Positions 1 through 64,000 of a DNA stretch of 64,000 bases are shown here, one piece after another. This stretch comes from an uncultured Candidatus Saccharibacteria bacterium. GTDB lineage: Bacteria; Patescibacteriota; Minisyncoccia; Phycocordibacterales; Phycocordibacteraceae. The notes below the pieces were generated by a model. It worked only from the letters and a program-made list of their open reading frames with translations, had not been told where the DNA came from and searched no databases. The stretch is taken from positions 962-64,961 of the forward strand of contig CAZYDN010000002.1 of assembly GCA_964646315.1 (NCBI GenBank). The letters are read 5' to 3'. The position numbers were made by a program, and so were the translations under genes. Position 1 is the stretch's first letter; every line of letters starts with the position of its first letter.

Positions 1-109
1 ATATCTCAAAGTTATATCGCGCATCAACTAGAGCCGTTTCTAATACATAAGATTGGCACTGATATAGCCTTTTTTCGGTATACAGAAGACAGCACGGCAG
101 GGGGGGCTA

Positions 110-676
110 ATGTTCATGGAGAAAGAACTTGAAGGACTGAAGTATTTACTGAAAGCCAAGTCTATACCGGATGAATTCTTCTATTTCTGGAATGACGCGA
201 TAAATACGCATAGCTATCCATCAAAGTTGTTGTTGATGTTTTCGGCAACTGAAGCGCTTGCACGCCATCGCGATAAAAAGGAATACAAGAAATATCCTTA
301 TTTAGAGAAGATATTAGGTAAGAAACTAGCAAAGGAGATATTTGCGGAGAGAAACGGGCTTAGAAATCGGTTAGCACATGGGGAATACTTTAATCCTAAA
401 GACGGAAAGAAGAATTACGTTGAAATAGTACATAAGCGAGTAATGGTTTATTTCAATGAGCAGGTTTTCAATAAACCAATCCTCGAGATTGACGTTGTTC
501 AGCCACAACGGCATCCTTTTGGAAACAAGAACGAATCTAAAAATTATATTCGCGCAAAGGCCTCAGCAGGAGAGTTAAAACTAAAATCTATTCTCAAAGA
601 TTTTGACGAAAACGGTATCCGCGGTTTGAAGGACTATGAGTATGAGTATGACAGGACACTTACTGGAAACTATTAG
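110..676 (+). CDS. hypothetical protein with HEPN-like R-x4-HG motif (LRNRLAHGEY); lies in a low-GC region
   Basis: The ORF is intact and preceded by a G-rich RBS. The Rx4H motif was seen in the translation. GC is about 38% against about 50% for the window. No family was recognised. Confidence 0.45.
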   Translation: MFMEKELEGLKYLLKAKSIPDEFFYFWNDAINTHSYPSKLLLMFSATEALARHRDKKEYKKYPYLEKILGKKLAKEIFAERNGLRNRLAHGEYFNPKDGKKNYVEIVHKRVMVYFNEQVFNKPILEIDVVQPQRHPFGNKNESKNYIRAKASAGELKLKSILKDFDENGIRGLKDYEYEYDRTLTGNY

Positions 677-680
677 CCAG

Positions 681-805
681 CTGCATCTTCTTCACGAGCG
701 GCGGTAGCGGCTTCCGTTCTTCTCTTCCAAGTGCATCTTCTTCTGTTGCAATTTGTTCATCAGAAAATTGCATATCCTTCTTCTACCAAACTGTATCTTT
801 TTGAC
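681..805. repeat. intergenic direct repeats TGCAT(C/A)T(C)CTTCTTC, 3-4 copies
   Basis: Copies seen in sequence at 681-695, 731-745, 769-787 and a degenerate one at 791-805. Confidence 0.5.
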
Positions 806-941
806 TAAAACTGAAGAAACGTCTCATCTCAACCGAGCCCCTGTAAAACTGCTCTAGCTACCTCGAGTATCAGTATTCTTCTCAATACTATTCCCCGAAA
901 TCAGTTCGAATCTTAAGAAACTTTTCGCTATACTTGTCTCT

Positions 942-1310
942 ATGAAGCCCGCTAGCGAAGCAACTTTAAAGCGCGTGTACGCAATGATCTTTGCGAAGGT
1001 ATATCCGATGTATATCACCAAGGCAGAGAAGAAGGGGCGAACGAAGGATGAGGTCGATGAAGTCATTCGTTGGCTCACAGGATACACTCAGAGAAAGCTT
1101 GAATCACAGATTAAAAAAGAGGTTACCTTCGAAGCGTTTTTCAAAGAAGCTTCTAAGCTTAATCCCAAACGAAAACTCATCACCGGCATGATTTGCGGTA
1201 TCCGTGTGGAGGATATCGAAGACAAAATTATGCGAGAGGTGCGCTACTTGGACAAGCTTGTTGATGAGCTAGCAAAGGGAAGACCTGTAGAGAAGATTCT
1301 GCGGAAATAG
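942..1310 (+). CDS. small conserved hypothetical protein, DUF2200-like (from memory of the family; unverified)
   Basis: 122 aa ORF. The motif [24 protein letters not shown] resembles DUF2200 proteins. Confidence 0.45.
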
Positions 1311-1582
1311 GGACAGGCGTGCGTCAACAGAGTGCTCGCTGCTTACTAAGATAGCTGTTGCGACTAAAGTAGTCGTGAAGGATTTCCCAATAATTGTTCG
1401 AATATCGTCCCAGACGGCCAGCAATAACGAAAGGCTCCTGACCTCACTTCTTGAGCTAATCGAGTTGTAGAAACAGAAAACCGCCCAACGGACAATTTTC
1501 CGCTAGCGGTTTATTTTTCTCCTATTCTTGAAACGAGTAGGCGGACGGAGAGGGTCTCATCGTCCAATCCTATTGCGTTTAT

Positions 1583-1951
1583 TCAATCGTTGGAAACTTC
1601 CCCGTGACGTGGCTTTACGAGCCCAGACGCACGGTACTGGTTGGTGAGTGAAAAGAGATGAAAGAACCGCGGAAGGGTCAGTATGGCCAGTATCACTGCA
1701 ATGGAAACGCTCACTATGCGAGCGTTTCCATGCAATAGCATGGCGATGCTGGCCAGGGCGACGAGGAGGGCAGAAAGCTCGGCGCAGACTCGGATGAAGG
1801 GACTGGTCTTGAACATCTTCATCTTAGTCCGACTGACCTCGTCGCCTGTATAGATGAGCAGAAAAAAGGTGATGATCGCAAGGGTCCATAGGGGAGTGAA
1901 GAGCGCGACACATAAGCCGACACTCCTGACCCATACGGCTAGTTTCTTCAT
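1583..1951 (-). CDS. hypothetical membrane protein
   Basis: 122 aa ORF with 3-4 predicted hydrophobic helices. Confidence 0.4.
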   Translation of the reverse strand: MKKLAVWVRSVGLCVALFTPLWTLAIITFFLLIYTGDEVSRTKMKMFKTSPFIRVCAELSALLVALASIAMLLHGNARIVSVSIAVILAILTLPRFFHLFSLTNQYRASGLVKPRHGEVSND

Positions 1952-2195
1952 TTCGACCTCCCAGAGAATGAATCTGGTCGAACCTTAGCATGTTAATGAA
2001 AGGGTTCCAATATCATTCCTGACCCCATTCTATCTTCCTCACACATATGCCAAATTGGGGTTACGCCCTCGGACAGCAGCAAAGGAAGTTATTACAGTGG
2101 AGATAAACCCACGGCCGGTCCAGATGCTAGCCTGTAAGAAACGGCTATCTCTGTCGTCTTATATGACACACTCTTTGTATTTATAATTACCTCTC

Positions 2196-3314
2196 ATGAA
2201 GAAACTACTATTCCTATTCGCCTTCATCGCCGTACTCACTATGACCGCGCCCAGTGTGTCTTATGCGTGTAGTCCAGGGCCCGGCTACCCACCATCTGCT
2301 TCAGAGAATCTCACTAAGAGTGATGTGGCTTTTGTAGGTACGGTAAAAAGTGTTGCTCAGGACAAGAGTATAAACGGTGACTACCACGTCACTTTCGCTG
2401 TCGGCGAAACCTATAAGGGTTCTGTAGGTGAGACGGTGACGGTGCGTACTCGCTCGAGCTCTGCTGCATGCGGATACGACGACGGATATGCAGCATTCAA
2501 AGCTGGCACGGTATGGGCTATTTATGCAGACGGAAACGGAACTGACGGCTATTCTACCGACAGTCTTTCTCTAAACAAAAGCTACAGCTCGGTATCAGTG
2601 GCTACTAAAGCTATGGCCGCTCTTGGCTTCACTCCGGTAGACGAGGAAGAGCCAATGGCGTGTACTCTGCAGTACGCTCCTGTGTGCGGAAAGGCAGCCG
2701 ACAACACTATCAAGACGTATGGAAACTCTTGCGCACTTGCAGCAGGAAAAGCCACTCTTCTCTATGAGGGAGAGTGTAGTGTAGACGCACAAGCTCCAAA
2801 GAAAGACTTGCAGCATGGTAGTCGGGGAACAGACGTAACGTGGCTCCAGCACTTTCTTATAGGAAAGAATGTGGGGGCGGCGGCAAGAGCGCTTATGGCG
2901 GTAGGTACTACAGGCTACTTCGGTCAGCTCACTAAGAACGCCCTCGCGGAGTTTCAAGCTGCATTCACAATCACTCCTGCTCACGGATACTTTGGCGTAA
3001 AGACTCGTGCAGTAATAAACGGGAACCTACACACCCCGACGACATTCACCGGCAAACTTTCTGCAGTAGACACAAGCTGCTTTGCTGATGGAGTTTGTAG
3101 CGTTACGGTGGATGGCAAGAAAGTCATTCTTCTTACAGGTATGCGAATCAATATTCCTCCGGTCGGCTCAATTAAGGGAGTAGAGTCCATTGGCGACCTT
3201 GAGAGCAGGATTGGTTCTGAGGTAGAAGTGTACGCTGTCGCGACGGGGGAGAGTGGTGCAGACTACACCCTCTATGGAAGTACCTCGTACTATGTAAAAG
3301 TATTGGGGAAGTAG
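2196..3314 (+). CDS. secreted multi-domain protein: signal peptide, TIMP/NTR-like OB domain beginning at the mature-protein Cys (CSPGP...SSAACG), Kazal-type inhibitor domain (C-x6-PVCG-x5-TYGNSC), peptidoglycan-binding domain (PG_binding_1-like)
   Basis: The signal peptide would be cleaved after SYA, leaving an N-terminal Cys-Ser-Pro as in TIMPs. The Kazal cysteine pattern and PG-binding-like repeats were seen in the translation. A terminator follows. Confidence 0.65.
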   Translation: MKKLLFLFAFIAVLTMTAPSVSYACSPGPGYPPSASENLTKSDVAFVGTVKSVAQDKSINGDYHVTFAVGETYKGSVGETVTVRTRSSSAACGYDDGYAAFKAGTVWAIYADGNGTDGYSTDSLSLNKSYSSVSVATKAMAALGFTPVDEEEPMACTLQYAPVCGKAADNTIKTYGNSCALAAGKATLLYEGECSVDAQAPKKDLQHGSRGTDVTWLQHFLIGKNVGAAARALMAVGTTGYFGQLTKNALAEFQAAFTITPAHGYFGVKTRAVINGNLHTPTTFTGKLSAVDTSCFADGVCSVTVDGKKVILLTGMRINIPPVGSIKGVESIGDLESRIGSEVEVYAVATGESGADYTLYGSTSYYVKVLGK

Positions 3315-3337
3315 AGGAACCTCAACGTACTTAAACA

Positions 3338-3368
3338 TTAAAACCGCCCGAAAGGGCGGTTTTAATTT
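3338..3368. terminator. bidirectional rho-independent terminator (aaaaccgcccgaaagggcggtttt)
   Basis: GC-rich hairpin flanked by A-run and T-run between convergent genes. Confidence 0.7.
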
Positions 3369-3413
3369 TCTCAATTTAGGGATTGTTCTAGATGGCAAGG
3401 TTCTAAATGTGAA

Positions 3414-4430
3414 TTACTTGCTTCCTGGTGCCCTGGAGCGATCAACCGCAATTGCGTACTCTCGCATAATATCTTGAACACTGAACACTGCAATCCCGTA
3501 TCGCCACGAGTTCGCTTCTTTGGGTTCCACTATAGTTTGTGAACGTGCCTGATAGAACAGAAAGAATTCCTCCCCGATTATCCACGAGCTTGCGTGTCCA
3601 TTCTCACCGTTCTCCCATTCTTCCGTATTCTCTGTAGAGAGCACGGGGCCCAAGCTCACGTACGGACCCTTGATATCGTTGGCAATCGCAAAGAACACAC
3701 GCTGTCTTGTCCCGCGTCTCCCTTCAGCTAGAAAACAGGTGGCGTTCAGAAGAATTTTCCCATCGGGGAGGGGTACGACCTCTGGTCCCTCGATACCCCA
3801 TTCGTAATCTGGATGCTCGCGACCATTATGGTGCCACTCAATATCTTCGTGCCGTAAGATTGCCTTTACTCGTTTCCAGTGACCAGACCAATACTCCGTC
3901 GTGCTCTTCGCCAGATATACATCGGGCTGGGGAGCAGGGAACAGATGCGCAGTATCCGCCTTCCTGTCGGGTATGGCAGCGTACACCAGATATTTTCTTC
4001 CAGAAACGGTACAAAGCTGGGGGTCATATAAGCCTGACTCCATTTCACTCGTAGGGCGCATAAGTGTACGCATTTTGGTGAATATGTGCCCGTCTGCAGA
4101 CACCAGGTAGGCAATACCTCCACCAACATGTATGAAATCTTTCTGCACAGCCATGTGGAAAAGATGGTCATCAAAATCGTAAACCACAGATGGTGCCGCC
4201 ACATGAATACCATCGACGCCGCGAAGCACTGCAGGAGCTTGCTCTACCCACGGCCCCTCTATGGACGGGGCGGTTGCATGAAGTATTTCCCATTCCTCGC
4301 TTACGGTCGTACCGCCGGAACCATAGATATGCCAGGTAGTACCATCAAATGCTATACAGGGGTCTTTAACATCCTTAAAATGCGTGGAATCAAATAGAGG
4401 TCCTATTTTTCGTATGGGTGTAAGTGCCAT
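3414..4430 (-). CDS. glycoside hydrolase-like beta-propeller protein (GH43/GH32-like)
   Basis: N-terminal motif DPCIAFDGTTWHIYGSGG and repeated W/Y-rich blades; 338 aa. Confidence 0.5.
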   Translation of the reverse strand: MALTPIRKIGPLFDSTHFKDVKDPCIAFDGTTWHIYGSGGTTVSEEWEILHATAPSIEGPWVEQAPAVLRGVDGIHVAAPSVVYDFDDHLFHMAVQKDFIHVGGGIAYLVSADGHIFTKMRTLMRPTSEMESGLYDPQLCTVSGRKYLVYAAIPDRKADTAHLFPAPQPDVYLAKSTTEYWSGHWKRVKAILRHEDIEWHHNGREHPDYEWGIEGPEVVPLPDGKILLNATCFLAEGRRGTRQRVFFAIANDIKGPYVSLGPVLSTENTEEWENGENGHASSWIIGEEFFLFYQARSQTIVEPKEANSWRYGIAVFSVQDIMREYAIAVDRSRAPGSK

Positions 4431-4568
4431 ACCATCATTCTATCCTTTCAAAAAAATATTGTGCAAATACAACTTCAGGTCGCCTTCATAGTACGTTTGG
4501 TGTACTGAATTCTGCTCAACTACCCATTCTTTCCGTGCCATACTTTAGTAACTAATAATAAAATTGTC

Positions 4569-5045
4569 ATGATTTCAAAAAATACTATCTGTCTCTGGTT
4601 TGAAAAGGATGCATTAGACGCTGCAAATTTTTATGCAGCAACGTTCCCTGATAGCAAAGTAGGAGCAGTTTTTAATGCGCCCAGCGATTTCCCTGGAGGG
4701 AAGAAGGGCGACGTTCTGACTGTCGAATTTACCGTTTGCGGCATTCCTTGCATGGGTCTTAATGGTGGACCGGTGTTTCCCCAAACTGAGGCATTTTCCT
4801 TTCAAATCGCCACGGACTCTCAGGAAGAGACCGATCGTTATTGGAATGTAATCGTAGAGAACGGTGGCAAGGAGAGTGATTGTGGCTGGTGTAAAGATCG
4901 CTTTGGGGTCTCGTGGCAGATTACGCCGCGCACGTTAACTGAGGCGCTTGTAGCTGGCGGGGAAGAAGCGGAGCGGGCTTTTAACGCTATGATGACCATG
5001 CAGAAAATAGACGTAGCGACTATCGATGCTGCACGTAAGGGGTAA
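4569..5045 (+). CDS. PhnB-like / 3-demethylubiquinone-9 3-methyltransferase-domain protein (VOC/glyoxalase superfamily)
   Basis: The N-terminus CLWFEKDALDAANFYAATFPDSKV is typical of PF06983-type proteins. Confidence 0.65.
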   Translation: MISKNTICLWFEKDALDAANFYAATFPDSKVGAVFNAPSDFPGGKKGDVLTVEFTVCGIPCMGLNGGPVFPQTEAFSFQIATDSQEETDRYWNVIVENGGKESDCGWCKDRFGVSWQITPRTLTEALVAGGEEAERAFNAMMTMQKIDVATIDAARKG

Positions 5046-5176
5046 GAGAAGACTCTTATAATTGGCTTGTACATTAAGAATAGATAGTCTCTCTATTATT
5101 GTGTGCGGGCGTATGCCTCGCTTAGAGCAGGAGTGTCTTGAGCCAAAGGTATGTCCCAAGCAGATAGACTGCTGTA

Positions 5177-5833
5177 GTGGTCTATACTCTCTATATGAAA
5201 AGAATGTCCACCGTAGCGCTCTTGGTACTCGGAACGTCATTTTTGGGGATGCTGTTACTTATGCGGTTTGATCCGGACGACTTCGCGCGTCTCGATACTG
5301 CGGCAACTCTGTTTGCCCAGCAGTTTAATACATGGCAATCAGTGGCACCTCTTATCGCGATTACGACCCTTGGTGGTGTATCGGGCATACTCTTACTTAC
5401 AACGCTTGCCGTATTTCTCTCTCGCCGTGATTCACTCCAGGTAGCGCGCCTCATTTCTGTTGTGGCGGGGCAAGCGCTTAGTGTCTCATTCATTAAACTG
5501 TCTTTGGAGCGCGCACGTCCAGAAACCGTCGATTGGATTGGACCTATTCATTCCTATTCTTTTCCAAGTGGCCACGCGACAAGCACCATAGCTTTGGTGG
5601 GAGTAGTAGCTGTGTATATGTTTGCGCGTGCAAAGTCTAGATTGCATCAGGCTGCAATTGTATTGCTTGCAGTACTATTTGTGCTTAGTGTCGGAATGAG
5701 TCGGATTGCGTTAGGTGCTCATTACGCTTCAGATGTACTGGCGGGTTATTTGCTTGGTGGATTCTGGGTTGCGTTCGTGTTTACTCTCCAACCTCCTAAA
5801 AAATGGCGAAAACAAGACACATTATCTGAATAA
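5177..5833 (+). CDS. PAP2-family phosphatase (phosphatidic acid / undecaprenyl-diphosphate phosphatase-like)
   Basis: Motifs PSGH and SRxxxxxHxxxD seen; membrane protein. Confidence 0.75.
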   Translation: MVYTLYMKRMSTVALLVLGTSFLGMLLLMRFDPDDFARLDTAATLFAQQFNTWQSVAPLIAITTLGGVSGILLLTTLAVFLSRRDSLQVARLISVVAGQALSVSFIKLSLERARPETVDWIGPIHSYSFPSGHATSTIALVGVVAVYMFARAKSRLHQAAIVLLAVLFVLSVGMSRIALGAHYASDVLAGYLLGGFWVAFVFTLQPPKKWRKQDTLSE

Positions 5834-5867
5834 ATATTCGCAAGTATCAAGTGTTACACTTTTGCAT

Positions 5868-6287
5868 ATGCCTACCTATAATCTCTGGATTACCGCAGTC
5901 TCAATGATTCTCTCAGTCGTACTGGGCTTTCTCTGGTACGGTCCGCTCTTTGGTAAGCAGTGGATGGAGCTTTCCGGTATAAAAATGCCCGAAGGAAAAC
6001 CTTCACTGCGCGTCATGATTAAACCTATTGTGCTGTCACTGGTGGGTTCATTTGTGCTGGTGTTTGGGTTGGCTTCAGTCACCGCGTTTCATAATGCGTA
6101 CTGGCACGTGACGGGGTATGCAACTGGATTATCTTTTGCTGTATTCCTCTGGCTTGCCTTTATTGTTCCGCCGTATTTGAACTTCACAGGATGGGAGGGA
6201 AAGCCATGGAAACTTTTCTTCATTAACTCAGGCTATTGGCTCGTCTACTTACTTTTGGTTTCTGTCCTTCTTACCACATTCGGCTAA
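5868..6287 (+). CDS. DUF1761-like membrane protein
   Basis: The start was chosen at the first ATG after the PAP2 gene stop. The ORF-track start at 5715 overlaps the PAP2 gene in another frame. Confidence 0.45.
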   Translation: MPTYNLWITAVSMILSVVLGFLWYGPLFGKQWMELSGIKMPEGKPSLRVMIKPIVLSLVGSFVLVFGLASVTAFHNAYWHVTGYATGLSFAVFLWLAFIVPPYLNFTGWEGKPWKLFFINSGYWLVYLLLVSVLLTTFG

Positions 6288-6296
6288 ACTTTCTCC

Positions 6297-6884
6297 ATGA
6301 AGCTAAATCAAAAAAACATATCGATTCTCGTAATTCTTTTGTTACTTATTGTAGGTTTCTTTATTTGGAAACTGCAGATGCCTGGTAAAGCAGAGGAAAT
6401 TGTTTCGATGGATTTTAAAAATAGTACGTACCGCATTGAGGGTCAGCCGGTTCAATTACAGAATGGTCGTGCAGAGACAGAACTGGCTCCCGGTTCAGCT
6501 TCAAAAATGGTTACACAGTATTTCGGAAACGAACTTCGTACCGACCTTAATGGGGATGGACGCGAGGACGTGGTGTTTCTCCTAACTCAAGCACCGGGAG
6601 GAACAGGAGCCTTTTACTACGCCGTAGCGGCACTCAATACCCCCGAAGGCTGGAAGGGTTCCGATGGGTATTTGCTAGGCGACAGAATTGCCCCTCAGAC
6701 CACTGAAGTAAGTCAAAATCCAAAACATAAAAACGTTATCGTTGTAAACTATGCTGACCGTGAGGCTAGCGAGCCGATGACTACCGCGCCTTCAGTAGGG
6801 AAGAGTGCATACCTCAAACTTGATCCCAGCAGTATGCAGTGGGGAATAGTTGTGGCTAATTTCGAAGGAGAATCGGCGAGATAA
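6297..6884 (+). CDS. hypothetical membrane-anchored periplasmic protein
   Basis: N-terminal TM helix; a terminator follows immediately. Confidence 0.5.
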   Translation: MKLNQKNISILVILLLLIVGFFIWKLQMPGKAEEIVSMDFKNSTYRIEGQPVQLQNGRAETELAPGSASKMVTQYFGNELRTDLNGDGREDVVFLLTQAPGGTGAFYYAVAALNTPEGWKGSDGYLLGDRIAPQTTEVSQNPKHKNVIVVNYADREASEPMTTAPSVGKSAYLKLDPSSMQWGIVVANFEGESAR

Positions 6885-6885
6885 T

Positions 6886-6912
6886 AAAAGGAGGCGATTT
6901 CTCGCCTCCTTA
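6886..6912. terminator. bidirectional terminator (aggaggcgatttctcgcctcctt)
   Basis: Perfect 9-bp stem between convergent genes. Confidence 0.65.
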
Positions 6913-6929
6913 GTTTCGCTCAGCTTCGG

Positions 6930-7355
6930 TTATAAGAGTGTGCGGAACTGCACTTTCACACCGGAATGCGGACCTTTTCCCCACTGCGGAGTACGCAGGT
7001 GCTTCCGGAACAGATCCTGAATTTCAGGTGAGGGAAGCAGAGGAACTTGCACATGTGCGGTACACGGAAGACATACCTCGCCATCTACGTTCACCCACGC
7101 AATAGTTCGATCACAAGGACTGAAAATCTCAGCGCATTCCCGTAGATTGTTGAATCGAACCTTGAGCCACAGTCCCGTTTGGCTCGAAAGCTCAGCCGTG
7201 AGTGACTCCAAATTCCGTTGGAATTGCCCCACGTATCTGCTCCCGACACCCTCCCATGAACAAAACATGTTCAAGAGGTAGGCGACTGCCCGATTCCTAC
7301 GCCTTTTGGGTATTCTGAACATTTCTGTTCCCTTCATTTGCTGGTCTCCTGGCAC
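6930..7355 (-). CDS. hypothetical Cys-rich protein
   Basis: ORF only; an alternative start exists at MFRIPK. Confidence 0.35.
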   Translation of the reverse strand: MPGDQQMKGTEMFRIPKRRRNRAVAYLLNMFCSWEGVGSRYVGQFQRNLESLTAELSSQTGLWLKVRFNNLRECAEIFSPCDRTIAWVNVDGEVCLPCTAHVQVPLLPSPEIQDLFRKHLRTPQWGKGPHSGVKVQFRTLL

Positions 7356-7415
7356 ACTATCATTTGGACAAAGTAATGTATATGACTGATCGCATTTGCT
7401 ACAATTGACGCAATC

Positions 7416-7763
7416 ATGCCCTCACTTCGTACTCTAGAAGGTAAGAAAGCGTATCAAGAATATCTGGCACAAACACCAGTTTCTGGTACCTGCCCACTGT
7501 GTGAAAAGTTTGCTCTCCGGACCTTTAAATTATGGAAAATTGTGCCTAATGCTTTCCCATACGACGCAATCGCAAAAGAGCATCATATGCTTGTGCCGCT
7601 GCGTCACAGTACGGAAGCCGAACTGACTGTAGACGAAATTATGGAACTTTCAGGAATTAAGAATCATGCTGTAGATCAAGACTACGATTGGATTATTGAA
7701 GCGATGCCGAAGAATAAATCTATTGCCGATCACTTTCATTTGCACCTTATAGTGGGGAAGTAA
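7416..7763 (+). CDS. HIT-family (histidine triad) protein
   Basis: C-terminal H-F-H-L-H-L triad. Confidence 0.6.
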   Translation: MPSLRTLEGKKAYQEYLAQTPVSGTCPLCEKFALRTFKLWKIVPNAFPYDAIAKEHHMLVPLRHSTEAELTVDEIMELSGIKNHAVDQDYDWIIEAMPKNKSIADHFHLHLIVGK

Positions 7764-7774
7764 AAAACAGTAGG

Positions 7775-8152
7775 GTGAAGACTTCAGAAACCCTTCATGA
7801 AGGAGAGTGTATGATTATAGGTATGATACTTTCACTTTTCGTTGGGTTTATTCTCGGGGGAGCTGCACTCCTATTTGCACTCCAAAACACGCAGACAGCC
7901 GCACTCACCTTTATGGGGTGGCAGTTCGAGAGCTCGCTCGCCGTTCTTATTATTGTGGCAATTATCGCGGGTATTCTCATAAGCATTCTTGCTACGCTCC
8001 CGTCTGCAGTGAACGCCAGTTTTAAAATCATGAGCCTTAAAAAAGAGAATAAGCGATTGGTAAGTGAAATAGAGGATCAGCAGCAGGCCAAAAGAAATGC
8101 ACAAATTCACTCAGAAAGAGCAGACGCGACTACTATTGACCTACGAAACTAG
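7775..8152 (+). CDS. LapA-like (DUF1049) inner-membrane protein with coiled-coil tail
   Basis: Two TM helices then a charged helix. An alternative start exists at 7811. Confidence 0.5.
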   Translation: MKTSETLHEGECMIIGMILSLFVGFILGGAALLFALQNTQTAALTFMGWQFESSLAVLIIVAIIAGILISILATLPSAVNASFKIMSLKKENKRLVSEIEDQQQAKRNAQIHSERADATTIDLRN

Positions 8153-8215
8153 AACCGTTCGATATTAGTTTTACGTGCTGGATTTGTTGTTGAGGCCCTT
8201 GCTATACTTTGAGGC

Positions 8216-10585
8216 ATGAAGGCAAGGCGGGGAATTGTTCTATTTGCGCTGGTAACAGTGGCATTTTTCTGTGGAGGGGCAACCCTTACGCATGCGCAGC
8301 TATCTCTCACTAGTGGAAGTAATGCCACCACCACCCCGAGTGTCGCCACCTCCATTACGGGCTTTCAGATTGTGGGAGACGCTGCTTCAACTACACCGGT
8401 GAAGCTCTACACCACAAGCGGCACGCTCACCATGACGACCACGACGGGTCTTACCTTTGATGGAAGCTCGTCTGGTTCGGTTATTTACTTTAGTGGTACG
8501 GTCGCAAACATTAACGCGGCATTAGCCACGCTTAAGTATTCACGCGCAAGTACTGGTACCGACACGCTCGAGGTATCTCTGGTAAACAACGGCGAAGTTT
8601 TCTTTACTACAAACAATCACCTTTATAAATTTATTACCGGTAGTTACAACTGGAGTGCTGCCAAGACTGCGGCTGAGGGTCTTTCTGCATATGGAGCTGC
8701 AGGATACCTCGCCACCATTACCTCAGATGCAGAGAATACTTTTGTCTCGGGGCGTCTCACGGGCGACGGATGGATAGGAGCGAGTGACTCCGGAACTGAA
8801 GGTACCTGGAAATGGGTAACGGGCCCAGAAGCAAACACCTCGTTCTGGCAGGGTACTGGAGGCGGAAGCACAGTGGGCGGAAACTACGCTCACTGGGCTA
8901 GTGGGGAGCCTAATCAGGCTGGGGAAGAGGACTGTGCGGAAACGTATGTCTCGAGTGGTACCTGGAATGATTTCCCTTGCTCTGCGACACTCGGGTATGT
9001 TGTTGAGTACGGGACCCCAAGCGCATTGCCAACGGTTGTTGCTCGTAATATTTCAGTTGTAACTGCGGACGTGCCGGCAATTACCACGCTCTCGCCAGCA
9101 AACGCCGCTACAAGTGTTAGCAGTACTGCTAATTTGGTTATCGGTTTTAGTAAGTCAGTGACTGCGGGGACGGGGAATATCACTATTAAAAAATCTTCCG
9201 ATGATAGTATTTTTGAAACTATTGACGTAACGGGCGGTCAGGTCACGGGAGGGGGATCAAGTTCAATCACCATAAACCCAACGGGAACATTCGCGGACAA
9301 TACACAATATTATGTACTCGTGCCATCGACTGCATTTAAGGATGGTTCAAACAACTATTTTGATGGTATATCAGCTACAACTACGTGGACATTTACCTCC
9401 GGTGACTTTACTGCGCCAAGCATTAGCTCCGTCACCGCAAGCTCTACAGCCTCTGCTACCGCACAAGTTGCCTGGACCACAAATGAACTCGCCTCATCAA
9501 AGGTTAGCTACGGACCAACTTCTTCGTACGGAACCACCACTACCATTTCTGATACCTCTCCTCGGGTGCTTTCACATACGGTGTCTCTTTCCCGTCTGCT
9601 TGCTTGTACTACGTACCATTACGCAGTGGTCTCTGCAGATGCGTCCTCTAATATTGCTACCTCTACCGACGGCACGTTTATTACAAGTGGGTGCGTGGCA
9701 AGTACTACTCCAACAGCAGCTACTTCTACAAACGTTACCACTAGTAGTGGTGGGTCCACTACGCTCACAAACAGCAATGCCACTATTACGGTGAGTGCTC
9801 CTAGTAACTTCACCGCAACAACTAGCTCAGTAGTCATTCAAGTGCAAGCGATTCCCCAGGCGGACATTGTGGGGACTGTAGGTACACCTGCTTCAGGAGT
9901 TACAAAGGTTGGAACAATTGTGTTTGACGTGAAGGCAATCATCGATTCGAGCACCGTGCTTGATTCGTTTGACGCTCCAGTCACTATTACCTACACCTAT
10001 ACCGATGCAGACATTGCGGGTCTCGATGAGTCCAGCTTAACGCTCTATCACTACCACAACAGTGCATGGATAGAGCTTGATAGCTGTACCGTAACAGCGA
10101 GTACCAATACTATTTCCTGCACAACTCCTAATTTCTCCATTTTCTCTCTGTATGGACAGCCACTCTCGACTGCAAGTACCCGGGGGCGCAGTACCAGTAT
10201 CGCAACAGTATTTGGATGCAAAGATGTAACGGCGGCTAACTACAATTATTTCTCTGTCAGTAAGCCCTCACTATGTGTGTATGCACGCACCGCTACAGCA
10301 TCTGCACCTGTAACATCTGCGAGCATTTTTACTCGTGATTTGAAGACGGGAAGTTCAGGAACCGACGTGCGTGCACTTCAGCAGTTTCTTAATACTCACG
10401 GGTATCCTGTAGCACTGAAGGGGGCAGGGTCTCTAGGAAATGAAACCACTACCTTTGGAGCGCTCACTCGTGATGCTCTAGCGAAGTTTCAGGCTGCAAA
10501 CAAAATTGCACCAACGCAAGGATATTTCGGTCCACTTACTCGTTCTAAAATAGTGGGAATTTTTACTGTTGCGAATGCCCGCTAG
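8216..10585 (+). CDS. large secreted surface protein: signal peptide, canonical C-type lectin domain (WIG..D..EGTWKW..G...W...EPN...EDC...G.WND..C), Ig-like/FN3-like domains, Thr/Ser-rich linkers, C-terminal peptidoglycan-binding domain
   Basis: CTLD signature residues seen in aa about 140-265. The C-terminal block (GTDVRALQQFL...) is related to the C-terminus of the 2196-3314 protein. Confidence 0.7.
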   Translation: MKARRGIVLFALVTVAFFCGGATLTHAQLSLTSGSNATTTPSVATSITGFQIVGDAASTTPVKLYTTSGTLTMTTTTGLTFDGSSSGSVIYFSGTVANINAALATLKYSRASTGTDTLEVSLVNNGEVFFTTNNHLYKFITGSYNWSAAKTAAEGLSAYGAAGYLATITSDAENTFVSGRLTGDGWIGASDSGTEGTWKWVTGPEANTSFWQGTGGGSTVGGNYAHWASGEPNQAGEEDCAETYVSSGTWNDFPCSATLGYVVEYGTPSALPTVVARNISVVTADVPAITTLSPANAATSVSSTANLVIGFSKSVTAGTGNITIKKSSDDSIFETIDVTGGQVTGGGSSSITINPTGTFADNTQYYVLVPSTAFKDGSNNYFDGISATTTWTFTSGDFTAPSISSVTASSTASATAQVAWTTNELASSKVSYGPTSSYGTTTTISDTSPRVLSHTVSLSRLLACTTYHYAVVSADASSNIATSTDGTFITSGCVASTTPTAATSTNVTTSSGGSTTLTNSNATITVSAPSNFTATTSSVVIQVQAIPQADIVGTVGTPASGVTKVGTIVFDVKAIIDSSTVLDSFDAPVTITYTYTDADIAGLDESSLTLYHYHNSAWIELDSCTVTASTNTISCTTPNFSIFSLYGQPLSTASTRGRSTSIATVFGCKDVTAANYNYFSVSKPSLCVYARTATASAPVTSASIFTRDLKTGSSGTDVRALQQFLNTHGYPVALKGAGSLGNETTTFGALTRDALAKFQAANKIAPTQGYFGPLTRSKIVGIFTVANAR

Positions 10586-10636
10586 TTTTTAGCTTTATGA
10601 CATCTTCATGTGGAAGGTGATAAGGTAAAAATATCT

Positions 10637-11209
10637 ATGAACATAACAAACATGATACTCGTGGTGGTTGCAGTGGCCGTGCTCGCGTACGGTGCCTGGT
10701 TTGTAACACTTCGTCCAAAGAGTGCTACTCCCACCCCGGTGGTCCCTGTGGCGGTACTTTCGTTTGAGGAGTGTCTGCGTGCCGGGTATCCGGTTATGGA
10801 AAGCAACCCTCGCCAGTGTAAGACTCCTGACGGACGGACCTATGCAGAGGAACTACCTGTAGAGGCTACGTATGTGAACGCGAGCGCGGAAGCTATTACT
10901 ATAGAGAACCCTTTTCCTGGTGCAGTTACCGGAAAGAGCTTTACGGTGATGGGGAAGGCTCGCGGAATGTGGTATTTCGAAGCGTCTTTTCCTATTGAGC
11001 TGCGCGACCAAAATGGAAAAGTTATCGCTACAGGAATAGCACAGGCCCAGGGCGACTGGATGACTACGGAATTTGTACCTTACAAAGCCCAGATTTCTGC
11101 CCCTAATTCTTATATGGGTGCCGCTACTCTCGTGCTCAAGAAAGATAATCCTTCGGGACTTCCTGATAAGGATGCTTCCATGTTGGTACCTATAACGATC
11201 GAATATTAG
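10637..11209 (+). CDS. Gmad2-like Ig-fold domain protein with N-terminal TM anchor
   Basis: C-terminal half resembles the Gmad2 domain. Confidence 0.5.
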   Translation: MNITNMILVVVAVAVLAYGAWFVTLRPKSATPTPVVPVAVLSFEECLRAGYPVMESNPRQCKTPDGRTYAEELPVEATYVNASAEAITIENPFPGAVTGKSFTVMGKARGMWYFEASFPIELRDQNGKVIATGIAQAQGDWMTTEFVPYKAQISAPNSYMGAATLVLKKDNPSGLPDKDASMLVPITIEY

Positions 11210-11303
11210 GGCTCCATTACAACGTCTTTGGGCGGGTGAGGAGTGATATTGCTTTTTGCAAACAGTATGATATAATTAACATACTAACTCAATCATACTC
11301 ACC

Positions 11304-11858
11304 ATGTCCGAATTCAAGAAGAAATTTAGTAGAGACAGCAAGCCAGGCGGATTTTCCCGTGGTGGCGCTAGTCGCTCAAACTTTGGTGGTGACCGACGCC
11401 AAGACAGTCGTGGATTTGATGCTCCAAAGGAGCTCTACAAGACTTCGTGTGCAAAGTGCCAGAACGCTTGTGAGGTACCATTCCGTCCAAACGGTATGAA
11501 GCCGGTGTACTGCAAAGATTGTTTCGTGCGTGACGACGAGCGTTCTCCTCGCGACTCCTTCCAGAAGAAGAGTTTCGGAAACGACCGTCCTTCATACGGA
11601 AACGATCGTGCACCTGCTCGTGCGGCTGCACCAGTGGAGGATTACCGTATCGGTGCAATCCTTAAGGAGCTTCAAGCAGTTCATGCGAAAATTGAACACC
11701 TAAGTGCACAGCTCTCAAACACCGCATACTCTTCGATTCTTTCTGGCTCTACGGAGAAATCAAAAAAGGAGGAAGTCAAGGAAGTAAAAAAGGCACCCGC
11801 TGCAAAGAAAGAAGTAAAAATTGCTAAGGTAGCAAAGAAAGTTTCCAAGAAAAAGTAA
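11304..11858 (+). CDS. zinc-ribbon protein (CxxC...VPFRPNGMKPVYCKDC) with RGG-rich N-terminus and Lys-rich C-terminal tail; likely nucleic-acid binding
   Basis: Promoter TTGCAA-17-TATAAT lies upstream. A terminator follows. Confidence 0.6.
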   Translation: MSEFKKKFSRDSKPGGFSRGGASRSNFGGDRRQDSRGFDAPKELYKTSCAKCQNACEVPFRPNGMKPVYCKDCFVRDDERSPRDSFQKKSFGNDRPSYGNDRAPARAAAPVEDYRIGAILKELQAVHAKIEHLSAQLSNTAYSSILSGSTEKSKKEEVKEVKKAPAAKKEVKIAKVAKKVSKKK

Positions 11859-11874
11859 GAAGAAATTGCAACGT

Positions 11875-11903
11875 AAAAAGGCCTCTCTGAGGCCTTTTTA
11901 CGT
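11875..11903 (+). terminator. rho-independent terminator (aaaaaggcctctctgaggccttttt)
   Basis: Hairpin plus T-run. Confidence 0.7.
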
Positions 11904-11936
11904 ATATACGACAGAACCAGGTCCAATGGGTAACAT

Positions 11937-11965
11937 TTGACTAAACCAATATACCTATATATAAT
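11937..11965 (+). promoter_or_regulatory. near-consensus sigma70-like promoter TTGACT-17bp-TATAAT
   Basis: Seen in sequence, about 30 bp upstream of the small ORF at 11993. Confidence 0.5.
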
Positions 11966-11992
11966 AATAGCAGGTGTTAGAAGGGAAAAATC

Positions 11993-12154
11993 ATGGGTAT
12001 TTTTTCGGCCGGCCCTTTGGGGGCAGTTGTCGGACTCCTTGCCATCGGCGTCTTCGTTGGCGGTGGACTCGCGTGGACGATTCGAGGAGGTTGGATGCGC
12101 CAGCCCAAAAAGAAGAAAACGGGCAGATTCACCATGTTTCCAGCCAACGACTGA
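11993..12154 (+). CDS. unannotated small membrane protein (53 aa, MGIFSAGPLGAVVGLLAIGVFVGGGLAWTIRGGWMRQPKKKKTGRFTMFPAND)
   Basis: ATG with AAGGG SD 8 nt upstream, a single TM helix, and a hairpin (12166-12200) downstream. It is below the ORF-track length cutoff. Confidence 0.4.
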   Translation: MGIFSAGPLGAVVGLLAIGVFVGGGLAWTIRGGWMRQPKKKKTGRFTMFPAND

Positions 12155-12252
12155 GGTGCTCTAACGGGGCCGGGGTGATATACACCCCGGCCCAACTTTT
12201 ATACTCTTTACCACTCTGCAAATTGGGTTTCCAGGTGAGATATACTATAGGT

Positions 12253-13047
12253 ATGGAAGCACTATACATATCTCTCGGTCTATTGTTTTGCTACATGTGT
12301 GTGGCATTTGGTATTTCACTTATTCGCAGGGATAACGGCACTGCCGATATTGCGTATGGGTGGGGTTTTGCGCTCCTTGCGTGGACTACCTATCTATTCG
12401 GCACACAAAGCGTTATTGGTTTTATCGTGAGCGTTCTTGCCTCGGTGTGGGCACTGAGACTCTCACTTCGTATATTTTTACGCAGTCGAGGAAAGCCAGA
12501 AGATTTTAGATATGCGAAGTGGAGGGCACAGTGGGGTAGGCACTTCGCGGTACGGAGTTTCTTGCAGGTGTATATGTTGCAGGGTGCCGTCATAGCCGTC
12601 GTTGCGCTTCCGGTAACACTGCTTAACGTATATGGAGGAGAGGTGGGGCTGGGAACCGCGGGCATGATAGGACTTTCCTTGTGGATAATTGGATTTCTTT
12701 TTGAAACAATCGGAGACGCCCAATTAGGAAAATTTATGAAGGACTCGGCAAATAAGGGTCATGTCATGAGTAAGGGTCTGTGGCGATTTACTCGCCACCC
12801 CAACTATTTTGGCGAGTCACTTATGTGGTGGGCGCTTTCGCTCGTTGCCTATGACACGCTCATACTTACCGCAGGATTGCCCCTTGCTCTCGTGCCCTTT
12901 GTTGGGGCGATGCTCATTACGTTCTTGCTTTTGAAAGTGTCGGGCGTACCTCTTCTTGAGGCTCGCTTTGCAGGGAACCCTGAGTGGGAAGCGTACAAGA
13001 GGCGAACCAGTGTGTTTATTCCACTTCCACCTTCTCGCAAAAAATAG
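12253..13047 (+). CDS. DUF1295 / steroid-5-alpha-reductase-like membrane protein (RHPNYFGE motif)
   Basis: The hydrophobic protein starts at MEALYISLG. The ORF-track N-terminal extension from 11974 is non-membrane, overlaps the sORF and hairpin, and is judged spurious. Confidence 0.65.
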   Translation: MEALYISLGLLFCYMCVAFGISLIRRDNGTADIAYGWGFALLAWTTYLFGTQSVIGFIVSVLASVWALRLSLRIFLRSRGKPEDFRYAKWRAQWGRHFAVRSFLQVYMLQGAVIAVVALPVTLLNVYGGEVGLGTAGMIGLSLWIIGFLFETIGDAQLGKFMKDSANKGHVMSKGLWRFTRHPNYFGESLMWWALSLVAYDTLILTAGLPLALVPFVGAMLITFLLLKVSGVPLLEARFAGNPEWEAYKRRTSVFIPLPPSRKK

Positions 13048-13058
13048 CCTCTTAGTCT

Positions 13059-13445
13059 ATGAATATGAAAACAAACACAGGATTACTGATTGTATTGCTG
13101 GTAGTGGTAAGTGCGGGTATGGGGTATCTGGTGGGGTCTAGTACTCCTCGAACAACTGTACATAAGATGTCCGACGGAAGGGAAATGACTGATACGTCTA
13201 TGTCCATGCATGACGAAATGGCAGGTATGATGAGTAGTCTCTCGGGCAAGGAAGGTGATGAGCTTGATAAGGCATTCCTAGCGGAGATGATTGTCCATCA
13301 CGAAGGCGCGGTCGACATGGCAAAAGCGGTGCTAGCAAAAGGGAAGCATCCTGAGCTTCAAAAAATGGCAACTGACATTATCGAAGCACAGACAAAGGAA
13401 ATCGCCCAGATGAAGGAGTGGCAAACAGCTTGGTACAAACAGTAA
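13059..13445 (+). CDS. DUF305-family protein (MIVHHEGAVDMA motif)
   Basis: Motif seen; secreted or anchored. Confidence 0.65.
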   Translation: MNMKTNTGLLIVLLVVVSAGMGYLVGSSTPRTTVHKMSDGREMTDTSMSMHDEMAGMMSSLSGKEGDELDKAFLAEMIVHHEGAVDMAKAVLAKGKHPELQKMATDIIEAQTKEIAQMKEWQTAWYKQ

Positions 13446-13457
13446 ATGTAGAAGCCA

Positions 13458-13497
13458 CAGCAGAAAACGCGCTCTGTCCGGGCGCGTTTTCTGCTGT
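13458..13497 (+). terminator. rho-independent terminator (cagcagaaaacgcgc...gcgcgttttctgctg)
   Basis: 15-bp stem. Confidence 0.7.
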
Positions 13498-13517
13498 CCT
13501 GATAGAATAGACAGAAT

Positions 13518-14903
13518 ATGCTTCCCAATCATTCCCCCTGGATTTCCCAATTGAACAGAACGCGCCCCGTCACTCCTCTTGAAGAAGATCTTGTTGCTGA
13601 TGTGGTAATTGTGGGCGGAGGTATTGCGGGAATAATGACTGCGTTTTTCACGCTTCGCGATACCGACCACGCAGTACTACTACTTGAGGCTGATAAAATA
13701 GCGCACGGCGCAACCGGACACAATGCCGGACAACTCGCCACCTACTTTGAACGATCGTTTGCAACACTAGTACAAGAATTTGGACTTACCCTGGCTTCAG
13801 ACGGGCAACGTGCAGTCGAGGACGCTTGGGGACTTCTCGACGAAGTGGTACGTCATGCGAAGCTCTCTACGCCTATTCACCGTTTTACCGGATACGCAGG
13901 AGTGAGTACACTTCCGCAACTCATAGAACATCTTGAAGATACCCGGTTGCGTGTAATTGGCGGTCTCGCTCCGGAGCGAACTATTGTATCGCGAGAGTGG
14001 AGTGAGGTTTCATCCATTCCTTCTCAATTTGAAGGACTATACGAGCTCGGTAGTAGGGATGATGTACTCACGCTTCTTGAGACGCCCCAAAGTGAATATG
14101 TGGCGGCTATAGCTTCTCAAAAGGGATGTGCAAACAGCGCTCTCCTTAGTGAAGAAATTACGGGATATTTACTCGCAACCTACAAAGAGCGATTCAGACT
14201 TCACGAGGGAACTGCCGTAACGGATGTTCGTTTGAAGGAAAAGGGCGCTACGCTCACTGCGATGGGAAAGACTATTAGTGCTTCGCGTGTGGTTCTTGCA
14301 ACTAACGGGTTTGAAAATTTCACTATTTATAACGAACAGGGTTCGGATATAAATACTGCATTTCATCACGAAGTACGCGGACGAATAGGATATATGGCGG
14401 GATACTTGGAACCACGCGCCACTGCTGCTACCGCAATCAGTTACTATCCTCGACCCGCACACATACAAAAGGACCCTACCGGGGATCCGTATTTCTATTT
14501 AACCCGCAGACCTCACGAACACGAGGGAAGTGATGCTTGGAGTCTGGTTTGTGCGGGGGGTCCAGATAAAGTGCTCCCAAATCTTGCTCTCTACTCACGT
14601 ACCCATGGATGCGACGAAGAAATGAAAGAAGAAATTCATGACTTTCTAAGAAAAGGGTACCGACTCTACACTGCAGAAAATACAGACCACTCATTTTGTT
14701 GGCATGGTTTGATGGGATACACCCCTAACCGAGTGAGACGGGTGGGTGTAGAACCTCTCCATCCAGCACTCCTTTATAATCTTGGTTGCAATGGTGTTGG
14801 ACTACTTCCATCCATCATGGGAGGTGCTCGTGTTGCCCAAATTCTAGGTGGAAAGGTGCTCCCACCTTCAATATTTGACCCACTCTCTCATCCAAAAATG
14901 TAG
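13518..14903 (+). CDS. FAD-dependent oxidoreductase (DAO family)
   Basis: The GxGxxG motif VVIVGGGIAGIMTAF is near the N-terminus. Confidence 0.75.
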   Translation: MLPNHSPWISQLNRTRPVTPLEEDLVADVVIVGGGIAGIMTAFFTLRDTDHAVLLLEADKIAHGATGHNAGQLATYFERSFATLVQEFGLTLASDGQRAVEDAWGLLDEVVRHAKLSTPIHRFTGYAGVSTLPQLIEHLEDTRLRVIGGLAPERTIVSREWSEVSSIPSQFEGLYELGSRDDVLTLLETPQSEYVAAIASQKGCANSALLSEEITGYLLATYKERFRLHEGTAVTDVRLKEKGATLTAMGKTISASRVVLATNGFENFTIYNEQGSDINTAFHHEVRGRIGYMAGYLEPRATAATAISYYPRPAHIQKDPTGDPYFYLTRRPHEHEGSDAWSLVCAGGPDKVLPNLALYSRTHGCDEEMKEEIHDFLRKGYRLYTAENTDHSFCWHGLMGYTPNRVRRVGVEPLHPALLYNLGCNGVGLLPSIMGGARVAQILGGKVLPPSIFDPLSHPKM

Positions 14904-14968
14904 TGTATAACTCGTAGTATGAAGAAATCAGGTGGTATCGTTACGGTATACCTACTTAATTAATCTGT

Positions 14969-15355
14969 ATGCTCGAAGTATTCATTGCAAAGCTGTTCGG
15001 TCTCTACCTCATCATCATGGGTGTACTCGTGCTCACGAAGAAGAAGTCAGTCATGCCAGCAGTTATGGATCTGGTGAAGAACCGTGCACTCACGATTGTT
15101 CTTGGAACACTCTCACTTGTCGCAGGTCTTGCCGTTGTGCTTGCCTTCCAGGATGTATCAATGACTCCTACCGGACTCATTTCCCTTATCGGATACATGA
15201 TGGTAGTAGAAGGTATTATCTACCTCGCACTCCCTGTAAAGAGCGTTCAGAAGATGGTTCGCTCTTTCGGAAATAAGCAGTGGTTTATGGTGAGCGGTAT
15301 CGTAGCAGTACTCGCAGGTATCTACCTCGCAGGTTTCGGCTTCGGACTCTTTTAA
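14969..15355 (+). CDS. hypothetical 4-TM membrane protein
   Basis: Hydrophobic ORF followed by a terminator. Confidence 0.5.
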   Translation: MLEVFIAKLFGLYLIIMGVLVLTKKKSVMPAVMDLVKNRALTIVLGTLSLVAGLAVVLAFQDVSMTPTGLISLIGYMMVVEGIIYLALPVKSVQKMVRSFGNKQWFMVSGIVAVLAGIYLAGFGFGLF

Positions 15356-15366
15356 GCGTACGCTTC

Positions 15367-15396
15367 TCCTCATAGTAAAAGCGCCCGAGAGGGCGC
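15367..15396 (+). terminator. rho-independent terminator (aaaagcgcccgagagggcgctttt)
   Basis: Hairpin plus T-run. Confidence 0.7.
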
Positions 15397-15487
15397 TTTT
15401 ACTATTGTGTGCGTTACATGCAAGAAATGAGCTATTCACTGCGTACTATAAGAGGCAGAATCTGTTACACTACAAAAACACTTTTTT

Positions 15488-15931
15488 ATGAAGCACTCAT
15501 ATCTCTTTCCTGTGGCGCTTGCCGTGGTCGCTCTCATATTGGGCGCTGTCTATATGACCACTTCCTCAACACCAACGGACAGGGTTTCATTACCCGCACC
15601 GGAAGTATCGGTACCCCAAGCGAACGTGCCCGAGCCAGGCGACACCTCAAAATCTCCAACTCCTACGACCACGGTTGAACCCACACCTACAGTAACGGGT
15701 ATGTACTCCATGACTGACATTGCCACGCATGCCTCTGCTCAGAGTTGTTGGACGACCATTAACGGGAATGTGTACGACGTTACTGCTTGGATAGCCAAAC
15801 ATCCCGGAGGTGCATCTGCCATTCTTTCGCTTTGCGGCACAGACGGCTCAGCATCTTTTAGTGGGCAGCATGGTGGGCAACGCCGCCCTGAAGCTGAGCT
15901 TGCAAGTTTCAAAATCGGAACACTTAAATAG
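15488..15931 (+). CDS. membrane-anchored cytochrome b5-like heme-binding domain protein
   Basis: TM helix, a Pro/Thr linker, then the HPGG motif. Confidence 0.65.
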   Translation: MKHSYLFPVALAVVALILGAVYMTTSSTPTDRVSLPAPEVSVPQANVPEPGDTSKSPTPTTTVEPTPTVTGMYSMTDIATHASAQSCWTTINGNVYDVTAWIAKHPGGASAILSLCGTDGSASFSGQHGGQRRPEAELASFKIGTLK

Positions 15932-15936
15932 TTACC

Positions 15937-16350
15937 ATGATTATCTTGCATATACTTGCGATATCGGTGACCGGTCTTACGGTGCTGTATTCGGACGAAC
16001 AGGGGCTCATGTGGATGCTCGGTAAGAAGGAATTACTTGATGCGAAGCGAATTGAACTATTGCACACGATAGTAAGTATTGGTCTTGCTCTCGTTATTCT
16101 TACGGGTGGACTTATGGCGCTGCGAGGACTTACGTACTACCTTCAGAATCCGGTATTCCTGATTAAGATGGGCTTTGTCTTCGTGCTCATTGTGAATGGT
16201 TTGTTTATTGGAAAAATTGCTTCACTAGCGACAACCCGTAGCTTCGCCTCACTTACGTCTCGCGAGCGTTTGCCTCTACTGGTAAGTGGCGCAGCATCAG
16301 TTATGGGATGGGCAGGAGCACTCCTTGCTGGTCTTCTTTTGGGTGGCTAG
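15937..16350 (+). CDS. hypothetical 4-TM membrane protein
   Basis: ORF starts 5 bp after the cyt b5 gene. Confidence 0.45.
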   Translation: MIILHILAISVTGLTVLYSDEQGLMWMLGKKELLDAKRIELLHTIVSIGLALVILTGGLMALRGLTYYLQNPVFLIKMGFVFVLIVNGLFIGKIASLATTRSFASLTSRERLPLLVSGAASVMGWAGALLAGLLLGG

Positions 16351-16365
16351 TGCTAGGATAGTGGT

Positions 16366-16788
16366 ATGTGGATTATCTACGCTTCAGGCTCCGCAGTAGC
16401 TGCAGCTGCCGTCGCCATCTTTGGAAAAATTGGCCTTAAGGATATTGATCCTACCCTCGCCACTATTATTCGGGGTGTAGTAATGGCAGTTATTCTTGTG
16501 GCTGCAGGATTCTTATTTCGCAAATTTGAGGGCTTTAATCCGGCCTTAGTGGGTACACGGGCCTGGGTCTTCATCTTCCTTTCAGCACTTGCCGGTGCAT
16601 CATCATGGGTGTTGTACTTTATGGCGCTTAAGATAGGTCCGGCAAGTGCGGTGGCTGTGCTCGATAAGATGAGTGTCGTACTCATTATTATCTTTGCGGC
16701 CGCATTCTTAGGTGAAGCACTGACTGTGCGAAGTGTGCTCGGTATTATTCTTACCGTAGCAGGTACACTCTTACTATTGTTTAAGTAA
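16366..16788 (+). CDS. EamA-domain (DMT superfamily) small transporter
   Basis: 4-TM EamA-like repeat. Confidence 0.6.
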   Translation: MWIIYASGSAVAAAAVAIFGKIGLKDIDPTLATIIRGVVMAVILVAAGFLFRKFEGFNPALVGTRAWVFIFLSALAGASSWVLYFMALKIGPASAVAVLDKMSVVLIIIFAAAFLGEALTVRSVLGIILTVAGTLLLLFK

Positions 16789-16799
16789 CCCTTATTTAT

Positions 16800-17198
16800 A
16801 TGACTGGATATACAGGAAACATTGAAGAAGAAGCTCTAGAAAACGAAGCGTTTCGCAAAGTGCTGTATACCTCTGCGTATATGCAACTTGTCGTCATGTC
16901 TATTCCTGCAGGAGACGACATTGGTGAGGAGACCCACGGACAGGATCAGTTCATTCGTGTTGAGGAGGGAGAAGGGAAGGCGGTGCTCGATGGAGTTGAG
17001 CACGTACTTTCTGACGGGTATGCGGTGGTTATTCCTGCAAGCACGCTCCATAACATCATCAATACCTCTACCAGTGAGCCTCTGAAGCTTTATTCGCTCT
17101 ACGCTCCTCCTCATCACGCAGACGGCACCATACATGCCACAAAGGCCGAAGCAGAGGCTGATCACGAAGAATACCTGGGTGACGTAACGGAGGGATAA
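16800..17198 (+). CDS. cupin-domain protein
   Basis: Cupin_2-like His/Glu motifs. Confidence 0.6.
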   Translation: MTGYTGNIEEEALENEAFRKVLYTSAYMQLVVMSIPAGDDIGEETHGQDQFIRVEEGEGKAVLDGVEHVLSDGYAVVIPASTLHNIINTSTSEPLKLYSLYAPPHHADGTIHATKAEAEADHEEYLGDVTEG

Positions 17199-17238
17199 CT
17201 CACTATAGTGAAGACTCTCCGCCGTATACTGGAGAGAC

Positions 17239-18585
17239 ATGCTTATTCCTTCACAGATACGGCGCCCTAATGCGCTTGGGTACGCACTCGTAGCTCTAGT
17301 GATTGTGTCGCTTGGAGTACTGTCTTCTGCGTATGTGTATACCCAGATAGATCAGTCGGGACGCGAACATATTAAAGATCGTGCACAAACCGTTGCGGAG
17401 ATGTTTCCCAAGGCAGATATAGAGGAACTTGCCGGTGCTTCATACGACCTCGGCACTCCTGCGTATGCGCGAGTGAAGAACACCCTGACCCGCATACGGC
17501 AGGTTAATAGTGATGTACGGTTTGCTTACTTGGTAGGTACGCATTCAAACGGAAATATTTTTTTCTTTGCAGACTCTGAAAACCCATCTTCGCAAGACTA
17601 TTCGCCACCTGGTCAAGAATACGAAGAAGCTTCGCCTGCGATGCACGACATGTTTGAAACAGGTATTCCGGTAACGGAAGGTCCTGATCGCGACCGGTGG
17701 GGAGTCTGGATTTCGGCATATGCTCCCGTGCGTGACGATTCTGGAAAGATTATTGCACTACTCGGACTTGATTTGCCGGCCTCACAATATGTTACGGATG
17801 TTGTTGCGTACTCACTTCTGCCCTTACTCGTTGCTCTTTTACTTCTGGTGCTCATTACCGCAGCAGAACGGATGCATGCGCGGGAATACCGTTCCATAGC
17901 CCAGAAAGCAGAGTTTCTTTCCATTGCGTCTCACGAGATCAGGACACCTCTTACGGGCATACGGTGGGCTGTTGAGTCTATGCTTTCCAGTAGAACGAAT
18001 CCCGTTGCCGGAGAATTAAGAACTACGCTTGAACGCGTGCACGAGGGCTGTCTCATGCTTATTGCGAGGATTAACAATCTGCTCGATGTAACGGCCTTTG
18101 AAAGTCGTGGTGTAAGCGTACTTAAAAAATCAGATATCGATATTCCTTCATTTGTACATGAGATTGTCGAGAGTTTGGAACTATCTGCCATGCAACGGGA
18201 AGTGCGTATTGTTATTGATCCTAGTGTGGAGGAGGCTGGAGTGTTTCGTGCTGACCCTCAAACCATGCATCACGTATTCTTTAACCTCATGGCAAACGCC
18301 GTAAAATATACAAATCCAAACACTGAAGTTCGGATTGCGTATGAACGCTCGCCGCGTATGCATGTTTTCTGCTTTGTTGATCAAGGTCCTGGCATGTCTG
18401 CGCATGACCAAGCTCACATATTCGAAGGCTATCATCGTACTGAAGCTGCAGTACGTTCCGGTCAGTATGGAAGTGGACTAGGACTCTATCTAGCGCGAAC
18501 AGCTGCTGAGCTCCATGGTGGATCGGTGAACGTTATGTCGACCCTTGGTGAAGGAGCCCGCTTTACACTCACTATTCCCGGGTAA
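17239..18585 (+). CDS. sensor histidine kinase (periplasmic sensor, HisKA H-box SIASHEIRTPLTGI, HATPase_c)
   Basis: H-box and G-boxes seen. Confidence 0.8.
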   Translation: MLIPSQIRRPNALGYALVALVIVSLGVLSSAYVYTQIDQSGREHIKDRAQTVAEMFPKADIEELAGASYDLGTPAYARVKNTLTRIRQVNSDVRFAYLVGTHSNGNIFFFADSENPSSQDYSPPGQEYEEASPAMHDMFETGIPVTEGPDRDRWGVWISAYAPVRDDSGKIIALLGLDLPASQYVTDVVAYSLLPLLVALLLLVLITAAERMHAREYRSIAQKAEFLSIASHEIRTPLTGIRWAVESMLSSRTNPVAGELRTTLERVHEGCLMLIARINNLLDVTAFESRGVSVLKKSDIDIPSFVHEIVESLELSAMQREVRIVIDPSVEEAGVFRADPQTMHHVFFNLMANAVKYTNPNTEVRIAYERSPRMHVFCFVDQGPGMSAHDQAHIFEGYHRTEAAVRSGQYGSGLGLYLARTAAELHGGSVNVMSTLGEGARFTLTIPG

Positions 18586-18973
18586 GACCCACAAGACCAA
18601 GCTTCTCGTCAACTAATTTTACGATGCTGTCTATCTGTCGGTCTGACTTCACTACATACGCGACACTGCCACTTTCCATAGCTCGAGCGACATAATCCAT
18701 ATCGCCTGCGTTACTCAAAATAATGAAAGGAGTTTTGTTCTCGGGATGTGTTTCGCGAATTTCTTCAAGCATCTGTATGCCGTCTTTCTTAGGCATCATT
18801 ACATCCATTACAACCGCGTCTGGTTTTTCGGACTCAAAACTACGCAATCCTTCTTCTCCATTGAGAGCGGTCGCTACCTCATACCCAGCTTCTTCAAACT
18901 GATGGGTAAGTGTGACGAGTAGGAGATTATCGTCTTCTACAATGAGGACCTTTTTGCCGTTCTTTTGGTTCAT
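18572..18973 (-). CDS. single-domain response regulator (CheY-like receiver)
   Basis: DD...D...K receiver residues; convergent with the kinase, 14-bp 3' overlap. Confidence 0.8.
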   Translation of the reverse strand: MNQKNGKKVLIVEDDNLLLVTLTHQFEEAGYEVATALNGEEGLRSFESEKPDAVVMDVMMPKKDGIQMLEEIRETHPENKTPFIILSNAGDMDYVARAMESGSVAYVVKSDRQIDSIVKLVDEKLGLVGLTRE

Positions 18974-19016
18974 GAGATTAGTGTAGCATCTTCGAGAGAC
19001 GGGGTATGATTACTTC

Positions 19017-20441
19017 ATGGTACGAAAAGAGAGAATTAGAACCCTTAACAGTGCTGAGAGGCAAGGAAATGGCCCGGTAGTGTATTGGATGAACCGCGAT
19101 TGCCGTATTTCGGATAATTGGGCATACATTCATGCGCGCATCCTTGCACACAAGGCAAAGGTTCCCCTTATTGTTCTTTATAATATTTCTCCAGGATTTT
19201 TAGGTGGCGGCATGCGTCAGCACAGCTTTAAGATAGGAGGTTTGCAAGAGGTGTCGCAGGCTTGTAGTGATGCAGGAACGCCTTTTTTCTTGTGTACCGG
19301 AGACGCTAAGGCGGTAATAGCCTTTGTGCTAAAGCATAATGCTCATACCGTAGTTACGGACTATTCGCCATTACGTATTCAAAAGGAATGGCTCTCTGAT
19401 GTAGTGGAACTTGCGCAATGTCCGGTAGTGCAGGTAGATGCACATAATATTGTTCCGGTATGGGTAACGTCAGCGAAGCCAGAATATGCTGCACGCACTA
19501 TCCGGCCAAAACTAGCGCGATTAGCTCCCCAATTTCTTGAGCCATTTCCCCGTGTACTAGCCTCGGTTCCGACATATAAGGGTGAGGTTCCAGATATCAA
19601 TTGGGAAAAAGTACGTACTTGCAAAGGGCTCACTCCTCACGTGACTGAAGTTGCACACACGTCTCCCGGACATGCTGCTGGCATGCACACGCTTGAGCAT
19701 TTTATAAAAAAGAACCTTTTCCTTTATGGAGACGCAAGAAATGATCCAAATCAAGATGGACAATCGGGACTGTCTCCTTACCTGCATTTTGGACACATAG
19801 CTCCTGCAACCGTGGCTCTCCGTGTGTGTCGCGCGTATGCACTACATCATAAGCAGGCAAAGCAAGCGCCTGCGCAGATACTCTCTCGCCTCATGGATCC
19901 CCGTCGCAATGGTTCTGGAAAGGCACAGGGAAGTGCAGAAAGTTTTATTGAAGAACTTATCGTACGAAGGGAGCTTGCGGATAACTTTTGTGAGTATACG
20001 CCCGCGTACGACACTGTGGAGGGTTTTCCTGACTGGGCGAGGAATACCCTAGAAGCACATCGCGCGGATATACGTCCTTATCTCTATACCTATGGGCAAT
20101 TAGCTAAATCTTTAACTCATGACTCTTTATGGAACGCTGCGCAACTACAGCTTGTGAGGGAAGGTACTATGCACGGATATATGCGTATGTATTGGGGAAA
20201 GAAAATTCTTGAATGGAGTACTTCACCCGAGGAGGCACTAGCGCATGCTATACGTTTGAATGATACGTACCAGCTTGATGGACGAGACCCTAATGGATAC
20301 GCAGGTATAGCGTGGTGCATCGGTGGTGTTCATGACCGACCCTGGTTTAACCGTGAGATTTTTGGCACGGTTCGCTACATGGCTCGTAGTGGGTGCGAAA
20401 AAAAGTTCGACGTGCCCGCGTATATCGCGCGTTACTCCTGA
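19017..20441 (+). CDS. phr: class II CPD photolyase
   Basis: C-terminal RMYWGKKILEWS-type motif typical of class II photolyases. Confidence 0.8.
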   Translation: MVRKERIRTLNSAERQGNGPVVYWMNRDCRISDNWAYIHARILAHKAKVPLIVLYNISPGFLGGGMRQHSFKIGGLQEVSQACSDAGTPFFLCTGDAKAVIAFVLKHNAHTVVTDYSPLRIQKEWLSDVVELAQCPVVQVDAHNIVPVWVTSAKPEYAARTIRPKLARLAPQFLEPFPRVLASVPTYKGEVPDINWEKVRTCKGLTPHVTEVAHTSPGHAAGMHTLEHFIKKNLFLYGDARNDPNQDGQSGLSPYLHFGHIAPATVALRVCRAYALHHKQAKQAPAQILSRLMDPRRNGSGKAQGSAESFIEELIVRRELADNFCEYTPAYDTVEGFPDWARNTLEAHRADIRPYLYTYGQLAKSLTHDSLWNAAQLQLVREGTMHGYMRMYWGKKILEWSTSPEEALAHAIRLNDTYQLDGRDPNGYAGIAWCIGGVHDRPWFNREIFGTVRYMARSGCEKKFDVPAYIARYS

Positions 20442-23400
20442 CTTTGTGGTTGCGTAAGGTATCGTGCGCGCACCTCTTTGCCCGGCCAGCGGTAGTACAA
20501 CACGGGAATAAGTACGAGTGTTAGGAGAAGTGAGAAGGCGAGACCGGCCATAATCGCAAACGCAAGCGGTGCCCAGAATGCCGAAGCGAAGACGAGCGGA
20601 ATCATACCAATCACGGTTACCACCGTTGTAAGGAGAATAGGACGCAGACGAGTAGAAGAGGCGGCAACGACTACTTCCTGGAGGGAGTAATTTGGGTGCT
20701 CAATATGAATGCGAGCGATGGAATCCATGAGAATGATGGCGTGGTTAATAATCACACCTGCCAGAGCAATAACGCCAAGCATGGATGTAAGTGAAAGCGG
20801 TTGCCCTACAAGGGTAAGTCCGAAGAAGACTCCCACAAGTGAAAGGGGGATAATGGCGAGCAAGTAGAACGACTGACGGAATGAGTTAAATTCAAGAATG
20901 AGAATTGAGAGCATGAGCGCTGCTCCAGCGATGAGCGCTACGAAGAGTTCGATAAATGACTTACCCACGTCTTCGCTAGCTCCACCCAACTTCATAACCA
21001 CGCCCGTACCAATCTTGTCCTGCGTAAACTGTTTCTGGAATTCCTTGGTTACTTCAATAGCGTTTGCAGTAGGGTCTACTTCTGCGGTTACGGTGGTGAT
21101 TCGAGTACCCGCTTCGTGCTTTATGCTTGATTGAGCGGATTGGTACGTAATTGTTGCAATGGCCGAAAGAGGAACGGGTCCATGGGCTCCAACAACGGTA
21201 AGCTCGCGTACCGCATCAATGGAGGCATGAGTGGTCTCTGAAGAATCCTTGTAGTTTGGATTTAAGTCGAGCTTGGTTCGCACCTCAATATCATTTGTTC
21301 CGGTACGAATAGATGTAGCTTTCGTACTGAAGAGCGCGGTGCGGAGCGTATCTGTGACCGTCAGAGGAGACACCCCAAGCTCTGCAGCTTTAGCACCATC
21401 GAGCGTTACCACAAACTCAGCGCTCGAGTGCTTGGAATCTGAGTCTAGATTCACCACCCCCGGGATGTCGGAGAGTACATGTACGGCATTATCGGCAGTG
21501 GACGACAGAGCATTCAAGTCGTCTCCTGAGAATGTAATAGTGATTGGTGAAGAAGAAGGCGGGCCACCAGCCGGTTCACTCACCGTAATACTTGCTGATG
21601 TAATTTGAGCAAGCTGTCCTCGTAGCTCAGTCACAAAATCGGCGCTTGTTTGTTTGTGGTGCTTTGGAAGGTTCACCGTGATGTTTCCAATGTTGCTACC
21701 ACTTGTAGGGCCCGAGCCAGAGCCTCCTGCAAAGGAGCTACCAGCCCCTACTTCACTTACGAATGAAGCTACGTTTGGGTTGGTGTAGAGAAGTTCTTCC
21801 ACTTCACGTACTGAGAGGTCAGTACTCGCAAGGTCGCTACCTTGTGGCTTCTCTATCTGCACGTAGACATAGTCGGAGTCGGCGGCAGGGAAGAATATGG
21901 ATTTCAATAGCCCGGTTGAAGGAAGCGCAATAGCGATTACGAAGAGAACTGCAAGCGTAATGAAGAATTTGTTCTGACTCTTTTTAGCGTTGAGCATGCG
22001 AGTCAAATATCCTTCGTACCACGTCTTTGCTATCTGGTTGTATTTTTCCTGGCGGTCTTGCGCGACTGAGTGCGTATCCTTTACGAAGAAAATAGCGAGA
22101 AGCGGTACGAACCCAAGTGCCACAAAGATTGACGCAAGAAGCACGAAAATAACCGTGAACGGAATAGACGCAAGGAATTTACCAACGATACCGGAAAGGA
22201 AGAAGAGGGGAATGAATACCACAATGGTCGTAAACGTTCCTGCGATAAGCGGCCACGCATACTCTTTGATGGCAGCGCGTGCTGCTTTTTGTTTGTCGCC
22301 AAAGGCAAGCAAACGGGTATGGAACGCTTCCACAACCACAATGCCGGAGTCGACGAGAATACCGATCGCAAGAATAAGAGAGAAGAGGGATACGTTGTTG
22401 AGGGTGTTTCCAGAAGCCAGGAGGCCAATAAATGCCACTAGGAATGAAAGGGGAATAGAGGCAGCTGCTACGAGAGACTCTCTCCATCCAAGAGTAAACA
22501 AGAGTACGAGCATAACGAGAACCACGGTCTCAACACCCGCTCGGGTGAGCTCCACGAGACTTTTATTTACTTCCTCTGCACCATTGTAAGAAATTACTGT
22601 TTTAGTTCCCTCTAAAATTCCCTTCTCCAAGTCAGCAAGCTTCTTTTCCACTGCATGACCGGTCTCAACAATATTTCCACCACGACTCTTGTAGATGGTG
22701 AGAGTGAGTGAAGGGTCGGCGGGTGAGCCGTTTACTGAGACACGAGAATAGGTGCTTGGATCTTCCAGTCCGTCCTTAACGTCTGCAACGTCACGCACAT
22801 GGAGTGTGCTTCCACCAGGACCAGCGATAGCAATTCCTGCTACCGCATCGGTTGTGAGAAGTCCGGATTCAAAACGTACTGCATAGTTAATTCCGTCCAC
22901 GGTAATAGAGCCGGCGGGAGAAGAAACTCCAGCCGCACGCAATGCGGAAGTTACGTCAGAAAGGGAGAGGTTGTATTGACGAAGCGCCGCGCCCCGAACA
23001 ATAACCTGCACCTCTCGGTCACGAATTCCCGACACAGAAACTTTAGACACTCCGGACACACGCTTAATTTCGTCACTAACTTCGTCTCCAAGCGTCGTCA
23101 GTTCTTCTGGGGTGAGTTTGCCCGATACAGAAACAATAAGAATTGGTTGGTCAGCAAAGTTAACATCTGAGACGGTAGGTGCTAGAGCCTCTGGAGGAAG
23201 TTCTGGGCGCACCTTGTCCACTGCGTCTTTAAGGAGCTGAATGGATTTATCAATATTTGCAGTAGCGTCGAACTCAACAGAGACTACCGATACCCCGTCA
23301 CCTGAGGTGGAGGTAACTTTTGACACGTGCTCTACACCCAGTACGCCGCTTTCTATTTTGTCGGTAATTAAACGCTCAACGTCGCTCGAGGAAGCGCCCG

Positions 23401-23557
23401 GTAGTACCGTTGCAACAACACCAAGGGGAATGGTGATATCTGGACTAGATTCCTTAGGTATGACGATTACGGCATACAGACCGCCCGCCAAAAGACCGAG
23501 CATCAGAAATACCGTGAAGGTCTGCTTCTTCAGAAAGAAACTCCAGAAATTGGTCAT
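20432..23557 (-). CDS. RND-family efflux transporter (AcrB-like), 12 TM plus large periplasmic loops
   Basis: 1041 aa with RND architecture. Confidence 0.85.
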   Translation of the reverse strand: MTNFWSFFLKKQTFTVFLMLGLLAGGLYAVIVIPKESSPDITIPLGVVATVLPGASSSDVERLITDKIESGVLGVEHVSKVTSTSGDGVSVVSVEFDATANIDKSIQLLKDAVDKVRPELPPEALAPTVSDVNFADQPILIVSVSGKLTPEELTTLGDEVSDEIKRVSGVSKVSVSGIRDREVQVIVRGAALRQYNLSLSDVTSALRAAGVSSPAGSITVDGINYAVRFESGLLTTDAVAGIAIAGPGGSTLHVRDVADVKDGLEDPSTYSRVSVNGSPADPSLTLTIYKSRGGNIVETGHAVEKKLADLEKGILEGTKTVISYNGAEEVNKSLVELTRAGVETVVLVMLVLLFTLGWRESLVAAASIPLSFLVAFIGLLASGNTLNNVSLFSLILAIGILVDSGIVVVEAFHTRLLAFGDKQKAARAAIKEYAWPLIAGTFTTIVVFIPLFFLSGIVGKFLASIPFTVIFVLLASIFVALGFVPLLAIFFVKDTHSVAQDRQEKYNQIAKTWYEGYLTRMLNAKKSQNKFFITLAVLFVIAIALPSTGLLKSIFFPAADSDYVYVQIEKPQGSDLASTDLSVREVEELLYTNPNVASFVSEVGAGSSFAGGSGSGPTSGSNIGNITVNLPKHHKQTSADFVTELRGQLAQITSASITVSEPAGGPPSSSPITITFSGDDLNALSSTADNAVHVLSDIPGVVNLDSDSKHSSAEFVVTLDGAKAAELGVSPLTVTDTLRTALFSTKATSIRTGTNDIEVRTKLDLNPNYKDSSETTHASIDAVRELTVVGAHGPVPLSAIATITYQSAQSSIKHEAGTRITTVTAEVDPTANAIEVTKEFQKQFTQDKIGTGVVMKLGGASEDVGKSFIELFVALIAGAALMLSILILEFNSFRQSFYLLAIIPLSLVGVFFGLTLVGQPLSLTSMLGVIALAGVIINHAIILMDSIARIHIEHPNYSLQEVVVAASSTRLRPILLTTVVTVIGMIPLVFASAFWAPLAFAIMAGLAFSLLLTLVLIPVLYYRWPGKEVRARYLTQPQSQE

Positions 23558-23558
23558 G

Positions 23559-25103
23559 TTACAGAGAGGCGTTGTCCGCGATAGATACCTTCTGTCCTGC
23601 CGACAAGCCTCGTGCGTCGGTAACTATGCGGGTGCCTGCGCTAATACCTGAAAGCACTTCAATAGCGCCACCTCGAACTTCTCCCGTAGTAATTGCGTGT
23701 TCTACAAGACGGCCCTGCTCGTCTACGCTAAACACTACGCGATCATTAGTGCGCAACTTTACACTTGCAAGGGGAAGAAGGAGAGGACCTTCATTCTCGG
23801 TTGTTGCCTTCACGGCACCAGGAAGAGTGATGCGTACTGACTGGCCGTTCACCAGCGAGGCGTCAGGATTACTAATAGCAATGTGGATTTCAATTTGGTG
23901 TGTTGTTGGACTCAGTGCTGGCGCAATGCTTGTGATGATTCCTGTGTAACGAGTTTCAACGGTAACTTTTTCACCTACGGAGATTTGGGTGCGTTCATCT
24001 TCAGAAATATAGGTAACTAACTCAAGTGAACCATTCTGCGCCACGGTAGCTACGTGTGTGAACGCTGTTACATAGTCGCCGACGCGAATAGGAAGAAAGT
24101 TTACGGTGCCAGATATAGGTGCACGCACAAGTGTTTTTTCAAGCTGTGCCTGAGCACCTCGGAGGTTACCAAGTGCTTGTTTTACCGAAGCATCAACTGA
24201 TGCTGTAGAGCTTATACTTTTGCCACGATATGCCTCGCGTGCGGCAGCTAGTGCTGCTTGCTGCTGGTTTACGGTTGCACGAGCAGAGGCAAGAGCTGTC
24301 ATCTGCGAAGTAGAGGCGCCGGAATCTGAATCGTTGGCAGCGCGGGCAAGGTCCGCAAGAAAAGCAGAGGTAGCATCAACGACCTTCTGTGCTTGATCAA
24401 GAAGTACTTCAGGCTCAGTTGTTGCTGCAGTAGCTTGCTGGGTGCGCCACTCATCTATACTGTTTTGAAGTGTTTGACGTTTTCCGGATAGATATCCCAT
24501 TGGGAACATTCCTGCATTTATAAGGAGACTTGGTCCGTAAGGAGTGGGGCCACCAAAGAAGAGATCTATTTGACTTGCGTATGCGCTATCGAGAGCGGTA
24601 AAGGCAGAACGGTAGGTGTTTCGTACAGAAAGGGAAGTGTCCTTAGGAGACACTGCGTTTCTCGCCGCAATAGCCGCGTCATACGCACCCTCTGCCTGCA
24701 GTACGGTAGCGCGCTGACTCGCATTATCTAGCTCTGCAATAATGAATCCAGCAGGAACACTAGCGCCAAGCGTTGTGCGAACAGAGCGAACCTTCCCGCC
24801 GCTTTCAGCGAGGATATCGGCTTCGGTTACTGAACGAATAGTACCTATAACACTAGTTCCGTCCCCACCACCTGAAAGTGAGCCTGCGGTTGCGAGAGTG
24901 ACCGTGCGGGGTTCGTCTGTTTGTGCTTTAGCACCGCCGAAGCCATTGAGTAGTGAAATCCCTCCTATGAGGAGTATGGCCAGAAGTACCCCGATAGCTA
25001 CTTGCTGCCAGATTTTTAGAGAACGGTACTTCTTCCACCCGCGAGTGGCTTTAGCAGTTGAGTAAGAGAGAGCGCCTGAAAGGCGGGAAGCGAGTTCTTT
25101 CAT
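23559..25103 (-). CDS. RND adaptor / membrane-fusion protein (HlyD-like), N-terminal TM
   Basis: Directly upstream of the RND gene. The start is placed at the internal ATG (MKELASR); the ORF-track TTG start at 25142 is less likely. Confidence 0.7.
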   Translation of the reverse strand: MKELASRLSGALSYSTAKATRGWKKYRSLKIWQQVAIGVLLAILLIGGISLLNGFGGAKAQTDEPRTVTLATAGSLSGGGDGTSVIGTIRSVTEADILAESGGKVRSVRTTLGASVPAGFIIAELDNASQRATVLQAEGAYDAAIAARNAVSPKDTSLSVRNTYRSAFTALDSAYASQIDLFFGGPTPYGPSLLINAGMFPMGYLSGKRQTLQNSIDEWRTQQATAATTEPEVLLDQAQKVVDATSAFLADLARAANDSDSGASTSQMTALASARATVNQQQAALAAAREAYRGKSISSTASVDASVKQALGNLRGAQAQLEKTLVRAPISGTVNFLPIRVGDYVTAFTHVATVAQNGSLELVTYISEDERTQISVGEKVTVETRYTGIITSIAPALSPTTHQIEIHIAISNPDASLVNGQSVRITLPGAVKATTENEGPLLLPLASVKLRTNDRVVFSVDEQGRLVEHAITTGEVRGGAIEVLSGISAGTRIVTDARGLSAGQKVSIADNASL

Positions 25104-25181
25104 AGAGACATATATTGTATACCAAAATATTAGATATGTCAATTATCGCGCGGTCAAGCTTGCACATGCACATGGGGTGGG

Positions 25182-25694
25182 GTGGTAGTATTGGGACATA
25201 TGTTGAATCACGATCAAAAGCCACACCACACGTTTATGTATCTATGGATTATTGGTGCGGTGGTAGTGCTCGTGTTCTCTATGGTCTCCTACATCATGCA
25301 GTATCCGCGCACGGTACAAGCGCCCCAAGTAATCGAACCACCAGTTGCGACCACGACGTCGTCGCAACCATCTAATGATGTTACGACCGACACTACGGGA
25401 GTGTTTACTCTTGCTCTTGGGGAAACAGGAACAAGTCATGGTTGGACCATTACTCCTACCGCACTCACCGAAGATAGTAGGTGTCCTACGGACGTGCAGT
25501 GTATCCAGGCCGGTACGGTGCGAGTAAGTGTGCGCATAGGAAGCTCAACAAGTGAGAAAGTGGTTACGCTTGTAACCCCAGAAAGTATTCCCGGAGGACA
25601 GATAACGCTCGTAAAAGTTACTCCCGATAAAAATTCCAAGCTTTCTACAAAGCAGTCTGAGTACCGATTCTCATTTCTTGTAGTGACGCAGTAA
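25182..25694 (+). CDS. hypothetical membrane-anchored secreted protein
   Basis: TM helix then Thr/Ser linker; start uncertain (25200-25236 also possible). Confidence 0.4.
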   Translation: MVVLGHMLNHDQKPHHTFMYLWIIGAVVVLVFSMVSYIMQYPRTVQAPQVIEPPVATTTSSQPSNDVTTDTTGVFTLALGETGTSHGWTITPTALTEDSRCPTDVQCIQAGTVRVSVRIGSSTSEKVVTLVTPESIPGGQITLVKVTPDKNSKLSTKQSEYRFSFLVVTQ

Positions 25695-25698
25695 TTCC

Positions 25699-26460
25699 AT
25701 GAAGGTTATTTCGCTCAATACGTGGGGAGGTGAGGCAGGGGTCAAATCACTTCTTGATTTTTTTGCTGCACACAAAGACGTAGACATCTTTTGTCTACAA
25801 GAAGTATGGAATGGCGGAGAGGAGATGCTGGATAAAAACACAGGCGGTTCCTGGCTTAATAGAAGAGTTCCGACGCTCTTATCTGATATCTCTGCGATTC
25901 TTTCCGAGTACAAAGTCTTTTATCGTCCACACTTTCATGACTTCTTCGGGCTCGCTCTCTTCATAAAGAGAGACATAAAAGTCACAGAAGAAGGCGACTT
26001 GTATATATACAAAGAACAGGGCTATATCTCTCCGGAAGAGTTTGGTGACCATGCACGCATCCTTCAGTACGTTACAATTGAAATTGAGAATAAATTACAT
26101 ACCCTTATCCAACTCCATGGTTTATGGAACGGAAAGGGTAAGGGTGATTGTGACGAGCGTTTGGAACAATCTGATCGAATCGCAGGTTTTGTTTCCAAGT
26201 TGCCAAACCCGACCGTACTCGTGGGAGATTTTAATCTTCGTCCCGATACAGATTCTCTTAAGAGAATAGAAAAAATAGGTTTGCGAAACCTTATAAATGA
26301 ATACGGAATAGTTTCTACGCGCACGAGTCACTATACAAAGTCGGAGAAATTTGCGGACTACGCATTTGTGAGCGAAGGAATTGAAGTGCTTGACTTCACA
26401 GTACTCCCCGACGAAGTCTCTGACCACGCGCCGCTGTATCTTGAATACTCTCTCTCATGA
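25699..26460 (+). CDS. endonuclease/exonuclease/phosphatase (EEP) family protein
   Basis: N-terminal LNTWGG and C-terminal SDHAPL motifs typical of EEP. Confidence 0.7.
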   Translation: MKVISLNTWGGEAGVKSLLDFFAAHKDVDIFCLQEVWNGGEEMLDKNTGGSWLNRRVPTLLSDISAILSEYKVFYRPHFHDFFGLALFIKRDIKVTEEGDLYIYKEQGYISPEEFGDHARILQYVTIEIENKLHTLIQLHGLWNGKGKGDCDERLEQSDRIAGFVSKLPNPTVLVGDFNLRPDTDSLKRIEKIGLRNLINEYGIVSTRTSHYTKSEKFADYAFVSEGIEVLDFTVLPDEVSDHAPLYLEYSLS

Positions 26461-28124
26461 CTCAAAACGAAGCACTAACTATTTTACAAACCGGAGCAAA
26501 TGTATTTCTTACCGGTGAACCGGGAAGCGGGAAGACGCATACGGTAAACGCGTATGTGGCGTGGCTTCGCAGTCACGGCATAGAGCCCTCCATCACCGCA
26601 TCAACGGGCATTGCCGCTACTCATGTGGGTGGCATGACTATTCACTCGTGGAGTGGCATTGGCATTAACGAGCGAATGACGCCAGAGTTGCTCGACTCTA
26701 TTGCATCTAAAGAACATGTGGCGAAGCGCTTACAAAAGGCGAAGGTGCTTATTATTGACGAGGTCTCAATGCTTTCAGGAGAAGTACTTGCGATGGTGGA
26801 CGCGGTACTTAAAGAGGTGCGCCATACCGATCTTCCAATGGGCGGTGTGCAGACGGTGCTCGTGGGTGACTTTTTCCAGCTACCACCGGTGTCGCGCAAT
26901 CCTACCGGTTTTGCGTTTCAATCCCCCGCATGGAAATTACTTAATCCGCTGGTGTGTTACCTCACAGAACAGCACCGTCAGGAAGACTCAGTGTTTTTGA
27001 ATGTTCTGGCTGCTATTCGTAGTGGGGAGTGGGATCACACGCATGTGTCTGTTATTACGTCGCGCGAAGCTGAATTAGACGAAGTAGATGACGAGACTCC
27101 AAGACTGTTTACCCATAATGCGGACGTTGACCGTATTAACGATGAGAAGTTGGCGTCGCTCCCCGCGCGTGCGCATTCGTTTGCAATGAGTGCTACCGGA
27201 CCTTCCGTACTTACGGACGCACTCAAACGTGGCTGCTTGTCTCCAGAAACACTCGCGCTCAAAGAAGGTGCAATCGTAATGTGTACAAAAAATAATCCAG
27301 CGGTTGGATATGTAAACGGTACACTTGGAAGTGTCATTGGGTACGAGATGGGAACGGGATACCCGATAATCGAAACGCGCGATGGGCGCGAACTGGTGAT
27401 TGCTCCCGTTGATTGGGCAGTTGAGGAGAATGGAAAGGTACGTGCAAAACTTGCACAGGTCCCACTTCGTCTTGCGTGGGCTATTACCGTGCACAAGAGT
27501 CAGGGTATGAGTATGGATGCCGCCGCAATGGATCTGTCGCGTGCATTTGAATATGGGCAAGGATACGTGGCGCTCTCACGTGTTCGTACTCTGCAAGGTT
27601 TGCGCTTGCTTGGGTGGAGTGAAGGGGCAATGCAGGTGCATCCCGATGTGCTTCGTGTGGATCGCTCATTCAGAGAGCAGTCCGAGGGAGCACGCCGTGC
27701 TTTTGAAGCACTTGATGCTTCCGAAGAACTAGTTGGAATGCAGGAGCGTTTTATTAAGGCCTCTGGTGGAACGGTTGAGGCAGTAGAAGGGAATGTTGCT
27801 CGAGCTCCAAAGAAAAGTACGTACGACGAAACACTGACACTTATAAAAGAAGGAAAAAGCTTAGGGGATATTGTCGCAACACGAGCCCTTACTTTTGGAA
27901 CTATTTGCGACCACTTGGAGAAGTTGCGTGAAGGGGGACTTATTTCACCTGAAGAGATTGATGCACTGTTGCCAGACACGTTGCGTACTGCGCTTCCAAA
28001 AATTAGAGCAGCCTTTGGTGAGGGGGAGGATAAAAAGCTCGCTCCCGCTTTCGGAAAATTAAAAGGGAAGTACTCGTATGATGAGCTTAAACTTGCTCGA
28101 TTAGTTATCCTCGGGGAAAAATAG
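26457..28124 (+). CDS. Pif1/RecD-family 5'-3' DNA helicase with C-terminal HTH domain
   Basis: Walker A GEPGSGKTH, Walker B IIDEVSM; ATGA start/stop overlap with the upstream EEP gene. Confidence 0.8.
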   Translation: MTQNEALTILQTGANVFLTGEPGSGKTHTVNAYVAWLRSHGIEPSITASTGIAATHVGGMTIHSWSGIGINERMTPELLDSIASKEHVAKRLQKAKVLIIDEVSMLSGEVLAMVDAVLKEVRHTDLPMGGVQTVLVGDFFQLPPVSRNPTGFAFQSPAWKLLNPLVCYLTEQHRQEDSVFLNVLAAIRSGEWDHTHVSVITSREAELDEVDDETPRLFTHNADVDRINDEKLASLPARAHSFAMSATGPSVLTDALKRGCLSPETLALKEGAIVMCTKNNPAVGYVNGTLGSVIGYEMGTGYPIIETRDGRELVIAPVDWAVEENGKVRAKLAQVPLRLAWAITVHKSQGMSMDAAAMDLSRAFEYGQGYVALSRVRTLQGLRLLGWSEGAMQVHPDVLRVDRSFREQSEGARRAFEALDASEELVGMQERFIKASGGTVEAVEGNVARAPKKSTYDETLTLIKEGKSLGDIVATRALTFGTICDHLEKLREGGLISPEEIDALLPDTLRTALPKIRAAFGEGEDKKLAPAFGKLKGKYSYDELKLARLVILGEK

Positions 28125-28149
28125 CTTGCCTGTCGTACAATAGGACGAC

Positions 28150-29175
28150 ATGCAGTTCGGCCAGTTCATAGAAAGAGTGCGCAGGGTAAAACCCTCGCGT
28201 GGGTGGAAACGTCCGCTCATAGTGGCCCTTATAGTAAGTGTCTCGCTTCTTATAGGTAGTTTGCTTCTGTACGCGCAGTTTTTTGGTCCTGCAAACGAGT
28301 ATGGAGAAACTACAGAATTCATCGTAAAGCCAGACGCATCAGTTTTTGAGATTACGCGAGAACTCCGTCGCGCCGGATTTATAAAAAGTAGTACGGCGTT
28401 TTCGCTTGCGTTTCGTTTGTATGACAAAGGAAGAGGTATCCAAGAAGGTGGGTACAAGCTCTCGCCCGCCATGGATACACTCTCTATAGCAAAAGCCCTT
28501 GCGTCTCCTCCGTATCTGGCATGGGTTACGTTTCCAAGTGGATGGCGAAAAGAACAGATAGCCGATTTACTCGTGCGCAAACTTGGGTGGAGTGAGGATG
28601 AACGGGTTCAATGGATTAACGTGGACACCGCACCTTCTGCAGGTCTCATCGAAGGGGTGTACTACGGTGACACCTACCTTATTCCTACCGATCAGTCTCC
28701 GGCCTATGTGGCGGGGCGCTTGCGCGGCAGATTTACGGACGTGTTTGCGCCGTACGCCGCGGAAGCGGCTAAGCGCGGAATTCCGTGGACAGATGTCATC
28801 ACACTCGCTTCTTTAATTGAGAGAGAGGCTGCTAAAAACGATAAGGAAATTGTATCTGGTATTCTCTGGAACCGTCTTCACGCGAAGATGGGTCTTCAGG
28901 TAGACGCAACCTTGCAGTATATTCGAGGTGAAAAAGGAAATTGGTGGCCTGTTCCAACTTCTGCTGACAAAAAACTAGAATCTCCTTTTAACACCTATAA
29001 GCATGTCGGGCTTCCTCCACACCCCATAGCAAATCCCTCTCTTGAAAGTATCGATGCCGCGCTTCACCCCGCAAAGACCGACTGTATCTATTACATACAC
29101 GACACAAACGGCACCATTCACTGCTCTAAATCCTATTCCGGACACCTCGCAAATGTGAATAAATACCTTAAATAA
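28150..29175 (+). CDS. mltG: endolytic murein transglycosylase MltG (YceG-like)
   Basis: N-terminal TM plus YceG domain. Confidence 0.8.
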   Translation: MQFGQFIERVRRVKPSRGWKRPLIVALIVSVSLLIGSLLLYAQFFGPANEYGETTEFIVKPDASVFEITRELRRAGFIKSSTAFSLAFRLYDKGRGIQEGGYKLSPAMDTLSIAKALASPPYLAWVTFPSGWRKEQIADLLVRKLGWSEDERVQWINVDTAPSAGLIEGVYYGDTYLIPTDQSPAYVAGRLRGRFTDVFAPYAAEAAKRGIPWTDVITLASLIEREAAKNDKEIVSGILWNRLHAKMGLQVDATLQYIRGEKGNWWPVPTSADKKLESPFNTYKHVGLPPHPIANPSLESIDAALHPAKTDCIYYIHDTNGTIHCSKSYSGHLANVNKYLK

Positions 29176-29256
29176 GCCTCGGTTGCGATTGACGACTCAT
29201 ATATATAAAGGTATTGTGTGAGTAATCGCCCAAGGGGCATTTTTATTTTATCTACT

Positions 29257-31041
29257 ATGGAAATACGCAACATCGCCATCATCGCTCACGTGGACCACGG
29301 CAAAACCACGCTTACTGACGCCATCATGAAGCAGACCGGAGCTGCGGCAGAGGGTGTGTCTATGGACTCAAACACGATTGAGCATGAGCGCGGCATCACC
29401 ATCTACTCAAAGAACACCTCTATTGAGTACAAGGGAACCAAAATCAACATTGTGGATACCCCAGGCCACTCCGACTTCGGTTCAGAAGTTGAGCGCGTGC
29501 TTCGCTCTATTGATTCAGTGCTTCTCATTGTAGATGCCCAGGAAGGACCAATGCCTCAGACTCGTTTCGTGCTTAAGAAGTCTCTTGAACTGGGACTCAA
29601 GCCTATTGTGGTTCTCAACAAAATTGATAAGCCAGCAGCTAATCCAGATTGGGCAGAGGAGCAGGTGCTTGAGCTCTTCCTCGAACTCGGTGCTTCTGAC
29701 GAACAATCTGATTTCACTACGGTGTACGCGATTGGTCGTGAAGGAGTTGCAATGCGAAAGCTTGATGACGAGCGTAAGGACCTTATGCCACTTCTCGATG
29801 TCATTCTCGAGAAGGTTGCTCCTACCTCAAGTCAAGAGAGTGCAGACAAGCCGCTTAAACTTCAGACCTTCAACCTAGCCTACGACAACTTCCTTGGACG
29901 TCTTGCTATCGGACGTGTGTACGAGGGTGTCGTGAAGGCAGGACAGACTATTTTGGTAAAGAAGCCAGACGGTGAAACTCGCACTGCCAAAATCACGAAG
30001 GTTTTCACCTTCAAGGGACTCGAGCGCGTGGACGTGCCTGAAGCGGTAGCTGGTGACATTGTTATCGTTGCGGGAATTGAGGACGCCTACATTGGCGAAA
30101 CTATCACCACTGATGAGGCAACTGAGCCTATGCCAGCTATTGCAATTGACGAGCCTACCATCACCGTGAACTTCCTCGTGAATAACTCACCGTTTGCAGG
30201 TAAGGAAGGTAAGTTTGTGACGAGTCGCCAGCTTCGCGAGTACCTTGAGCGCGAGCTCGAAGTGAACGTGGGACTTAAGGTGGACTTTGTGTCTCCGGAC
30301 GCTTTCAAAGTGTCAGGACGTGGTGAGCTTCACCTCGCTATTTTGCTTGAGAACATGCGTCGCGCAGGATACGAAATGCAGGTATCTCAGCCACAGGTAA
30401 TTGTGCGTGAGGAAGAGGGAGTTAAGGTTGAGCCGTTTGAGGAAGTCATCATCGACACACCAAGCGAGTACCAAGGTTCAATTATTGAGCGTCTTGGTCT
30501 ACGTAGTTTCGTGCTCCAGAACCTCACCCAAAACGACAATGCGGTTCGCCTTACGTTTGAAGGTCCTACTCGTGGACTTCTTGGATATCGCGGTCAGTTC
30601 GTGGTGGACACTAAGGGAGAGGGTATTCTTTCTTCGCGCGTTGTCGGCTTCAAGCCATACGCAGGTGAGATTAAGAAGCGTCAGGTAGGTTCCATGATTT
30701 CCATGGCTGCCGGAAAGGCGCTTGGATACGCACTCTGGGGTCTTCAGGAGCGCGGTATTCTGTACATTGTTCCTGCTACGGAAGTGTACGAGGGTATGGT
30801 TATTGGTAACACCTCGAAGGGTGAAGAAATGCAGGCAAACCCTACTAAGGGAAAGAATCAATCCAATGTTCGTTCGTCGGGTATGGATGAGGCTATCAAC
30901 TTGGTGCCAGCATTCACACTTACGATTGAGCGCGGTCTTGAAGTAATGGCGAGCGACGAATACCTCGAAATTACTCCAAAGAGTGTGCGTCTCCGCAAGC
31001 AGTATTTGACCGACTCAGAGCGCGCAAAGGCTCGCCGTTAG
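29257..31041 (+). CDS. typA: translational GTPase TypA/BipA
   Basis: The N-terminus is [17 protein letters not shown]. The start is at the internal ATG of the ORF-track ORF. Confidence 0.9.
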
Positions 31042-31054
31042 AGGAATACCTTAA

Positions 31055-31090
31055 AACAAAAAATCCCGCGTCTGCGGGATTTTTTGTTTT
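31055..31090 (+). terminator. rho-independent terminator (aaaaaatcccgcgtctgcgggatttttt)
   Basis: Hairpin plus T-run. Confidence 0.75.
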
Positions 31091-31101
31091 GATCAGTAAG
31101 T

Positions 31102-31500
31102 TTGACAATACAAAAGAAGGTACGTAGTGTGGCGAGTGAGCACATTTTCAAAAGGAACCAAGTGATGGCATACCGTGATAATGTTCAAGCCGCTGCGGAT
31201 AAACGCAATATTCCAAATCCTCTCGAAGAAAGTGACATTGCTATTGCAAGTCTCACTTTCTGGGGAGACGATGGTCCAATCCCTATTGCAGGAACGGACA
31301 TGAACCGGGCAGGGAGGTTCTTCTTCCAGATACTGGCTGAGGAACTCCCGCGCATGACCGAATCTCTCCCGGGTAGTCTTGAATGCGACCGATATCTGCG
31401 AGAAGAAGCTGCGAAGTTCTTTGCAGAACGCTGGGAAAACGATACTCCAATTTTTGTCGCCATTCGAACCTCGAAGAAGGTTGACCTTAAGTGGAGGTAG
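31102..31500 (+). CDS. hypothetical protein
   Basis: ORF only; start uncertain. Confidence 0.35.
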   Translation: MTIQKKVRSVASEHIFKRNQVMAYRDNVQAAADKRNIPNPLEESDIAIASLTFWGDDGPIPIAGTDMNRAGRFFFQILAEELPRMTESLPGSLECDRYLREEAAKFFAERWENDTPIFVAIRTSKKVDLKWR

Positions 31501-31651
31501 TTTTTACTGGGTTCTCGTTTTTTTTCGTTAGGGCGCTGCGCAAGCAGCGCCCTAAACCATTCATGAGGACTTCACGCATTACTTCATAATATAGAGAAAC
31601 CCTCGTGGCCGCCGAACGGGTCCTGGGCTTATTCCCTAATCTCACTCAATC

Positions 31652-31804
31652 ATGCTTTATACCATTGCCGTTGTGCTCCTGTTCCTGTGGGTGATTGGCC
31701 TTGTGACCTCCTATACGCTTGGAGGATTTATACATCTTCTACTCGTAGTTGCGGTGATTATGGTGCTCGTGCGACTCATTCAGGGTAAAAATCCAATTGC
31801 GTAG
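31652..31804 (+). CDS. unannotated small membrane protein, lmo0937-family-like (50 aa, two TM)
   Basis: The ATG-to-TAG ORF was read by hand. A hairpin at 31833-31863 follows. It is below the ORF-track cutoff. Confidence 0.5.
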   Translation: MLYTIAVVLLFLWVIGLVTSYTLGGFIHLLLVVAVIMVLVRLIQGKNPIA

Positions 31805-31864
31805 CTTGCGTGTTTGCACTAAGTCGACTAGTTCAAGGACCAGGAGGTAGTGCCTCCTGGTCCT

Positions 31865-31902
31865 TGCTATATATACGTTTAGAGCTATAATGGTCTCATA
31901 CA
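31865..31902 (+). promoter_or_regulatory. promoter TTGCTA-16/17-TATAAT preceding a roughly 160-nt structured 5' UTR of the DEAD-box helicase gene
   Basis: Seen in sequence. Confidence 0.4.
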
Positions 31903-32069
31903 ACGTTTCTCCTTACGTTTTCCGTCTTGAGCGTGCAACCCACTGCCTCGAGACCAGTCAAAGGCTGAGAAACTCGAGACGTTGAAACCACACACGCCCT
32001 TGGTGCGTTTTTGGTACTTACAACCAAGGAAGTAGCGCGTAAGGCGCGCCTCCACTAGTCGAATTCAAT

Positions 32070-33497
32070 ATGAATCAATCAAGTAATTCGCATCCCCGCG
32101 GCAATAGTCGAGGTGGTGCATCACGCGGAGGTCGTCCAGGAGGACGCGCTCCACAAAACAGCTCCGCATACGAAGCTGGCATGCGTTTCGCTCTTGAGGG
32201 CGGATTTAAGCGTCCTGCTACTGCTCCTGTAGAGTCACGTCGTCGCGCACCTTCAGGTGGCGGTTCTTCACGATACTCACGTGGAGGTTCAAATTCAGGA
32301 GGCGAGCGACGTAGCTACGGCGGCAACGACCGTGGGGCACGCACAAGCTCTGCTCCTCGCGGACGACGCAACTACCAGGAAATGGATGTAGACGTATCAA
32401 AGCTTATCAACAAGGCTACAGCTCCTGAGCACGTAGAAGCATACGTTCCTGTGCATGCCTTCGCCGGTTTTGCTATCGACGAGCGTCTCAAGGAGAATAT
32501 TGCAAAGAAGGGGTACACCTTCCCAACTCCTATTCAGGACGAATCTATTCCTTATGTACTTGAAGGAAAAGATATTGTTGGACTTGCAAACACCGGAACC
32601 GGAAAGACTGCTGCGTTTCTTATTCCGCTAATCGATAAGGTGCTTAAATTCCGTACCCTTAACCAGGCGGAGCGCATTCTTATCATGGTGCCTACCCGTG
32701 AACTCGCTATTCAGATTGAAGAAGAGTTCTGGGGATTTGCTAAGGGACTTGGTCTTGCGTCGGTTACCTGTGTAGGTGGCGCGAACATTAGTCCTCAGGT
32801 ACGTGTTCTTCGTCGCAATCCAGCTTTCGTCATCGGAACTCCGGGACGTCTCAAGGATCTTATGGAGCGTCGTGAACTCGATCTTTCTCAATTCGGCACA
32901 CTCGTGCTCGACGAGGCAGACCGTATGCTCGACATGGGATTCATCGACGATATGCGTTTCATCATGAGCAAGATGCGTTCGACTCGTCACACCCTCTTCT
33001 TCTCGGCTACTATGTCTCGCGACATTGAACGCTTGATTGGAGAGTTCCTTAAAAATCCTGTGCGTGTCACGGTTAAAACCCGTGAGACATCACACACGAT
33101 TGATCAGGATGTGGTTCGTGCACATGCATCTGAGAAATTCGATAAGCTTGCTGAGATTCTCCGTGAGGAAGCCTGTAAGCGTGTACTCGTGTTTGGACGT
33201 ACCAAGCATGGGGTAGAGCGTCTCACTAAGGACCTACGTGGACTTGGTATCCGTGCAGAAAGTATTCACGGAGATAAGACACATGGAGCTCGTCAAAAGG
33301 CACTTGGCATGTTCAAGCGTGGGGAAGTAAACGTGCTCGTAGCAACTGACGTTGCTGCGCGCGGTCTCGATATTTCTGGTGTGTCGCATGTTATTAACTA
33401 CGACCTACCTGCAACATATGAGGATTATACTCACCGTATTGGCCGAACTGGCCGTGCTGGTGAAGCTGGAAAGGCGCTTACGTTCATTGGATCGTAA
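32070..33497 (+). CDS. DEAD-box ATP-dependent RNA helicase with about 100-aa RGG/Arg-rich N-terminal extension
   Basis: Motifs GTGKTAAF, DEAD and HRIGRTGR. Confidence 0.85.
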   Translation: MNQSSNSHPRGNSRGGASRGGRPGGRAPQNSSAYEAGMRFALEGGFKRPATAPVESRRRAPSGGGSSRYSRGGSNSGGERRSYGGNDRGARTSSAPRGRRNYQEMDVDVSKLINKATAPEHVEAYVPVHAFAGFAIDERLKENIAKKGYTFPTPIQDESIPYVLEGKDIVGLANTGTGKTAAFLIPLIDKVLKFRTLNQAERILIMVPTRELAIQIEEEFWGFAKGLGLASVTCVGGANISPQVRVLRRNPAFVIGTPGRLKDLMERRELDLSQFGTLVLDEADRMLDMGFIDDMRFIMSKMRSTRHTLFFSATMSRDIERLIGEFLKNPVRVTVKTRETSHTIDQDVVRAHASEKFDKLAEILREEACKRVLVFGRTKHGVERLTKDLRGLGIRAESIHGDKTHGARQKALGMFKRGEVNVLVATDVAARGLDISGVSHVINYDLPATYEDYTHRIGRTGRAGEAGKALTFIGS

Positions 33498-33514
33498 TCC
33501 TTCCTAAAAGGAGC

Positions 33515-33553
33515 AGAAAGCCCGGGACCTTGCGGTTCCGGGCTTTCTGCTAT
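33515..33553 (+). terminator. rho-independent terminator
   Basis: Hairpin gcagaaagcccgg...ccgggctttctgc. Confidence 0.65.
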
Positions 33554-33579
33554 ACTTGGAGTATTGGTAATAAGGGAAT

Positions 33580-34299
33580 TTGCGTAACGTTATGGAACAG
33601 ACAAAATCTAGTGGATTCATCGAGAAATACCTCACGCCGATCGCGGTGATTGTGGGAGCCGGTATTATTGCTCTTGCGTTCATGTTTGGCCAGGGAGGAG
33701 GAGCTAAGCCAGGTGCTCAGCAGCCAGCAATTGCGGTAGATGTGAAGGATGTGAAAACAGATGGGGTGCCATTTATTGGAAGTCCAACGGCACCAGCAAC
33801 ACTTGTTGTTTGGTTTGACTACCAGTGCCCATTTTGTAAACAATTTGAGCAAACAATCACTCCTCAGCTTATTGAGAACTATGTGAAGACAGGTAAGCTC
33901 AAAATTGTATTCAAGGACTTCCAGTTCCTTGGAGAGGATTCTGTAACCGCATCATTGTTCGCACATGCGGTATGGGAGTCTAGTCCGGAGAGCTACCATG
34001 AGTGGCTTACTGCCGTAATGGATGCTCAGGACGATGAAGGAGATCAGGGCTTTGGTGACCTTGCTTCCATCGAAAAGGTAACTAAAGAAAAGGTTCCTGC
34101 CATCGACACTGAAAAAGTAAAAGCACTTATGGTAAGTAAGAAGGCTGAGTACACGAAGTCTATGAATGATTCGCGTGCTGAAGGATCTTCGTTTGGAATT
34201 AACGGTACGCCAAGCGTTATCGTCGGCACCAAGCTTCTTTCTGGAGCAGTACCGTACGCTACTATTGCGGCTGCTATCGACGAGTCACTTAAGAAATAA
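33580..34299 (+). CDS. DsbA-like thiol:disulfide oxidoreductase (CPFC active site), membrane-anchored
   Basis: CxxC in a thioredoxin fold context. Confidence 0.75.
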   Translation: MRNVMEQTKSSGFIEKYLTPIAVIVGAGIIALAFMFGQGGGAKPGAQQPAIAVDVKDVKTDGVPFIGSPTAPATLVVWFDYQCPFCKQFEQTITPQLIENYVKTGKLKIVFKDFQFLGEDSVTASLFAHAVWESSPESYHEWLTAVMDAQDDEGDQGFGDLASIEKVTKEKVPAIDTEKVKALMVSKKAEYTKSMNDSRAEGSSFGINGTPSVIVGTKLLSGAVPYATIAAAIDESLKK

Positions 34300-34317
34300 C
34301 GCACAACGTATTTCTGC

Positions 34318-34353
34318 AACAGAAAAGACGGCCAGCAGGCCGTCTTTTCTGTT
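34318..34353 (+). terminator. rho-independent terminator (aacagaaaagacggcc...ggccgtcttttctgtt)
   Basis: 14-bp stem. Confidence 0.7.
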
Positions 34354-34516
34354 ATGCTACAGATATGAATATACAATGGAATAACGTTACTCGTTTCTCG
34401 CAACTGATAAGTATTGCGCTTTTTGTTGGGGTGTTTGCACTCGGTTTCTGGCTGGGTATGGAGTATGAACGCAATGCGATAATTAACGCAGTTAAAGCTT
34501 CAATGGAAGGAAAGCT

Positions 34517-35194
34517 CTAAGTCTTTTTCCTGTAGGTATCAATTAATTCAATAAGAATTGGTAGGGAGGAGACAACTATTATTCCAATAATAATGGGGAG
34601 TAAGTAGTGTTCAAGATTTGGAAAGATATTTCCGAGTGTATATCCCAAATAGGTTACGCCCGTGCCCCATAGGAGTGCCCCAATAATATTGTACGTAAGA
34701 AAGGTACGGTATTTCATGCTTCCAAGGCCGGCAAAGATAGGTACAAAGGTTCGTACTGCAGGAATGAACCGGGCAAGTATGATTGCGCGCATCCCGTATC
34801 TCGCATAAAAGGCTTCTGTTCTTTCAACAGTTCTCGTATTAAAAAAGAATCGACCTTTTCCGGTAAAAAGCTTTGGACCAAAATAAGAGCCAATAGAATA
34901 TCCAATACTATCTCCAATAATTGCAGCACTTGTGGTGAGTAAGAGGAGGGGGACTATCTCAAAGTAGCCCTGAGATGCTAAGAGACCTGCAATAAAAAGG
35001 AGAGAATCTCCTGGGAAAATAAAACCAAAAGGGAGTCCGGATTCTGCAAGCACTATCGCAAATATTCCAAAATATCCTGCACCGCGAACCAGCTCTGCAA
35101 GCGGAATTCCAAAAAGGTCGGTAATCATGTGTAGGTTAGTATACCTGTCCTGAGGGCCAGAAGCACTGAGTAGGAATGACCGTAAAACAAACAC
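34517..35194 (-). CDS. DedA/SNARE-associated family membrane protein
   Basis: DedA conserved core. Confidence 0.75.
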   Translation of the reverse strand: MFVLRSFLLSASGPQDRYTNLHMITDLFGIPLAELVRGAGYFGIFAIVLAESGLPFGFIFPGDSLLFIAGLLASQGYFEIVPLLLLTTSAAIIGDSIGYSIGSYFGPKLFTGKGRFFFNTRTVERTEAFYARYGMRAIILARFIPAVRTFVPIFAGLGSMKYRTFLTYNIIGALLWGTGVTYLGYTLGNIFPNLEHYLLPIIIGIIVVSSLPILIELIDTYRKKT

Positions 35195-35609
35195 AGACAG
35201 AGAAGTCTGTCTGTGTGGTGTTCGGTGTTAGAAGTTTCGTATTTGCGTTGCTTGTGGAAGAGGAAAATCAGGGGTTGCTTGAGGCAGTCTGAGAGTTCCA
35301 GTAGTTGAGAGAGTGCCAACAGATGCGGCGAGGTTAGTGGCTTGATCTGCGGAAACTTCTGCTCCACGAAGAAAGGCAAGAATAGTAGCTTCTGCTTGGT
35401 GAAGGACTGCGGGAAGAAAACATTGAAGGACGAGTAACAGTATCCCGAGCCCAATAGCCCTGAAAATAGGCATATGCATTAAGCTTAATGAGTAAGGAAT
35501 ACGGTGTTGAACAGCACGGTGTGGTGCTCATTCAATCGTCCTGTCAGTGATCAAATCCCTCTGCCCACTATAACTATAGTGAAGATAGTAAGGTTGCTAT
35601 ACTTCACGT

Positions 35610-36083
35610 ATGAATACGGAGAAAGCACTATTTGCCGCTGGATGCTTTTGGGGGATCGAAAAAGCATTTCTGGACATTACGGGGGTTATTGATGCTGAAA
35701 GTGGCTACACGGGAGGGAAGCGAGAAAATCCTACTTACGAACAGGTATGCACAGGGGCAACCGGACACGCGGAGACCGTACGCGTAACGTTTGATCCGGA
35801 GCAGGTATCCTACGAAGCACTCGTGCGTAAGTTCTTTAGCTTCCACAATCCTACAGAGCTCAATCGCCAGGGGCCGGATGTGGGAAGTCAGTATCGTTCT
35901 GCACTTTTTTACCTATCAGAAGAACAGAAAGCAGTGGCCGAGAGGGTTGCGAGCGAACTTGCACCTGTGTATCTGCCACGGTCTATCGTGACGGAGATTG
36001 TTCCTGCCTCGACTTTCTACCGAGCAGAGGAGTATCATCAAAGATACTTCGAGAAGCATCCCGAAGCCGTTTGTCACATTTAA
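35610..36083 (+). CDS. msrA: peptide methionine sulfoxide reductase MsrA
   Basis: GCFWG active site. Confidence 0.9.
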   Translation: MNTEKALFAAGCFWGIEKAFLDITGVIDAESGYTGGKRENPTYEQVCTGATGHAETVRVTFDPEQVSYEALVRKFFSFHNPTELNRQGPDVGSQYRSALFYLSEEQKAVAERVASELAPVYLPRSIVTEIVPASTFYRAEEYHQRYFEKHPEAVCHI

Positions 36084-36092
36084 TTTTTACGT

Positions 36093-36821
36093 ATGAACCA
36101 GGAACATAATCCCTTTATCGCATTCGGTTTCATCATCGGGATAGCTCTCATCCTGGCTACCTGTATAGGAGCATGGGCAGTGTTTGCGGTGCGAGCTCTC
36201 GACAATACGCTTTCTGTGACAGGTTCGGCTAAAACGGAAGTAGATTCCGATTCTGTTAAATTCTCGTTTACTATTTCACGAATTGTTCCTGCCACAGAGT
36301 TGGCTAGTGGAAGTGCGAGACTTGATGCTGATTTGGCTACAGCAAAGGCATATCTCGTAGTCCAGCAAGTCCCCGATAGTGAAATTGCAATTGATCCGGT
36401 GATGACAAACCAGATATACGAGAATAACGGTACTCAGGCGAATAGATATCAGATGTCGCGCACCATTATTGTGAATTCAACGCGCATGGATGCAATGACG
36501 GCGCTTACTGCCAATCTCTCCTCAGCACTCACCCAGAAGGGATTAGTGATTCAGTCGAACCAGCCTGAGTATTACTACAGCAAGCTAGCGGATTTACGCG
36601 TCTCACTTCTCTCAGAAGCTATTAAGGACGCCAAAGCTCGAGCAGGTGCGATTGCTAAAGAGAGTGGGCAAAAGGTGGGGAAATTGCGATCATCCTCTTC
36701 GGGTGTGGTACAGATTCTCGCACCCAACTCCATAGATGTGTCTGACTATGGGCAGTATGATACTTCTTCTCAAAAGAAAGTAATTATGGTGTCCGTTCGT
36801 TCTACTTTTGAAATTAAATAG
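36093..36821 (+). CDS. SIMPL-domain (DUF541) protein
   Basis: TM anchor plus SIMPL-like domain. Confidence 0.7.
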   Translation: MNQEHNPFIAFGFIIGIALILATCIGAWAVFAVRALDNTLSVTGSAKTEVDSDSVKFSFTISRIVPATELASGSARLDADLATAKAYLVVQQVPDSEIAIDPVMTNQIYENNGTQANRYQMSRTIIVNSTRMDAMTALTANLSSALTQKGLVIQSNQPEYYYSKLADLRVSLLSEAIKDAKARAGAIAKESGQKVGKLRSSSSGVVQILAPNSIDVSDYGQYDTSSQKKVIMVSVRSTFEIK

Positions 36822-36980
36822 GACACACTACATAGAATTGTCAGGATGTTGATACTAGATTCGAAGGAGCGGTATACTGCCAGCAGGGTGCGAAGGGAAC
36901 ATTGTGGCTCTTTGTAAACTATCTAAACGTCGACCACGTCAGCCAGTCGCACAAGCGACAAACCACGAAAGGGGTGGATT

Positions 36981-37489
36981 ATGGATTGGACCGACGAACG
37001 AGTAGAAAATCTAAAGAAGCTCTGGCAAGACGGCTTGTCCGCAAGTCAAATCGCAAAGCAGCTCGGGGGAACTACCCGGACGCAGTTATCGGCAAGGTGC
37101 ATCGTCTCGGCCTCTCGGGCAGGGCACAGCCCTCGAAACCTGCACGTCCGGTGTTCAAAGCTCCGCGAGCGCCACGGGCAACTACTAAGCCTGCCGCTCC
37201 TCGTCGTATCGCGGAGCCCGTTGTGACGAATGCGGTTTCGGAACCTATTCCGGAACCTGTTCGGTATATGGACGAGGCTCCAGGTTCGGCGACCATCCTC
37301 ACGCTTGGTGAGCACATGTGTAAGTGGCCCATAGGCGATCCGGCGGCCGATGGCTTTACCTACTGTGGGCGCAGGCAAGACGACGGTCCCTATTGCGGGG
37401 AACATGCTCGGGTGGCGTACCAGCCGATGCAGAAGAAAAAGCGTGCAGACCCAAGTGGCCTGATGCGCTCTGTCGAACGTTACCTCTAG
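36981..37489 (+). pseudogene. gcrA: GcrA-like cell-cycle transcriptional regulator, disrupted by a 1-nt frameshift near 37080
   Basis: Frame 0 reads MDWTDERVENLKKLWQDGLSASQIAKQLGG. The -1 frame reads AVIGKVHRLGLSGR...CKWPIGDP...YCGEHARVAYQP. Restoring one A in cggacg would give the canonical TRNAVIGKVHRL. GC is about 62%, against about 48% in the flanks. Confidence 0.6.
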
Positions 37490-37494
37490 ACGAA

Positions 37495-37524
37495 AGGGCT
37501 CCGCGAATCTGCGCGGAGCCCTTG
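37495..37524 (+). terminator. rho-independent terminator (agggctccgcgaatctgcgcggagccct)
   Basis: 11-bp GC stem directly after the gcrA-like stop. Confidence 0.65.
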
Positions 37525-37546
37525 TCATATTCCTTACGAATTTCAC

Positions 37547-37942
37547 CTATTCCTTTTGAAACTCTAGGCACACTGAATTAATGCAGTAACGTTTACCACC
37601 CGCTTCCTTTGGTCCGTCATTAAAAACATGACCTAGGTGACTATTGCAGTGCTTACAAAAAACTTCCGTGCGACTCATTCCGTGCGCATCATCTGTTCGT
37701 GTACCCACATTCTCAGCTACGGCTGGATCGGTAAACGATGGCCAGCCACTCCCCGAATCAAATTTATTATCAGAAGAAAAGAGCGCTACTCCGCATACTT
37801 TGCAGCGGTACATTCCCGACTCATGATTGTCTAAGAGCACACCCGAAAAAGGAGCTTCGGTACCTCCCTCACGAAGTACTCGGAACTCGTCTGGAGTGAG
37901 AGTTTCTCTAAGGGTTTCGTCGCGTATTTCCTTGGATTCCAT
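37547..37942 (-). CDS. msrB: peptide methionine sulfoxide reductase MsrB
   Basis: CxxC...CxxC zinc site and the GWPSF/RYCINS motifs. Confidence 0.9.
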   Translation of the reverse strand: MESKEIRDETLRETLTPDEFRVLREGGTEAPFSGVLLDNHESGMYRCKVCGVALFSSDNKFDSGSGWPSFTDPAVAENVGTRTDDAHGMSRTEVFCKHCNSHLGHVFNDGPKEAGGKRYCINSVCLEFQKE

Positions 37943-37990
37943 GAGGTCATTCTATCACCATTGCTCGCGCAGGGTGCCCACGGTACGATT

Positions 37991-38458
37991 ATGGGTATGC
38001 ACCGAACAGCCCTTACTGTATTTCTCCTTATTCTCGCTTTTATTGGTATTGCGGACGCCTGGTACTTAACGGCAAGCGCTCTGTCGGATACTGCCTTGTC
38101 CTGTGACCTCGGTGCGGTACTTGATGGATGCAACATTGTGGCAAAGAGTGAATATTCGCACTTCCTGGGGCTTCCACTGGCCATGTATGGCGTAGGTTTT
38201 TTTGTAGTCATATTTATCCTCGCGGCACTTCTTATGGTGTACCCTCACCGATTACTCCATCGGTCACTTTTTTGGCTTTCAGCCATAGGATCAGCTATGT
38301 CAGTAGTATTCCTTCTTGTTCAATTTGTTCTTATCAAGGCACTTTGCATCTATTGTATCGCTTCGGCTGTCATCACGTTCCTCGTATTCCTCGTCGCGCG
38401 TGATTTACAGAAGCAGCACCGAGAATCAAATCTACATACCGTAGTGCAAACAACGTAG
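37991..38458 (+). CDS. vitamin K epoxide reductase (VKOR)-family membrane protein
   Basis: CxxC (CIYC) in a TM helix and a conserved loop Cys pair; start uncertain (37961-37997). Confidence 0.6.
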   Translation: MGMHRTALTVFLLILAFIGIADAWYLTASALSDTALSCDLGAVLDGCNIVAKSEYSHFLGLPLAMYGVGFFVVIFILAALLMVYPHRLLHRSLFWLSAIGSAMSVVFLLVQFVLIKALCIYCIASAVITFLVFLVARDLQKQHRESNLHTVVQTT

Positions 38459-38462
38459 GCTT

Positions 38463-39647
38463 ATGTTGACTCGTATCTCTTCTCTCGCATTACTTCTGGC
38501 ATTCGTTCTCCTGCCAACGGCGAGCGTGCATGCAGCTACACTTCATAGTGGAAGGACTGTAGTAATTTCTGAACCATCATCTGAGAATCTGTACCTTGCC
38601 GCAAGTGATGTCACTATTGCAGCTCCACTTGCACAAGACTTAATTGCTGCCGGGGGAACATTAGGCATTGCCTCTACCGTTGGGGGCGATGCATTACTTG
38701 CGGGAGGAAGTATTGCACTACGCAAGTCAGTAGGTGGAGACGTACGCGCAGTGGGTGGAGATTTCCTAGTAGATAGTGATATTGGAGGAGATCTCATGGT
38801 TGCTGCAGGACGCATAACTGCTTCTACGACGGCAAAAAATATGCACCTAGCAGGTGCTGAAATTCGAGTTGCGGGAAGTGGGGGATCGGTACAGGCATAT
38901 GGAGCAGATATTTATCTCTCGGGCACGATTCGGGGTGACGTAAAAGTAACGGCCTCGGACAAACTCTTTATCGCTGAAGGCACCCGTATCGAAGGTGCTC
39001 TTGCATATGATGCTCCACAAGAAGTAGTTGTGCCCGCAACCGCCACGATTGCTGGGGGAGTGACGTATACCGGTTCGTCCACGTTCCTGCCTACAAATGA
39101 GGAGGCAAAACGCTTTGCTATTGCAGGGGCGGGCGTTCTGCTTGTAGTGCGAATCATTGCCATAGTTATTGCGGCGGGTCTTGTGGTAGGGCTTTTTCCG
39201 GTACTTGCCTCAATGGTGGTGGAACGCTCTATGCTTCATTCTCCCCGTCGTTCAGTACTCTATGCCTTACTTGGCTTTGCGACCATTGTGGTAACTCCCG
39301 TATTGGTATTGTTCTTGCTTGTATCCTTTGTGGGTATAGCTCTTGGCATACTCCTGAGCGCACTGTATGTATTTCTTCTCCTTCTCGCATATCTCTATGC
39401 GGGACTTATTGCGGGAGCCGCGCTCTACCGTGCGATCTTTAAAAGGGAGTACGTCACCTGGCGAACAGCGGTACTGGGCACATTTGCACTCTATGCAGTG
39501 AGCGCAGTACCGGTTCTCGGCTTCTTAGTTGTTTGTGTCCTTACGTGCGCTGCACTGGGTGCACTCATTGGTATTACGTATCAGGCGGCATTTGGACGAA
39601 CAGACTCCGAGGAATCTGTAGTAATCGAAGAAGGTCTAGAAGCGTAA
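38463..39647 (+). CDS. hypothetical protein with bactofilin-like beta-helix repeats (GGD..V.GGD) and C-terminal polytopic membrane domain
   Basis: Signal peptide, Gly/Asp-rich repeats, then 4-5 TM helices. Confidence 0.45.
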   Translation: MLTRISSLALLLAFVLLPTASVHAATLHSGRTVVISEPSSENLYLAASDVTIAAPLAQDLIAAGGTLGIASTVGGDALLAGGSIALRKSVGGDVRAVGGDFLVDSDIGGDLMVAAGRITASTTAKNMHLAGAEIRVAGSGGSVQAYGADIYLSGTIRGDVKVTASDKLFIAEGTRIEGALAYDAPQEVVVPATATIAGGVTYTGSSTFLPTNEEAKRFAIAGAGVLLVVRIIAIVIAAGLVVGLFPVLASMVVERSMLHSPRRSVLYALLGFATIVVTPVLVLFLLVSFVGIALGILLSALYVFLLLLAYLYAGLIAGAALYRAIFKREYVTWRTAVLGTFALYAVSAVPVLGFLVVCVLTCAALGALIGITYQAAFGRTDSEESVVIEEGLEA

Positions 39648-39657
39648 TTACATATCC

Positions 39658-40125
39658 ATGATACTTGCAGAAAAACAAAAAGCTCCAGATTTTTCACTCC
39701 CTGACCAAGACGGGATTGTGCATACGCTTTCGAGTTACGCTGGAAAGTGGGTACTGCTTTATTTTTACCCTAAAGACGATACTCCTGGATGTACCAAAGA
39801 AGCCTGTATGCTTCGTGATGTGTGGCCAGACTTTGGTTCTCTAAACGCTGCGGTCTTTGGGGTGTCTGCGGATTCAGTAAAAAGCCACAAGAAATTCGCA
39901 GAGAAATACGGATTACCGTTTACGCTCCTCTCAGACGAAAGCAAAGATATGCTAAAGGCATATGGTGTATGGGGAATAAAGAAAATGATGGGACGCGAGT
40001 ACGAAGGTATTTCTCGCACTTCCTTCCTCATTGCTCCTGACGGCACTATCACCAAGATATACGAGAGCGTAAAACCTGAATTGCATGCAGTGCAAGTTCT
40101 TGAAGATTTGAAAGCGTACGCCTAA
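39658..40125 (+). CDS. bcp: peroxiredoxin Bcp (AhpC/TSA family)
   Basis: PGCTKEAC active site. Confidence 0.85.
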   Translation: MILAEKQKAPDFSLPDQDGIVHTLSSYAGKWVLLYFYPKDDTPGCTKEACMLRDVWPDFGSLNAAVFGVSADSVKSHKKFAEKYGLPFTLLSDESKDMLKAYGVWGIKKMMGREYEGISRTSFLIAPDGTITKIYESVKPELHAVQVLEDLKAYA

Positions 40126-40246
40126 AAGACTCCATCTACGGTGTTACGGGTCCCTGCCGACTCATCCGTCGTACTCTAAGTACGACTCCTGCGCCGGCCT
40201 TCCCGTTCCTTGTATCTGAAGCCTTTGAGACGTACGCTGTGCACAC

Positions 40247-40927
40247 ATGCCTGAGTTATTTCCGACACCAAAAGCCGAAGAGCGCAGGGTACGAGCATCA
40301 AAAATTGTCTCGTACTTAAAAAAAACCTATCCCATTCCTAAAACGGAACTGCTGTATCAGACACCGTTTCAACTGGTAGTCGCCGTCGTGCTTTCGGCAC
40401 AATGTACCGATAAGAAAGTGAATCAGGCTACGCGAAGGCTTTTTGCTCGTTACCAGAGTGTTCAAGATTTCGCAGACGCAGAACCAAGCGAGTTTGCGGA
40501 AATGGTTTCCTCCCTTACTTTTTTCCAAAACAAGACAAAGCACATTATTGGGGCTGCTAAGCTACTACTCTCAGAATTTGGAGGAGAAGTGCCTAGAACA
40601 GAGAAAGAGCTCATTCGATTGCCAGGAGTGGCCTACAAGACCGCACATGTGGTGCTGGGGGAGTTGTATGGTCTATGGGAGGGTATTCCAACAGACACGC
40701 ATGTGCGCCGGTATGCTCTGCGGTTTGATTTAACAGACCAAACTAACCTCACTCGTATCTCAAAGGATTTAGAGGAGCTGGTGCCAAAGAAGGACTGGAA
40801 ATATGTAAACAATGGTTTAGTGCTTTACGGTAGGTACGTGTGTCCCGCTCTCCCTCATCCCTGTGAAGACCACCCCCTAACAAAGCTGTGGCCGCCCGCA
40901 GCTCATATATGGCCTAAGGCGAAATAG
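40247..40927 (+). CDS. nth: endonuclease III-like DNA glycosylase (HhH-GPD)
   Basis: HhH LPGVAYKTAHVV plus catalytic Lys/Asp context; partial Fe-S Cys set. Confidence 0.8.
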   Translation: MPELFPTPKAEERRVRASKIVSYLKKTYPIPKTELLYQTPFQLVVAVVLSAQCTDKKVNQATRRLFARYQSVQDFADAEPSEFAEMVSSLTFFQNKTKHIIGAAKLLLSEFGGEVPRTEKELIRLPGVAYKTAHVVLGELYGLWEGIPTDTHVRRYALRFDLTDQTNLTRISKDLEELVPKKDWKYVNNGLVLYGRYVCPALPHPCEDHPLTKLWPPAAHIWPKAK

Positions 40928-40963
40928 GCTCAGGTTTCACTTTGGGTCTGGCGGCGGTACCAT

Positions 40964-41662
40964 ATGTCTATGGATAAGAAGCGCCCGGTAGCGGTATTTG
41001 ATATAGACGGAACACTTTTCCGTTCCTCGCTCTTGGTGGAGCTTATGCAGGAATTGGTAAGGCGTGAGATGTTCCCTAAGAGTGTTTTAAAGCTGTGTGC
41101 GGGCACCGAAGGAGAGCTTCAAAACAAGCGCGGAGAGTACGGACCATTTGTACGAAAAATTATTGATGCTTTTGCGGTGCATGCAAAGGGTATTGAGTAC
41201 GGAGTGATTGCAGACATTGCAGGAGAAATTATAGAAGCAAACCGTGACCGCACCTTCCACTACACGCGCGATCTAGTAAAGGAGCTGAAGAAGAAAGGAC
41301 ACTATCTGCTCGCTATCTCATACTCGCCAAAGTTTATTGTGGACGGATTTGCGTATGAACTCGGGTTTGATAAATCGTACGGGGTGTTTTATGAGACGGG
41401 AGCAAGTAACCGCTTCTCTGGGGACATTTCTGACGAACACTTAATTATGAATAAGGGGGCAATTCTTGCTCGTGCCATTGCAAAGAACAACCTCACGCTC
41501 CACGGCTCTGTAGGGGTGGGCTCTACCGAGTCCGATATTTCCGTGCTTGATATGACGGAATCTTCAATTGCGTTTAATCCAAACCGCGTGTTGTATCGCC
41601 ATGCCAAACAAAAACTATGGGAGATGGTAGTAGAGCATAAGGACGTGATTTACGAGATGTAG
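40964..41662 (+). CDS. HAD-superfamily hydrolase (subfamily IB-like)
   Basis: The motif-I sequence is FDIDGTL. Confidence 0.7.
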   Translation: MSMDKKRPVAVFDIDGTLFRSSLLVELMQELVRREMFPKSVLKLCAGTEGELQNKRGEYGPFVRKIIDAFAVHAKGIEYGVIADIAGEIIEANRDRTFHYTRDLVKELKKKGHYLLAISYSPKFIVDGFAYELGFDKSYGVFYETGASNRFSGDISDEHLIMNKGAILARAIAKNNLTLHGSVGVGSTESDISVLDMTESSIAFNPNRVLYRHAKQKLWEMVVEHKDVIYEM

Positions 41663-41677
41663 AAATAATTTGTATCC

Positions 41678-42202
41678 ATGCGTATAGATATTGTTGGAGC
41701 ACCAGCTAGTGGAAAATCTACCCTAGCAGCTGCTATTGCAAAGAAGCTTTCTATTCCCCATATTCACCTCGATCGTTTTTGGTTTGAAAGCGGGGGCAGG
41801 CAATCCAAACAAGTTACTCCAAACATAGAGCAGGTTCGTGCGAAGATTCGAGAGAAGACACTGGAAGCTATCAAGGCTGAAGCATGGGTTTCAGATGGCA
41901 CCTACTTGCATGTGCAGAACGAAGTGGTATCCCGTGCGGACGTGCTTATTTTTCTAGATATTCCTCTAGGCTACCGTGTCCTAAATCATGCCAAGCGAGC
42001 TTTTCTTAAACCTAAAATGCACAAAGAGGTTAGTGCATGGGACGACATTACATTTTTTATTGAACTTATAAGGCGGGCATATACAAGTGGCTCCAAACTT
42101 CGAAACTTTGTAAATGAACATACGGATAAAGCAGTAATACTGCGCTCAAATAAAGAGATAAATAATTATCTTAATGGTCTTTTAACTCCTAGAAGAAGGT
42201 AG
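41678..42202 (+). CDS. P-loop NTPase / adenylate-kinase-like (topology-modulation FlaR-like)
   Basis: Walker A GAPASGKST. Confidence 0.6.
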   Translation: MRIDIVGAPASGKSTLAAAIAKKLSIPHIHLDRFWFESGGRQSKQVTPNIEQVRAKIREKTLEAIKAEAWVSDGTYLHVQNEVVSRADVLIFLDIPLGYRVLNHAKRAFLKPKMHKEVSAWDDITFFIELIRRAYTSGSKLRNFVNEHTDKAVILRSNKEINNYLNGLLTPRRR

Positions 42203-42245
42203 TGCTCATTCGATGATAGAAGAAACTACAGGGATCACATTTCTG

Positions 42246-42278
42246 TAGTGTATGCGGGACCTCGTAGGTCCCGCATAC
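42246..42278 (+). terminator. hairpin terminator (gtgtatgcgggacc tcgta ggtcccgcatacac)
   Basis: 14-bp perfect stem. Confidence 0.6.
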
Positions 42279-42309
42279 ACTGAACATTTGATCAAGTAGT
42301 CTAGAAAGA

Positions 42310-42576
42310 GTGATTTGGTATACTGAACACATGACAAAACGACTCTATCGTAGCCAGAAAAATAAGGTGCTCGCGGGCGTGTGTGGCGGCATTGGGGAAT
42401 ACTTTGATGTAGATCCAGTACTTATCCGCCTTGTCTATCTTATGGCGACGGTATTCACCGGGTTTGTGCCTGGTATTCTTTGCTACGTTATAGCCGTTGC
42501 TATTGTGCCTGAGGCTGTGGTCATCACCCCTTCAGAGCCTGTTGAAACAGTGGTGAATGACGCCAAAGAAGTTTAA
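42310..42576 (+). CDS. PspC-domain membrane protein
   Basis: The VLAGVCGGIGEYFDVDP motif matches PspC. Confidence 0.7.
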   Translation: MIWYTEHMTKRLYRSQKNKVLAGVCGGIGEYFDVDPVLIRLVYLMATVFTGFVPGILCYVIAVAIVPEAVVITPSEPVETVVNDAKEV

Positions 42577-43366
42577 AGACACCGTTTGGAAGTATTACCG
42601 TGAGCACGGTAGGTCGGATTTGCCGTGGAGAAAAACCACGGATCCGTACCGTATTCTTGTGTCTGAGGTAATGCTCCAGCAAACTCAGGTTGAGCGGGTA
42701 ATACCGTACTACACCCGGTTTCTAAAGAAGTTTCCAACAGTTCGTGCCCTCGCAAAAGCACCGTTATCACAGGTGCTTATTGCCTGGCAGGGTCTTGGGT
42801 ATAACAGGCGGGCAAAGATGCTCCACGAGGCTGCTAAGGAGGTTGTGAGAGGTCATGGAGGCTTGTTCCCAAGGACAGCGCTTGAGCTTGAGAAACTTCC
42901 TGGAGTTGGTCCCTATACAGCTCATGCGGTGGCAGCTTTTGCATACAACGAAGACGGCATTTGTATTGAAACCAATATCCGTACGGCAGTGACGCATCAT
43001 TTTTTTCCGAAGGGAGAAGGCGTGCCTGATAACGAGGTTCGGGTGGTACTTGAGAAAACGTTTCCGAAAGGACAAGCTCGAGAATGGTATGCGGCACTTA
43101 TGGATTACGGCGCATATTTGAAGCGCTCAGGTGTGCGTATTAATGCGAAAGCAAAAGGATATGCAAAACAAAGCACCTTTAAAGGTTCTGATAGAGAAAT
43201 TCGTGGTGCTATTGTCCGACTCTTAAGTACTGCGCCCGCAGAGCGCACACGAATTTTAAAACTGTTTGAAGTTTCTCGAAGAGACGCTGTAGAAGAACAG
43301 CTTATGAAACTTACTCACGAAGGGTTGACGGTGCGAAAGGGAACGCGGTATCAGCTTCCCGACTAA
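42557..43366 (+). CDS. HhH-GPD base-excision glycosylase (MutY/EndoIII family, no full Fe-S motif)
   Basis: LQQTQV, the HhH LPGVGPYTAHAV, and the catalytic Asp. Confidence 0.65.
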   Translation: MTPKKFKDTVWKYYREHGRSDLPWRKTTDPYRILVSEVMLQQTQVERVIPYYTRFLKKFPTVRALAKAPLSQVLIAWQGLGYNRRAKMLHEAAKEVVRGHGGLFPRTALELEKLPGVGPYTAHAVAAFAYNEDGICIETNIRTAVTHHFFPKGEGVPDNEVRVVLEKTFPKGQAREWYAALMDYGAYLKRSGVRINAKAKGYAKQSTFKGSDREIRGAIVRLLSTAPAERTRILKLFEVSRRDAVEEQLMKLTHEGLTVRKGTRYQLPD

Positions 43367-44523
43367 CGGCTGTCCCTAATAAAATAGGTGCTTCCGAGTC
43401 CCGTAACCAAAAGGAAGGCGCCCATACTAATAAAGAATATAAAGTAGCTACCGCCCGTAAGTGCCAAAATAATACTTGCGGTGAGTGGTGCTGCCAGCGC
43501 TGCAAGAGGGCGCGTGACGCGGTAGAGGGTAAGGGTGTTGGTATCTGCTGAAGAAACTCTTCGGAAGAAGTGACCTTCTACCATCGCTTCTACGAGCGCA
43601 CTTCCAAGACGACTCACAATCAAAATAGTGAGCACTATGTAGAGTGGAGTGGTTGTGGTTACAAACGCAAGCGCACCAAACGCGGTAGACATAAGTACAA
43701 ACCCTGCAATAAGAATTTCCTTATCACCAAGCCATTTGTCTGCGATATATCCGGCCGGATACTCTACGAGTACAAAGGGGAGAAGCATGACCGCAAACAT
43801 CCATCCTAAATCTGACCACGGCATACCAAGCACGTGGTGCAGGTAAAGAGGAATATAGAAAGGTGCGAGATGGAAGAAAAATTGCAGCACGCCGTTACCA
43901 AAGGCTACGGCTCGTAGGTCTGCATCCATGAACACACACTTGCAACTCTCTATCAATTTTGCCGGACGCTCAACTCGCTGTTCTGGTAGGTTTTCATACA
44001 GCAGAAGCGTAATGAACGGTGTCATTGAAATGGCTGCAGCTAGGAATACGCGCCAGTATTCGTTTGTACCGTCGAGGAAGTACGCAATCAAGAGCGGCGC
44101 CACAATGAGGGCAGTGTTTCCTGCGGTGATGAACGCGGTGCGCACTCGGCCCATTTCCCCGTGCTCGGTACCGGTAGCTTCAAGGAGAAGATCTAGAAGA
44201 TATTGAATAAAGGGGGATGCGGCACATACAAAAGCCAAGCAGAACGCTGCCAGCCAGAACGGGGGTTGCTCTGCAAGAAGCAGAAGTGCGGTTGCAATCA
44301 TAGTCGCAACAACAATTGCCGTGCGCTTTATGCCGTAGCGCGCAGCAATCTTAGGAACGAACGGATATGCAAGGAGGGTACCTATGGCGCCAGCAGAAAT
44401 CACGAGGCCTGTTTGGTCGTCGGGGAGGAAGGTGGCCAGGTATGGCGTCATCACATACACAATCAAAAAGAAGTGCATCGACGAAAAGAAGTTGCCGATT
44501 GAAAGAACACGCCTAGGGTGCAT
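43363..44523 (-). CDS. MFS transporter
   Basis: 12-TM MFS pattern. The start is placed at the ATG (MHPRRV); the ORF-track TTG at 44556 is less likely. Confidence 0.7.
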   Translation of the reverse strand: MHPRRVLSIGNFFSSMHFFLIVYVMTPYLATFLPDDQTGLVISAGAIGTLLAYPFVPKIAARYGIKRTAIVVATMIATALLLLAEQPPFWLAAFCLAFVCAASPFIQYLLDLLLEATGTEHGEMGRVRTAFITAGNTALIVAPLLIAYFLDGTNEYWRVFLAAAISMTPFITLLLYENLPEQRVERPAKLIESCKCVFMDADLRAVAFGNGVLQFFFHLAPFYIPLYLHHVLGMPWSDLGWMFAVMLLPFVLVEYPAGYIADKWLGDKEILIAGFVLMSTAFGALAFVTTTTPLYIVLTILIVSRLGSALVEAMVEGHFFRRVSSADTNTLTLYRVTRPLAALAAPLTASIILALTGGSYFIFFISMGAFLLVTGLGSTYFIRDSR

Positions 44524-44552
44524 TTTATAGATTGTAGCATTCCGCTCGCACA

Positions 44553-44696
44553 CCAAATCTGTACACGGCCCGTCCTTCAGGCGCCGTAGTGCATAGTCGT
44601 CTCGTAACGAAAAAGTGACGAGCGCTCCGCTAAATCACTTTTTCTTCTCGACTCCGTGCACCACTGGCTGCTTCCGGTTTAGTGTACAGATTTGGC
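44553..44696. repeat. 14-bp perfect inverted repeat pair CCAAATCTGTACAC / GTGTACAGATTTGG separated by 116 bp
   Basis: Seen in sequence upstream of the MFS gene start. Confidence 0.6.
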
Positions 44697-44895
44697 ATGC
44701 ATCGCTCCAGTGTGGGGAGTAAAGCAAACCGCCGCACGAAGTGCGGCGGTTTGCTTAAACGAAGCTATATGAGCCTAGTCGAAAAGCTTCAGATGCGAGG
44801 CGCGGGAGAGTAATTTCTGGAGGCGTACTGGAAGTACGGTGTAGGAAATTGCTGGGACCCGCAACGAAGTATCTGGAGTTTTTAGGCGGCTCTAC

Positions 44896-46857
44896 CTAGA
44901 CGCCGATGAGAACAGGAATCACCATAGGAGCCTTGTTCGTACGGGTGAAGAGGTACCCAGCCATGGTGTCGCTGAGTGCGTTCTTCACGAAGTCGAGATC
45001 CACAGGATTCATACCCTCGGTAGTGTCTTCCACGGTCTTCTTAATGAGAAGACGTGCCTGGTTGAGCATCTCCTGGTTTTCACGAAGGTAGATAAATCCA
45101 CGACTGATGATATCTGGAGACTTGCGAAGTTTACCGGTCTTAAGGTTCACCGTCGCAATGATGACAAACATGCCATCCTTTGAAAGTGCCTGGCGATCGC
45201 GGATAACTACTTCCTGAATGTCGCCGATAGAGAAACCGTCCACAACAAGCGGTGAGTTAGGTACTCGCTCCTTGTGTACAAACATGGTCTTGCCTTCGAT
45301 GAGGTCGATAACAGAACCATTATCGGCAAGCACAATCTGGTCGCGCGGACGTCCTGCTTGTTCTACCGCCTTAGCGTGGCAACTGGTCATTGAGTAGTAG
45401 CCATACGCGGGCATGAAGAACTTAGCGCCAACCTGCTGGTTGATCCATACGAGCTCTCCAGAGTTTCCGTGACCGGTTGAGTGAACGTCGGAAGACTTGT
45501 AGTGAATGAGTGTTGCGCCATTTCGGTACAACATATCCTTCAAGTTCTGTACGGAGATTTCGTTACCTGGAATAACGGAAGAAGAAAGCACGATGGTGTC
45601 ACGAGGAGAAAGAATGATGTTCTTATGCTGCTTGGTAGCAATACGCATAAGCGCTGCAAACTCTTCTCCCTGAGCACCTGTCGCAAGCACCACAATCTTG
45701 TCGGCAGGGTAATCCTGAATTTCCTGAGCCGTGATGATGGTTTCTTTCTTTACCGCAAGCAAACCGGTAAGCTGTGCAATTTCGAGGTTGGTGCGCATAG
45801 ACCTACCCTCCATCACAATTTTCTTACCAAGTGATTCTGCAATCTGAATGATGCGAATCATACGCTCAAACTGAGAAGCAAAAGTTCCGATGATGAGGCG
45901 TCCCTGTACGGTGCGCACGATATTCTCGAGTGTCTCGTGTACGCGCTTCTCGGGAATAGAGAACCCGTCACGCTCAGCGTTAGTAGAGTCGGCAATAAAG
46001 AAGAGGTTGTTGTCCTTTCCAATTTCACCCCACTTCTTCTGCTCGTGGTCTGCGGGAATACCACCCTCGTGATCGAGTTTTAGGTCTCCGGTAGCTACCA
46101 CATTGCCCCACGGGGTTTCGATAGAGATACCCATTGAGTCAGGAATGGAGTGGGTTACCGGGAAGAACTTTACGCGGGAACTTCCCACCGTGTGAACACT
46201 TCCAGGCTCTACTACACGAATGTCGAGAGCTGCCATGTCAGGGTATTCCTCCTGACGCTTCGCAATCATGATTGCGGTTAGATTCTGCGTGTAAATCGGT
46301 GGATTACCGAAACGTCCCATAAGGAACGGGATACCGCCGATGTGGTCGAGGTGACCGTGCGTAATGAACACTGCACGTACACGGTCCTGATTCTTCTCGA
46401 GGTAACGAGTATTTGGAAGAATGTAGTCGACTCCTGGGTTAGTACCACCGGGTACGAATTGGAATCCTGCGTCGCATACGAAGATGTCGTTTTGGGTTTC
46501 TACCGCAAACATGTTGCGTCCCACTTCTTCAACGCCACCAAGGGGTACGATACGGACCGTTTTTTCGTCACAAGGAGCGGGGAAGTAATCTGGCTTATTC
46601 TTTTCAGTACCCTGACCGCCCTGTGAAGGAGAACCTCCACCAGGACGACGAAGAGTACGACGAATCTGACGACCGACGCCTCCGGGGCGTGAACCTTGAT
46701 CGCCTGGTCCGCGACCAGAACCACCACGGTTGCGACCGCCACGAGTACCACGCGTGCGAGTTCCCTCAGGACGAGGTCCTTGTGGGTCTCTGGCGGGTGG
46801 TGGAGTGCCCCCTGAACGCTCGCGAGGAGCAGGGGCAGGAGCTGGAGCTGCTGACAT
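44896..46857 (-). CDS. rnj: ribonuclease J (metallo-beta-lactamase/beta-CASP) with Arg/Gly/Pro-rich N-terminal extension
   Basis: Motifs HGHLDHIGG and beta-CASP seen. Confidence 0.9.
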   Translation of the reverse strand: MSAAPAPAPAPRERSGGTPPPARDPQGPRPEGTRTRGTRGGRNRGGSGRGPGDQGSRPGGVGRQIRRTLRRPGGGSPSQGGQGTEKNKPDYFPAPCDEKTVRIVPLGGVEEVGRNMFAVETQNDIFVCDAGFQFVPGGTNPGVDYILPNTRYLEKNQDRVRAVFITHGHLDHIGGIPFLMGRFGNPPIYTQNLTAIMIAKRQEEYPDMAALDIRVVEPGSVHTVGSSRVKFFPVTHSIPDSMGISIETPWGNVVATGDLKLDHEGGIPADHEQKKWGEIGKDNNLFFIADSTNAERDGFSIPEKRVHETLENIVRTVQGRLIIGTFASQFERMIRIIQIAESLGKKIVMEGRSMRTNLEIAQLTGLLAVKKETIITAQEIQDYPADKIVVLATGAQGEEFAALMRIATKQHKNIILSPRDTIVLSSSVIPGNEISVQNLKDMLYRNGATLIHYKSSDVHSTGHGNSGELVWINQQVGAKFFMPAYGYYSMTSCHAKAVEQAGRPRDQIVLADNGSVIDLIEGKTMFVHKERVPNSPLVVDGFSIGDIQEVVIRDRQALSKDGMFVIIATVNLKTGKLRKSPDIISRGFIYLRENQEMLNQARLLIKKTVEDTTEGMNPVDLDFVKNALSDTMAGYLFTRTNKAPMVIPVLIGV

Positions 46858-46972
46858 AATGTCTATTGGTTAATTGATAGTGAATGAATTCGTAATGTCT
46901 CTGTTCTAGAGTCACTAGACGCTAGCCCCGGAATTTCCTGATAGTGGTTTCAGGAAACACATGAGCCAAAGG

Positions 46973-48703
46973 CTAATGACTCGGCACGAGAAACGGCCAG
47001 ACGTACGCACGCTCTTTGTACCAGGTCGCTACTGTCGCGAATCGGTCCGCGGGCGCCGCAATCTGCGGAAGATTGACGCCGTAAAGGGTCTTAGGGATAG
47101 CATACAGGAAGTCTGGTGCATGCGTAAAGGCAGCTGGGTAATCGGCCGCTATTTTGTCGCTCGCGCTCTGAATATATCCTCTCGCTTTCTCCGGATCGCT
47201 CTCTGCACGTGCCTTTTCAAGGAGCGCGTCCACGGTTGAGTTGGAGTACGACGCAATATTGAGTCCTGGATCTGTCTGTTCGGATGAGTCCCAGAACGCG
47301 TACAAATCTTGCTCGCGACCAATCACCATGCCAAACAGGAGTGCACTGTAGTTGCGAGGACGAATAACTTCCTGAGAGAGATCTCCTGGCTCGAAGAGTT
47401 CAATAGAAGTAGGTACTCCCAGTGACTGCCAGTCAGCCTGCACGGCGGCAGCGATGAGCTTTAGTTCAGGTACGTTTGAAGTGCGGATAGTAATGGTGTC
47501 GATAGACAATTTTGCTTTCGCATTTTTCCATGTGCCAGCTTCCTCGTCGTATACCCATCCCGCGTCTACCAATATCTTTTTTGCGTCTGCAATTCTCGTA
47601 GATGCTTGGGGAAGGGCGGGAGGCACAATACCGTTTCCTTCGGACACGGGACCAATAAGTCCTGTTGCATATCCACCAAGTACGTCGCTCACCACGTGTT
47701 CGCGATCGATTGCTATAGAAAGTGCTTTGCGAACCTCGAGCTGGCCGAGAGCCTCGTTTTCTTTCTTATTAAAGAAGACGCCAAATACACGAGAGTAGGG
47801 TGCGCGTAGCGCGCGTTGAACCCCAATACCATATGCGCTCTCCACCTTACCGCTGCGGTACGCTCCCTGAAGAAGTGTGGGAGTTTGATAAAAACGAACA
47901 TGAATAGTTTCAAGGTAAGGACGACCTAGTGCGTACCCCGGGTCTGCTTTCAAGTCGTACCCTGTAATAGCTCCCTGCTTATCTTCGATAACCTTTTGTA
48001 CTTTAAACGGACCGCTTCCTACTGGATGCTTCATGAGTGGAGAGAAGGGGAAGTCACTATTAGGAATATTGCGCCAAAGATGCGCAGGCAAAATACCAAG
48101 TGTGGTGTCGGCGAGGAACGGAGCGTAGGGCTTCGGAAGGGTAAAGCGAACGGTGCGCGCGTCTACCACCTCTGCCTTAATACTTGCCCAGTTGGAGTAT
48201 TCAGGACTTTTGAGACCAGGATCCTGGGCTTTTTGCACCGTGAATACGACGTCTGTAGCAGTGATAGGAGTTCCATCAGAAAACTTTGCATGATCGCGAA
48301 GAACAAAGGTGTAGATTTTTCCGTCCTCAGAAACACTGTAGCTGGTGGCTATCACTGGCACGAGCGTGCCATCTTTCCCAATACCCATAAGGCCTGCAAA
48401 AGTAAGCGCCGTAAGGTCGCGGTCTGCGTCCGTAAGTGCCAAAAGTGGGTTCACAAAACGAGGAGTTCCTACTGCTCCTTCCGTGAGACTTCCGCCATGA
48501 GCTGGAACTTCCACAAGAAGAGAACGAGTGAATACAAAAAAAGCGACAAGACTCGTAACTACTACCCCCATACCTAAAATAACCGCGATGAGTTTGTCGC
48601 CGGGGGGAAGGGAACGGATATGTCCTGAAATTCTTGCAAGTGGCGCGATAGAACGCGGCGCCACTAGAATTTCGAGGAAGCGTGAAGGACGCTCCGATTT
48701 CAT
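46973..48703 (-). CDS. ABC transporter substrate-binding protein, family 5 (peptide/nickel), membrane-anchored
   Basis: SBP_bac_5-like; start at internal ATG (MKSERP). Confidence 0.7.
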   Translation of the reverse strand: MKSERPSRFLEILVAPRSIAPLARISGHIRSLPPGDKLIAVILGMGVVVTSLVAFFVFTRSLLVEVPAHGGSLTEGAVGTPRFVNPLLALTDADRDLTALTFAGLMGIGKDGTLVPVIATSYSVSEDGKIYTFVLRDHAKFSDGTPITATDVVFTVQKAQDPGLKSPEYSNWASIKAEVVDARTVRFTLPKPYAPFLADTTLGILPAHLWRNIPNSDFPFSPLMKHPVGSGPFKVQKVIEDKQGAITGYDLKADPGYALGRPYLETIHVRFYQTPTLLQGAYRSGKVESAYGIGVQRALRAPYSRVFGVFFNKKENEALGQLEVRKALSIAIDREHVVSDVLGGYATGLIGPVSEGNGIVPPALPQASTRIADAKKILVDAGWVYDEEAGTWKNAKAKLSIDTITIRTSNVPELKLIAAAVQADWQSLGVPTSIELFEPGDLSQEVIRPRNYSALLFGMVIGREQDLYAFWDSSEQTDPGLNIASYSNSTVDALLEKARAESDPEKARGYIQSASDKIAADYPAAFTHAPDFLYAIPKTLYGVNLPQIAAPADRFATVATWYKERAYVWPFLVPSH

Positions 48704-48710
48704 GGTGAGA

Positions 48711-48941
48711 TTAGAGAAGAAAGCCTGCTGCAGCTGAGAGCACAAAGAGTATGGCAATCACGATAGTAGCCCTAAATAGGAACTTTTCGGCGCCACGGCG
48801 CTTGTAGAAAGTGGAGGCGAAATTATCGCCACCAAAGGCCCCTCCTAGGTTGGCGCCGCGCTGTTGAAGCACGATACCTATAATAAGGAGTAGGGAAAGC
48901 GTTATCTCGATGTATGGCAGAGCTGCCTTAAGCGATTCCAT
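48711..48941 (-). CDS. secG: preprotein translocase subunit SecG
   Basis: 76 aa, two TM, Gly-rich loop. Confidence 0.7.
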   Translation of the reverse strand: MESLKAALPYIEITLSLLLIIGIVLQQRGANLGGAFGGDNFASTFYKRRGAEKFLFRATIVIAILFVLSAAAGFLL

Positions 48942-49129
48942 CTGTGAGGGCTACGGTAGCACGGAAAAAGGGGGGTCGCAAGATGGGTGGGAGAGTCGGG
49001 AAGTTGGGGTGATTGTGGAGTACGGAATATTTTCTTGATAGAAAATTTCCTCCTGCTCGGCTCGTCAGTCTGCGCAGAGCCTCCACAATCGCACCAACCT
49101 CCCTTATAGAGGAATAAGGGACGGTGGAA

Positions 49130-49159
49130 TTGACGGTTTTTTCTTTCGTGCCCTATACT
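49130..49159 (+). promoter_or_regulatory. groESL promoter TTGACG-18-TATACT; no CIRCE element found
   Basis: Seen in sequence. Confidence 0.45.
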
Positions 49160-49248
49160 GTGGATAACTTTTCCAGGTTTTGGAAAGGGCAGAATCGATG
49201 GGCGCATCTCATGCGCGTTCTTATTAACCTTTAAGAGCGTAATTTCTT

Positions 49249-49554
49249 ATGGCAAAGACCGAAACGGTATCTATTTCACCTTTGGGCGATCGCATTGTAC
49301 TGGCACCGTTAGCTAAAGAAGAAGCGACCCTGTCAGGTATTTTAATCCCAGACTCGGCCAAACAAGATAAACCGGAACGCGGAACCGTTGTTGCTGTTGG
49401 TCCAGGTAAATATGACGACGGCGTACTAGTTCCGATGCAGGTAAAAATCGGTGATACGGTGCTTTTTTCTAAGTACGGATACGAAGAAGTAAAAGTTGAT
49501 GGAAGAGATTACTACATTCTTTCGGAATCAAGTGTACTGGCGATTATTTCCTAA
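49249..49554 (+). CDS. groES: co-chaperonin GroES
   Basis: Clear Cpn10 sequence. Confidence 0.95.
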   Translation: MAKTETVSISPLGDRIVLAPLAKEEATLSGILIPDSAKQDKPERGTVVAVGPGKYDDGVLVPMQVKIGDTVLFSKYGYEEVKVDGRDYYILSESSVLAIIS

Positions 49555-51213
<1,659 letters not shown>

Positions 51214-51239
51214 AGAAATTTGCTTATTAAATGATTCAA

Positions 51240-51272
51240 ACCCTCGAGCGCACGCGCTCGAGGGTTTGTTTG
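51240..51272. terminator. bidirectional terminator (ccctcgagcgcacgcgctcgaggg) serving groEL and the convergent small ORFs
   Basis: Hairpin with T-runs on both strands. Confidence 0.75.
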
Positions 51273-51273
51273 T

Positions 51274-51423
51274 CTAGAATCGTTTTCGATACCAGGACGT
51301 TCCGGTTGTCGCCCACGTGGGAGATTGCCTGAGCTTCTGTTTCAGGCGCTCGATCTCAGGCGACCACTGTACGGGAAACGCATCGGAGAAGAGTTTGCCG
51401 AGGGCTAAAAAAAGATCACTCAT
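51274..51423 (-). CDS. unannotated small ORF, 49 aa (MSDLFLALGKLFSDAFPVQWSPEIERLKQKLRQSPTWATTGTSWYRKRF)
   Basis: Read by hand; begins 18 nt after the upstream small ORF and ends at the terminator; below the ORF-track cutoff. Confidence 0.3.
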   Translation of the reverse strand: MSDLFLALGKLFSDAFPVQWSPEIERLKQKLRQSPTWATTGTSWYRKRF

Positions 51424-51441
51424 TGTTGTGGGTCCTGCTTG

Positions 51442-51612
51442 TTATTCCCAGTTATGCTTCCCGTCAGCATAGGTGTCGCCGTTGAGAGCTTTGACGAAAT
51501 CATTCAGTCCCGGAATGTGCATCCGCTTGAGCGCGGGCCCGAGCACGTTACGGCAGACGCCCACCACAAGCAGAAGTACGACTAACCGTACGCCAATTTC
51601 GGTATAGGTCAT
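51442..51612 (-). CDS. unannotated small ORF, 56 aa, N-terminal TM helix (MTYTEIGVRLVVLLLVVGVC...)
   Basis: A perfect AGGAGG SD lies 8 nt upstream of the ATG. It is divergent from lemA. Confidence 0.4.
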   Translation of the reverse strand: MTYTEIGVRLVVLLLVVGVCRNVLGPALKRMHIPGLNDFVKALNGDTYADGKHNWE

Positions 51613-51715
51613 TTGAGGCTCCTCCTATCTATGAGCCTACGGTGAAGAAAGCGATTGCGCAATACTTGTCGCCTCGTTGCAAGACGCTATACTAAAGGAG
51701 TAATCAAACGCTACT

Positions 51716-52285
51716 ATGACTATTATCTACATCATTTTGGGAGTTATTGCGGTGCTCGTGCTTTGGGTTGTTGCTTCGTTCAACGGGTTTATAGCAAAGC
51801 GCAATCAGGCAAAAGAAGCGTGGGCAGATATCGACGTACAACTCAAGCGTCGCTATGACCTTATTCCCAACCTCATCAACACGGTGAAGGGATACGCGAC
51901 TCATGAAGCCGCAGCTTTTGAAAAAGTATCAAACGCACGCGCTGCTGCTATGGGCGTGGGAAGTGCAGGTACACCAACACAGAAAGCAGAAGCAGAGAAC
52001 ATGCTCACGGGGGCACTCAAGAGTGTGTTTGCTATTGCAGAAGCGTATCCAGACCTTAAGGCAAATGAAAACTTCCTTCAGCTTCAGAAGGAGCTTGGTG
52101 ATACGGAAGACAAAATCCAGGCAGCTCGTCGCTTCTACAACCAGACCGTCATGGCTCTCAACACTGCCATTGAATCCTTCCCAGGAAATCTTATTGCAGG
52201 AACTTTTGGCTTTGCACAGATGGACCTCTTCGAGCTCTCTGAGGAAAATGCTGCGGCACGTGAGCCAGTAGCAGTGAACTTCTAG
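51716..52285 (+). CDS. lemA: LemA-family protein
   Basis: TM anchor plus LemA domain; AAGGAG RBS. Confidence 0.85.
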   Translation: MTIIYIILGVIAVLVLWVVASFNGFIAKRNQAKEAWADIDVQLKRRYDLIPNLINTVKGYATHEAAAFEKVSNARAAAMGVGSAGTPTQKAEAENMLTGALKSVFAIAEAYPDLKANENFLQLQKELGDTEDKIQAARRFYNQTVMALNTAIESFPGNLIAGTFGFAQMDLFELSEENAAAREPVAVNF

Positions 52286-52306
52286 TTACCGGTAACCCTG
52301 GCGCAC

Positions 52307-53218
52307 GTGTACGCGTCTACCTTATATATGGCATCTACTCTCTATCAACAGCGATCCGCAAATGCATGGCGTACCGCATTCCTTATGGCAATGTTCTTGG
52401 CCATAGTGCTTGGTATTGGGTACGCCGTGTCGTGGTACTACCAGTCGCCAGGCATCCTCTACGTAGCGATAGTGTTCGCACTCTTCATGAATGTATGGAG
52501 CTACTGGTTTAGTGATAAGCAGGTGCTCTCCATGACCGGGGCAAAGCCAGCTACACGCGAAGAATACTTTGATCTCTACACCGTTACCGAAAACATGTCT
52601 ATTGCGGCAGGACTTCCTATGCCAAAGCTCTACGTGATAGAGGACGCTGCGCCAAACGCATTTGCCACAGGACGTGATGAAAAGCATGCGGTAGTAGCAG
52701 CTACTACCGGCTTGCTCGCTATGCTTGATAGGCAGGAGCTCGAGGGAGTTATTGCTCATGAGCTTTCTCACATTCAAAACCGGGATATGCTCGTGATGAC
52801 CGTTGCCGTGGTGCTCGCTGGATTCCTTGCGATTATCGCAGACATGTTCTTGCGCATGAGTATGTTTGGAGGAAACAGAGACGATAATCGTGGAGGCTTG
52901 TTTATGATTCTTGCGATTGTGGGAATAATCTTGGCACCAATAGCGGCGCAACTTATTCAGTTGGCGATTTCCCGTCGCCGGGAATATTTGGCGGACGCGT
53001 CAGGTGCACTTCTTACACGGTATCCAGAAGGTCTTGCACGAGCACTTACAAAAATTAGTAGCTACGCGACGCCGATGCATAAGGCAAACCATGCAACCGC
53101 GCACCTCTTTATTGCCAACCCATTTGGCTCCCGCGCAAAGGGATTTGTGAACGGACTCTTTGCTACACATCCGCCGGTTGAGGCTCGCGTAAAAGCGCTC
53201 CTCGGCACAAGTGCGTAG
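52307..53218 (+). CDS. htpX: zinc metalloprotease HtpX (M48)
   Basis: HELSH motif and 4 TM helices. Confidence 0.85.
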   Translation: MYASTLYMASTLYQQRSANAWRTAFLMAMFLAIVLGIGYAVSWYYQSPGILYVAIVFALFMNVWSYWFSDKQVLSMTGAKPATREEYFDLYTVTENMSIAAGLPMPKLYVIEDAAPNAFATGRDEKHAVVAATTGLLAMLDRQELEGVIAHELSHIQNRDMLVMTVAVVLAGFLAIIADMFLRMSMFGGNRDDNRGGLFMILAIVGIILAPIAAQLIQLAISRRREYLADASGALLTRYPEGLARALTKISSYATPMHKANHATAHLFIANPFGSRAKGFVNGLFATHPPVEARVKALLGTSA

Positions 53219-53239
53219 TCGTTTCTGAGTGTGGGGATT

Positions 53240-53644
53240 TTATTTCTTCCGGGTAAGCAAAGCATCAATATTTTGCCAGCGACCCTTACCTTGAGGGAGC
53301 ATTCCTGCGCGCAAAATTGATTCCAGTGTTTTCCAAAGCATCTCTCGTTCCTTCTTAGATGCAGACAGTCTTTCGAGTGACTGAAAATCTCCCTGGAGAA
53401 GCTGTGCATGCAATCGCTTGATGGTTGAGGTACTTACACCGAGTACTTGACCTATTCGGTAATAGGAAAAACTCTCATTCAGCATAAGTATGATTGCAAG
53501 TCGCTTTGCGAGCATTAGGTGCTCGGTCTCAGTTAATACTTCAGTGAGTATTTTGGAACCACGCTTCGTCAGTACTTGTACGAGCTGTGTCGCTATTTGT
53601 TTGGAAACCTGAGTATCCAGTTTCTTAGTGCTTACGTGAGGCAT
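53240..53644 (-). CDS. TrpR-like (YerC/YecD family) DNA-binding protein
   Basis: HTH RIGQVLGVSTSTIKR in a Trp-repressor-like context. Confidence 0.65.
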   Translation of the reverse strand: MPHVSTKKLDTQVSKQIATQLVQVLTKRGSKILTEVLTETEHLMLAKRLAIILMLNESFSYYRIGQVLGVSTSTIKRLHAQLLQGDFQSLERLSASKKEREMLWKTLESILRAGMLPQGKGRWQNIDALLTRKK

Positions 53645-53687
53645 AGTCGGGTAATATACCGATATATCGGTATATTACCCGACTATG
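53642..53687. promoter_or_regulatory. perfect 46-bp palindrome catagtcgggtaatataccgata|tatcggtatattacccgactatg overlapping the regulator start codon
   Basis: Both arms verified base by base. Confidence 0.8.
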
Positions 53688-53728
53688 CTAGTAGAGAGAA
53701 GAGGTGAGCTGTGATATAAAACCTGTAC

Positions 53729-53816
53729 GGAGGCGTCGCATAGCGGTCTAGTGCACCATCTTGGAAAGGTGGCGTGTCGAAAGATACCGAGAGTTCGAAT
53801 CTCTCCGCCTCCGCCA
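53729..53816 (+). tRNA. tRNA-Ser (anticodon GGA), long variable arm, CCA encoded
   Basis: Hand-folded: acceptor GGAGGCG/CGCCTCC, anticodon stem CCATC/GGTGG, loop TTGGAAA, T-arm GTTCGAATC. A TGTGATATAA -10 lies upstream. Confidence 0.85.
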
Positions 53817-53877
53817 GAAGTATTAATATCAGAAGACTCGGGTACTAATAAGCTTGTTTTCGAGCTAGAGTATCTAC

Positions 53878-54975
53878 ATGATTTCTTTTCTCGAAAAACT
53901 ATTCACATCCATAGTGATTGGTGTGTCGGGTTTTTTCGGTATTCATGCAGAAGTACCGGCAATGGTGCCGCCTGCTACCACAAATTCTTCACAGGAATCA
54001 GTGTCGGAGTCGGCCGCTACGTCTGCGCAGAACACAGTGACTCCTACTGTAGCGCAAAGTGGATGGAAAAATATTGCGTTGGCTGGCCTAACGATTGAGT
54101 ACCCGTCGTCTCTAAAAGTGATTCATAACACAGACACCCCCAGCGCGCAGCTACGATTTGTGGAAAGTGCCAATAATCGCCATGCAAGAGTTTTCGTCTC
54201 TGCGGCGAACATTATTCCTGCAAATCAGGATCTCAAAAGTTGGTTGGAAAGTTTTGATTATTTCAAAGCCCAGTACCGCGCACAAAAATATATCTCGTAT
54301 AAACGCAAAGATGGTGTTGAAGTTTTTGCAAGTCTTGGGAACACGCAATCATATGACGACGCGTTCATGCGTTCTGGTGCTGCTGTCGTATATGTAAAAA
54401 ATGGTGTGAACGAATATACTAAAGTAAGCGACAGCGACTTTCGTGAAATCATCGAGCGAATAAAACTTCCAAATGGTTTGAAACTCGGGACCGTTGCTGG
54501 TGGGTATGGCTGTATTACTGGCTCTGATGAGTTGATGACTTTGTACTGGGGAACGCAATATCGCAAAGTAAATCCTTCCGTTCCGTTCATTTACGCGTCT
54601 GGCTCGTATTGTGAATCGGCCAATGGCTCAAAACTTATGACCATGGCTTATTTTCTGCAAGGAACAGGAAGCGGAAATGAGCAAGCGATTGTTTCGTTCG
54701 ATAGTACAGGCAAAATCACAAATACTTACAAAGGAAGTATTTGCCACACTGTGGGTGATTTCGGTTCACCGCTTATCTCATCAGTCGAACAAGGAAGAAT
54801 CAATATGTTCTGCCTTAGCGGAGATGGGGGATATACAGCATTCGAGGTCTTTCAAGCACCACTCGATACACTCGTCCCGGTGGCGGTTAAGCGTGATTCA
54901 GCTGTTTACAATTCGGTCAAAGCCATTGTAGAAAAAATCTACAATATAGATTTCTCCACACGCAATTTGTTCTAG
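53878..54975 (+). CDS. hypothetical secreted protein (low-GC)
   Basis: TM anchor/signal; no family recognised. Confidence 0.45.
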   Translation: MISFLEKLFTSIVIGVSGFFGIHAEVPAMVPPATTNSSQESVSESAATSAQNTVTPTVAQSGWKNIALAGLTIEYPSSLKVIHNTDTPSAQLRFVESANNRHARVFVSAANIIPANQDLKSWLESFDYFKAQYRAQKYISYKRKDGVEVFASLGNTQSYDDAFMRSGAAVVYVKNGVNEYTKVSDSDFREIIERIKLPNGLKLGTVAGGYGCITGSDELMTLYWGTQYRKVNPSVPFIYASGSYCESANGSKLMTMAYFLQGTGSGNEQAIVSFDSTGKITNTYKGSICHTVGDFGSPLISSVEQGRINMFCLSGDGGYTAFEVFQAPLDTLVPVAVKRDSAVYNSVKAIVEKIYNIDFSTRNLF

Positions 54976-55052
54976 TCATTTCTGGAGGACACTCTTCGCC
55001 TTTTTAGTATGTTCTTCATGGTGGCGAGGGCTGCCGTGAGCACGCTGGGCAG

Positions 55053-55709
55053 GTGGGACAAACACACTTAGCTATTTTCAAGCGTGAACCCGGAGGTCTG
55101 TTACCGCTATACTTCAGGTATATGGAAGGACCGCCCTTAACTAGCTTGCCTTCAATAGAAGCACAGAAGGAAATAATTCTATCCCAAGTTACGCCTGAGG
55201 ATTATGCCGGCGTGCTCAATGTTCAATACAAGGCAGCGTTGAAGAATTATCCAAATGAGGAACTGGGAATAACGACAGAGGATATAGAGGCAGATTATGC
55301 CGAAGCTAGGACTGAAGAAAAAATAAAAGAAAAAGAAGAACATTGGAGAGATTTGCCAGCGAATCCAAATCAACAGTATTTAGTAGCTAAGAGCGAGGGT
55401 AATGTTGTTGGTTTTTGCGTTGTCGACAAGTATGAGGATAGAAATCAACTTAGCGGAATTTACATTGCCCCTGAATTTCAAGGAAAGGGATTAGGAAAAA
55501 AATTCTGGGAGCAGGCCATGACCTTTATTGATTCTTCGAAGGATACGGTAGTGATGTTTCTTCCGTATAACACTCAAGCTATTGGTTACTACCGTAGTCT
55601 TGGATTTGAGAAGACAGGAGTCGTTGGGAATAATGGTATAGGTAGCAAAATGAAAAGTGGAGCAATTATGCCGGGACCTATAGAAATGCTTCGAAAAGCA
55701 AAGTGGTAG
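55053..55709 (+). CDS. GNAT-family N-acetyltransferase
   Basis: Motif A GIYIAPEFQGKGLGKKF seen. An alternative start exists at 55122. Confidence 0.65.
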   Translation: MGQTHLAIFKREPGGLLPLYFRYMEGPPLTSLPSIEAQKEIILSQVTPEDYAGVLNVQYKAALKNYPNEELGITTEDIEADYAEARTEEKIKEKEEHWRDLPANPNQQYLVAKSEGNVVGFCVVDKYEDRNQLSGIYIAPEFQGKGLGKKFWEQAMTFIDSSKDTVVMFLPYNTQAIGYYRSLGFEKTGVVGNNGIGSKMKSGAIMPGPIEMLRKAKW

Positions 55710-55719
55710 ACTTCAATCG

Positions 55720-56163
55720 ATGAAGAAGTTTTTAGTACTTGCAGGCGCACTCGGGGTGATACTTCTCGCGCTTTTTTTGTTTGAGACGCGACAGAATATT
55801 ATTTCACCTATCGATGCGGGAATTACGTATGAGGTAGTAAGTACACCTGAAGCAATGGCTAAGGGTTTGGGTGGTCGAAGTGATATACCGCATGACTATG
55901 GCATGTTGTTTGTATTTGCGACGTCTAACATCTATCACTTTTGGATGAAGGACATGCTCGTTCCTATCGATATTCTCTGGCTTAGCACTGACGGTACTAT
56001 TATAGGTATCGATGTATCAGTCTCGCCTGATACGTATCCAGCCACCTTTGCTCCCCCAAGACCTGCACGCTTTGTGCTTGAGATGCGGGCAGGGGAGGCG
56101 AAACTAAAAAATCTGTCGGTGGGGTTACGACTACTACTTCCGTCTCAGTTGCAGAAGCAGTAG
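55720..56163 (+). CDS. DUF192-family protein
   Basis: Signal anchor plus DUF192-like core. Confidence 0.6.
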   Translation: MKKFLVLAGALGVILLALFLFETRQNIISPIDAGITYEVVSTPEAMAKGLGGRSDIPHDYGMLFVFATSNIYHFWMKDMLVPIDILWLSTDGTIIGIDVSVSPDTYPATFAPPRPARFVLEMRAGEAKLKNLSVGLRLLLPSQLQKQ

Positions 56164-56182
56164 AGCGTGGTATAATATATAC

Positions 56183-56528
56183 ACTGGCTCAGACGATCGC
56201 TGTAGTGTTCCTCGGAATACTGCAGAGGAAAGTCCGAACACAGGCACTACGCAAGTGGTGCAGAAAGGTAGCGGGTAATGCCCGTCCGCAGCGATGCGCG
56301 AGGTGCGAACAGTGACGCCGGGAGCGAAAGCAAACGGCATCTCTTTGAGATGAACTTTGTGGGCGACCACAAAGATGAAACGGCTAAATCCTTACCCCTG
56401 TGCAAGGCCGTGCCCACCACTTGCTGGTGTGGAGCGCCGCTCGAGGTAGTTGGTAACAACTATCCCAGATAGATGATCGTCCGCAGGTTTTCCTGCGACA
56501 GAATTCGGCTTATCGAGCCAGTCAAAAA
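56183..56528 (+). ncRNA. rnpB: RNase P RNA (bacterial type A), rnpB
   Basis: CR-I GAGGAAAGUCCG, the GGUAAUGCC P11 motif, and a 3' region AGAUAGAUGAUCGUCCGC...GACAGAAUUCGGCUUAUCGAGCCAGU matching E. coli M1 RNA. P1 pairing ACTGGCTC/GAGCCAGT. An extended -10 TGGTATAAT lies at 56168-56176. Confidence 0.85.
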
Positions 56529-56536
56529 CAATTATG

Positions 56537-56572
56537 TGAAATCCGCCTCTTATCGGGCGGATTTCGCTTTCC
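56537..56572 (+). terminator. terminator hairpin (gaaatccgcc...gggcggatttc) after rnpB
   Basis: 10-bp stem plus T-rich tail. Confidence 0.6.
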
Positions 56573-56647
56573 CCACAGCTATTGCGTTTTTCATGGTGAG
56601 CGTGGGCTATACTACTAAGTATTATCAGGGCCACGTAAATAGAAACC

Positions 56648-59101
56648 ATGCAGCAAGATACACAGACAACCGTTGCCGCAGCACCCGTGCTGCGCAAACG
56701 CCGTTTCTCGTTCGATGTCGCCGCAATCGGTGCAATTATTGCAACTGCAATGCTTGCAGCAATTGCCTTCATTCCAGTCGCAAGTGTTCCGTTCATTTTT
56801 ACTAAAGTTTCAATTCTCGCTATCGGTGCGCTTGTAACGCTCGCGCTCTACATCCTTGCGCGTCTTACGCGCGGAAATGCAATCGTTCCACCATTGCCAC
56901 TTCTTGGTGCGCTCTGGCTCGTTCCGTTTGCCTACCTATTGTCGTCACTCTTCTCGGGTGTAGGTATTCGTTCAGGATTCTTCGGAACGGATCTTGAGAC
57001 AGACACCTTTGGGTTTGTGCTTATTCTTACGGTACTTGCAACACTCACCGCGCTTGCATTCCGTCGTACCGGAAGTTACCGCACACTCTTTAAGGTAGGA
57101 GGTCTTACACTCGCGTTTGTAACGGGTGTCCAGATTCTCTTCTTTATTGCGAGTCGCATTATGCCTACTAAAGTTTCTGCAACAACAAACCTCATCGGTT
57201 CGTTCTCAGACCTCGGCATGCTTGTAGGGCTTGGTATTACCCTTGCCCTTCTCACTACTCGCTTCCTTACTATCGCTTCTCGCACACGCACCATACTTAT
57301 GGTGGCAGGAGGTCTAGGGCTCGTAGTACTCGCTGTAGTGAACTCCACTATCGTGTGGGCACTCGTAGCACTTGTAGCATTCGGTCTCTTTATTGAGGCA
57401 ATTATGAAGCATCGTGCTCCTATGGATGACTCGGATCTCGATGGGGTTGCACTTATGCTTTCTGAAAACGAGACTGAAGAGGGAGAGACGTCTACTCGTT
57501 CTCTCATCGCTCCGCTTGCAACACTTGCCGTAGCGCTCTTCTTCCTTATTGGAGGTTCTACTATTGGCAACGCTGTAGTGAACGCTCTTGGTGCAAACGT
57601 TATCGATGTTCGTCCATCATGGCAGTCTACGTTTGATGTAGGTAGCCACACCTATGCGTCTTCACCGGTATTTGGTTCTGGCCCTGGAACCTTCGGTGCG
57701 CAGTGGCTTAAGTTCCGTGATCGTTCTCTCAACGACACGGTGTTCTGGAGCATCGACTTTAGCTCTGGTATTGGATACATTCCTACCTCGTTCGTAACGA
57801 CCGGAGTTGTAGGAGCGCTCGCATGGATTGCATTCTTGGTCCTCTTCCTCTTCTTTGGACTTCGCATGCTTCTCTTGCGATCACCGCAGGATCCTTTTGT
57901 GCGCTTTACGAGCGTCGCTTCCTTCACTGGACTTCTCTACGTGATGGCACTTGCGATCTTCTCGGTCCCTGGACCAATTGTGCTACTCGCTGGATTCGTT
58001 CTTGCTGGTATCTTCATCTCGACGATGCGCTACAGCGAGAACGCACGTGAGTGGGGTATTATCTTCGCTCGTAGTCCTCGCGTAGGCTTTGTAATTGTCT
58101 TTGGACTTACTCTTCTACTCCTCGCCTCTATTCTTGCGGCATATGTAGTAGTAGAGCGCTACCTCGCTTCCACTAGTTACAACCAGGCAAGCATTGCGCT
58201 CGCTGCTGGAAAGCTCGACGAGGCTGAGGCTGCAGCTAATCGCTCCATCCTCTTCTCTCCAAGTGATCGTGCATACCAGATCTCTACCGCCGTAGGTATT
58301 GCTCGCATGCGCGCTATCGGAGCTGACACCACTCTCTCTGCGTCAGACGCACAGCAGAAGTTCCAGGGAGTACTCTCAAAGAGTATTCAGGACGCTCTAG
58401 CAGCAACCCAGCTTGGTCCAAACAATTACCAGAACTGGGTCATGCTTGGCAATGTGTACGGCATGGTTGTTCCACTCAAGATTGACGGTGCTTACCAGAA
58501 CGCAAAGACCGCATACGCTCGTGCACAGGCGCTCAACCCAACCAACCCAACGCTCCCATTCATCTTAGCGCAGCTTGAGATTGCTCAGGGTAATGGTCCT
58601 GCAGCAGAGGAAGCGCTTATCCAAGCTATTACTCTGAAGCACGACTTTACTCAGGCCATCTTCTTGCTCTCCCAGCTTGAAGTACAGCTTGGAAAGGCAA
58701 AGGAGGCACTTCAGGCCGCAGAAGCAGCAGCGTACTTTGCTCCAAACGATGCAGCAGTAGTATTCCAGGTAGGAATTCTCCGCTCTGCTAATGGAGACAC
58801 TGCAGGTGCTATTCAGGCTCTTGCCCGCTCAGTTGAGCTCAACCCTCAGTACGCAAACGCTCGCTTCTTCCTTGGTGTGATGTACGCCATCTCTGGAAAC
58901 CTTCCTAAGGCAGTTGAAGCTATCGAAGCTGTAGCAGCACTCTCACCTGAGAACGCTCAAGCAGTCGCAGCAGACCTCGCGTCACTCCGAAACGGCAAGA
59001 ATCCATTCCCGGCATCTCGCCTCGGTGCGCTCGGTATTCCTCAGACTGTTACTGAGCCAGCAGCTACAACCCCTGCCGCGGCAACCACGCCTGCTCAGTA
59101 G
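56648..59101 (+). CDS. O-antigen-ligase-like polytopic membrane protein with C-terminal TPR repeats
   Basis: Many TM helices, Wzy_C-like loop, then TPR-like helical repeats. Confidence 0.65.
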   Translation: MQQDTQTTVAAAPVLRKRRFSFDVAAIGAIIATAMLAAIAFIPVASVPFIFTKVSILAIGALVTLALYILARLTRGNAIVPPLPLLGALWLVPFAYLLSSLFSGVGIRSGFFGTDLETDTFGFVLILTVLATLTALAFRRTGSYRTLFKVGGLTLAFVTGVQILFFIASRIMPTKVSATTNLIGSFSDLGMLVGLGITLALLTTRFLTIASRTRTILMVAGGLGLVVLAVVNSTIVWALVALVAFGLFIEAIMKHRAPMDDSDLDGVALMLSENETEEGETSTRSLIAPLATLAVALFFLIGGSTIGNAVVNALGANVIDVRPSWQSTFDVGSHTYASSPVFGSGPGTFGAQWLKFRDRSLNDTVFWSIDFSSGIGYIPTSFVTTGVVGALAWIAFLVLFLFFGLRMLLLRSPQDPFVRFTSVASFTGLLYVMALAIFSVPGPIVLLAGFVLAGIFISTMRYSENAREWGIIFARSPRVGFVIVFGLTLLLLASILAAYVVVERYLASTSYNQASIALAAGKLDEAEAAANRSILFSPSDRAYQISTAVGIARMRAIGADTTLSASDAQQKFQGVLSKSIQDALAATQLGPNNYQNWVMLGNVYGMVVPLKIDGAYQNAKTAYARAQALNPTNPTLPFILAQLEIAQGNGPAAEEALIQAITLKHDFTQAIFLLSQLEVQLGKAKEALQAAEAAAYFAPNDAAVVFQVGILRSANGDTAGAIQALARSVELNPQYANARFFLGVMYAISGNLPKAVEAIEAVAALSPENAQAVAADLASLRNGKNPFPASRLGALGIPQTVTEPAATTPAAATTPAQ

Positions 59102-59119
59102 GAGTTATAGGGAGTAACG

Positions 59120-60796
59120 ATGGTCACCAAACTATTACAGACCATCACACAGCCAGTACGCGGCCTACACCAGGCCGCGTACTTGCTTGCGTCTCTTACC
59201 CTTGCGTCGCAAGTCCTGGCGCTCGTGCGTGACCGATTGTTTGCTCACCAGTTTGGTGCGGGGCAGATGCTCGACACCTACTACGCCGCGTTTCGAGTGC
59301 CTGACTTGGTGTTTGCACTGGTAGCGTCACTTGTTTCTGCGTACGTGCTTATCCCTCGTATTGCGGGAGCGGATGTAGCGGAATCGAGAAGGCTCATATC
59401 ACAAACAGCATCGTTCCTCTTTATTGGAGGAGGAATAATCTGCGCAGTTATAGCAGTAAACGCGCCCACACTGCTGACATTCGTGTATCCAAATCTGATG
59501 CAGGGACCTCATGCAAATGAGCTCGTCACACTTACACGACTACTTCTCTTGCAACCAATTATTTTGGGTTTGTCGGGTATTGCTACGAGTGTTACCCAGG
59601 TGAAGCGTAAATTTCTTATCTTTGCGCTTTCCCCTGTGCTCTACAACTTGGGGATTATTGGTGGAACAGTGTTCCTGTACCCAACGTATGGTCTTGCAGG
59701 TGTGGGTATGGGAGTAGTTTTGGGTGCACTCGCTCATCTGTGTATTCATGTGCCCGTACTTGCAAAGGCAAAACTTCTTCCGCGCCTAGTAATGCCTGAT
59801 CCAAAAGTGATATGGTACGTGATGAAAGATTCGCTCCCGCGCTCAATGGCACTTGGTATGGGGGCATTTGTCACGCTTGCACTTACTGCACTTGCCGCAA
59901 GGACTGGGGAGGGAGGTGTGTCTGTGTTTACCTTTGCCGGTAATCTTGAAGCTGTTCCTCTTTCGCTTGTTGGTGCTGCGTATGCTACCGCTGCGTTTCC
60001 GGTACTTGCTGAGCATCACCGTAAAAAGCAGGGCGTTGCGTATCGAGACACTATAAGTGCAGCAGCTCGCCATATCATCTTCTGGTCCTCCATTATTATG
60101 GTGCTCGCTATTGTTCTTCGTGCGCACATTGTTCGCATTGTGCTTGGTACCGGAGCTTTTGGTTGGGACGACACCAGGCTTACTGCCGCGATTCTTGCCA
60201 TACTCGTAGTAGCACTCGCCGCACAAGGTCTTATCCTTTTGTGCGCTCGGGCGTTCTATGCGGCTCAGCGCTCATGGAATCCGTTACTTATGCAACTGGG
60301 AGATGCGGGCATATCCGTTGCTGTTGCCGTTGGACTTATGTCGCTTGCCGCACAGTTTCCGATGCTTCGTTATTTCATGGAGTCACTATTTCGTGTGACT
60401 GATGTGGCGGGTGCGGAAATTCTCTTCATTGCGCTCGGCGCCACTATTGGACAGCTCATTGTGGCAGGTATCGCTCTCTATACCTTGCGCAGCGTAGCGC
60501 CCGGAGTGGCTCGCGCGCTCGTCCGTCCACTGCTTGAGGCTCTTGGGGCCGCCATTCTCGGAGGGACCGCAAGTTATGGGGTGCTTTCCTTCATGGGTAA
60601 TCTGGAACCGCTCACCACTACCCACGCGGTCTTCACGCAGGGCCTAGTGGCTGGTATGGTTGGACTTACGGTGGCTGTGGGGGTTTTGGCCAGCTTACGT
60701 AATAAGGAGTTTAAAGATCTCGTTGAGTCTCTTAAGCGTCTTAAAGCGCGTGATTTGCCACCCTCAGGCGGAGTACTCGATGAGAGTATCTCCTAA
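59120..60796 (+). CDS. murJ: lipid II flippase MurJ (MviN)
   Basis: 14-TM MOP-superfamily pattern. Confidence 0.85.
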   Translation: MVTKLLQTITQPVRGLHQAAYLLASLTLASQVLALVRDRLFAHQFGAGQMLDTYYAAFRVPDLVFALVASLVSAYVLIPRIAGADVAESRRLISQTASFLFIGGGIICAVIAVNAPTLLTFVYPNLMQGPHANELVTLTRLLLLQPIILGLSGIATSVTQVKRKFLIFALSPVLYNLGIIGGTVFLYPTYGLAGVGMGVVLGALAHLCIHVPVLAKAKLLPRLVMPDPKVIWYVMKDSLPRSMALGMGAFVTLALTALAARTGEGGVSVFTFAGNLEAVPLSLVGAAYATAAFPVLAEHHRKKQGVAYRDTISAAARHIIFWSSIIMVLAIVLRAHIVRIVLGTGAFGWDDTRLTAAILAILVVALAAQGLILLCARAFYAAQRSWNPLLMQLGDAGISVAVAVGLMSLAAQFPMLRYFMESLFRVTDVAGAEILFIALGATIGQLIVAGIALYTLRSVAPGVARALVRPLLEALGAAILGGTASYGVLSFMGNLEPLTTTHAVFTQGLVAGMVGLTVAVGVLASLRNKEFKDLVESLKRLKARDLPPSGGVLDESIS

Positions 60797-60834
60797 GCTT
60801 TTCGGCGCAGTAGGCCACTTCGCCTTCCTCTCTC

Positions 60835-62625
60835 ATGAACATACGAAACTTCAGCATCATTGCCCATATCGATCACGGCAAGTCTACCCTCGCGGATAGG
60901 CTTCTTGAACGAACAGGAACTATTGAGGCGCGCAAAATGCGCGACCAAGTACTCGATAAAATGGACCTTGAGCGCGAGCGCGGCATCACCATCAAAATGC
61001 AGCCGGCCCGCATGAAGTACAAGGCCAACAACGGAACCGAGTATGTCTTGAATCTCATTGATACCCCCGGACATATCGATTTTGCATACGAAGTATCGCG
61101 CGCGCTCTCAGCGGTAGAGGGAGTTATTTTGCTGGTGGACTCTACTCAAGGTATTCAGGCACAAACACTCACAACCTTGGGCATGGCCCGTAAGGCCGGA
61201 TGTGTGATTATTCCAGTCTTGTCCAAAATCGACTCACCAGCGTCTCGTGTAGAAGAAGTGGCACTCGAACTCGCGGAACTGCTCAGCATTGACCCTGAGT
61301 CTATTCTGGCGGTTTCAGGACGTACTGGAGAGGGGGTGGAGGCGCTACTTGAATCCTTGGTTGAGCGCGTACCCCCTCCACGCGCAAGCGAGGGAACAGA
61401 TGCTCGTGCGCTCATTTTCGACTTCTCTTTTTCAACGCATCGAGGCATTACGGTCTTCGCTCGTATTTTTGACGGTTCCTTTAAGAAAGGAGACGTACTA
61501 CGTTTTGCGGCGGCAGGCCAGCGATTTACGGTGCTTGAAACGGGTGTGTTCATGCCGGACGAACTCCAAACAGAATCACTCGGAGCGGGAGAGATTGGCT
61601 ACATCGTTACGGGTGTAAAAGAGGCGGGAGTTGTGGCGGTGGGAGACACCGTGCTCTCAGACAGAAAGGGAGCAGAGCCTCTCTCAGGGTTTGAGCTCCC
61701 GCGTCCGGTGGTGTGGGCGTCTATCTATCCGGAAAGTCAGGACGATCTTACGGAACTTCGTCAGGCTCTTGAACGTCTTCGTCTTTCAGATTCATCTCTT
61801 TCGTTTGAGGAAGAGTCCTCGGGTGTGCTTGGGCGTGGATTCCGTTGTGGCTTTTTAGGTATGCTCCACTTGGAGATTGTTTCTGAGCGTTTGAAACGTG
61901 AGTTTGATTTAGAACTCATTGTAACTATTCCTACTATTGCGTACGCCGTAACTGATAAGAAGGGTCAAAAAGAAACTATTTACACTGCTTCTAAATTCCC
62001 GGCATTTGGAGACATTATGGCAATTGAAGAGCCGTGGGTGCGCGTCATTTTAATTACGCCAAACGAAGCACTCTCTGGAATGATTCAACTCTTTCAGGAT
62101 CACGAAGGCGCAATCATGAACACGGAGACGCACCTGGATGGGCGTATTGAGCTGACTGCTGAGATGCCACTGCGAGAACTCATGCGCGGATTCTTTGATC
62201 GTGTAAAGAATGTGTCGTCCGGGTATGCGTCACTCTCATATGAGTTTTTGGATGAGCGTCCTGCAGACGTGGTGAAGCTCGAGATTTTTGTAGCGGACGA
62301 ACCGGTGCCAGCGTTTGCTCGTGTGGTAGCGCGCCGTCGTGTGGAGGAAGAAGGAGAGCGTATGGTGGAGAAACTGCACGGCATACTTCCACGCCAGATG
62401 TTTGTGCTTAAGATCCAGGCTCATGCACTGGGGCGTATTCTCGCATCTCGTAGTATTTCTGCACTTCGTAAAGACGTTACCGGGTACCTCTATGGAGGCG
62501 ATATCACCCGAAAGATGAAGCTGCTCGAGAAGCAAAAGAAGGGAAAGAAGCGTCGTGGAGAACACGCAAAGATGGAGATTCCGCAGGAGGTGTTTATGAA
62601 GATGGTGCAGGACTCGGAGCGGTAG
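60835..62625 (+). CDS. lepA: elongation factor 4 (LepA)
   Basis: The N-terminus is IRNFSIIAHIDHGKSTLADR. Confidence 0.95.
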   Translation: MNIRNFSIIAHIDHGKSTLADRLLERTGTIEARKMRDQVLDKMDLERERGITIKMQPARMKYKANNGTEYVLNLIDTPGHIDFAYEVSRALSAVEGVILLVDSTQGIQAQTLTTLGMARKAGCVIIPVLSKIDSPASRVEEVALELAELLSIDPESILAVSGRTGEGVEALLESLVERVPPPRASEGTDARALIFDFSFSTHRGITVFARIFDGSFKKGDVLRFAAAGQRFTVLETGVFMPDELQTESLGAGEIGYIVTGVKEAGVVAVGDTVLSDRKGAEPLSGFELPRPVVWASIYPESQDDLTELRQALERLRLSDSSLSFEEESSGVLGRGFRCGFLGMLHLEIVSERLKREFDLELIVTIPTIAYAVTDKKGQKETIYTASKFPAFGDIMAIEEPWVRVILITPNEALSGMIQLFQDHEGAIMNTETHLDGRIELTAEMPLRELMRGFFDRVKNVSSGYASLSYEFLDERPADVVKLEIFVADEPVPAFARVVARRRVEEEGERMVEKLHGILPRQMFVLKIQAHALGRILASRSISALRKDVTGYLYGGDITRKMKLLEKQKKGKKRRGEHAKMEIPQEVFMKMVQDSER

Positions 62626-62882
62626 ACGCGGTAGGAGTAAAGAATGTAGGAACCGCATAATTTTCTGCTGAAAATTTGCTCTCACTCGGCTACCCGCCAC
62701 CGTACGTTCCTACATCCTTTCTCCATACCGCTCACGTTCTTCGTATATGTAGAAGAATGGGTGGGAGGAGAGGAAAGGATGTGTCGCTTCGGTTGCTTTC
62801 GGTTTAGCAAATATCTAAACGATCTATCGCTCCTCGTAGAGTTAGAAGGAGAGGACGGGAGGGATGCGGTAAGATAGAGGGA

Positions 62883-63242
62883 ATGGCACGCAGACCTACC
62901 AAGAAGCGAATGAAGGAATATGTGATTGCAGGACTCCTTGCACTTGCGATTTTGTGGTTGCTTTGGCTTGTGTGGGGAATTGCCCGTAAGGAGGAAATTG
63001 CGCGCCGTGCCGTGCACGACACTAATGCTGAGCTCGCCATACTTAAAGAGCGACAGAAGGTACTCGAAGGAAATATTGCAGAGCTCTCTACGGAGCGTGG
63101 GAAGGAAGCTACGCTGCGTCAGACGTACGGAGTCGCAAAGCCAGGAGAGGAGGTCATTATTGTGGTGCCCCCTAAGGAGGCTACGACGACGCCCGTGCTC
63201 CCATGGTGGAAGAAAACCTTTAACTGGTTGGGTATTTGGTAG
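62883..63242 (+). CDS. FtsB/DivIC-like septum-formation initiator (TM plus coiled coil)
   Basis: Architecture only. Confidence 0.55.
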   Translation: MARRPTKKRMKEYVIAGLLALAILWLLWLVWGIARKEEIARRAVHDTNAELAILKERQKVLEGNIAELSTERGKEATLRQTYGVAKPGEEVIIVVPPKEATTTPVLPWWKKTFNWLGIW

Positions 63243-63345
63243 GGAAGAGTTTGGCTACACTACAGTATTGACAAATAATCAAATAAGGTGTAATATGTAT
63301 ATGGAAAAGGCATGACGCCTTTCGTCCATTTTGGAGGGGAAACCC

Positions 63346-63996
63346 ATGTTCAACAAGACGATTCTCGCGGCCTCGGCCGCTTGCGCCCTCTTCTTCGGCA
63401 CCTCGGCCTTCGCGGCGGATTCCGACTGGCACGTCAGTGTCGGCGCGGGCTCGACGCAGATCGAGGACGAAAACGGATGGTCGCCCAGTGCTCGCGGTGC
63501 GAGCCTGGAACTGGCCCTCGGGCACGACCTCATGACCATCGGCGACATCACCTTCGGCCTGGAGACCGGCGTCAAGCACAACTGGGGCGACGCCTCGGAA
63601 CGCTCCCAGACCTGTGACGTGCCCAGTTGCGGCTACGTCGAGTACGGCACGTGGACGGCGTCCTCCCCCTGGTCGGGCAAGCTGGGCATCAACGCCCGGC
63701 ACCCGCTCGGTCCGGTCGACGTCTCGGTCGCGGCCGGCATCCAGCTCAACCAGCTGGTGCAGGAGTCGTCCTACGACTCCGGCGGCAAGGTGACCTCCTA
63801 CTGGAAGGACACCGACTTCGCGGTCGGTCCCTACTGGCGGGCGGGCGCGGACTACGCCTTCGGCGACACCTGGACGGCCGGGCTCGCCTACGAGCACGCC
63901 GACCTCACCCGCTCCAAGTGGAGCAGCACCTTCGGCGGGGGCTCCGACAAGCTCAATGCCGACAGCTGGTCCCTGCGGATCAGCAAGAAGCTCTGA
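63346..63996 (+). CDS. outer-membrane beta-barrel protein (OmpA/OmpW-like, PF13505-type) in about 70% GC DNA
   Basis: Signal peptide MFNKTILAASAACALFFGTSAFAAD and alternating amphipathic strands; GGAGGGG RBS. Confidence 0.55.
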   Translation: MFNKTILAASAACALFFGTSAFAADSDWHVSVGAGSTQIEDENGWSPSARGASLELALGHDLMTIGDITFGLETGVKHNWGDASERSQTCDVPSCGYVEYGTWTASSPWSGKLGINARHPLGPVDVSVAAGIQLNQLVQESSYDSGGKVTSYWKDTDFAVGPYWRAGADYAFGDTWTAGLAYEHADLTRSKWSSTFGGGSDKLNADSWSLRISKKL

Positions 63997-64000
63997 CGCC

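Follow-up and report, generated by a model that had tools for sequence, protein, structure and literature searches.

A Patescibacterial protein joining a TIMP/NTR-like domain to Kazal and peptidoglycan-binding domains

Introduction

TIMPs are usually regarded as an animal invention that controls the extracellular matrix, and many NTR modules, including agrin NtA, complement C345C and the C-domains of netrins and sFRPs, bind their ligands and do not inhibit. Inhibitor modules of several kinds are combined in WFIKKN1/2, metazoan multi-inhibitor proteins composed of WAP, follistatin/Kazal, Ig, Kunitz and NTR modules. To our knowledge, few bacterial metalloprotease inhibitors have been described. 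Ultra-small bacteria are thought to be attached to other cells.

The mechanism of inhibition by TIMPs has been described (PMC9409782), and WFIKKN1/2 are listed among the netrin-domain proteins (PMC3516229). Bacterial single-domain TIMP-like proteins are mentioned briefly by Brew & Nagase (2010), as cited in PMC3516229. The Listeria monocytogenes protein Tim is a TIMP-like lipoprotein that is cleaved by its partner metzincin, Mtz, without demonstrated inhibition (PMC8235301); it has the lipobox LTAC, with about 50 residues ahead of the TIMP-like region, its similarity to TIMPs is structural only, and its gene, of mobile-element origin, is always accompanied by one for a metzincin. A literature search for bacterial or prokaryotic TIMPs and for Patescibacterial protease inhibitors returned only the Listeria Tim paper, and no biochemistry on the bacterial family.

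Described here is a predicted surface protein of Patescibacteria that can be linked with confidence to the TIMP family, structurally and by transitive sequence similarity. The initial annotation read it as a secreted fusion of TIMP/NTR-like, Kazal and peptidoglycan-binding domains, and each of these domain assignments passed an independent test.

Gene and family

The gene lies in the window, the whole 64-kb stretch of DNA that was analysed, and has an opposite-strand gene on either side (1583..1951 and 3414..4430).

2196..3314, + strand: complete gene, ATG at 2196 and stop at 3312-3314, 372 codons plus stop, monocistronic according to the ORF list
3337..3366, no strand assigned: hairpin, UUAAAACCGCCC GAAA GGGCGGUUUUAA, between two convergent genes

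The open reading frame was judged real, and its product is 372 residues long. Downstream of it, the hairpin folds at -20.7 kcal/mol (z=-5.95; none of 200 shuffles equally stable) and is shaped like a bidirectional intrinsic terminator in the RNA fold, albeit one that the consensus terminator scan did not pick up.

Of the protein's 108 homologues, about 58 are full length and share its architecture, and every one of these full-length proteins comes from Paceibacteria-type Patescibacteria. Across the 51 full-length homologues used to measure conservation (53-88% identity), the key motifs, namely the Cys-Ser-Pro start, SSAACG and the Kazal loop, are invariant or nearly so. Owing to this retention, and to Kazal_1 and PG_binding_1 scores above the Pfam cut-offs, the motifs go beyond chance; a chance resemblance of short motifs is ruled out by the structure searches and by conservation throughout the family.

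No paralogues of the N-terminal (N), Kazal or C-terminal (C) modules are found elsewhere in the 64-kb window, and no protease gene consistently adjoins the locus, either in this window or at three homologous loci on long contigs, so the gene neighbourhood points to no target. A Zn_peptidase gene two genes away in one locus (L001) and an M50 peptidase gene in another (L004) were considered as linked targets and set aside, neither being conserved.

The TIMP/NTR-like domain

Directly following the signal peptide is a domain of 126 codons.

2268..2645, + strand: TIMP/NTR-like OB-fold domain (N-domain), aa 25-150, predicted mature N-terminus Cys25-Ser26
2454..2480, + strand: SSSAACGYD motif, aa 87-95, Cys92 being equivalent to TIMP-2 Cys72

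Direct searches with the query sequence are negative or weak. Neither Pfam TIMP (PF00965) nor NTR (PF01759) matches the protein even at E<=10, and the NCBIfam scan is negative for both as well. Searches of PDB sequences with phmmer and with the family profile of the N-domain gave nothing significant; N-TIMP-2 appears in the profile list at E=1.2, amid chance matches to YjiK, adenovirus fiber and haemagglutinin. Alignment of the N-domain with TIMP-1 to TIMP-4 by hhalign gives a weak direct match (probability 35%, E=4e-4).

In its predicted structure, the N-domain comprises a five-stranded OB-type β-barrel with the NTR-specific helices. The top Foldseek matches in the PDB are TIMP-2, TIMP-1 and TIMP-3, followed by PCOLCE-NTR, agrin NtA and complement C345C, each at a probability of 1.00.

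The link by sequence is transitive. Searched against a library of 1.84e9 proteins, the N-domain profile retrieves 1,852 bacterial cluster representatives at E<=1e-3, among them P0133 (4.7e-12) and P0140 (1.0e-11), which themselves score 32.2 and 26.4 bits on PF00965 (cut-off 23.1). PF00965 is matched at E<=0.01 by 66 of the 115 distant relatives scanned; 111 of the 115 start with Cys-X-Cys after A-x-A, and 96 have Ser or Thr at +2. Although the query itself has no Pfam TIMP/NTR match, three tests thus agree on a TIMP/NTR-like N-domain. The TIMP/NTR assignment of the initial annotation therefore did not stand in the direct Pfam search and stands through the transitive link (E of about 1e-12). 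We are confident in linking the N-domain, on profile and structure comparisons, to the TIMP/NTR superfamily, in which it falls in a large, uncharacterised branch of bacterial proteins.

Homologous to the N-domain over nearly its whole length (HMM E of about 1e-12 to 1e-8) are the bacterial single-domain TIMP-like proteins, 130-200 residues long, in which A-x-A is followed by C-S-C. The two groups have in common the arrangement of signal peptide and Cys1, the SAACG(Y/F) motif and the WKG/YKG motifs. The bacterial TIMP-like proteins outside the window subfamily have Cys-X-Cys and two disulfides and are mostly single-domain, some carrying a sorting tail of the T9SS or another type, whereas the window subfamily has lost one disulfide, has a four-module, putatively wall-anchored build and is confined to Paceibacteria-type Patescibacteria.

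The motif Ser87-Ser88-Ser89-Ala90-Ala91-Cys92-Gly93 is encoded at 2454-2474. It had been described as closing the OB-like region; it is located in the middle of the N-domain, at the equivalent of the TIMP C-D loop. By hhalign and MAFFT, Cys92 falls on TIMP-2 Cys72 and Cys25 on Cys1, and these two are the sole invariant cysteines of the domain. Position 3 is occupied by Pro27 (Val in some homologues), the equivalent of Cys101, which pairs with Cys3 in TIMPs (Cys3-Cys99/101), is Ser, and the Cys13-Cys124/126 pair is absent from every aligned bacterial relative. The joint loss of Cys3 and of the Cys101 equivalent in the subfamily argues for TIMP-like pairing, in which Cys25 and Cys92 would form a disulfide equivalent to TIMP Cys1-Cys70/72.

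Compared with the animal TIMP N-domain (PF00965; N-TIMP-3, PDB 3cki; TIMP-2, PDB 1br9), the protein shares the predicted mature Cys-Ser start immediately after the signal peptide, a loop cysteine in SSA-x-CG that matches TIMP-2 Cys72 in position, a strand with the conserved (Y/F)KG motif and, by prediction, zinc chelation by Cys1. The best-conserved segments of the N-domain, Cys-Ser and SSSAACGYD, are those that form the protease-binding ridge in TIMPs. The protein differs from animal TIMPs in having about 15% identity to them and no direct Pfam match, in a predicted one disulfide instead of three (without Cys3-Cys101 and Cys13-Cys126), in a segment between Cys1 and the first helix that is 2-3 residues longer, and in a 4-5-residue insertion after CGYD. 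Owing to the incomplete Cys-X-Cys and the 2-3 extra residues, the inhibitory ridge may have a different geometry. The protein also lacks the TIMP C-terminal domain, and it is bacterial and fused to Kazal, PG_binding_1 and one further domain.

The Kazal domain

Below the N-domain in the chain is a short inhibitor-type domain with a recognisable reactive loop.

2646..2783, + strand: four-cysteine Kazal domain, aa 151-196, with Cys156, 164, 179 and 194
2667..2669, + strand: Leu158, P1 of the Kazal reactive loop Cys156(P3)-Thr157(P2)-Leu158(P1)-Gln-Tyr

The proposed Kazal domain is supported by Pfam Kazal_1 (PF00050, MEROPS I1; 22.8 bits, E=9.5e-5, cut-off 21) and by the PDB, where all 41 matches of the Kazal family profile are Kazal inhibitors (best 1.3e-8). 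Silk protease inhibitor 2 of Galleria mellonella (PDB 2m5x/4hgu; 40 residues) has the same four cysteines, and 2m5x aligns end to end with E=3.7e-8.

The sequence reads Cys156-Thr-Leu158-Gln-Tyr-Ala-Pro-Val-Cys164-Gly ... Thr-Tyr-Gly-Asn-Ser-Cys179 ... Gly-Glu-Cys194 (2661-2777). The spacing is accordingly C-x5-PVCG-x8-TYGNSC, and not C-x6-PVCG-x5-TYGNSC as first given. Both the canonical loop (P3 Cys, P2 Thr, P1, P2' Tyr) and the Asn of TYGN are present, the latter (Asn177) being the equivalent of ovomucoid Asn33. In the loop alignment, PMACTLQYAPVCG is set against KPACTLEYRPLCG of the ovomucoid third domain OMTKY3; CTLQYAPVCG is nearly identical to CTLEYRPLCG, with P1 Leu. Across the family, Cys156, Tyr160 and Gly176 are invariant, Thr157 and Asn177 occur in at least 90% of members, and P1 is Met or Leu in most or nearly all homologues.

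The four cysteines correspond to classical Cys2, 3, 4 and 6 and would be expected to pair as 156-179 and 164-194. The 1-5 pair is present in no family member, so the six-cysteine 1-5/2-4/3-6 pattern of classical Kazal domains is not seen; further differences from these are a 4-residue insertion between CG and TYGN and the placement within a bacterial protein of several domains. Stable inhibitors are known among Kazal domains with two disulfides, albeit that those tested lack a different pair, 3-6 (PMC1236909).

As in WFIKKN1/2, Kazal-type and NTR/TIMP-like modules thus occur in one secreted polypeptide, a multi-class inhibitor design. The domain order and partners of WFIKKN differ and include no wall anchor; its origin is independent and the architecture convergent. 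Its NTR module is C-terminal and for this reason has no free N-terminal cysteine.

The peptidoglycan-binding and C-terminal domains

The remainder of the protein consists of a helical and a β-rich domain.

2784..3050, + strand: PG_binding_1 helical domain, aa 197-285 (Pfam core 210-273, nt 2823-3014)
3051..3311, + strand: C-terminal β-rich domain, aa 286-372, with invariant Cys295 and Cys301 and no assigned function

The PG_binding_1-like module proposed at the outset scores 25.8 bits on PF01471 (cut-off 23) and agrees with the three-helix fold of solved peptidoglycan-binding domains; it is expected to bind peptidoglycan. It had been taken for the C-terminus of the protein, and the conserved 87-residue domain that comes after it (286-372) had been overlooked. 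This last domain is 60-93% identical over the full-length homologues and is often the best conserved of the four modules. Its strands in the AF2 model span residues 282-293, 300-305, 308-314, 325-327, 342-349 and 366-371, with pLDDT mostly 87-96. Elsewhere in Patescibacteria it is found in PG-C pairs and alone behind a membrane helix. Some relatives carry a precomputed PF27854 annotation. Cys295 and Cys301 would be expected to form a disulfide.

Proposed function

Alongside what was observed of the open reading frame, family conservation, folds, motif register and domain co-occurrence, we consider it moderately probable that the protein is secreted and wall-tethered and carries two protease-inhibitor heads of different classes. 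It is probably a surface-fixed protease shield of a tiny, uncultured Patescibacteria cell. After Sec export, cleavage by signal peptidase I between Ala24 and Cys25 would leave a free α-amino Cys-Ser terminus on the OB-fold domain. By analogy with TIMPs, a disulfide would tie Cys25 to Cys92 in the invariant SSAACG loop. Together, the N-terminal segment and this loop would form a ridge that enters the active-site cleft of a metalloprotease; there, Cys25 would chelate the catalytic zinc through its N-terminal amino group and its carbonyl group, and Ser26 would be directed into S1'. The Kazal head would present a canonical, substrate-like loop, Cys-Thr-Leu158/Met-Gln-Tyr, and by the standard (Laskowski) mechanism should block serine proteases of the chymotrypsin, subtilisin or elastase type. 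PG_binding_1, probably with the co-travelling C-terminal β domain, would anchor the protein in the cell's own peptidoglycan layer and so concentrate inhibition at the cell surface. Inhibition by both heads is suggested by analogy, and, as no partner protease gene is linked to the locus, the targets are most likely to be exogenous proteases.

A role in the cell's own wall remodelling, in which the protein would restrain wall-active metallo- or serine peptidases such as autolysins, DD/LD-peptidases or processing proteases instead of serving as a shield, is unlikely. It would be comparable to the Listeria Mtz-Tim pair, which changes cell-wall properties, and Tim resembles the window protein in having a TIMP-like fold in a single-membrane bacterium and a functional link to the cell wall. 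However, mtz-tim pairs are consistently adjacent (PMC8235301), and no peptidase gene is co-located here; the window protein differs from Tim further in its SPase-I-type site, in Cys1 at the start of the fold and in the additional Kazal and PG-binding modules. The canonical Kazal loop with P1 Leu or Met also fits broad-specificity secreted serine proteases better than wall peptidases, and the head domains are found with non-peptidoglycan anchors too: the anchor of the N-Kazal head is either PG-C or a Pro-rich linker with a hydrophobic tail.

We give an equally low probability to the N-domain being an NTR-fold module that does not inhibit but binds a protein or a glycan, such as one on the surface of a host cell. 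The whole would then be an adhesin or wall protein with protease inhibition at most by its Kazal domain. Agrin NtA, complement C345C and the netrin C-domains are precedents for it.

The searches bring to light a very large bacterial TIMP-like family, apparently without biochemical characterisation. That this Cys-X-Cys family of about 1,850 clusters consists of functional prokaryotic TIMPs with a zinc-chelating Cys1, from which Patescibacteria built multi-class, surface-anchored anti-protease shields, is a tentative and rather doubtful proposal. If true, the TIMP/NTR inhibitor module either originated in bacteria or passed between bacteria and animals in an ancient transfer; Patescibacteria would have joined TIMP to Kazal, and relatives would have joined it to pacifastin-like or BsuPI domains. 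With such shields, ultra-small cells whose wall is exposed would withstand lytic proteases of the metallo and serine classes, whether those of hosts, of predators or of competitors. Were the N-terminal cysteine mechanism to work in bacteria, the evolutionary story of TIMP/NTR proteins would be altered, a new class of bacterial metalloprotease inhibitors would be added, and a concrete molecule would be available for the protection of the exposed wall of ultra-small bacteria. The four-module design, with two putative inhibitor heads of different classes and a wall anchor, may serve as a natural and compact model for displaying protection against proteases on a surface. If it is no inhibitor, the protein would still be a well-conserved, lineage-specific wall protein.

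The signal peptide and predicted mature N-terminus

The N-terminal residue on which the metalloprotease-inhibiting head would depend is set by the signal peptide.

2196..2267, + strand: signal peptide, aa 1-24 (MKK, hydrophobic core, SVSYA), with a predicted SPase-I cut between Ala24 and Cys25

Ala24 is encoded by gcg at 2265-2267 and is followed by Cys25-Ser26-Pro27, starting with tgt at 2268-2270; the suggested mature start, Cys-Ser-Pro, is thus read in the sequence, given the predicted cleavage. In the AF2 model, residues 3-16 form a helix and pLDDT falls below 50 at 17-24. Every one of 76 subfamily members has the N-domain straight after the signal peptide and Ala at position -1, and A-x-A is followed by Cys-Ser in 74 and by Cys-Lys in two. 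Cleavage between Ala24 and Cys25 is predicted from this pattern.

It is highly improbable that Cys25 is instead the lipidated +1 cysteine of an SPase-II site, which would make the protein a membrane-anchored lipoprotein without a TIMP-like zinc ligand: a cysteine directly following the signal peptide is a hallmark of lipoproteins, a permissive PROSITE-style lipobox fits 43 of the 76 members and Listeria Tim is a lipoprotein (PMC8235301), but the strict lipobox [LVI][ASTVI][GAS]C is found in none of the 76, 63 have Ala at position -3, as in an A-x-A SPase-I site, Glu, Asp, His or Gln is frequent at position -2 (where F, Y, Q, E, L, D or H occur), the N-domain has exactly two invariant cysteines, and a separate wall anchor is already present in the protein. 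Moreover, Cys3 and Cys101 have been lost as a pair and Cys1 and Cys72 retained as a pair, with all four cysteines kept in the wider family, which argues that Cys1 is disulfide-bonded and not thioether-lipidated; lipoprotein identity was rejected on the -3 and -2 residues and this paired loss.

Domain combinations in other bacteria

A dual inhibitor of this kind had been called unusual in bacteria. This holds for the architecture and not for the TIMP-like domain: with 1,852 clusters, TIMP-like domains are widespread in bacteria, so the architecture is the only unusual part. The recurrent fusion of bacterial TIMP-like domains to inhibitor domains lends support to a wall-tethered, dual-class inhibitor. 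Fusions to pacifastin-like domains are seen in P0115 and P0122, with pacifastin-like matches below the cut-off, and a fusion to a BsuPI domain in P0219; the combination of TIMP-like and Kazal domains itself recurs in a second lineage (P0245).

Gene and module architecture

The protein is encoded by a gene flanked by genes of the opposite strand and is composed of four modules, read in the window as follows.

2196–3314, + strand: ORF of 372 aa (ATG at 2196, stop at 3312–3314)
1583–1951, strand opposite to the ORF: upstream flanking gene
3414–4430, − strand: downstream flanking gene (338 aa), convergent with the ORF
3337–3366: strong hairpin downstream of the ORF (fold −20.7 kcal/mol, z = −5.95)
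Residues 25–150: N module (TIMP-like domain)
Residues 151–196: Kazal module
Residues 197–285: PG-binding module
Residues 286–372: C module, the real C terminus, missed in the initial annotation

Owing to the opposite-strand flanks and the hairpin, the gene is expected to form a stand-alone transcription unit. Of the three domains claimed in the initial annotation, two are marginally confirmed by direct tests alone: Kazal_1 matches residues 154–185 (22.8 bits, cut-off 21) and PG_binding_1 residues 210–273 (25.8 bits, cut-off 23), the latter not at the C terminus, where it had been placed, but ahead of the C module. The most interesting one, TIMP/NTR, is unconfirmed by these tests, with no Pfam match to TIMP or NTR in the protein even at E ≤ 10. 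An NCBIfam scan of the protein gave no matches, and phmmer against PDB sequences found Kazal inhibitors only (E about 3e-3).

Among the 108 homologues, every named source organism is a metagenome-assembled member of the Patescibacteria (Paceibacterota, Adlerbacteria, ‘Patescibacteria group’), and when one genome was scanned for each species, full-length copies were confined to such genomes. The full N–Kazal–PG–C architecture is common to about 58 homologues; other arrangements are N–PG–C, Kazal–PG–C, PG–C, C alone behind a membrane helix, and N–Kazal with a Pro-rich linker and hydrophobic tail behind it. Often the best-conserved part is the C module, with two invariant cysteines (Cys295 and Cys301).

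In the relatives P0072, P0085 and P0087, short N–Kazal forms without the PG and C modules, the Kazal loop is enlarged and carries two additional cysteines (KDTGIRCVTTPC...). Next come a linker rich in Pro and Ser and a hydrophobic C-terminal tail rich in Trp (for example, WQRFWTGLKQVIFFWR); this tail may serve as a different kind of surface anchor. In a further set of membrane-anchored Patescibacterial relatives (P0092, P0099, P0100, P0101 and P0104), the C domain occurs without inhibitor heads, adjoining a conserved eight-cysteine module (GGCSxQLC ... TCEY ... CY ... CERQ ... GxCGWT ... C); neither domain has a family assignment in the scanned libraries.

Fold of the N-terminal domain

AlphaFold2 models the whole protein confidently (mean pLDDT 85.5) and the N domain alone very confidently (pLDDT 95.1, pTM 0.88). 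In a Foldseek search of the PDB with the predicted N domain, TIMP-2 ranks first, followed by TIMP-1 and N-TIMP-3 and then by PCOLCE NTR, agrin NtA and complement C345C, all with probability 1.00; TM-scores are ~0.65 relative to N-TIMP-1 and N-TIMP-3. Generic OB folds (SSB, RecO, editosome proteins) score no higher than 8.6 over 65–86 aligned residues, so that the likeness lies in the NTR-type elaboration and not in the OB fold at large. The nearest neighbour of the predicted fold is an inhibitory TIMP.

A bacterial TIMP-like family

Searched against 1.84 billion cluster representatives, a profile built from 47 N domains retrieved 1,852 proteins at E ≤ 1e-3, of which 55 pass E ≤ 1e-10, those outside the Patescibacterial subfamily being mostly small secreted proteins of 130–200 aa. 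Among 115 distant relatives examined, the predicted mature N terminus is Cys-X-Cys behind A-x-A in 111, position 2 is Ser/Thr in 96, and Pfam TIMP (PF00965) matches 66 at E ≤ 0.01 (best 1.3e-9); five match NTR and two match NtA. Two relatives score above the PF00965 cut-off of 23.1, P0133 with 32.2 bits and P0140 with 26.4 bits, and their matches begin at model position 1–2. These profile links to Pfam-TIMP-matching proteins make the window N domain a diverged branch of an extensive family of TIMP-like proteins in bacteria.

This family receives only a passing mention in the literature, as a single-domain TIMP in ‘various Eubacteria’ (PMC3516229, citing Brew & Nagase 2010), and as late as 2021 the authors of the work on Listeria Tim stated that a bacterial protein with structural similarity to TIMPs was not on record as far as they could find (PMC8235301). 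With about 1,850 clusters and no biochemistry in the literature searched, the family is the broader and perhaps the more valuable lead. Some bacterial proteins (P0170 and P0173) have two or three TIMP-like domains in tandem; as a free N-terminal Cys is out of reach for the internal copies, a mechanism based on Cys1 is impossible for some of the family’s domains.

Cysteines and the mature N terminus

Behind a typical signal peptide, the proposed mature start Cys-Ser-Pro is read as Ala24/Cys25-Ser26-Pro27. An hhalign comparison of the N-domain alignment with TIMP-1 to -4 gives a weak match (probability 35%, E = 4e-4), setting SSAAC92G on TIMP-2 SSAVC72G and YKG on FKG (the human TIMP-2 N-domain sequence used is identical to PDB 1br9). 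The SSAACG motif, said to end the domain, is present (SSSAACG, residues 87–93) but lies in its middle. In a joint MAFFT alignment Cys1 is in register throughout, and bacterial Cys-X-Cys proteins keep equivalents of both Cys1–Cys72 and Cys3–Cys101; the third TIMP disulfide (13–126) is missing in every bacterial protein aligned. Missing together from the window subfamily are Cys3 (replaced by Pro/Val) and the Cys101 equivalent (TNLC to DSLS), as expected if the pairing is TIMP-like. Exactly two invariant cysteines remain in the subfamily N domain, and in TIMPs the equivalent of this pair ties the zinc-binding N terminus to the C–D loop.

Lipidation of Cys25 is disfavoured. Position −1 is Ala in all 76 subfamily members and position −3 is Ala in 63, position −2 is Phe, Tyr, Gln, Glu, Leu, Asp or His, and none of the 76 fits a standard lipobox. 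Because of these signal-peptide residues and the paired loss of cysteines, predicted signal peptidase I cleavage with a disulfide-bonded Cys1 is favoured over lipidation.

By predicted fold and transitive profile homology, the protein belongs to the TIMP/NTR superfamily. As it lacks two features of classical TIMPs, the Cys-X-Cys motif and the full set of three disulfides, and matches neither TIMP nor NTR directly in Pfam, we refer to it as ‘TIMP-like’ and not as a TIMP.

Fusions with inhibitor domains

A Cys-Ser-Cys-type TIMP-like domain is joined to Kazal in the relative P0245, and in P0219 a TIMP-like domain is joined to BsuPI, a subtilisin-inhibitor family (both matches above cut-offs). Close relatives of the window N domain, P0115 and P0122 (E about 1e-31 to 1e-24) have 14–20 cysteines and weak pacifastin matches (23–24 bits against a cut-off of 27.9, E about 3e-5 to 7e-5). 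Since pacifastin counts as a family of arthropods, its apparent bacterial counterparts in fusion with a TIMP-like domain are worth checking. In nearly every fusion protein the TIMP-like domain comes first, with nothing between it and the signal peptide. That the TIMP-like domain is an inhibitor using its N terminus is best argued, indirectly, from this strict placement at the N terminus and from its repeated fusion to serine-protease-inhibitor domains of unrelated kinds.

The Kazal domain

The cysteine loop of the proposed Kazal motif is found at residues 156–194, with the spacing C-x5-PVCG-x8-TYGNSC and not the one first given. A profile of 23 family Kazal segments matches 41 PDB sequences at E ≤ 0.01, every one a Kazal inhibitor, the best being Anemonia elastase inhibitor (1.3e-8). 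All 40 residues of Galleria silk protease inhibitor 2 (2m5x) align, with the same four cysteines (E = 3.7e-8), and by sequence the domain is of the four-cysteine, silk-inhibitor type.

The reactive loop (PMAC-T-L-Q-Y-A-P-V-CG) is nearly identical to that of turkey ovomucoid third domain (KPAC-T-L-E-Y-R-P-L-CG), in which Leu18 is the P1 residue (Laskowski standard-mechanism inhibitors). As almost every homologue has Met or Leu at P1, the predicted targets are of chymotrypsin, subtilisin or elastase type. Compared with the classical 1–5/2–4/3–6 disulfide pattern (PMC1236909), the window Kazal lacks the 1–5 pair. With two disulfides, a Kazal domain can still be a stable inhibitor at nanomolar level, but the Phytophthora example tested lacks a different pair (PMC1236909).

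Proposed mechanism and genomic neighbourhood

The domain composition itself we regard as very probable; the whole functional picture, a secreted, wall-attached protein with two inhibitor heads, we hold to be somewhat better than an even bet. All components are of known kinds, and by its PG-binding module this is a regular PG_binding_1 protein; metazoan WFIKKN likewise has Kazal and NTR in one chain, with the NTR module C-terminal and an independent origin. New are the architecture, its confinement to Paceibacteria-type Patescibacteria and the TIMP-like variant with a single disulfide.

Following Sec export and cleavage by signal peptidase I at Ala24/Cys25, oxidative folding would form disulfides 25–92, 156–179, 164–194 and 295–301, residues 197–372 would attach the protein to peptidoglycan, and both inhibitor heads would point outwards. 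The Kazal loop would block serine proteases, and in the TIMP-like wedge the free amino and carbonyl group of Cys25 would chelate the catalytic zinc of a metalloprotease, as Cys1 does in TIMPs (PMC9409782).

A serious rival is an endogenous role in wall remodelling, in the spirit of Listeria Mtz-Tim (PMC8235301). No protease gene adjoins the TIMP–Kazal gene in the window, where the genes around it encode a small membrane protein, DUF2200, a weak GH43-like protein, a 3-demethylubiquinone-methyltransferase-like protein, PAP2 and DUF1761, and none is consistently linked across three homologous loci on long contigs. Owing to this lack of a linked cognate protease, exogenous targets (host, predator or competitor proteases) are the more likely.

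The DUF2200 and 3-dmu-9_3-mt genes close to the TIMP–Kazal gene in the window (942–1310 and 4569–5045) suggest loose synteny with the homologous locus L002, in which genes for an MliC-family lysozyme inhibitor and for DUF2200 are found at about 11530–12312, ~4–5 kb downstream of the TIMP–Kazal gene. The GH43 match of the 3414–4430 product is sub-threshold (29.7 bits against a cut-off of 32.2), and this product has no obvious N-terminal signal peptide. The only other PG-binding module in the window is in a 789-aa ORF (8216–10585, + strand), combining Lectin_C (C-type lectin, E = 4e-12), Big_5 (bacterial Ig-like) and a C-terminal PG_binding_1; this putatively wall-anchored protein could be a host-binding adhesin. 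The window also contains a bacterial class A RNase P RNA (118 bits, 56181–56528, + strand) and a tRNA (53729–53813, + strand); its GC content is 46–54%, and the cumulative GC skew climbs almost monotonically along it.

Follow-up and report, generated by a model that had tools for sequence, protein, structure and literature searches.

A gene in the 64-kb stretch of DNA analyzed here (the window) probably encodes a Sec-secreted surface lectin of an uncultured, ultrasmall bacterium of the Paceibacterota (CPR); it would be held on the cell wall and expose, on top of a stalk, an outward-pointing C-type lectin domain (CTLD) that binds mannose-type sugars on another surface. The product is most likely a Ca2+-dependent lectin of the Man/GlcNAc/Glc/Fuc type that is retained on the peptidoglycan of its producer. 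The analysis shows the ORF, its domain architecture, a canonical CTLD fold in the prediction, invariant Ca2+ and sugar ligands, conservation throughout the family and an exchange of anchors between lineages. What we infer is secretion, binding to the own wall, Ca2+ dependence, the class of sugar and, with the greatest reservation, the biological ligand. Judged by its sequence, the protein belongs to a large family of bacterial lectins that is conserved and as yet unstudied.

Domain architecture of the lectin

The 789-aa ORF reported in the first-pass annotation was confirmed, and its features are compiled in Table 1. The protein is identical to MBP7741548.1, which stems from a Candidatus Paceibacterota MAG (GCA_018000015.1), and the exact sequence is present on eight contigs and in NCBI. 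The predicted signal peptide starts with basic residues, continues with a hydrophobic core and contains THA as an A-x-A-like site, and no lipobox was found in it by sequence reading. In the AF2 model it is helical only at aa 5-19, with low pLDDT, and in the orthologue alignment it is the segment named as least conserved (22% identity).

Table 1. Positions of the lectin gene and its features in the window.
Feature	Position	Strand	Remarks
Complete lectin gene	8216..10585	+	ATG start, stop codon included; ORF list and translation
Signal peptide (predicted), aa 1-27	8216..8296	+	MKARRGIVLFALVTVAFFCGGATLTHA, followed by Q; read from sequence
N-module, aa 28-130	8297..8605	+	beta-sandwich and one helix (VANINAAL)
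Canonical C-type lectin domain (CRD), aa 131-268	8606..9019	+	
EPN triad, E231 P232 N233	8906..8914	+	Ca2+ site 2 ligand set, mannose-type specificity determinant; aligns with SIGNR1 EPN
E238-D239-C240	8927..8935	+	aligns with SIGNR1 EEDC; invariant in 120/120 orthologues
WND, W250 N251 D252	8963..8971	+	the other ligands of Ca2+ site 2 and of the sugar; invariant in 120/120
Big_5 bacterial Ig-like domain, aa 285-396	9068..9403	+	first stalk module; Pfam, AF2
FN3-like domain, aa 397-493	9404..9694	+	Pur_ac_phosph_N match
Ser/Thr-rich start, aa 494-520, then third beta-sandwich, aa 521-648	9695..10159	+	AF2 strands
Flexible linker, aa 649-706	10160..10333	+	low pLDDT, poor conservation
PG_binding_1 module, aa 707-789	10334..10582	+	C-terminal; Pfam; putative non-covalent peptidoglycan anchor

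The Ig- and FN3-like domains that had been proposed were both recovered. The Big_5 match (aa 287-394, E 3e-11 in Pfam) corresponds to an all-beta fold with pLDDT >90 in the AF2 model, and the FN3-like domain was recognized by Pur_ac_phosph_N (E 2e-7) and by fn3 (E 0.017) and contains a cysteine pair, C464/C493, that is invariant among the orthologues. The third beta-sandwich has strands with pLDDT 90-97 and a further invariant pair, C624/C635, and the region shows a weak, sub-threshold similarity to PGF_pre_PGF (E 8e-4). The description of Thr-rich linkers has to be corrected: a Ser/Thr-rich stretch exists at aa 494-520 (S+T content 59%), but it is modelled as ordered strands, and the real flexible linker follows at aa 649-706. 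The latter has pLDDT values of 39-79 and 19% identity, varies in length from 39 to 171 aa across orthologues, and has an optional Cys loop (C668...C687), the pair being present in about 40% of them.

The head of the protein and its predicted sugar site

A canonical metazoan-like CTLD had been postulated, and this was borne out by a Pfam search, in which Lectin_C (PF00059) matched aa 161-262 with E 4e-12 and 47.3 bits, compared to a gathering cutoff of 22.6. All motifs that had been quoted are present in the translation (W186-I-G-A-S-D191, E195-G-T-W-K-W200, E231-P-N233, E238-D-C240 and W250-N-D252). At E<=0.01, 90 CTLD sequences of the PDB match the lectin, and none of the PDB matches listed is bacterial. 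The predicted fold is canonical, i.e. the model has the double-loop alpha/beta arrangement of a CTLD, and fold comparison places it with the animal CRD type and not with the Mtd/FGE type. Its structural neighbors include, among others, tetranectin, ovocleidin and NK receptors.

The EPN triad noted earlier was found to be part of a complete predicted Ca2+ site 2, the primary sugar site, which consists of EPN, the downstream Glu E238 and WND. The EPN triad shares its complete conservation in all 120 orthologues with the other two elements, and the block GEPNxxGEEDC...WND is very close to that of SIGNR1. Within this block, E238 is a predicted ligand of Ca2+ site 2 and D239 of Ca2+ site 1, and C240 would be the first Cys of a C240-C255 disulfide. 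At the auxiliary Ca2+ site 1, D191, E195 and D239 are invariant across orthologues, and position 234 is Q in contrast to D in the consensus, so that an oxygen ligand is kept; we take the ligands of this site to be equivalents of D161, E165, N188 and D194 of MBP-A. Of the two cysteine pairs of canonical CRDs, the lectin has C2-C3 (C240/C255), which is invariant. The C1-C4 disulfide is missing, and the respective positions are occupied by A153 (invariant) and V263. Close bacterial relatives have no cysteine at all, and the two-disulfide feature thus appears not to be universal within the bacterial CTLD clade. The residues at the rim of the sugar site (209, 223, 237, 249 and 256-259) are variable, with entropies of 2.1-2.8 bits among the orthologues.

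A previously unnoticed domain of about 100 aa, the N-module, lies N-terminal to the CTLD. It could not be assigned to any family in Pfam or NCBIfam, and a weak link to B4GALNT1 (residues 130-257) was the only one obtained. With an identity of 72% among orthologues, compared to 68% for the CTLD and 46% for the anchor, it exceeds all other domains in conservation. The higher conservation of the head (N-module and CTLD) than of the stalk or the anchor counts against a host-range determinant under diversifying selection.

The cell-wall module

The C-terminus matched PG_binding_1 (PF01471) at aa 714-778, with E 2e-10 and 41.2 bits versus a cutoff of 23, and the module is modelled by AF2 as three helices with pLDDT 93-97. 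This match above the Pfam threshold is combined with a signal-peptide-like N-terminus. The module is indeed shared with the 2196 protein, as had been noted (48% identity over 75 aa, E 2e-14), but in that protein of 372 aa it is internal (aa 203-276) and not C-terminal. The description of the lectin as wall-anchored has to be specified. An LPXTG sortase signal was not seen near the C-terminus by sequence reading, and the protein ends with the globular three-helix domain (...IVGIFTVANAR). The term would therefore stand for a non-covalent binding to peptidoglycan, and covalent anchoring is not indicated. In principle, PG_binding_1 could bind the wall of a host instead of that of the producer. A phage or endolysin origin was considered and rejected; PHROG endolysin families match only the PG-binding region (aa 655-780). 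Matches in BFVD are exclusively CTLDs of eukaryotic viruses.

Orthologues, relatives and genomic neighborhood

At least 120 full-length, species-level orthologues with 53-85% identity and the same architecture were found in MAGs from soil, groundwater, lake, marine and sludge samples. Therefore, any host would be a microbe and not an animal. The view that such a domain is rare in bacteria is true only in relative terms, because the head has matches in 12,082 representatives of 50%-identity clusters at a threshold of E<=1e-3, and still in 565 at E<=1e-30. The same head, composed of N-module and CTLD, is found at the N-terminal tip of giant surface proteins of Bacteroidota, and small PEP-CTERM proteins have the CTLD without the N-module; hence the head has been kept and the anchor has been swapped by lineage. 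The head is also used in tandem arrays with up to 27 matched stretches.

The 62 related loci stem from 62 different genome records, and the window contains no second copy of the gene. A tblastn comparison of 14 flanking genes with the 62 loci did not reveal a conserved operon, and synteny was restricted to the two closest relatives, which argues against a functional partner gene. The related loci showed no connection with pili, with secretion systems or with further genes for symbiosis. The missing conserved gene neighborhood and the missing C1-C4 disulfide are among the points that we count against our preferred explanation. A literature search for canonical C-type lectins in CPR retrieved only DGR-related papers, and a search of papers for the accession of the MAG gave no hit. 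A metatranscriptome paper describes highly expressed proteins with PG-binding domains in Paceibacteria that parasitize archaea (PMX_810_sub_00350, PMX.50_00411 and PMX.108_00302; PMC10936435); its supplements do not mention a lectin, so that a homology of these proteins with the family could not be established.

Proposed function and alternative ligands

A role as adhesin or lectin is the most reasonable reading of these results. After removal of the signal peptide, the C-terminal PG_binding_1 module would bind non-covalently to the peptidoglycan of the producer, the flexible linker and the three beta-sandwich modules would form the stalk, and the rigid N-terminal head would point outward. The CTLD would hold Ca2+ at its two canonical sites, and the EPN/E/WND site would ligate the equatorial 3- and 4-hydroxyls of Man, GlcNAc, Glc or L-Fuc in a glycan on another surface, most likely that of a partner or host microbe, or a matrix polysaccharide of the habitat. 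As there is only one CRD per chain, avidity would depend on a large number of copies per cell.

The host attachment that had been proposed initially is one possibility, and the ligand may belong either to a host cell or to the envelope of the bacterium itself. It is possible, albeit clearly less probable than the binding of another surface, that the head recognizes a conserved glycan of the own envelope, e.g. of a glycosylated S-layer or a secondary wall polymer, or of the shared biofilm matrix, and that the protein ties this layer to peptidoglycan or drives auto-aggregation, and does not serve host recognition. The strong conservation of the head is as compatible with a conserved, possibly self, ligand as with the recognition of a host, and the invariant primary site points to one conserved ligand. 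A single locus per genome record, the missing tie to symbiosis genes and the nature of the two protein ends, both of which are predicted to bind glycan or wall, are also in line with a self-ligand. However, the same head tips very long Bacteroidota surface proteins and forms tandem arrays, which is typical of outward-reaching adhesins, and the variable rim residues leave room for species-specific extended ligands.

That the CTLD is not a lectin at all, but binds a protein or a mineral like the CTLDs of NK receptors, antifreeze proteins and eggshells, with its sugar motifs being vestigial, is quite improbable. Many CTLDs are not lectins, and several of the structural neighbors listed above are of this kind. 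However, non-lectin CTLDs have lost the EPN/WND/E ligands of Ca2+, every one of which is invariant here. The wider family furthermore shows an alternation between EPN and QPD, and this pattern, together with the invariance of the ligands, would be expected only from a site in use.

Origin of the domain

The similarity to SIGNR1 could suggest that a C-type lectin gene was recently acquired from an animal by horizontal transfer, or that animal DNA is present as a contamination, but this is hardly credible: the bacterial relatives are closer (35-63% identity, E down to 6e-35, and hundreds of cluster representatives at high significance) than the animal CRDs (about 25-29%, E about 1e-10), the GC content of 48-50% equals that of the surroundings, the neighbors are bacterial housekeeping genes, and the domain is fused to the bacterial Big_5 and PG_binding_1 domains. 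A recent transfer from animals was therefore rejected on the basis of relatives and GC content.

Equally implausible is that the CTLD is the variable region (VR) of a diversity-generating retroelement (DGR), rewritten from a template repeat (TR) by an RT whose gene lies in another part of the genome. The connection had been raised because CTLD proteins are usual DGR targets, and CPR genomes are indeed rich in DGRs, whose targets have C-type-lectin folds (PMC8144416). However, the variable regions sit at the C-termini of the targets (PMC8144416), while the CTLD is located near the N-terminus of the lectin (aa 131-268 of 789) and PG_binding_1 forms its C-terminus. The earlier statement that neither RT nor template repeat is visible in the window was corroborated. 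No self-match of >=50 nt at E<=1e-3 and no seed-10 repeat pairing with the CTLD exist in the 64 kb. No RVT family was found among the Pfam matches of the called genes around the lectin (about 1-20.6 kb of the window) or among 20 of the larger ORFs (224-817 aa) scanned in the region of 20-64 kb, where the ORFs at 38463-39647 and 53878-54975 had no Pfam match at all. Hypervariability is also absent, as the DNA of the gene has 0 differences in 2,370 nucleotides across six assemblies from six runs, the 90% cluster of the protein has a single member, and the binding residues do not vary among orthologues. The repeat searches of the window by two methods, the RT search among the ORFs named above, the comparison of assemblies, the cluster and the fold type all spoke against it, and the lectin was rejected as a DGR target.

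Significance

How episymbionts of the CPR/Patescibacteria find and bind their hosts is described as largely unknown, and glycan recognition is a suspected mechanism to which no particular lectin has been assigned (PMC11623550; PMC10936435). The family described here is conserved and easily expressed, and its canonical sugar site can be tested by mutation, so that it offers a concrete handle on this question. An exchange of EPN for QPD should switch the specificity from mannose-type to galactose-type, and the labelled head could be used to probe the source communities (samples of SRR31968665, SRR29748399, SRR25018360 and SRR12762274) for cells of a partner. As no bacterial entry is among the PDB matches listed, a structure of the lectin would inform about the evolutionary origin of CTLDs. 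The finding would be more ordinary if the ligand belonged to the cell's own envelope.

Tentatively, the results can be joined into a wider view: the family might be a main device by which Paceibacterota/Minisyncoccota grip surface glycans of bacterial or archaeal partners, the CRD might be an ancient bacterial module, and the N-module might be a previously unrecognized, glycan-associated accessory domain that also occurs, as the non-catalytic domain, in GT12 glycosyltransferases of animals (B4GALNT1). If true, this would be a prokaryote-to-prokaryote C-type lectin recognition system based on a conserved single-copy family. With hundreds of related heads sharing the EPN/QPD code, the Ca2+-dependent CRD and its Man/Gal switch would then be a bacterial and not an animal invention.

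Comparison with known systems

Animal mannose-type CRDs, as in DC-SIGN/CD209, SIGNR1, langerin, collectin-11, MBP and SP-D, are a close known system. In contrast to these, the lectin lacks the C1-C4 disulfide and a coiled-coil neck for oligomerization, has "AYGAAG" as an additional insert ahead of beta2, within the "GYLATITSxxEN" motif of the bacterial clade, and its CTLD follows a rigidly packed beta-sandwich and is combined with a bacterial stalk and a PG-binding anchor. Among the RegIII C-type lectins, HIP/PAP binds the glycan chains of peptidoglycan through its EPN motif. However, RegIII proteins bind independently of Ca2+ and are bactericidal, whereas the lectin has the full set of Ca2+ ligands and a separate PG-binding domain.

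The closest sequence relatives are bacterial Lectin_C proteins, i.e. PEP-CTERM proteins of about 200 aa and the Bacteroidota giants, which share the GYLATITS/EPN/WND signatures; the giants even carry the identical N-module and CTLD cassette. In place of PG_binding_1, they use PEP-CTERM or a T9SS-type C-terminal domain as anchor; many of the PEP-CTERM forms are cysteine-free, and some relatives have tandem CTLD arrays. The variable proteins of DGRs (Mtd of the Bordetella phage, TvpA of Treponema, and CPR/DPANN targets) also bind ligands with a "C-type lectin fold" and are frequent in CPR. This fold is of the FGE/Mtd type without a Ca2+/EPN site, and the VR is C-terminal and accompanied by TR and RT; none of these features applies to the lectin.

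The same functional logic is found in MpPA14 of the Marinomonas ice-binding adhesin, a distal sugar module that binds Ca2+ and diols, sits on a long repetitive stalk and mediates cell-cell association (PMC8092209), and in the lectin-like minor pilins that have been proposed for Saccharibacteria in the context of glycan recognition in CPR host binding (PMC11623550). However, their folds (PA14; L-type or PLL-like) are unrelated to that of the lectin, and they use other routes of export and anchoring, namely T1SS and type IV pili.

Domain architecture of the predicted lectin protein

The lectin gene is a genuine open reading frame with an ATG start, and its product of 789 amino acids is identical to MBP7741548.1, an 'Ig-like domain-containing protein [Candidatus Pacebacteria/Paceibacterota bacterium]' of MAG GCA_018000015.1 (Candidatus Paceibacterota is the phylum Minisyncoccota in current NCBI taxonomy). 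Three domains exceed the curated Pfam thresholds, and the FN3-like domain proposed in the first-pass annotation was recovered as a fourth. That annotation had missed the N-module, for which searches of Pfam and NCBIfam gave no match. The model of the head, i.e., N-module plus C-type lectin domain (CTLD), has a pTM of 0.90, which implies that the N-module packs rigidly against the CTLD. The N-terminus is of the secretion type, and the predicted order is head, three beta-sandwiches, a disordered linker, and a three-helix PG_binding_1 domain. The proposed wall anchoring holds insofar as this C-terminal domain is present, but the protein is not of the LPXTG type. A small loop in the flexible linker is bounded by C668 and C687; the pair is found in only about 40% of the orthologues, and the loop pLDDT is 65-79.

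Features of the lectin protein (aa) and of the window (nt), with mean identity of orthologues to the query
Feature	Position	Strand	Evidence or remark	Mean identity
Lectin gene	8216-10585	+		
N-module	aa 28-130		beta-sandwich plus one helix	72%
CTLD	aa 161-262 (Lectin_C)		Pfam E 4e-12, 47.3 bits, cutoff 22.6	68%
Big_5	aa 287-394		Pfam, above curated threshold	63%
FN3-like	aa 397-493		Pur_ac_phosph_N, E 2e-7	58%
Third sandwich				57%
Linker	aa 649-706		length 39-171 aa	19%
Linker loop	10214-10276 (aa 667-687)		GCKDVTAANYNYFSVSKPSLC	
PG_binding_1	aa 714-778		Pfam, above curated threshold	46%
2196 protein	2196-3314	+	372 aa, secreted	
Oxidoreductase to photolyase cluster	13518-20441			
RND/HlyD pair	20432-25142	-	ACR_tran protein 1,041 aa	
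DsbA-like gene	33580-34296			
ORF	38463-39647	+	394 aa	
tRNA-Ser(GGA)	53729-53816	+		
ORF	53878-54975	+	365 aa	
RNase P RNA, bacterial class A	56181-56528	+	118 bits	

The C-type lectin domain and its predicted sugar site

The claim of a canonical CTLD was confirmed. All quoted motifs are present (WIGASD 186-191, EGTWKW 195-200, EPN 231-233, EDC 238-240, WND 250-252), Lectin_C scores above its cutoff, the listed PDB matches are animal C-type lectins throughout, and the predicted fold is of the animal CRD type, not of the FGE/Mtd type. In the alignment of 120 orthologues, the ligands of Ca2+ site 2 and the sugar (E231, P232, N233, E238, N251, D252), those of Ca2+ site 1 (D191, E195, D239), the structural tryptophans (W186, W198, W200, W227, W250) and the disulfide pair C240/C255 are invariant, whereas residues 209, 223, 237, 249 and 256-259 at the rim of the site are variable (2.1-2.8 bits). 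Where CRDs classically have the cysteines C1 and C4, this domain has an invariant Ala (153) and a Val (263), and hence only one of the two classical disulfides. Apart from the absent C1-C4 disulfide, the domain is a canonical C-type lectin CRD, and a lectin function is predicted from its sequence.

Orthologues and the wider head family

Of 8,000 candidates scored in a full-length search, 835 were relatives. Among these, the best 120 (756-1,122 aa, 51-85% identical) carry the source labels Patescibacteria, Paceibacterota or Minisyncoccota, and nearly all have the Lectin_C, Big_5, FN3-like and PG_binding_1 architecture; some are already called 'lectin-like protein' by NCBI. A collection of species-representative genomes contained 62 loci in 62 genome records, nearly all of them Patescibacteria MAGs, from soil, groundwater, lakes, sea water and activated sludge. 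Automatic labels such as 'uncultured Candidatus Saccharibacteria' and even 'Gammaproteobacteria' stand in the titles of many orthologue-bearing MAGs (L007-L060). They look unreliable, given that the lectin genes of these MAGs share 51-66% identity with the Paceibacterota protein and the contigs are of the size expected for CPR. The GC content of the lectin gene is that of its surroundings, no second copy is present in the window, and conservation of the gene neighbourhood ends at the two closest relatives. Mean identity declines from head to anchor. Two more cysteine pairs, 464/493 and 624/635, are invariant. They are consistent with a site outside the cytoplasm under oxidising conditions, as is the DsbA-like gene in the window.

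When 1.84 billion cluster representatives were searched exhaustively by HMMER for the head (aa 28-272), 12,082 of them matched at E<=1e-3; the number fell to 3,843 at E<=1e-10 and to 565 at E<=1e-30. The matches include giant bacterial proteins with long tandem CTLD arrays, namely P0163 (6,674 aa, 27 matched stretches), P0185 and P0161. In a Flavobacteriaceae protein of 1,153 aa (L066), the same N-module and CTLD form the N-terminal tip; many repeats come next, and the C-terminal sequence is read as a T9SS-type sorting domain. A giant surface protein of more than 2,513 aa from a Saprospiraceae MAG (L061, ORF 3064..10605) contains two tandem N-module and CTLD cassettes (5761-7314), which are 99.2% identical over 783 nt, a sign that the duplication within the protein is very recent. 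In proteins of about 200 aa the CTLD stands alone, with a PEP-CTERM anchor. Across the family the same head is combined with anchors that differ between lineages. No other computational result argues as strongly that the protein is attached to its producer by the C-terminus, with the head pointing outward.

Proposed function and ligand

The protein would be exported by Sec, be held non-covalently on the producer's own peptidoglycan, and present a Ca2+-dependent lectin of the Man/GlcNAc/Glc/Fuc type. Its distance from the wall would be some tens of nanometres, a rough estimate from five modules of about 4 nm and a linker of 58 aa. The Ca2+/EPN site is complete and invariant, and the peptidoglycan genes MurJ and YceG also lie within the window. 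Because there is one CRD per chain and no oligomerising neck, avidity would have to come from surface density. The head might bind a glycan of the producer's own envelope or matrix; no other part of the protein is conserved as well, which points to a conserved ligand and keeps this rather improbable alternative alive. Glycans of partner or host cells are plausible ligands. CPR bacteria are episymbionts with unresolved host recognition, and Saccharibacteria are reported to show sugar-inhibitable binding (PMC11623550). Methanogen-attached Paceibacteria highly express extracellular proteins with PG-binding and Ig-like domains (PMC10936435), although a homology of these to the lectin family could not be established.

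A diversity-generating retroelement (DGR) target was also considered and rejected on five independent grounds. As the first-pass annotation had noted, no template repeat or reverse transcriptase was found: the window has no self-match of at least 50 nt, no seed-10 repeat pairing with the CTLD, and no reverse transcriptase among its annotated ORFs. In DGR targets the variable region lies at the C-terminus (PMC8144416), but the CTLD is close to the other end of the protein, and its animal-type fold likewise argues against such a role. So do the identity of the 2,370-nt gene across six assemblies from six different runs, the single member of its 90% cluster, and the invariant ligand-binding residues. 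A distant reverse transcriptase outside the window could in principle act in trans on the CTLD, but nothing suggests one.

Other genes in the window

The PG-binding module is indeed shared with the 2196 protein (48% identity over 75 aa, E 2e-14), but it is internal there (aa 203-276), not C-terminal. It is preceded by a Kazal-type protease-inhibitor-like cysteine motif (Kazal_1, E 9.5e-5, 22.8 bits, cutoff 21), and the protein may be a wall-bound protease inhibitor. An ACR_tran RND-type transporter adjoins an HlyD-family membrane-fusion protein. Such tripartite-efflux-like pairs are usually found in double-membrane bacteria, and CPR bacteria are thought to be monoderm, so that the pair is unexpected. 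A cluster of genes for a DAO-type oxidoreductase, cytochrome b5, a cupin, an EamA transporter, a HisKA/response-regulator pair and a DNA photolyase is unusual for a minimal CPR genome and suggests an oxic or light-exposed habitat. The ORFs of 394 and 365 aa matched no Pfam family at E<=0.001. RNase P RNA and tRNA-Ser(GGA) are the sole structured RNA genes detected within the window.

Comparison with known lectins

The lectin family is already annotated automatically in databases, and a literature search found no paper that describes it. The protein is a bacterial Lectin_C surface protein, with predicted lectin activity, of a conserved, CPR-wide, uncharacterised family with a distinctive architecture; it is neither a DGR target nor an LPXTG protein. 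A protein of this kind is not surprising in itself, but the family provides a specific candidate, open to experiment, for how ultrasmall bacteria might recognise partners through glycans. It is also of relevance to the history of the CRD before the Metazoa. The 148 best representatives of the head search contain 187 motif-matched CTLD units, 159 with EPN, 16 with QPD and 169 with WND, so that bacteria, too, use the Man/Gal code known from animals. A sequence search of PDB chains, with no bacterial protein among the listed matches, returned animal C-type lectins only (CLEC4F, SIGNR1, DC-SIGN and langerin at E 1e-10 to 1e-7), and the W-x-x-GEPNxxGEEDC...WND block aligns residue for residue with SIGNR1.

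Follow-up and report, generated by a model that had tools for sequence, protein, structure and literature searches.

The 64,000-nucleotide stretch of DNA analyzed here (the window) carries a gcrA gene that is probably an old, domesticated acquisition of Caulobacteraceae origin, interrupted by a young loss-of-function mutation that is still polymorphic in the species. GcrA is an RNA polymerase sigma70 cofactor that reads N6-methyladenine at GANTC sites. It is considered an invention of the Alphaproteobacteria, whose phages carry divergent copies (PMC3667746, PMC3556154). Judged by its encoded proteins, the window belongs to a Paceibacteria (CPR/Patescibacteria) MAG: exact copies of the neighboring proteins are found as NCBI "Candidatus Pacebacteria/Paceibacterota bacterium" MAG proteins, and every named close homolog (at least 47% identical) of a neighboring 394-aa protein is from Paceibacterota, Parcubacteria, or Patescibacteria. 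In the literature searched, we found no paper that mentions both GcrA and either Patescibacteria or the candidate phyla radiation. Gene loss of the kind caused by this frameshift is ordinary at the population level; the wider interest lies in a near-canonical GcrA, with its DNA- and m6A-reading and sigma70-binding residues intact, that is under purifying selection across a Paceibacteria clade.

A GcrA-family gene split by the loss of one base

Window positions 36981-37489 encode a full-length GcrA once one lost A is restored. The frame opened by the ATG at 36981 reads MDWTDERVENLKKLWQDGLSASQIAKQLGGTTR and, unrepaired, runs to a stop at 37226, which gives an 81-aa product with the last 48 residues out of frame. 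The remainder of the protein is found in the -1 frame, where an ORF (36902-37489) reads ...DAVIGKVHRLGLSGR...CKWPIGDP...YCGEHARVAYQP... and ends with TAG at 37487-37489. The addition of one A after 37080 (CGGACGCA to CGGAACGCA) produces a protein of 169 aa. A preliminary description of this DNA had placed a single-A deletion near 37080, and exactly one A is missing, at 37080/37081, within a two-base AA run. The features of the locus are as follows.

36093-36821, + strand: SIMPL/DUF541 gene (Pfam PF04402), upstream neighbor, at this position in some relatives only
36849-36878, + strand: sigma70-type promoter TTGATA-N18-TATACT, 10 of 12 positions in a consensus scan
36879-36980, + strand: 5' leader of approximately 100 nt from the predicted transcription start, conserved in six window-clade orthologs
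36981-37080, + strand: gcrA coding part 1, codons 1-33 and the first base of codon 34; helices 1-2 of the DNA-binding domain
37080-37081, + strand: site of the 1-nt deletion, Asn34 codon AAC to A-C (CGG-AAC-GCA to CGG-AC-GCA)
37081-37489, + strand: second part of the gcrA coding sequence, read in the -1 frame; remainder of codon 34, then recognition helix, Pro/Ala-rich linker, and sigma70-interacting domain
37046-37546, - strand: spurious antisense ORF of 166 aa (160 aa from an internal ATG), reported by gene callers instead of the broken gcrA
37496-37521, no strand assigned: G+C-rich 10-bp hairpin GGGCTCCGCG-AATCTG-CGCGGAGCCC in the gap between gcrA and msrB, which converge; conserved at six loci
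37547-37942, - strand: msrB (Pfam SelR), convergent downstream neighbor and constant partner of gcrA in all CPR loci

The gene is a member of the GcrA family. The repaired protein matches the Pfam GcrA profile PF07750 over positions 1-154 of 155 (191.6 bits, E=1.4e-56; cut-off 26.9 bits) and aligns over its full length with the solved C. crescentus GcrA 7YE1_G (E=2e-71). The earlier view of a near-canonical GcrA of alphaproteobacterial type holds. With the NCBIfam equivalog NF050816 it aligns over positions 1-173 of 173 at 272.5 bits, narrowly under the cut-off of 280 bits.

Contact residues were compared by setting the 7YE1 alignment against the residue lists of Wu et al. 2018 (PMC5887438). 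All of the residues that contact DNA and m6A (M1, W3, W15, S20-S22, T32, R33, N34, I37, G38, K39, H41, and R42) are kept in the repaired protein, and their numbering in the repaired or intact sequence is identical to that of the Caulobacter GcrA. Among them, R33 and N34 make base and methyl contacts, and the alanine substitutions N34A/I37A and R42A/R33A leave GcrA impaired or without function in Caulobacter (PMC5887438). Because the frame is broken at N34, residues 34-42 are not translated in frame from the window allele. Twelve of the 14 mapped sigma70 contacts are conserved in the repaired protein, the changes being S126A and F132Y; at the interface formed by K119, W120, G123, D124, P125, G129, F130, F132, Y142, V149, A150, and Y151, 11 of the 12 residues are identical and only F132 is replaced, by Tyr. 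Other CPR orthologs retain F132. Besides the deletion, F132Y is the one odd substitution at near-invariant sites of the window protein, and the idea that selection had been relaxed before the frameshift was dropped, since it is the sole such change.

The deletion is real and polymorphic

The frameshift allele is 100% identical over window positions 36822-37546 (725 bp) in assemblies SRR11088391, ERZ1749587, ERZ1749613, SRR12762276, and SRR12762275, and over the 614 bp covered by a contig of SRR29748399 (verified in contigs L003/L010, L004, L005/L013, L008, L011, and L012). The intact allele is known from one short, low-complexity Logan contig (L001, 942 bp, SRR11088367), which matches window positions 36569-37509 at 941 of 942 positions; the sole difference is an extra A that restores AAC, the codon of Asn34. 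An exact lookup of ORF products placed the frameshift allele on approximately ten contigs and the intact allele on one. The window and no fewer than six further assemblies have an interrupted frame, L001 and all orthologs an uninterrupted one, and the deletion is both real and polymorphic across the assemblies of this species. Several of the runs may share one site or time series, so that the six runs may represent one clonal population.

Annotation pipelines overlook gcrA here and call the spurious antisense ORF in its place. That ORF was called in L003, L004, L005, L008, L010, L011, and L013, its exact 160-aa product is present on eight contigs, and the product has no match among the NCBIfam models. 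The NCBI accessions of the msrB and SIMPL proteins are consecutive, with no protein between them.

In most assemblies of the species, codon Asn34, inside the DNA-recognition helix, has lost one A, and translation yields 33 native residues followed by 48 out of frame. Such a product has neither the recognition helix nor any part of the sigma70-interacting domain, and the allele would consequently be a null allele; the frameshift is thus predicted to abolish GcrA function, although low-level expression of a functional product is formally conceivable. Because at least one sample has an intact allele with no other difference, the lesion is best understood as a very young, segregating loss-of-function mutation, and the lack of further lesions in gcrA likewise makes the deletion event very young. 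Of the fates that had been proposed for the gene, decay comes closest, but there is a single lesion and the intact allele is still in circulation.

gcrA as a probable old resident of one Paceibacteria clade

At least eight related Paceibacteria have an intact gcrA at this locus (L002, L096, L097, L104, L106, L187, L188, L190, and L035 are named; that of L104 has a stop seven codons early), and in the CPR loci it lies upstream of and convergent with msrB. A literature search on the origin of the runs gave no hits; the contig names of L104 and L106, which refer to Hainich well H43, are the only hint of groundwater. In the relatives that carry gcrA at this locus, the neighboring DUF8173 protein is 49-89% identical. 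We detected no empty site among relatives down to 49% identity of the neighboring protein, all of which have the gene at the same site; gcrA is absent in L192/L193, a relative in which that protein is 48% identical. A metagenome scan with the neighboring protein gave three loci. Between window-clade orthologs, dN/dS is 0.06-0.21 at dS of 0.46-2.1, and the divergence parallels that of msrB. Purifying selection in the relatives and conserved synteny are evident from these comparisons.

The upstream neighbor is less constant. SIMPL is present in the window and in L106, is absent between msrA and gcrA in L002, L104, and L187, and is replaced in position by a NUDIX gene in L188. A recent exchange of SIMPL between the window lineage and L106 was considered on account of 97% amino acid identity over 70 residues and was set aside, as nucleotide identity there is 76-80%, the same level as elsewhere in the locus.

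The preliminary description had identified a GC-rich islet between SIMPL and msrB, and both the position (Pfam PF04402 and SelR) and the islet stand. The coding GC content of gcrA is 0.589 against 0.488 in the rest of the window; in 300-nt windows it is 0.56-0.62 across 36900-37500 and 0.45-0.50 in the flanks, and in a 400-nt scan of the whole window values of approximately 0.60 or more occur only here and at 63300-64000. GC3 is 0.59 in gcrA, 0.40 in msrB, and 0.75-0.89 in alphaproteobacterial gcrA genes. GC is raised by 5 to 13 points in every CPR ortholog. The excess is therefore a stable property of gcrA rather than a mark of recency.

The cassette has signals of its own. The window clade has kept both promoter hexamers and the GCCGGCAGGGTGC that follows, as have L187 and L188, which are more distant, and the gcrA upstream region has no similarity to those of 12 Caulobacteraceae/Phenylobacterium-type gcrA genes. 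The leader contains a small hairpin at 36946-36959 (GTCGC-ACAA-GCGAC) in which two pairs show compensatory changes, a Shine-Dalgarno sequence GGGGTGG at 36971-36977, and a stretch CAAACCACGAAAGGGGTGGATTATGG that is invariant among the six window-clade orthologs. In the hairpin downstream of gcrA, three pairs show compensatory changes across the six orthologous loci, and it is probably a terminator shared by gcrA and msrB. The earlier picture of a self-contained cassette thus holds with respect to promoter, Shine-Dalgarno sequence, and hairpin; its "strong terminator" is only partly accurate, because no T-run follows the hairpin on the + strand.

It is likely, then, that gcrA is a long-standing, vertically inherited resident of one Paceibacteria clade, always just upstream of and convergent with msrB, and that it has been domesticated, with a CPR-type sigma70 promoter and a conserved leader in place of the alphaproteobacterial region with its DnaA box and CtrA box.

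Alternative explanations

One reading offered at the outset was a sequencing or assembly error, in which gcrA is truly intact in this genome and the A is missing from this assembly alone. The independent contig L001, which has the A and is otherwise identical, and the nature of the lesion, a 1-nt indel in a two-base run, would agree with it. We reject it as highly improbable because the same deletion occurs in the assemblies of at least six other runs, which belong to several accession series, were made by different assemblers (Logan, ENA SPAdes "NODE_"), and agree completely across the locus. The frameshift-specific ORF products on approximately ten contigs and the consecutive msrB and SIMPL accessions point the same way, and Illumina errors are not typical of an AA dinucleotide. 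A programmed -1 ribosomal frameshift, or transcriptional slippage, that makes full-length GcrA from the split gene is also very unlikely. The required shift is -1, both frames are open over 36981-37226, and a G5 run (CTCGGGGGAAC, 37064-37068) lies 12 nt upstream of the lesion; however, there is no canonical X_XXY_YYZ slippery heptamer in the frame overlap, and gcrA occupies a single frame in all orthologs and in one allele of the same species, and for these reasons recoding is rejected. Any shift ahead of the lesion would, moreover, destroy the essential R33 and N34; at the G5 run it would turn T31-T32-R33-N34 into N-Y-P-D. The lesion is neither an assembly artifact nor a recoding signal.

The gene might instead have been acquired recently, possibly on a phage, and now be decaying. 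Its GC content 10 points above that of the genome, its own promoter and hairpin, and its membership in a family that is otherwise alphaproteobacterial or phage-borne all gave this proposal some appeal, and the gene is indeed foreign to its host lineage. We nevertheless find a recent arrival improbable, given the presence of gcrA at the same locus in relatives whose neighboring protein is as little as 49% identical, dS between orthologs of 0.5 to more than 2 with dN/dS around 0.1, and the GC excess common to every CPR ortholog. No mobility genes were found in the flanks, and the cassette has no phage, integrase, or repeat features. A phage as the source is without support: viral GcrAs are at most 60% identical (IMG/VR), those of GenBank phages mostly about 31-37%, and they are more distant than the chromosomal copies of Caulobacteraceae. 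GC changes abruptly at either end of the gene, which could suggest a chimeric contig or contamination, with an alphaproteobacterial fragment mis-joined into a CPR contig. Such a chimera is hardly conceivable and is rejected because many independent assemblies run through both junctions with identical sequence, and because other species have the junctions too, in diverged but conserved form; the promoter and leader next to the gene are, in addition, CPR-specific and coevolving with gcrA. An old resident gene with a young lesion remains the preferred reading.

Affinity to Caulobacteraceae and the number of transfers

The nearest non-CPR proteins are chromosomal Phenylobacterium/Caulobacter GcrAs at 73-86% identity, and protein comparison places the affinity of the CPR GcrAs with Caulobacteraceae. 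As an elaboration of an old Caulobacteraceae origin rather than an exclusive rival to it, gcrA may have been captured from Caulobacteraceae more than once, in which case the ancestor of the window clade would have exchanged its resident copy in situ for a Phenylobacterium-like allele. We consider the arguments for and against this evenly balanced. In neighbor-joining trees, the CPR GcrAs were monophyletic in none of 300 bootstraps, and the window clade grouped with Phenylobacterium-like sequences in 94% of bootstraps, apart from L187, L188, and L190; the quartet-informative sites divide 7:0:0 in favor of the window clade with Phenylobacterium-like sequences against L187 with Caulobacter. Despite this quartet split, the window clade, L187, and L188 have homologous promoters. 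A tree constrained to CPR monophyly is, however, only 6-11 parsimony steps longer (Templeton p = 0.08-0.20). The protein is also a short one, its long branches in CPR make long-branch artifacts a risk, and the divergence of CPR GcrAs rises with that of the neighboring gene, as vertical descent predicts.

Possible function in a CPR cell

An intact CPR GcrA would be expected to work as in Caulobacter, with its C-terminal domain on sigma70 region 2 and its N-terminal helix-turn-helix on DNA. In Caulobacter numbering, GcrA is contacted by sigma70 residues L128, L129, G133, A136, A143, K139, R140, and R462 (regions 1.2 and 2.1 and the NCR). In its Paceibacteria host and its unrelated upstream region, the gene differs from the alphaproteobacterial GcrA/CcrM module. 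Within the 64-kb window we found no CcrM-like methyltransferase (DPPY/NPPY ORF) and no rpoD; there is no bias in GANTC (observed/expected 1.00) or in YGAKTCK, the GcrA motif in its extended form (58 occurrences where 67.9 +/- 8.1 are expected). As indirect signs of CcrM/GcrA activity, these two counts are uninformative and do not speak against it. Two questions follow. Can a very distant RNA polymerase make use of such a cofactor when no CcrM is known, and does the Caulobacteraceae ancestry indicate the hosts of these uncultured, presumably host-dependent bacteria?

One tentative scenario, which we hold to be rather unlikely as a whole, is that this Paceibacteria clade consists of episymbionts or parasites of Caulobacteraceae that captured the cell-cycle sigma70 cofactor of their host, possibly repeatedly at one locus, and placed it under a CPR promoter. 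If so, the captured GcrA could read host-type (CcrM-methylated) DNA and could couple symbiont transcription to the host cell cycle or disturb that cycle, as proposed for phiCbK-type phages. The ancestry of gcrA would then identify the hosts, otherwise unknown, of a Paceibacteria lineage from groundwater, and the segregating null allele would mark a host switch or a relaxed interaction. A second high-GC gene of the window, at 63346-63996, encodes a signal-peptide outer-membrane beta-barrel protein seemingly out of place in a CPR cell, and it fits the picture of capture from a host.

Comparison with known systems

The Caulobacter crescentus GcrA (CC_2245; PDB 7YE1, 5YIV, and 5YIX) has the same N-terminal helix-turn-helix, Pro/Ala-rich linker, and C-terminal sigma70-interacting domain as the window protein, and a GcrA from a Caulobacter sp. 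(L021) is approximately 73% identical to it. The differences are a CPR host instead of an alphaproteobacterium, a CPR promoter without the conserved alphaproteobacterial upstream blocks, the frameshift at Asn34 in the window allele, and the F132Y and S126A changes in the sigma interface. Closer still are the GcrAs of Phenylobacterium and unclassified Caulobacteraceae (P0011 on a 634-kb contig; L016), which show 77% identity with the window protein and as much as 86% with the L096 ortholog, and which share with the window clade Q16, K53, and the RRQDDGPYC and QPAQ motifs. Their genomes, in contrast, have a GC content of 64-70%, the GC3 of their gcrA genes (0.75-0.89) exceeds the 0.59 found here, and their upstream regions are unrelated. 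The aminotransferase, ornithine carbamoyltransferase, and Hsp33 genes around P0011 are unlike any CPR locus, where the context is msrA/msrB.

GcrA-like proteins of phages (gp222 of phiCbK-like Caulobacter phages; Synechococcus phages) also represent the Pfam family outside an alphaproteobacterial chromosome, and they have been proposed to manipulate the replicative state of the host (PMC3556154). Their identity to the window protein is only 31-37% in the GenBank phages listed and at most 60% in IMG/VR contigs, and the window cassette has no phage context. The lesion itself resembles the frameshift pseudogenes and segregating loss-of-function alleles of bacterial populations, in which a one-base deletion likewise stands against intact orthologs and intact and broken alleles coexist in otherwise identical sequence; unlike ordinary frameshift pseudogenes, it has struck a gene that is kept under purifying selection in the relatives.

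The split gcrA gene and its host

The gene at window positions 36981-37489 (+) encodes a protein of a known kind, the regulator GcrA, in an unexpected phylum. It is divided between two frames, and insertion of one A after 37080 (CGG ACG CAG to CGG AAC GCA G) restores a 169-aa protein. The repaired protein matches PF07750, the Pfam GcrA family, from end to end (191.6 bits, E=1.4e-56). It also matches the GcrA of Caulobacter crescentus whose structure is solved, 7YE1_G (E=2e-71), and scores 272.5 bits against the NCBIfam GcrA equivalog NF050816, slightly below its 280-bit cut-off. These matches and the repair bear out the family assignment and the single missing A of the preliminary description. 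Its account of the frames, flanks, GC content and dedicated expression signals also holds, except that the "strong terminator" is a hairpin without a T-run on the + strand.

Features of the gcrA locus
36093-36821, +, SIMPL gene, upstream flank
36849-36878, +, sigma70-like promoter TTGATA-N18-TATACT, predicted from sequence
36971-36977, +, Shine-Dalgarno GGGGTGG before gcrA
36981-37226, +, gcrA frame 1, from the ATG and then out of frame to the stop; reads MDWTDERVENLKKLWQDGLSASQIAKQLGGTTR
36902-37489, +, ORF of the -1 frame; carries ...DAVIGKVHRLGLSGR...MCKWPIGDP...GPYCGEHARVAYQP...
37496-37521, 10-bp G+C hairpin between convergent gcrA and msrB
37547-37942, -, msrB, downstream flank

Beyond these flanks lie msrA upstream and VKOR downstream. 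The host is a CPR bacterium and not an alphaproteobacterium: exact-sequence lookup found seven of eight window proteins in the collection, all seven with NCBI names that assign them to a "Candidatus Pacebacteria / Paceibacterota bacterium" MAG, and all named close homologs (at least 47% identical) of the neighboring 394-aa DUF8173/bactofilin-like protein are from Paceibacterota, Parcubacteria or Patescibacteria.

The deletion as a genuine allele

L001 is a 942-bp Logan contig from SRR11088367 that agrees with window 36569-37509 at 941 of 942 positions; the one remaining difference is an extra A that gives AAC (Asn34) and the 169-aa ORF. Six other runs, assembled independently, have the deleted allele (CCCGGACGCAGTT), which disposes of a sequencing error. 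Across window 36822-37546 the identity is 100% in SRR11088391, ERZ1749587, ERZ1749613, SRR12762276 and SRR12762275, as it is across the covered 614 bp in SRR29748399. Exact lookup of allele-specific ORF products placed the deletion on about 10 contigs and the intact gene on one, a tally of contigs and assemblies rather than of within-sample frequencies, in which several runs may share one site. The deletion is therefore a genuine allele, predominant in the sampled populations (several runs possibly representing one site), and an otherwise identical intact allele persists. Because gcrA is broken, gene callers report instead a spurious antisense ORF at 37046-37546 (-), whose 160-aa product occurs on eight contigs. 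The accession numbers of MsrB (MBP7741262.1) and SIMPL (MBP7741263.1) follow directly on each other, so no NCBI protein is listed between them, and for this species gcrA is consequently invisible in protein databases.

The N-terminal domain is numbered as in C. crescentus GcrA, and the deletion falls in codon 34. In the C. crescentus protein R33 and N34 contact DNA bases as well as lining the m6A pockets, I37, G38, K39, H41 and R42 of the same helix are required for function, and the C-terminal domain contacts sigma70 region 2 through K119, W120, G123, D124, P125, G129, F130, F132, Y142, V149, A150 and Y151 (Wu et al. 2018, PMC5887438). The intact allele keeps every DNA and m6A contact residue and 12 of 14 mapped sigma-contact residues, differing at F132Y and S126A. 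The deleted-allele product has 33 native and 48 out-of-frame residues; with the recognition helix and the sigma-binding domain both missing, the allele is expected to be null. Rescue by programmed frameshifting, proposed earlier as one option, is very unlikely from the sequence, since there is no X_XXY_YYZ heptamer where both frames are open and a slip in the G5 run at 37064-37068, the sole site that is close to slippery, would turn T31-T32-R33-N34 into N-Y-P-D.

Age and conservation of gcrA

Nine related loci have an intact gcrA in this same position, upstream of msrB and convergent with it, and after msrB nearly all gcrA loci continue with VKOR, DUF8173, peroxiredoxin and HhH-GPD genes. We ranked these loci by identity of the DUF8173 protein to that of the window.

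Related gcrA loci: identity to the window of GcrA; of the DUF8173 protein
L002: 82-83%; about 85-90%
L096: 82%; about 85-90%
L097: 80-81%; about 85-90%
L106 (contig, Hainich groundwater well H43): 81%; 80% (N-terminal 214 residues only)
L104 (contig, same well): 72-74%; about 87%
L187: 68%; 73%
L188: 66%; 65%
L190: 59%; 54%
L035 (Paceibacterota MAG SMAG_U6922, 63.5% GC): 70%; 49%

The L192/L193 locus (DUF8173 protein 48% identical; L192 59% GC) has no gcrA and runs from msrA through a 248-aa gene and a gene for an MFS transporter to msrB. Within this family of Paceibacteria genome GC varies between about 48% and 64%, yet the DEAD-DsbA-msrA...msrB-VKOR-DUF8173-Prx-HhH-GPD synteny is retained. 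The msrA-gcrA gap (36084-36980 in the window) is a variable slot: SIMPL occupies it in the window and in L106, and a NUDIX gene does so in L188; it is empty in L002, L104 and L187.

Orthologs of the window clade, the Paceibacteria loci closest to the window gcrA, show dN/dS of 0.06-0.21 at dS of 0.46-2.1 and have diverged in parallel with msrB. Promoter hexamers and start region are kept in this clade, L187 and L188, compensatory changes in base pairs are seen among orthologous loci in both the approximately 100-nt leader and the downstream hairpin, and the upstream sequence bears no resemblance to that of alphaproteobacterial gcrA, which is strongly conserved. Given this same-locus synteny, low dN/dS and unrelated promoter and leader, gcrA is an old, domesticated, selectively maintained resident of the lineage; the recent acquisition suggested earlier is contradicted by intact copies extending down to 49% DUF8173 identity. 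The leader (36879-36980) is unusually conserved in window-clade species, with 26 invariant bases ahead of the start codon and a small hairpin (36946-36959) with compensatory changes, and may be a post-transcriptional control element. In L104 (324-833) a TAG stop seven codons early removes the conserved ...SLRRYI tail, and at 0.15-0.20 its dN is the clade's highest; here gcrA may be eroding for a second time, independently.

The high-GC islet is real: GC reaches 0.56-0.62 over 36900-37500 against 0.45-0.50 around it, and is 0.589 in the coding sequence against 0.488 in the rest of the window. Every CPR ortholog, however, has this excess (+5 to +13 points; GC3 0.54-0.69 versus 0.40-0.51 for msrB), so it is a lasting property of the gene and no evidence of recency.

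A second high-GC islet (63269-63996, 0.65-0.69 versus 0.49) has these features:
63346-63996, ORF, 216-aa protein with signal peptide and outer-membrane beta-barrel domain (Pfam PF13505, E=7.9e-12)
An AT-rich TTGACA-N17-TAATAT promoter precedes it, and its flanks, a DivIC-like and a glutaredoxin gene, are the same in five independent assemblies. Such a Gram-negative-type outer-membrane protein is unexpected in a CPR bacterium; homologs were found on five contigs only (61-86% identical), one an NCBI Pacebacteria MAG.

Origin of the CPR gcrA

The nearest non-CPR proteins are chromosomal Caulobacteraceae GcrAs. One, P0011 on an alphaproteobacterial contig, shares 77% identity with the window protein and 86% with the L096 ortholog; its aminotransferase/ornithine carbamoyltransferase/Hsp33 neighborhood resembles that of no CPR locus. 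Named Phenylobacterium GcrAs are 70-75% identical to the window protein, a Caulobacter sequence 73%, and those of more distant Alphaproteobacteria 50-60%. A phage-borne origin, also raised earlier, fits poorly with the far more distant viral copies (at most 60% in IMG/VR, mostly about 31-37% in sequenced GenBank phages).

In neighbor-joining trees the window clade is monophyletic (100% of 50 bootstraps; 88% of 300) and nested among Phenylobacterium-like sequences; monophyly of all CPR GcrAs appeared in 0 of 300 bootstraps, and quartet-informative sites split 7:0:0 for window clade plus Phenylobacterium-like versus L187 plus Caulobacter. This non-monophyly and quartet split suggest at least two donor lineages and, since donors would differ while the promoter is shared, replacement in situ. 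Forcing CPR monophyly costs only 6-11 more parsimony steps (Templeton p = 0.08-0.20), and we put the chances of multiple capture at about even. A further GcrA, in a MAG labeled uncultured Candidatus Saccharibacteria (L082, 1568-2071), has 51-54% identity to the window protein; its gene, flanked by dprA and topA, is 61% GC on a 52%-GC contig; going by the MAG label, it may be an independent acquisition in another CPR lineage.

We conclude that gcrA was most likely acquired long ago from Caulobacteraceae and domesticated; in the window species it bears a young, real, still-polymorphic one-base knockout. Of the preliminary interpretation, a GcrA with a real one-base lesion survives; the recent insertion gives way to an old, domesticated gene from Caulobacteraceae.

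GcrA in a CPR cell

From its homology, the intact protein would be expected to bind region 2 of sigma70 and to recognize GANTC-type sites; the polymerase concerned may be the CPR cell's own or a Caulobacteraceae host's. Within the 64-kb window there is no CcrM-like methyltransferase or rpoD, GANTC shows no bias (observed/expected 1.00, Markov expectation), and there is no enrichment of the extended GcrA motif, YGAKTCK (58 observed, 67.9 +/- 8.1 expected). No 4-mer palindrome ranks lower than GATC, which is strongly under-represented over the window (observed/expected 0.45 by base composition, 0.62 by Markov model); GANTC is not under-represented. A restriction or methylation system specific for GATC may account for this scarcity of GATC.

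As a lesion, the frameshift is ordinary; the interest lies in the conserved GcrA of Paceibacteria and its hint about their partners. Our literature search found no paper linking GcrA with Patescibacteria or CPR. The nearest precedent for an owner outside the Alphaproteobacteria is the phage GcrA homologs, for which reprogramming of the host replicative state has been proposed (PMC3556154).
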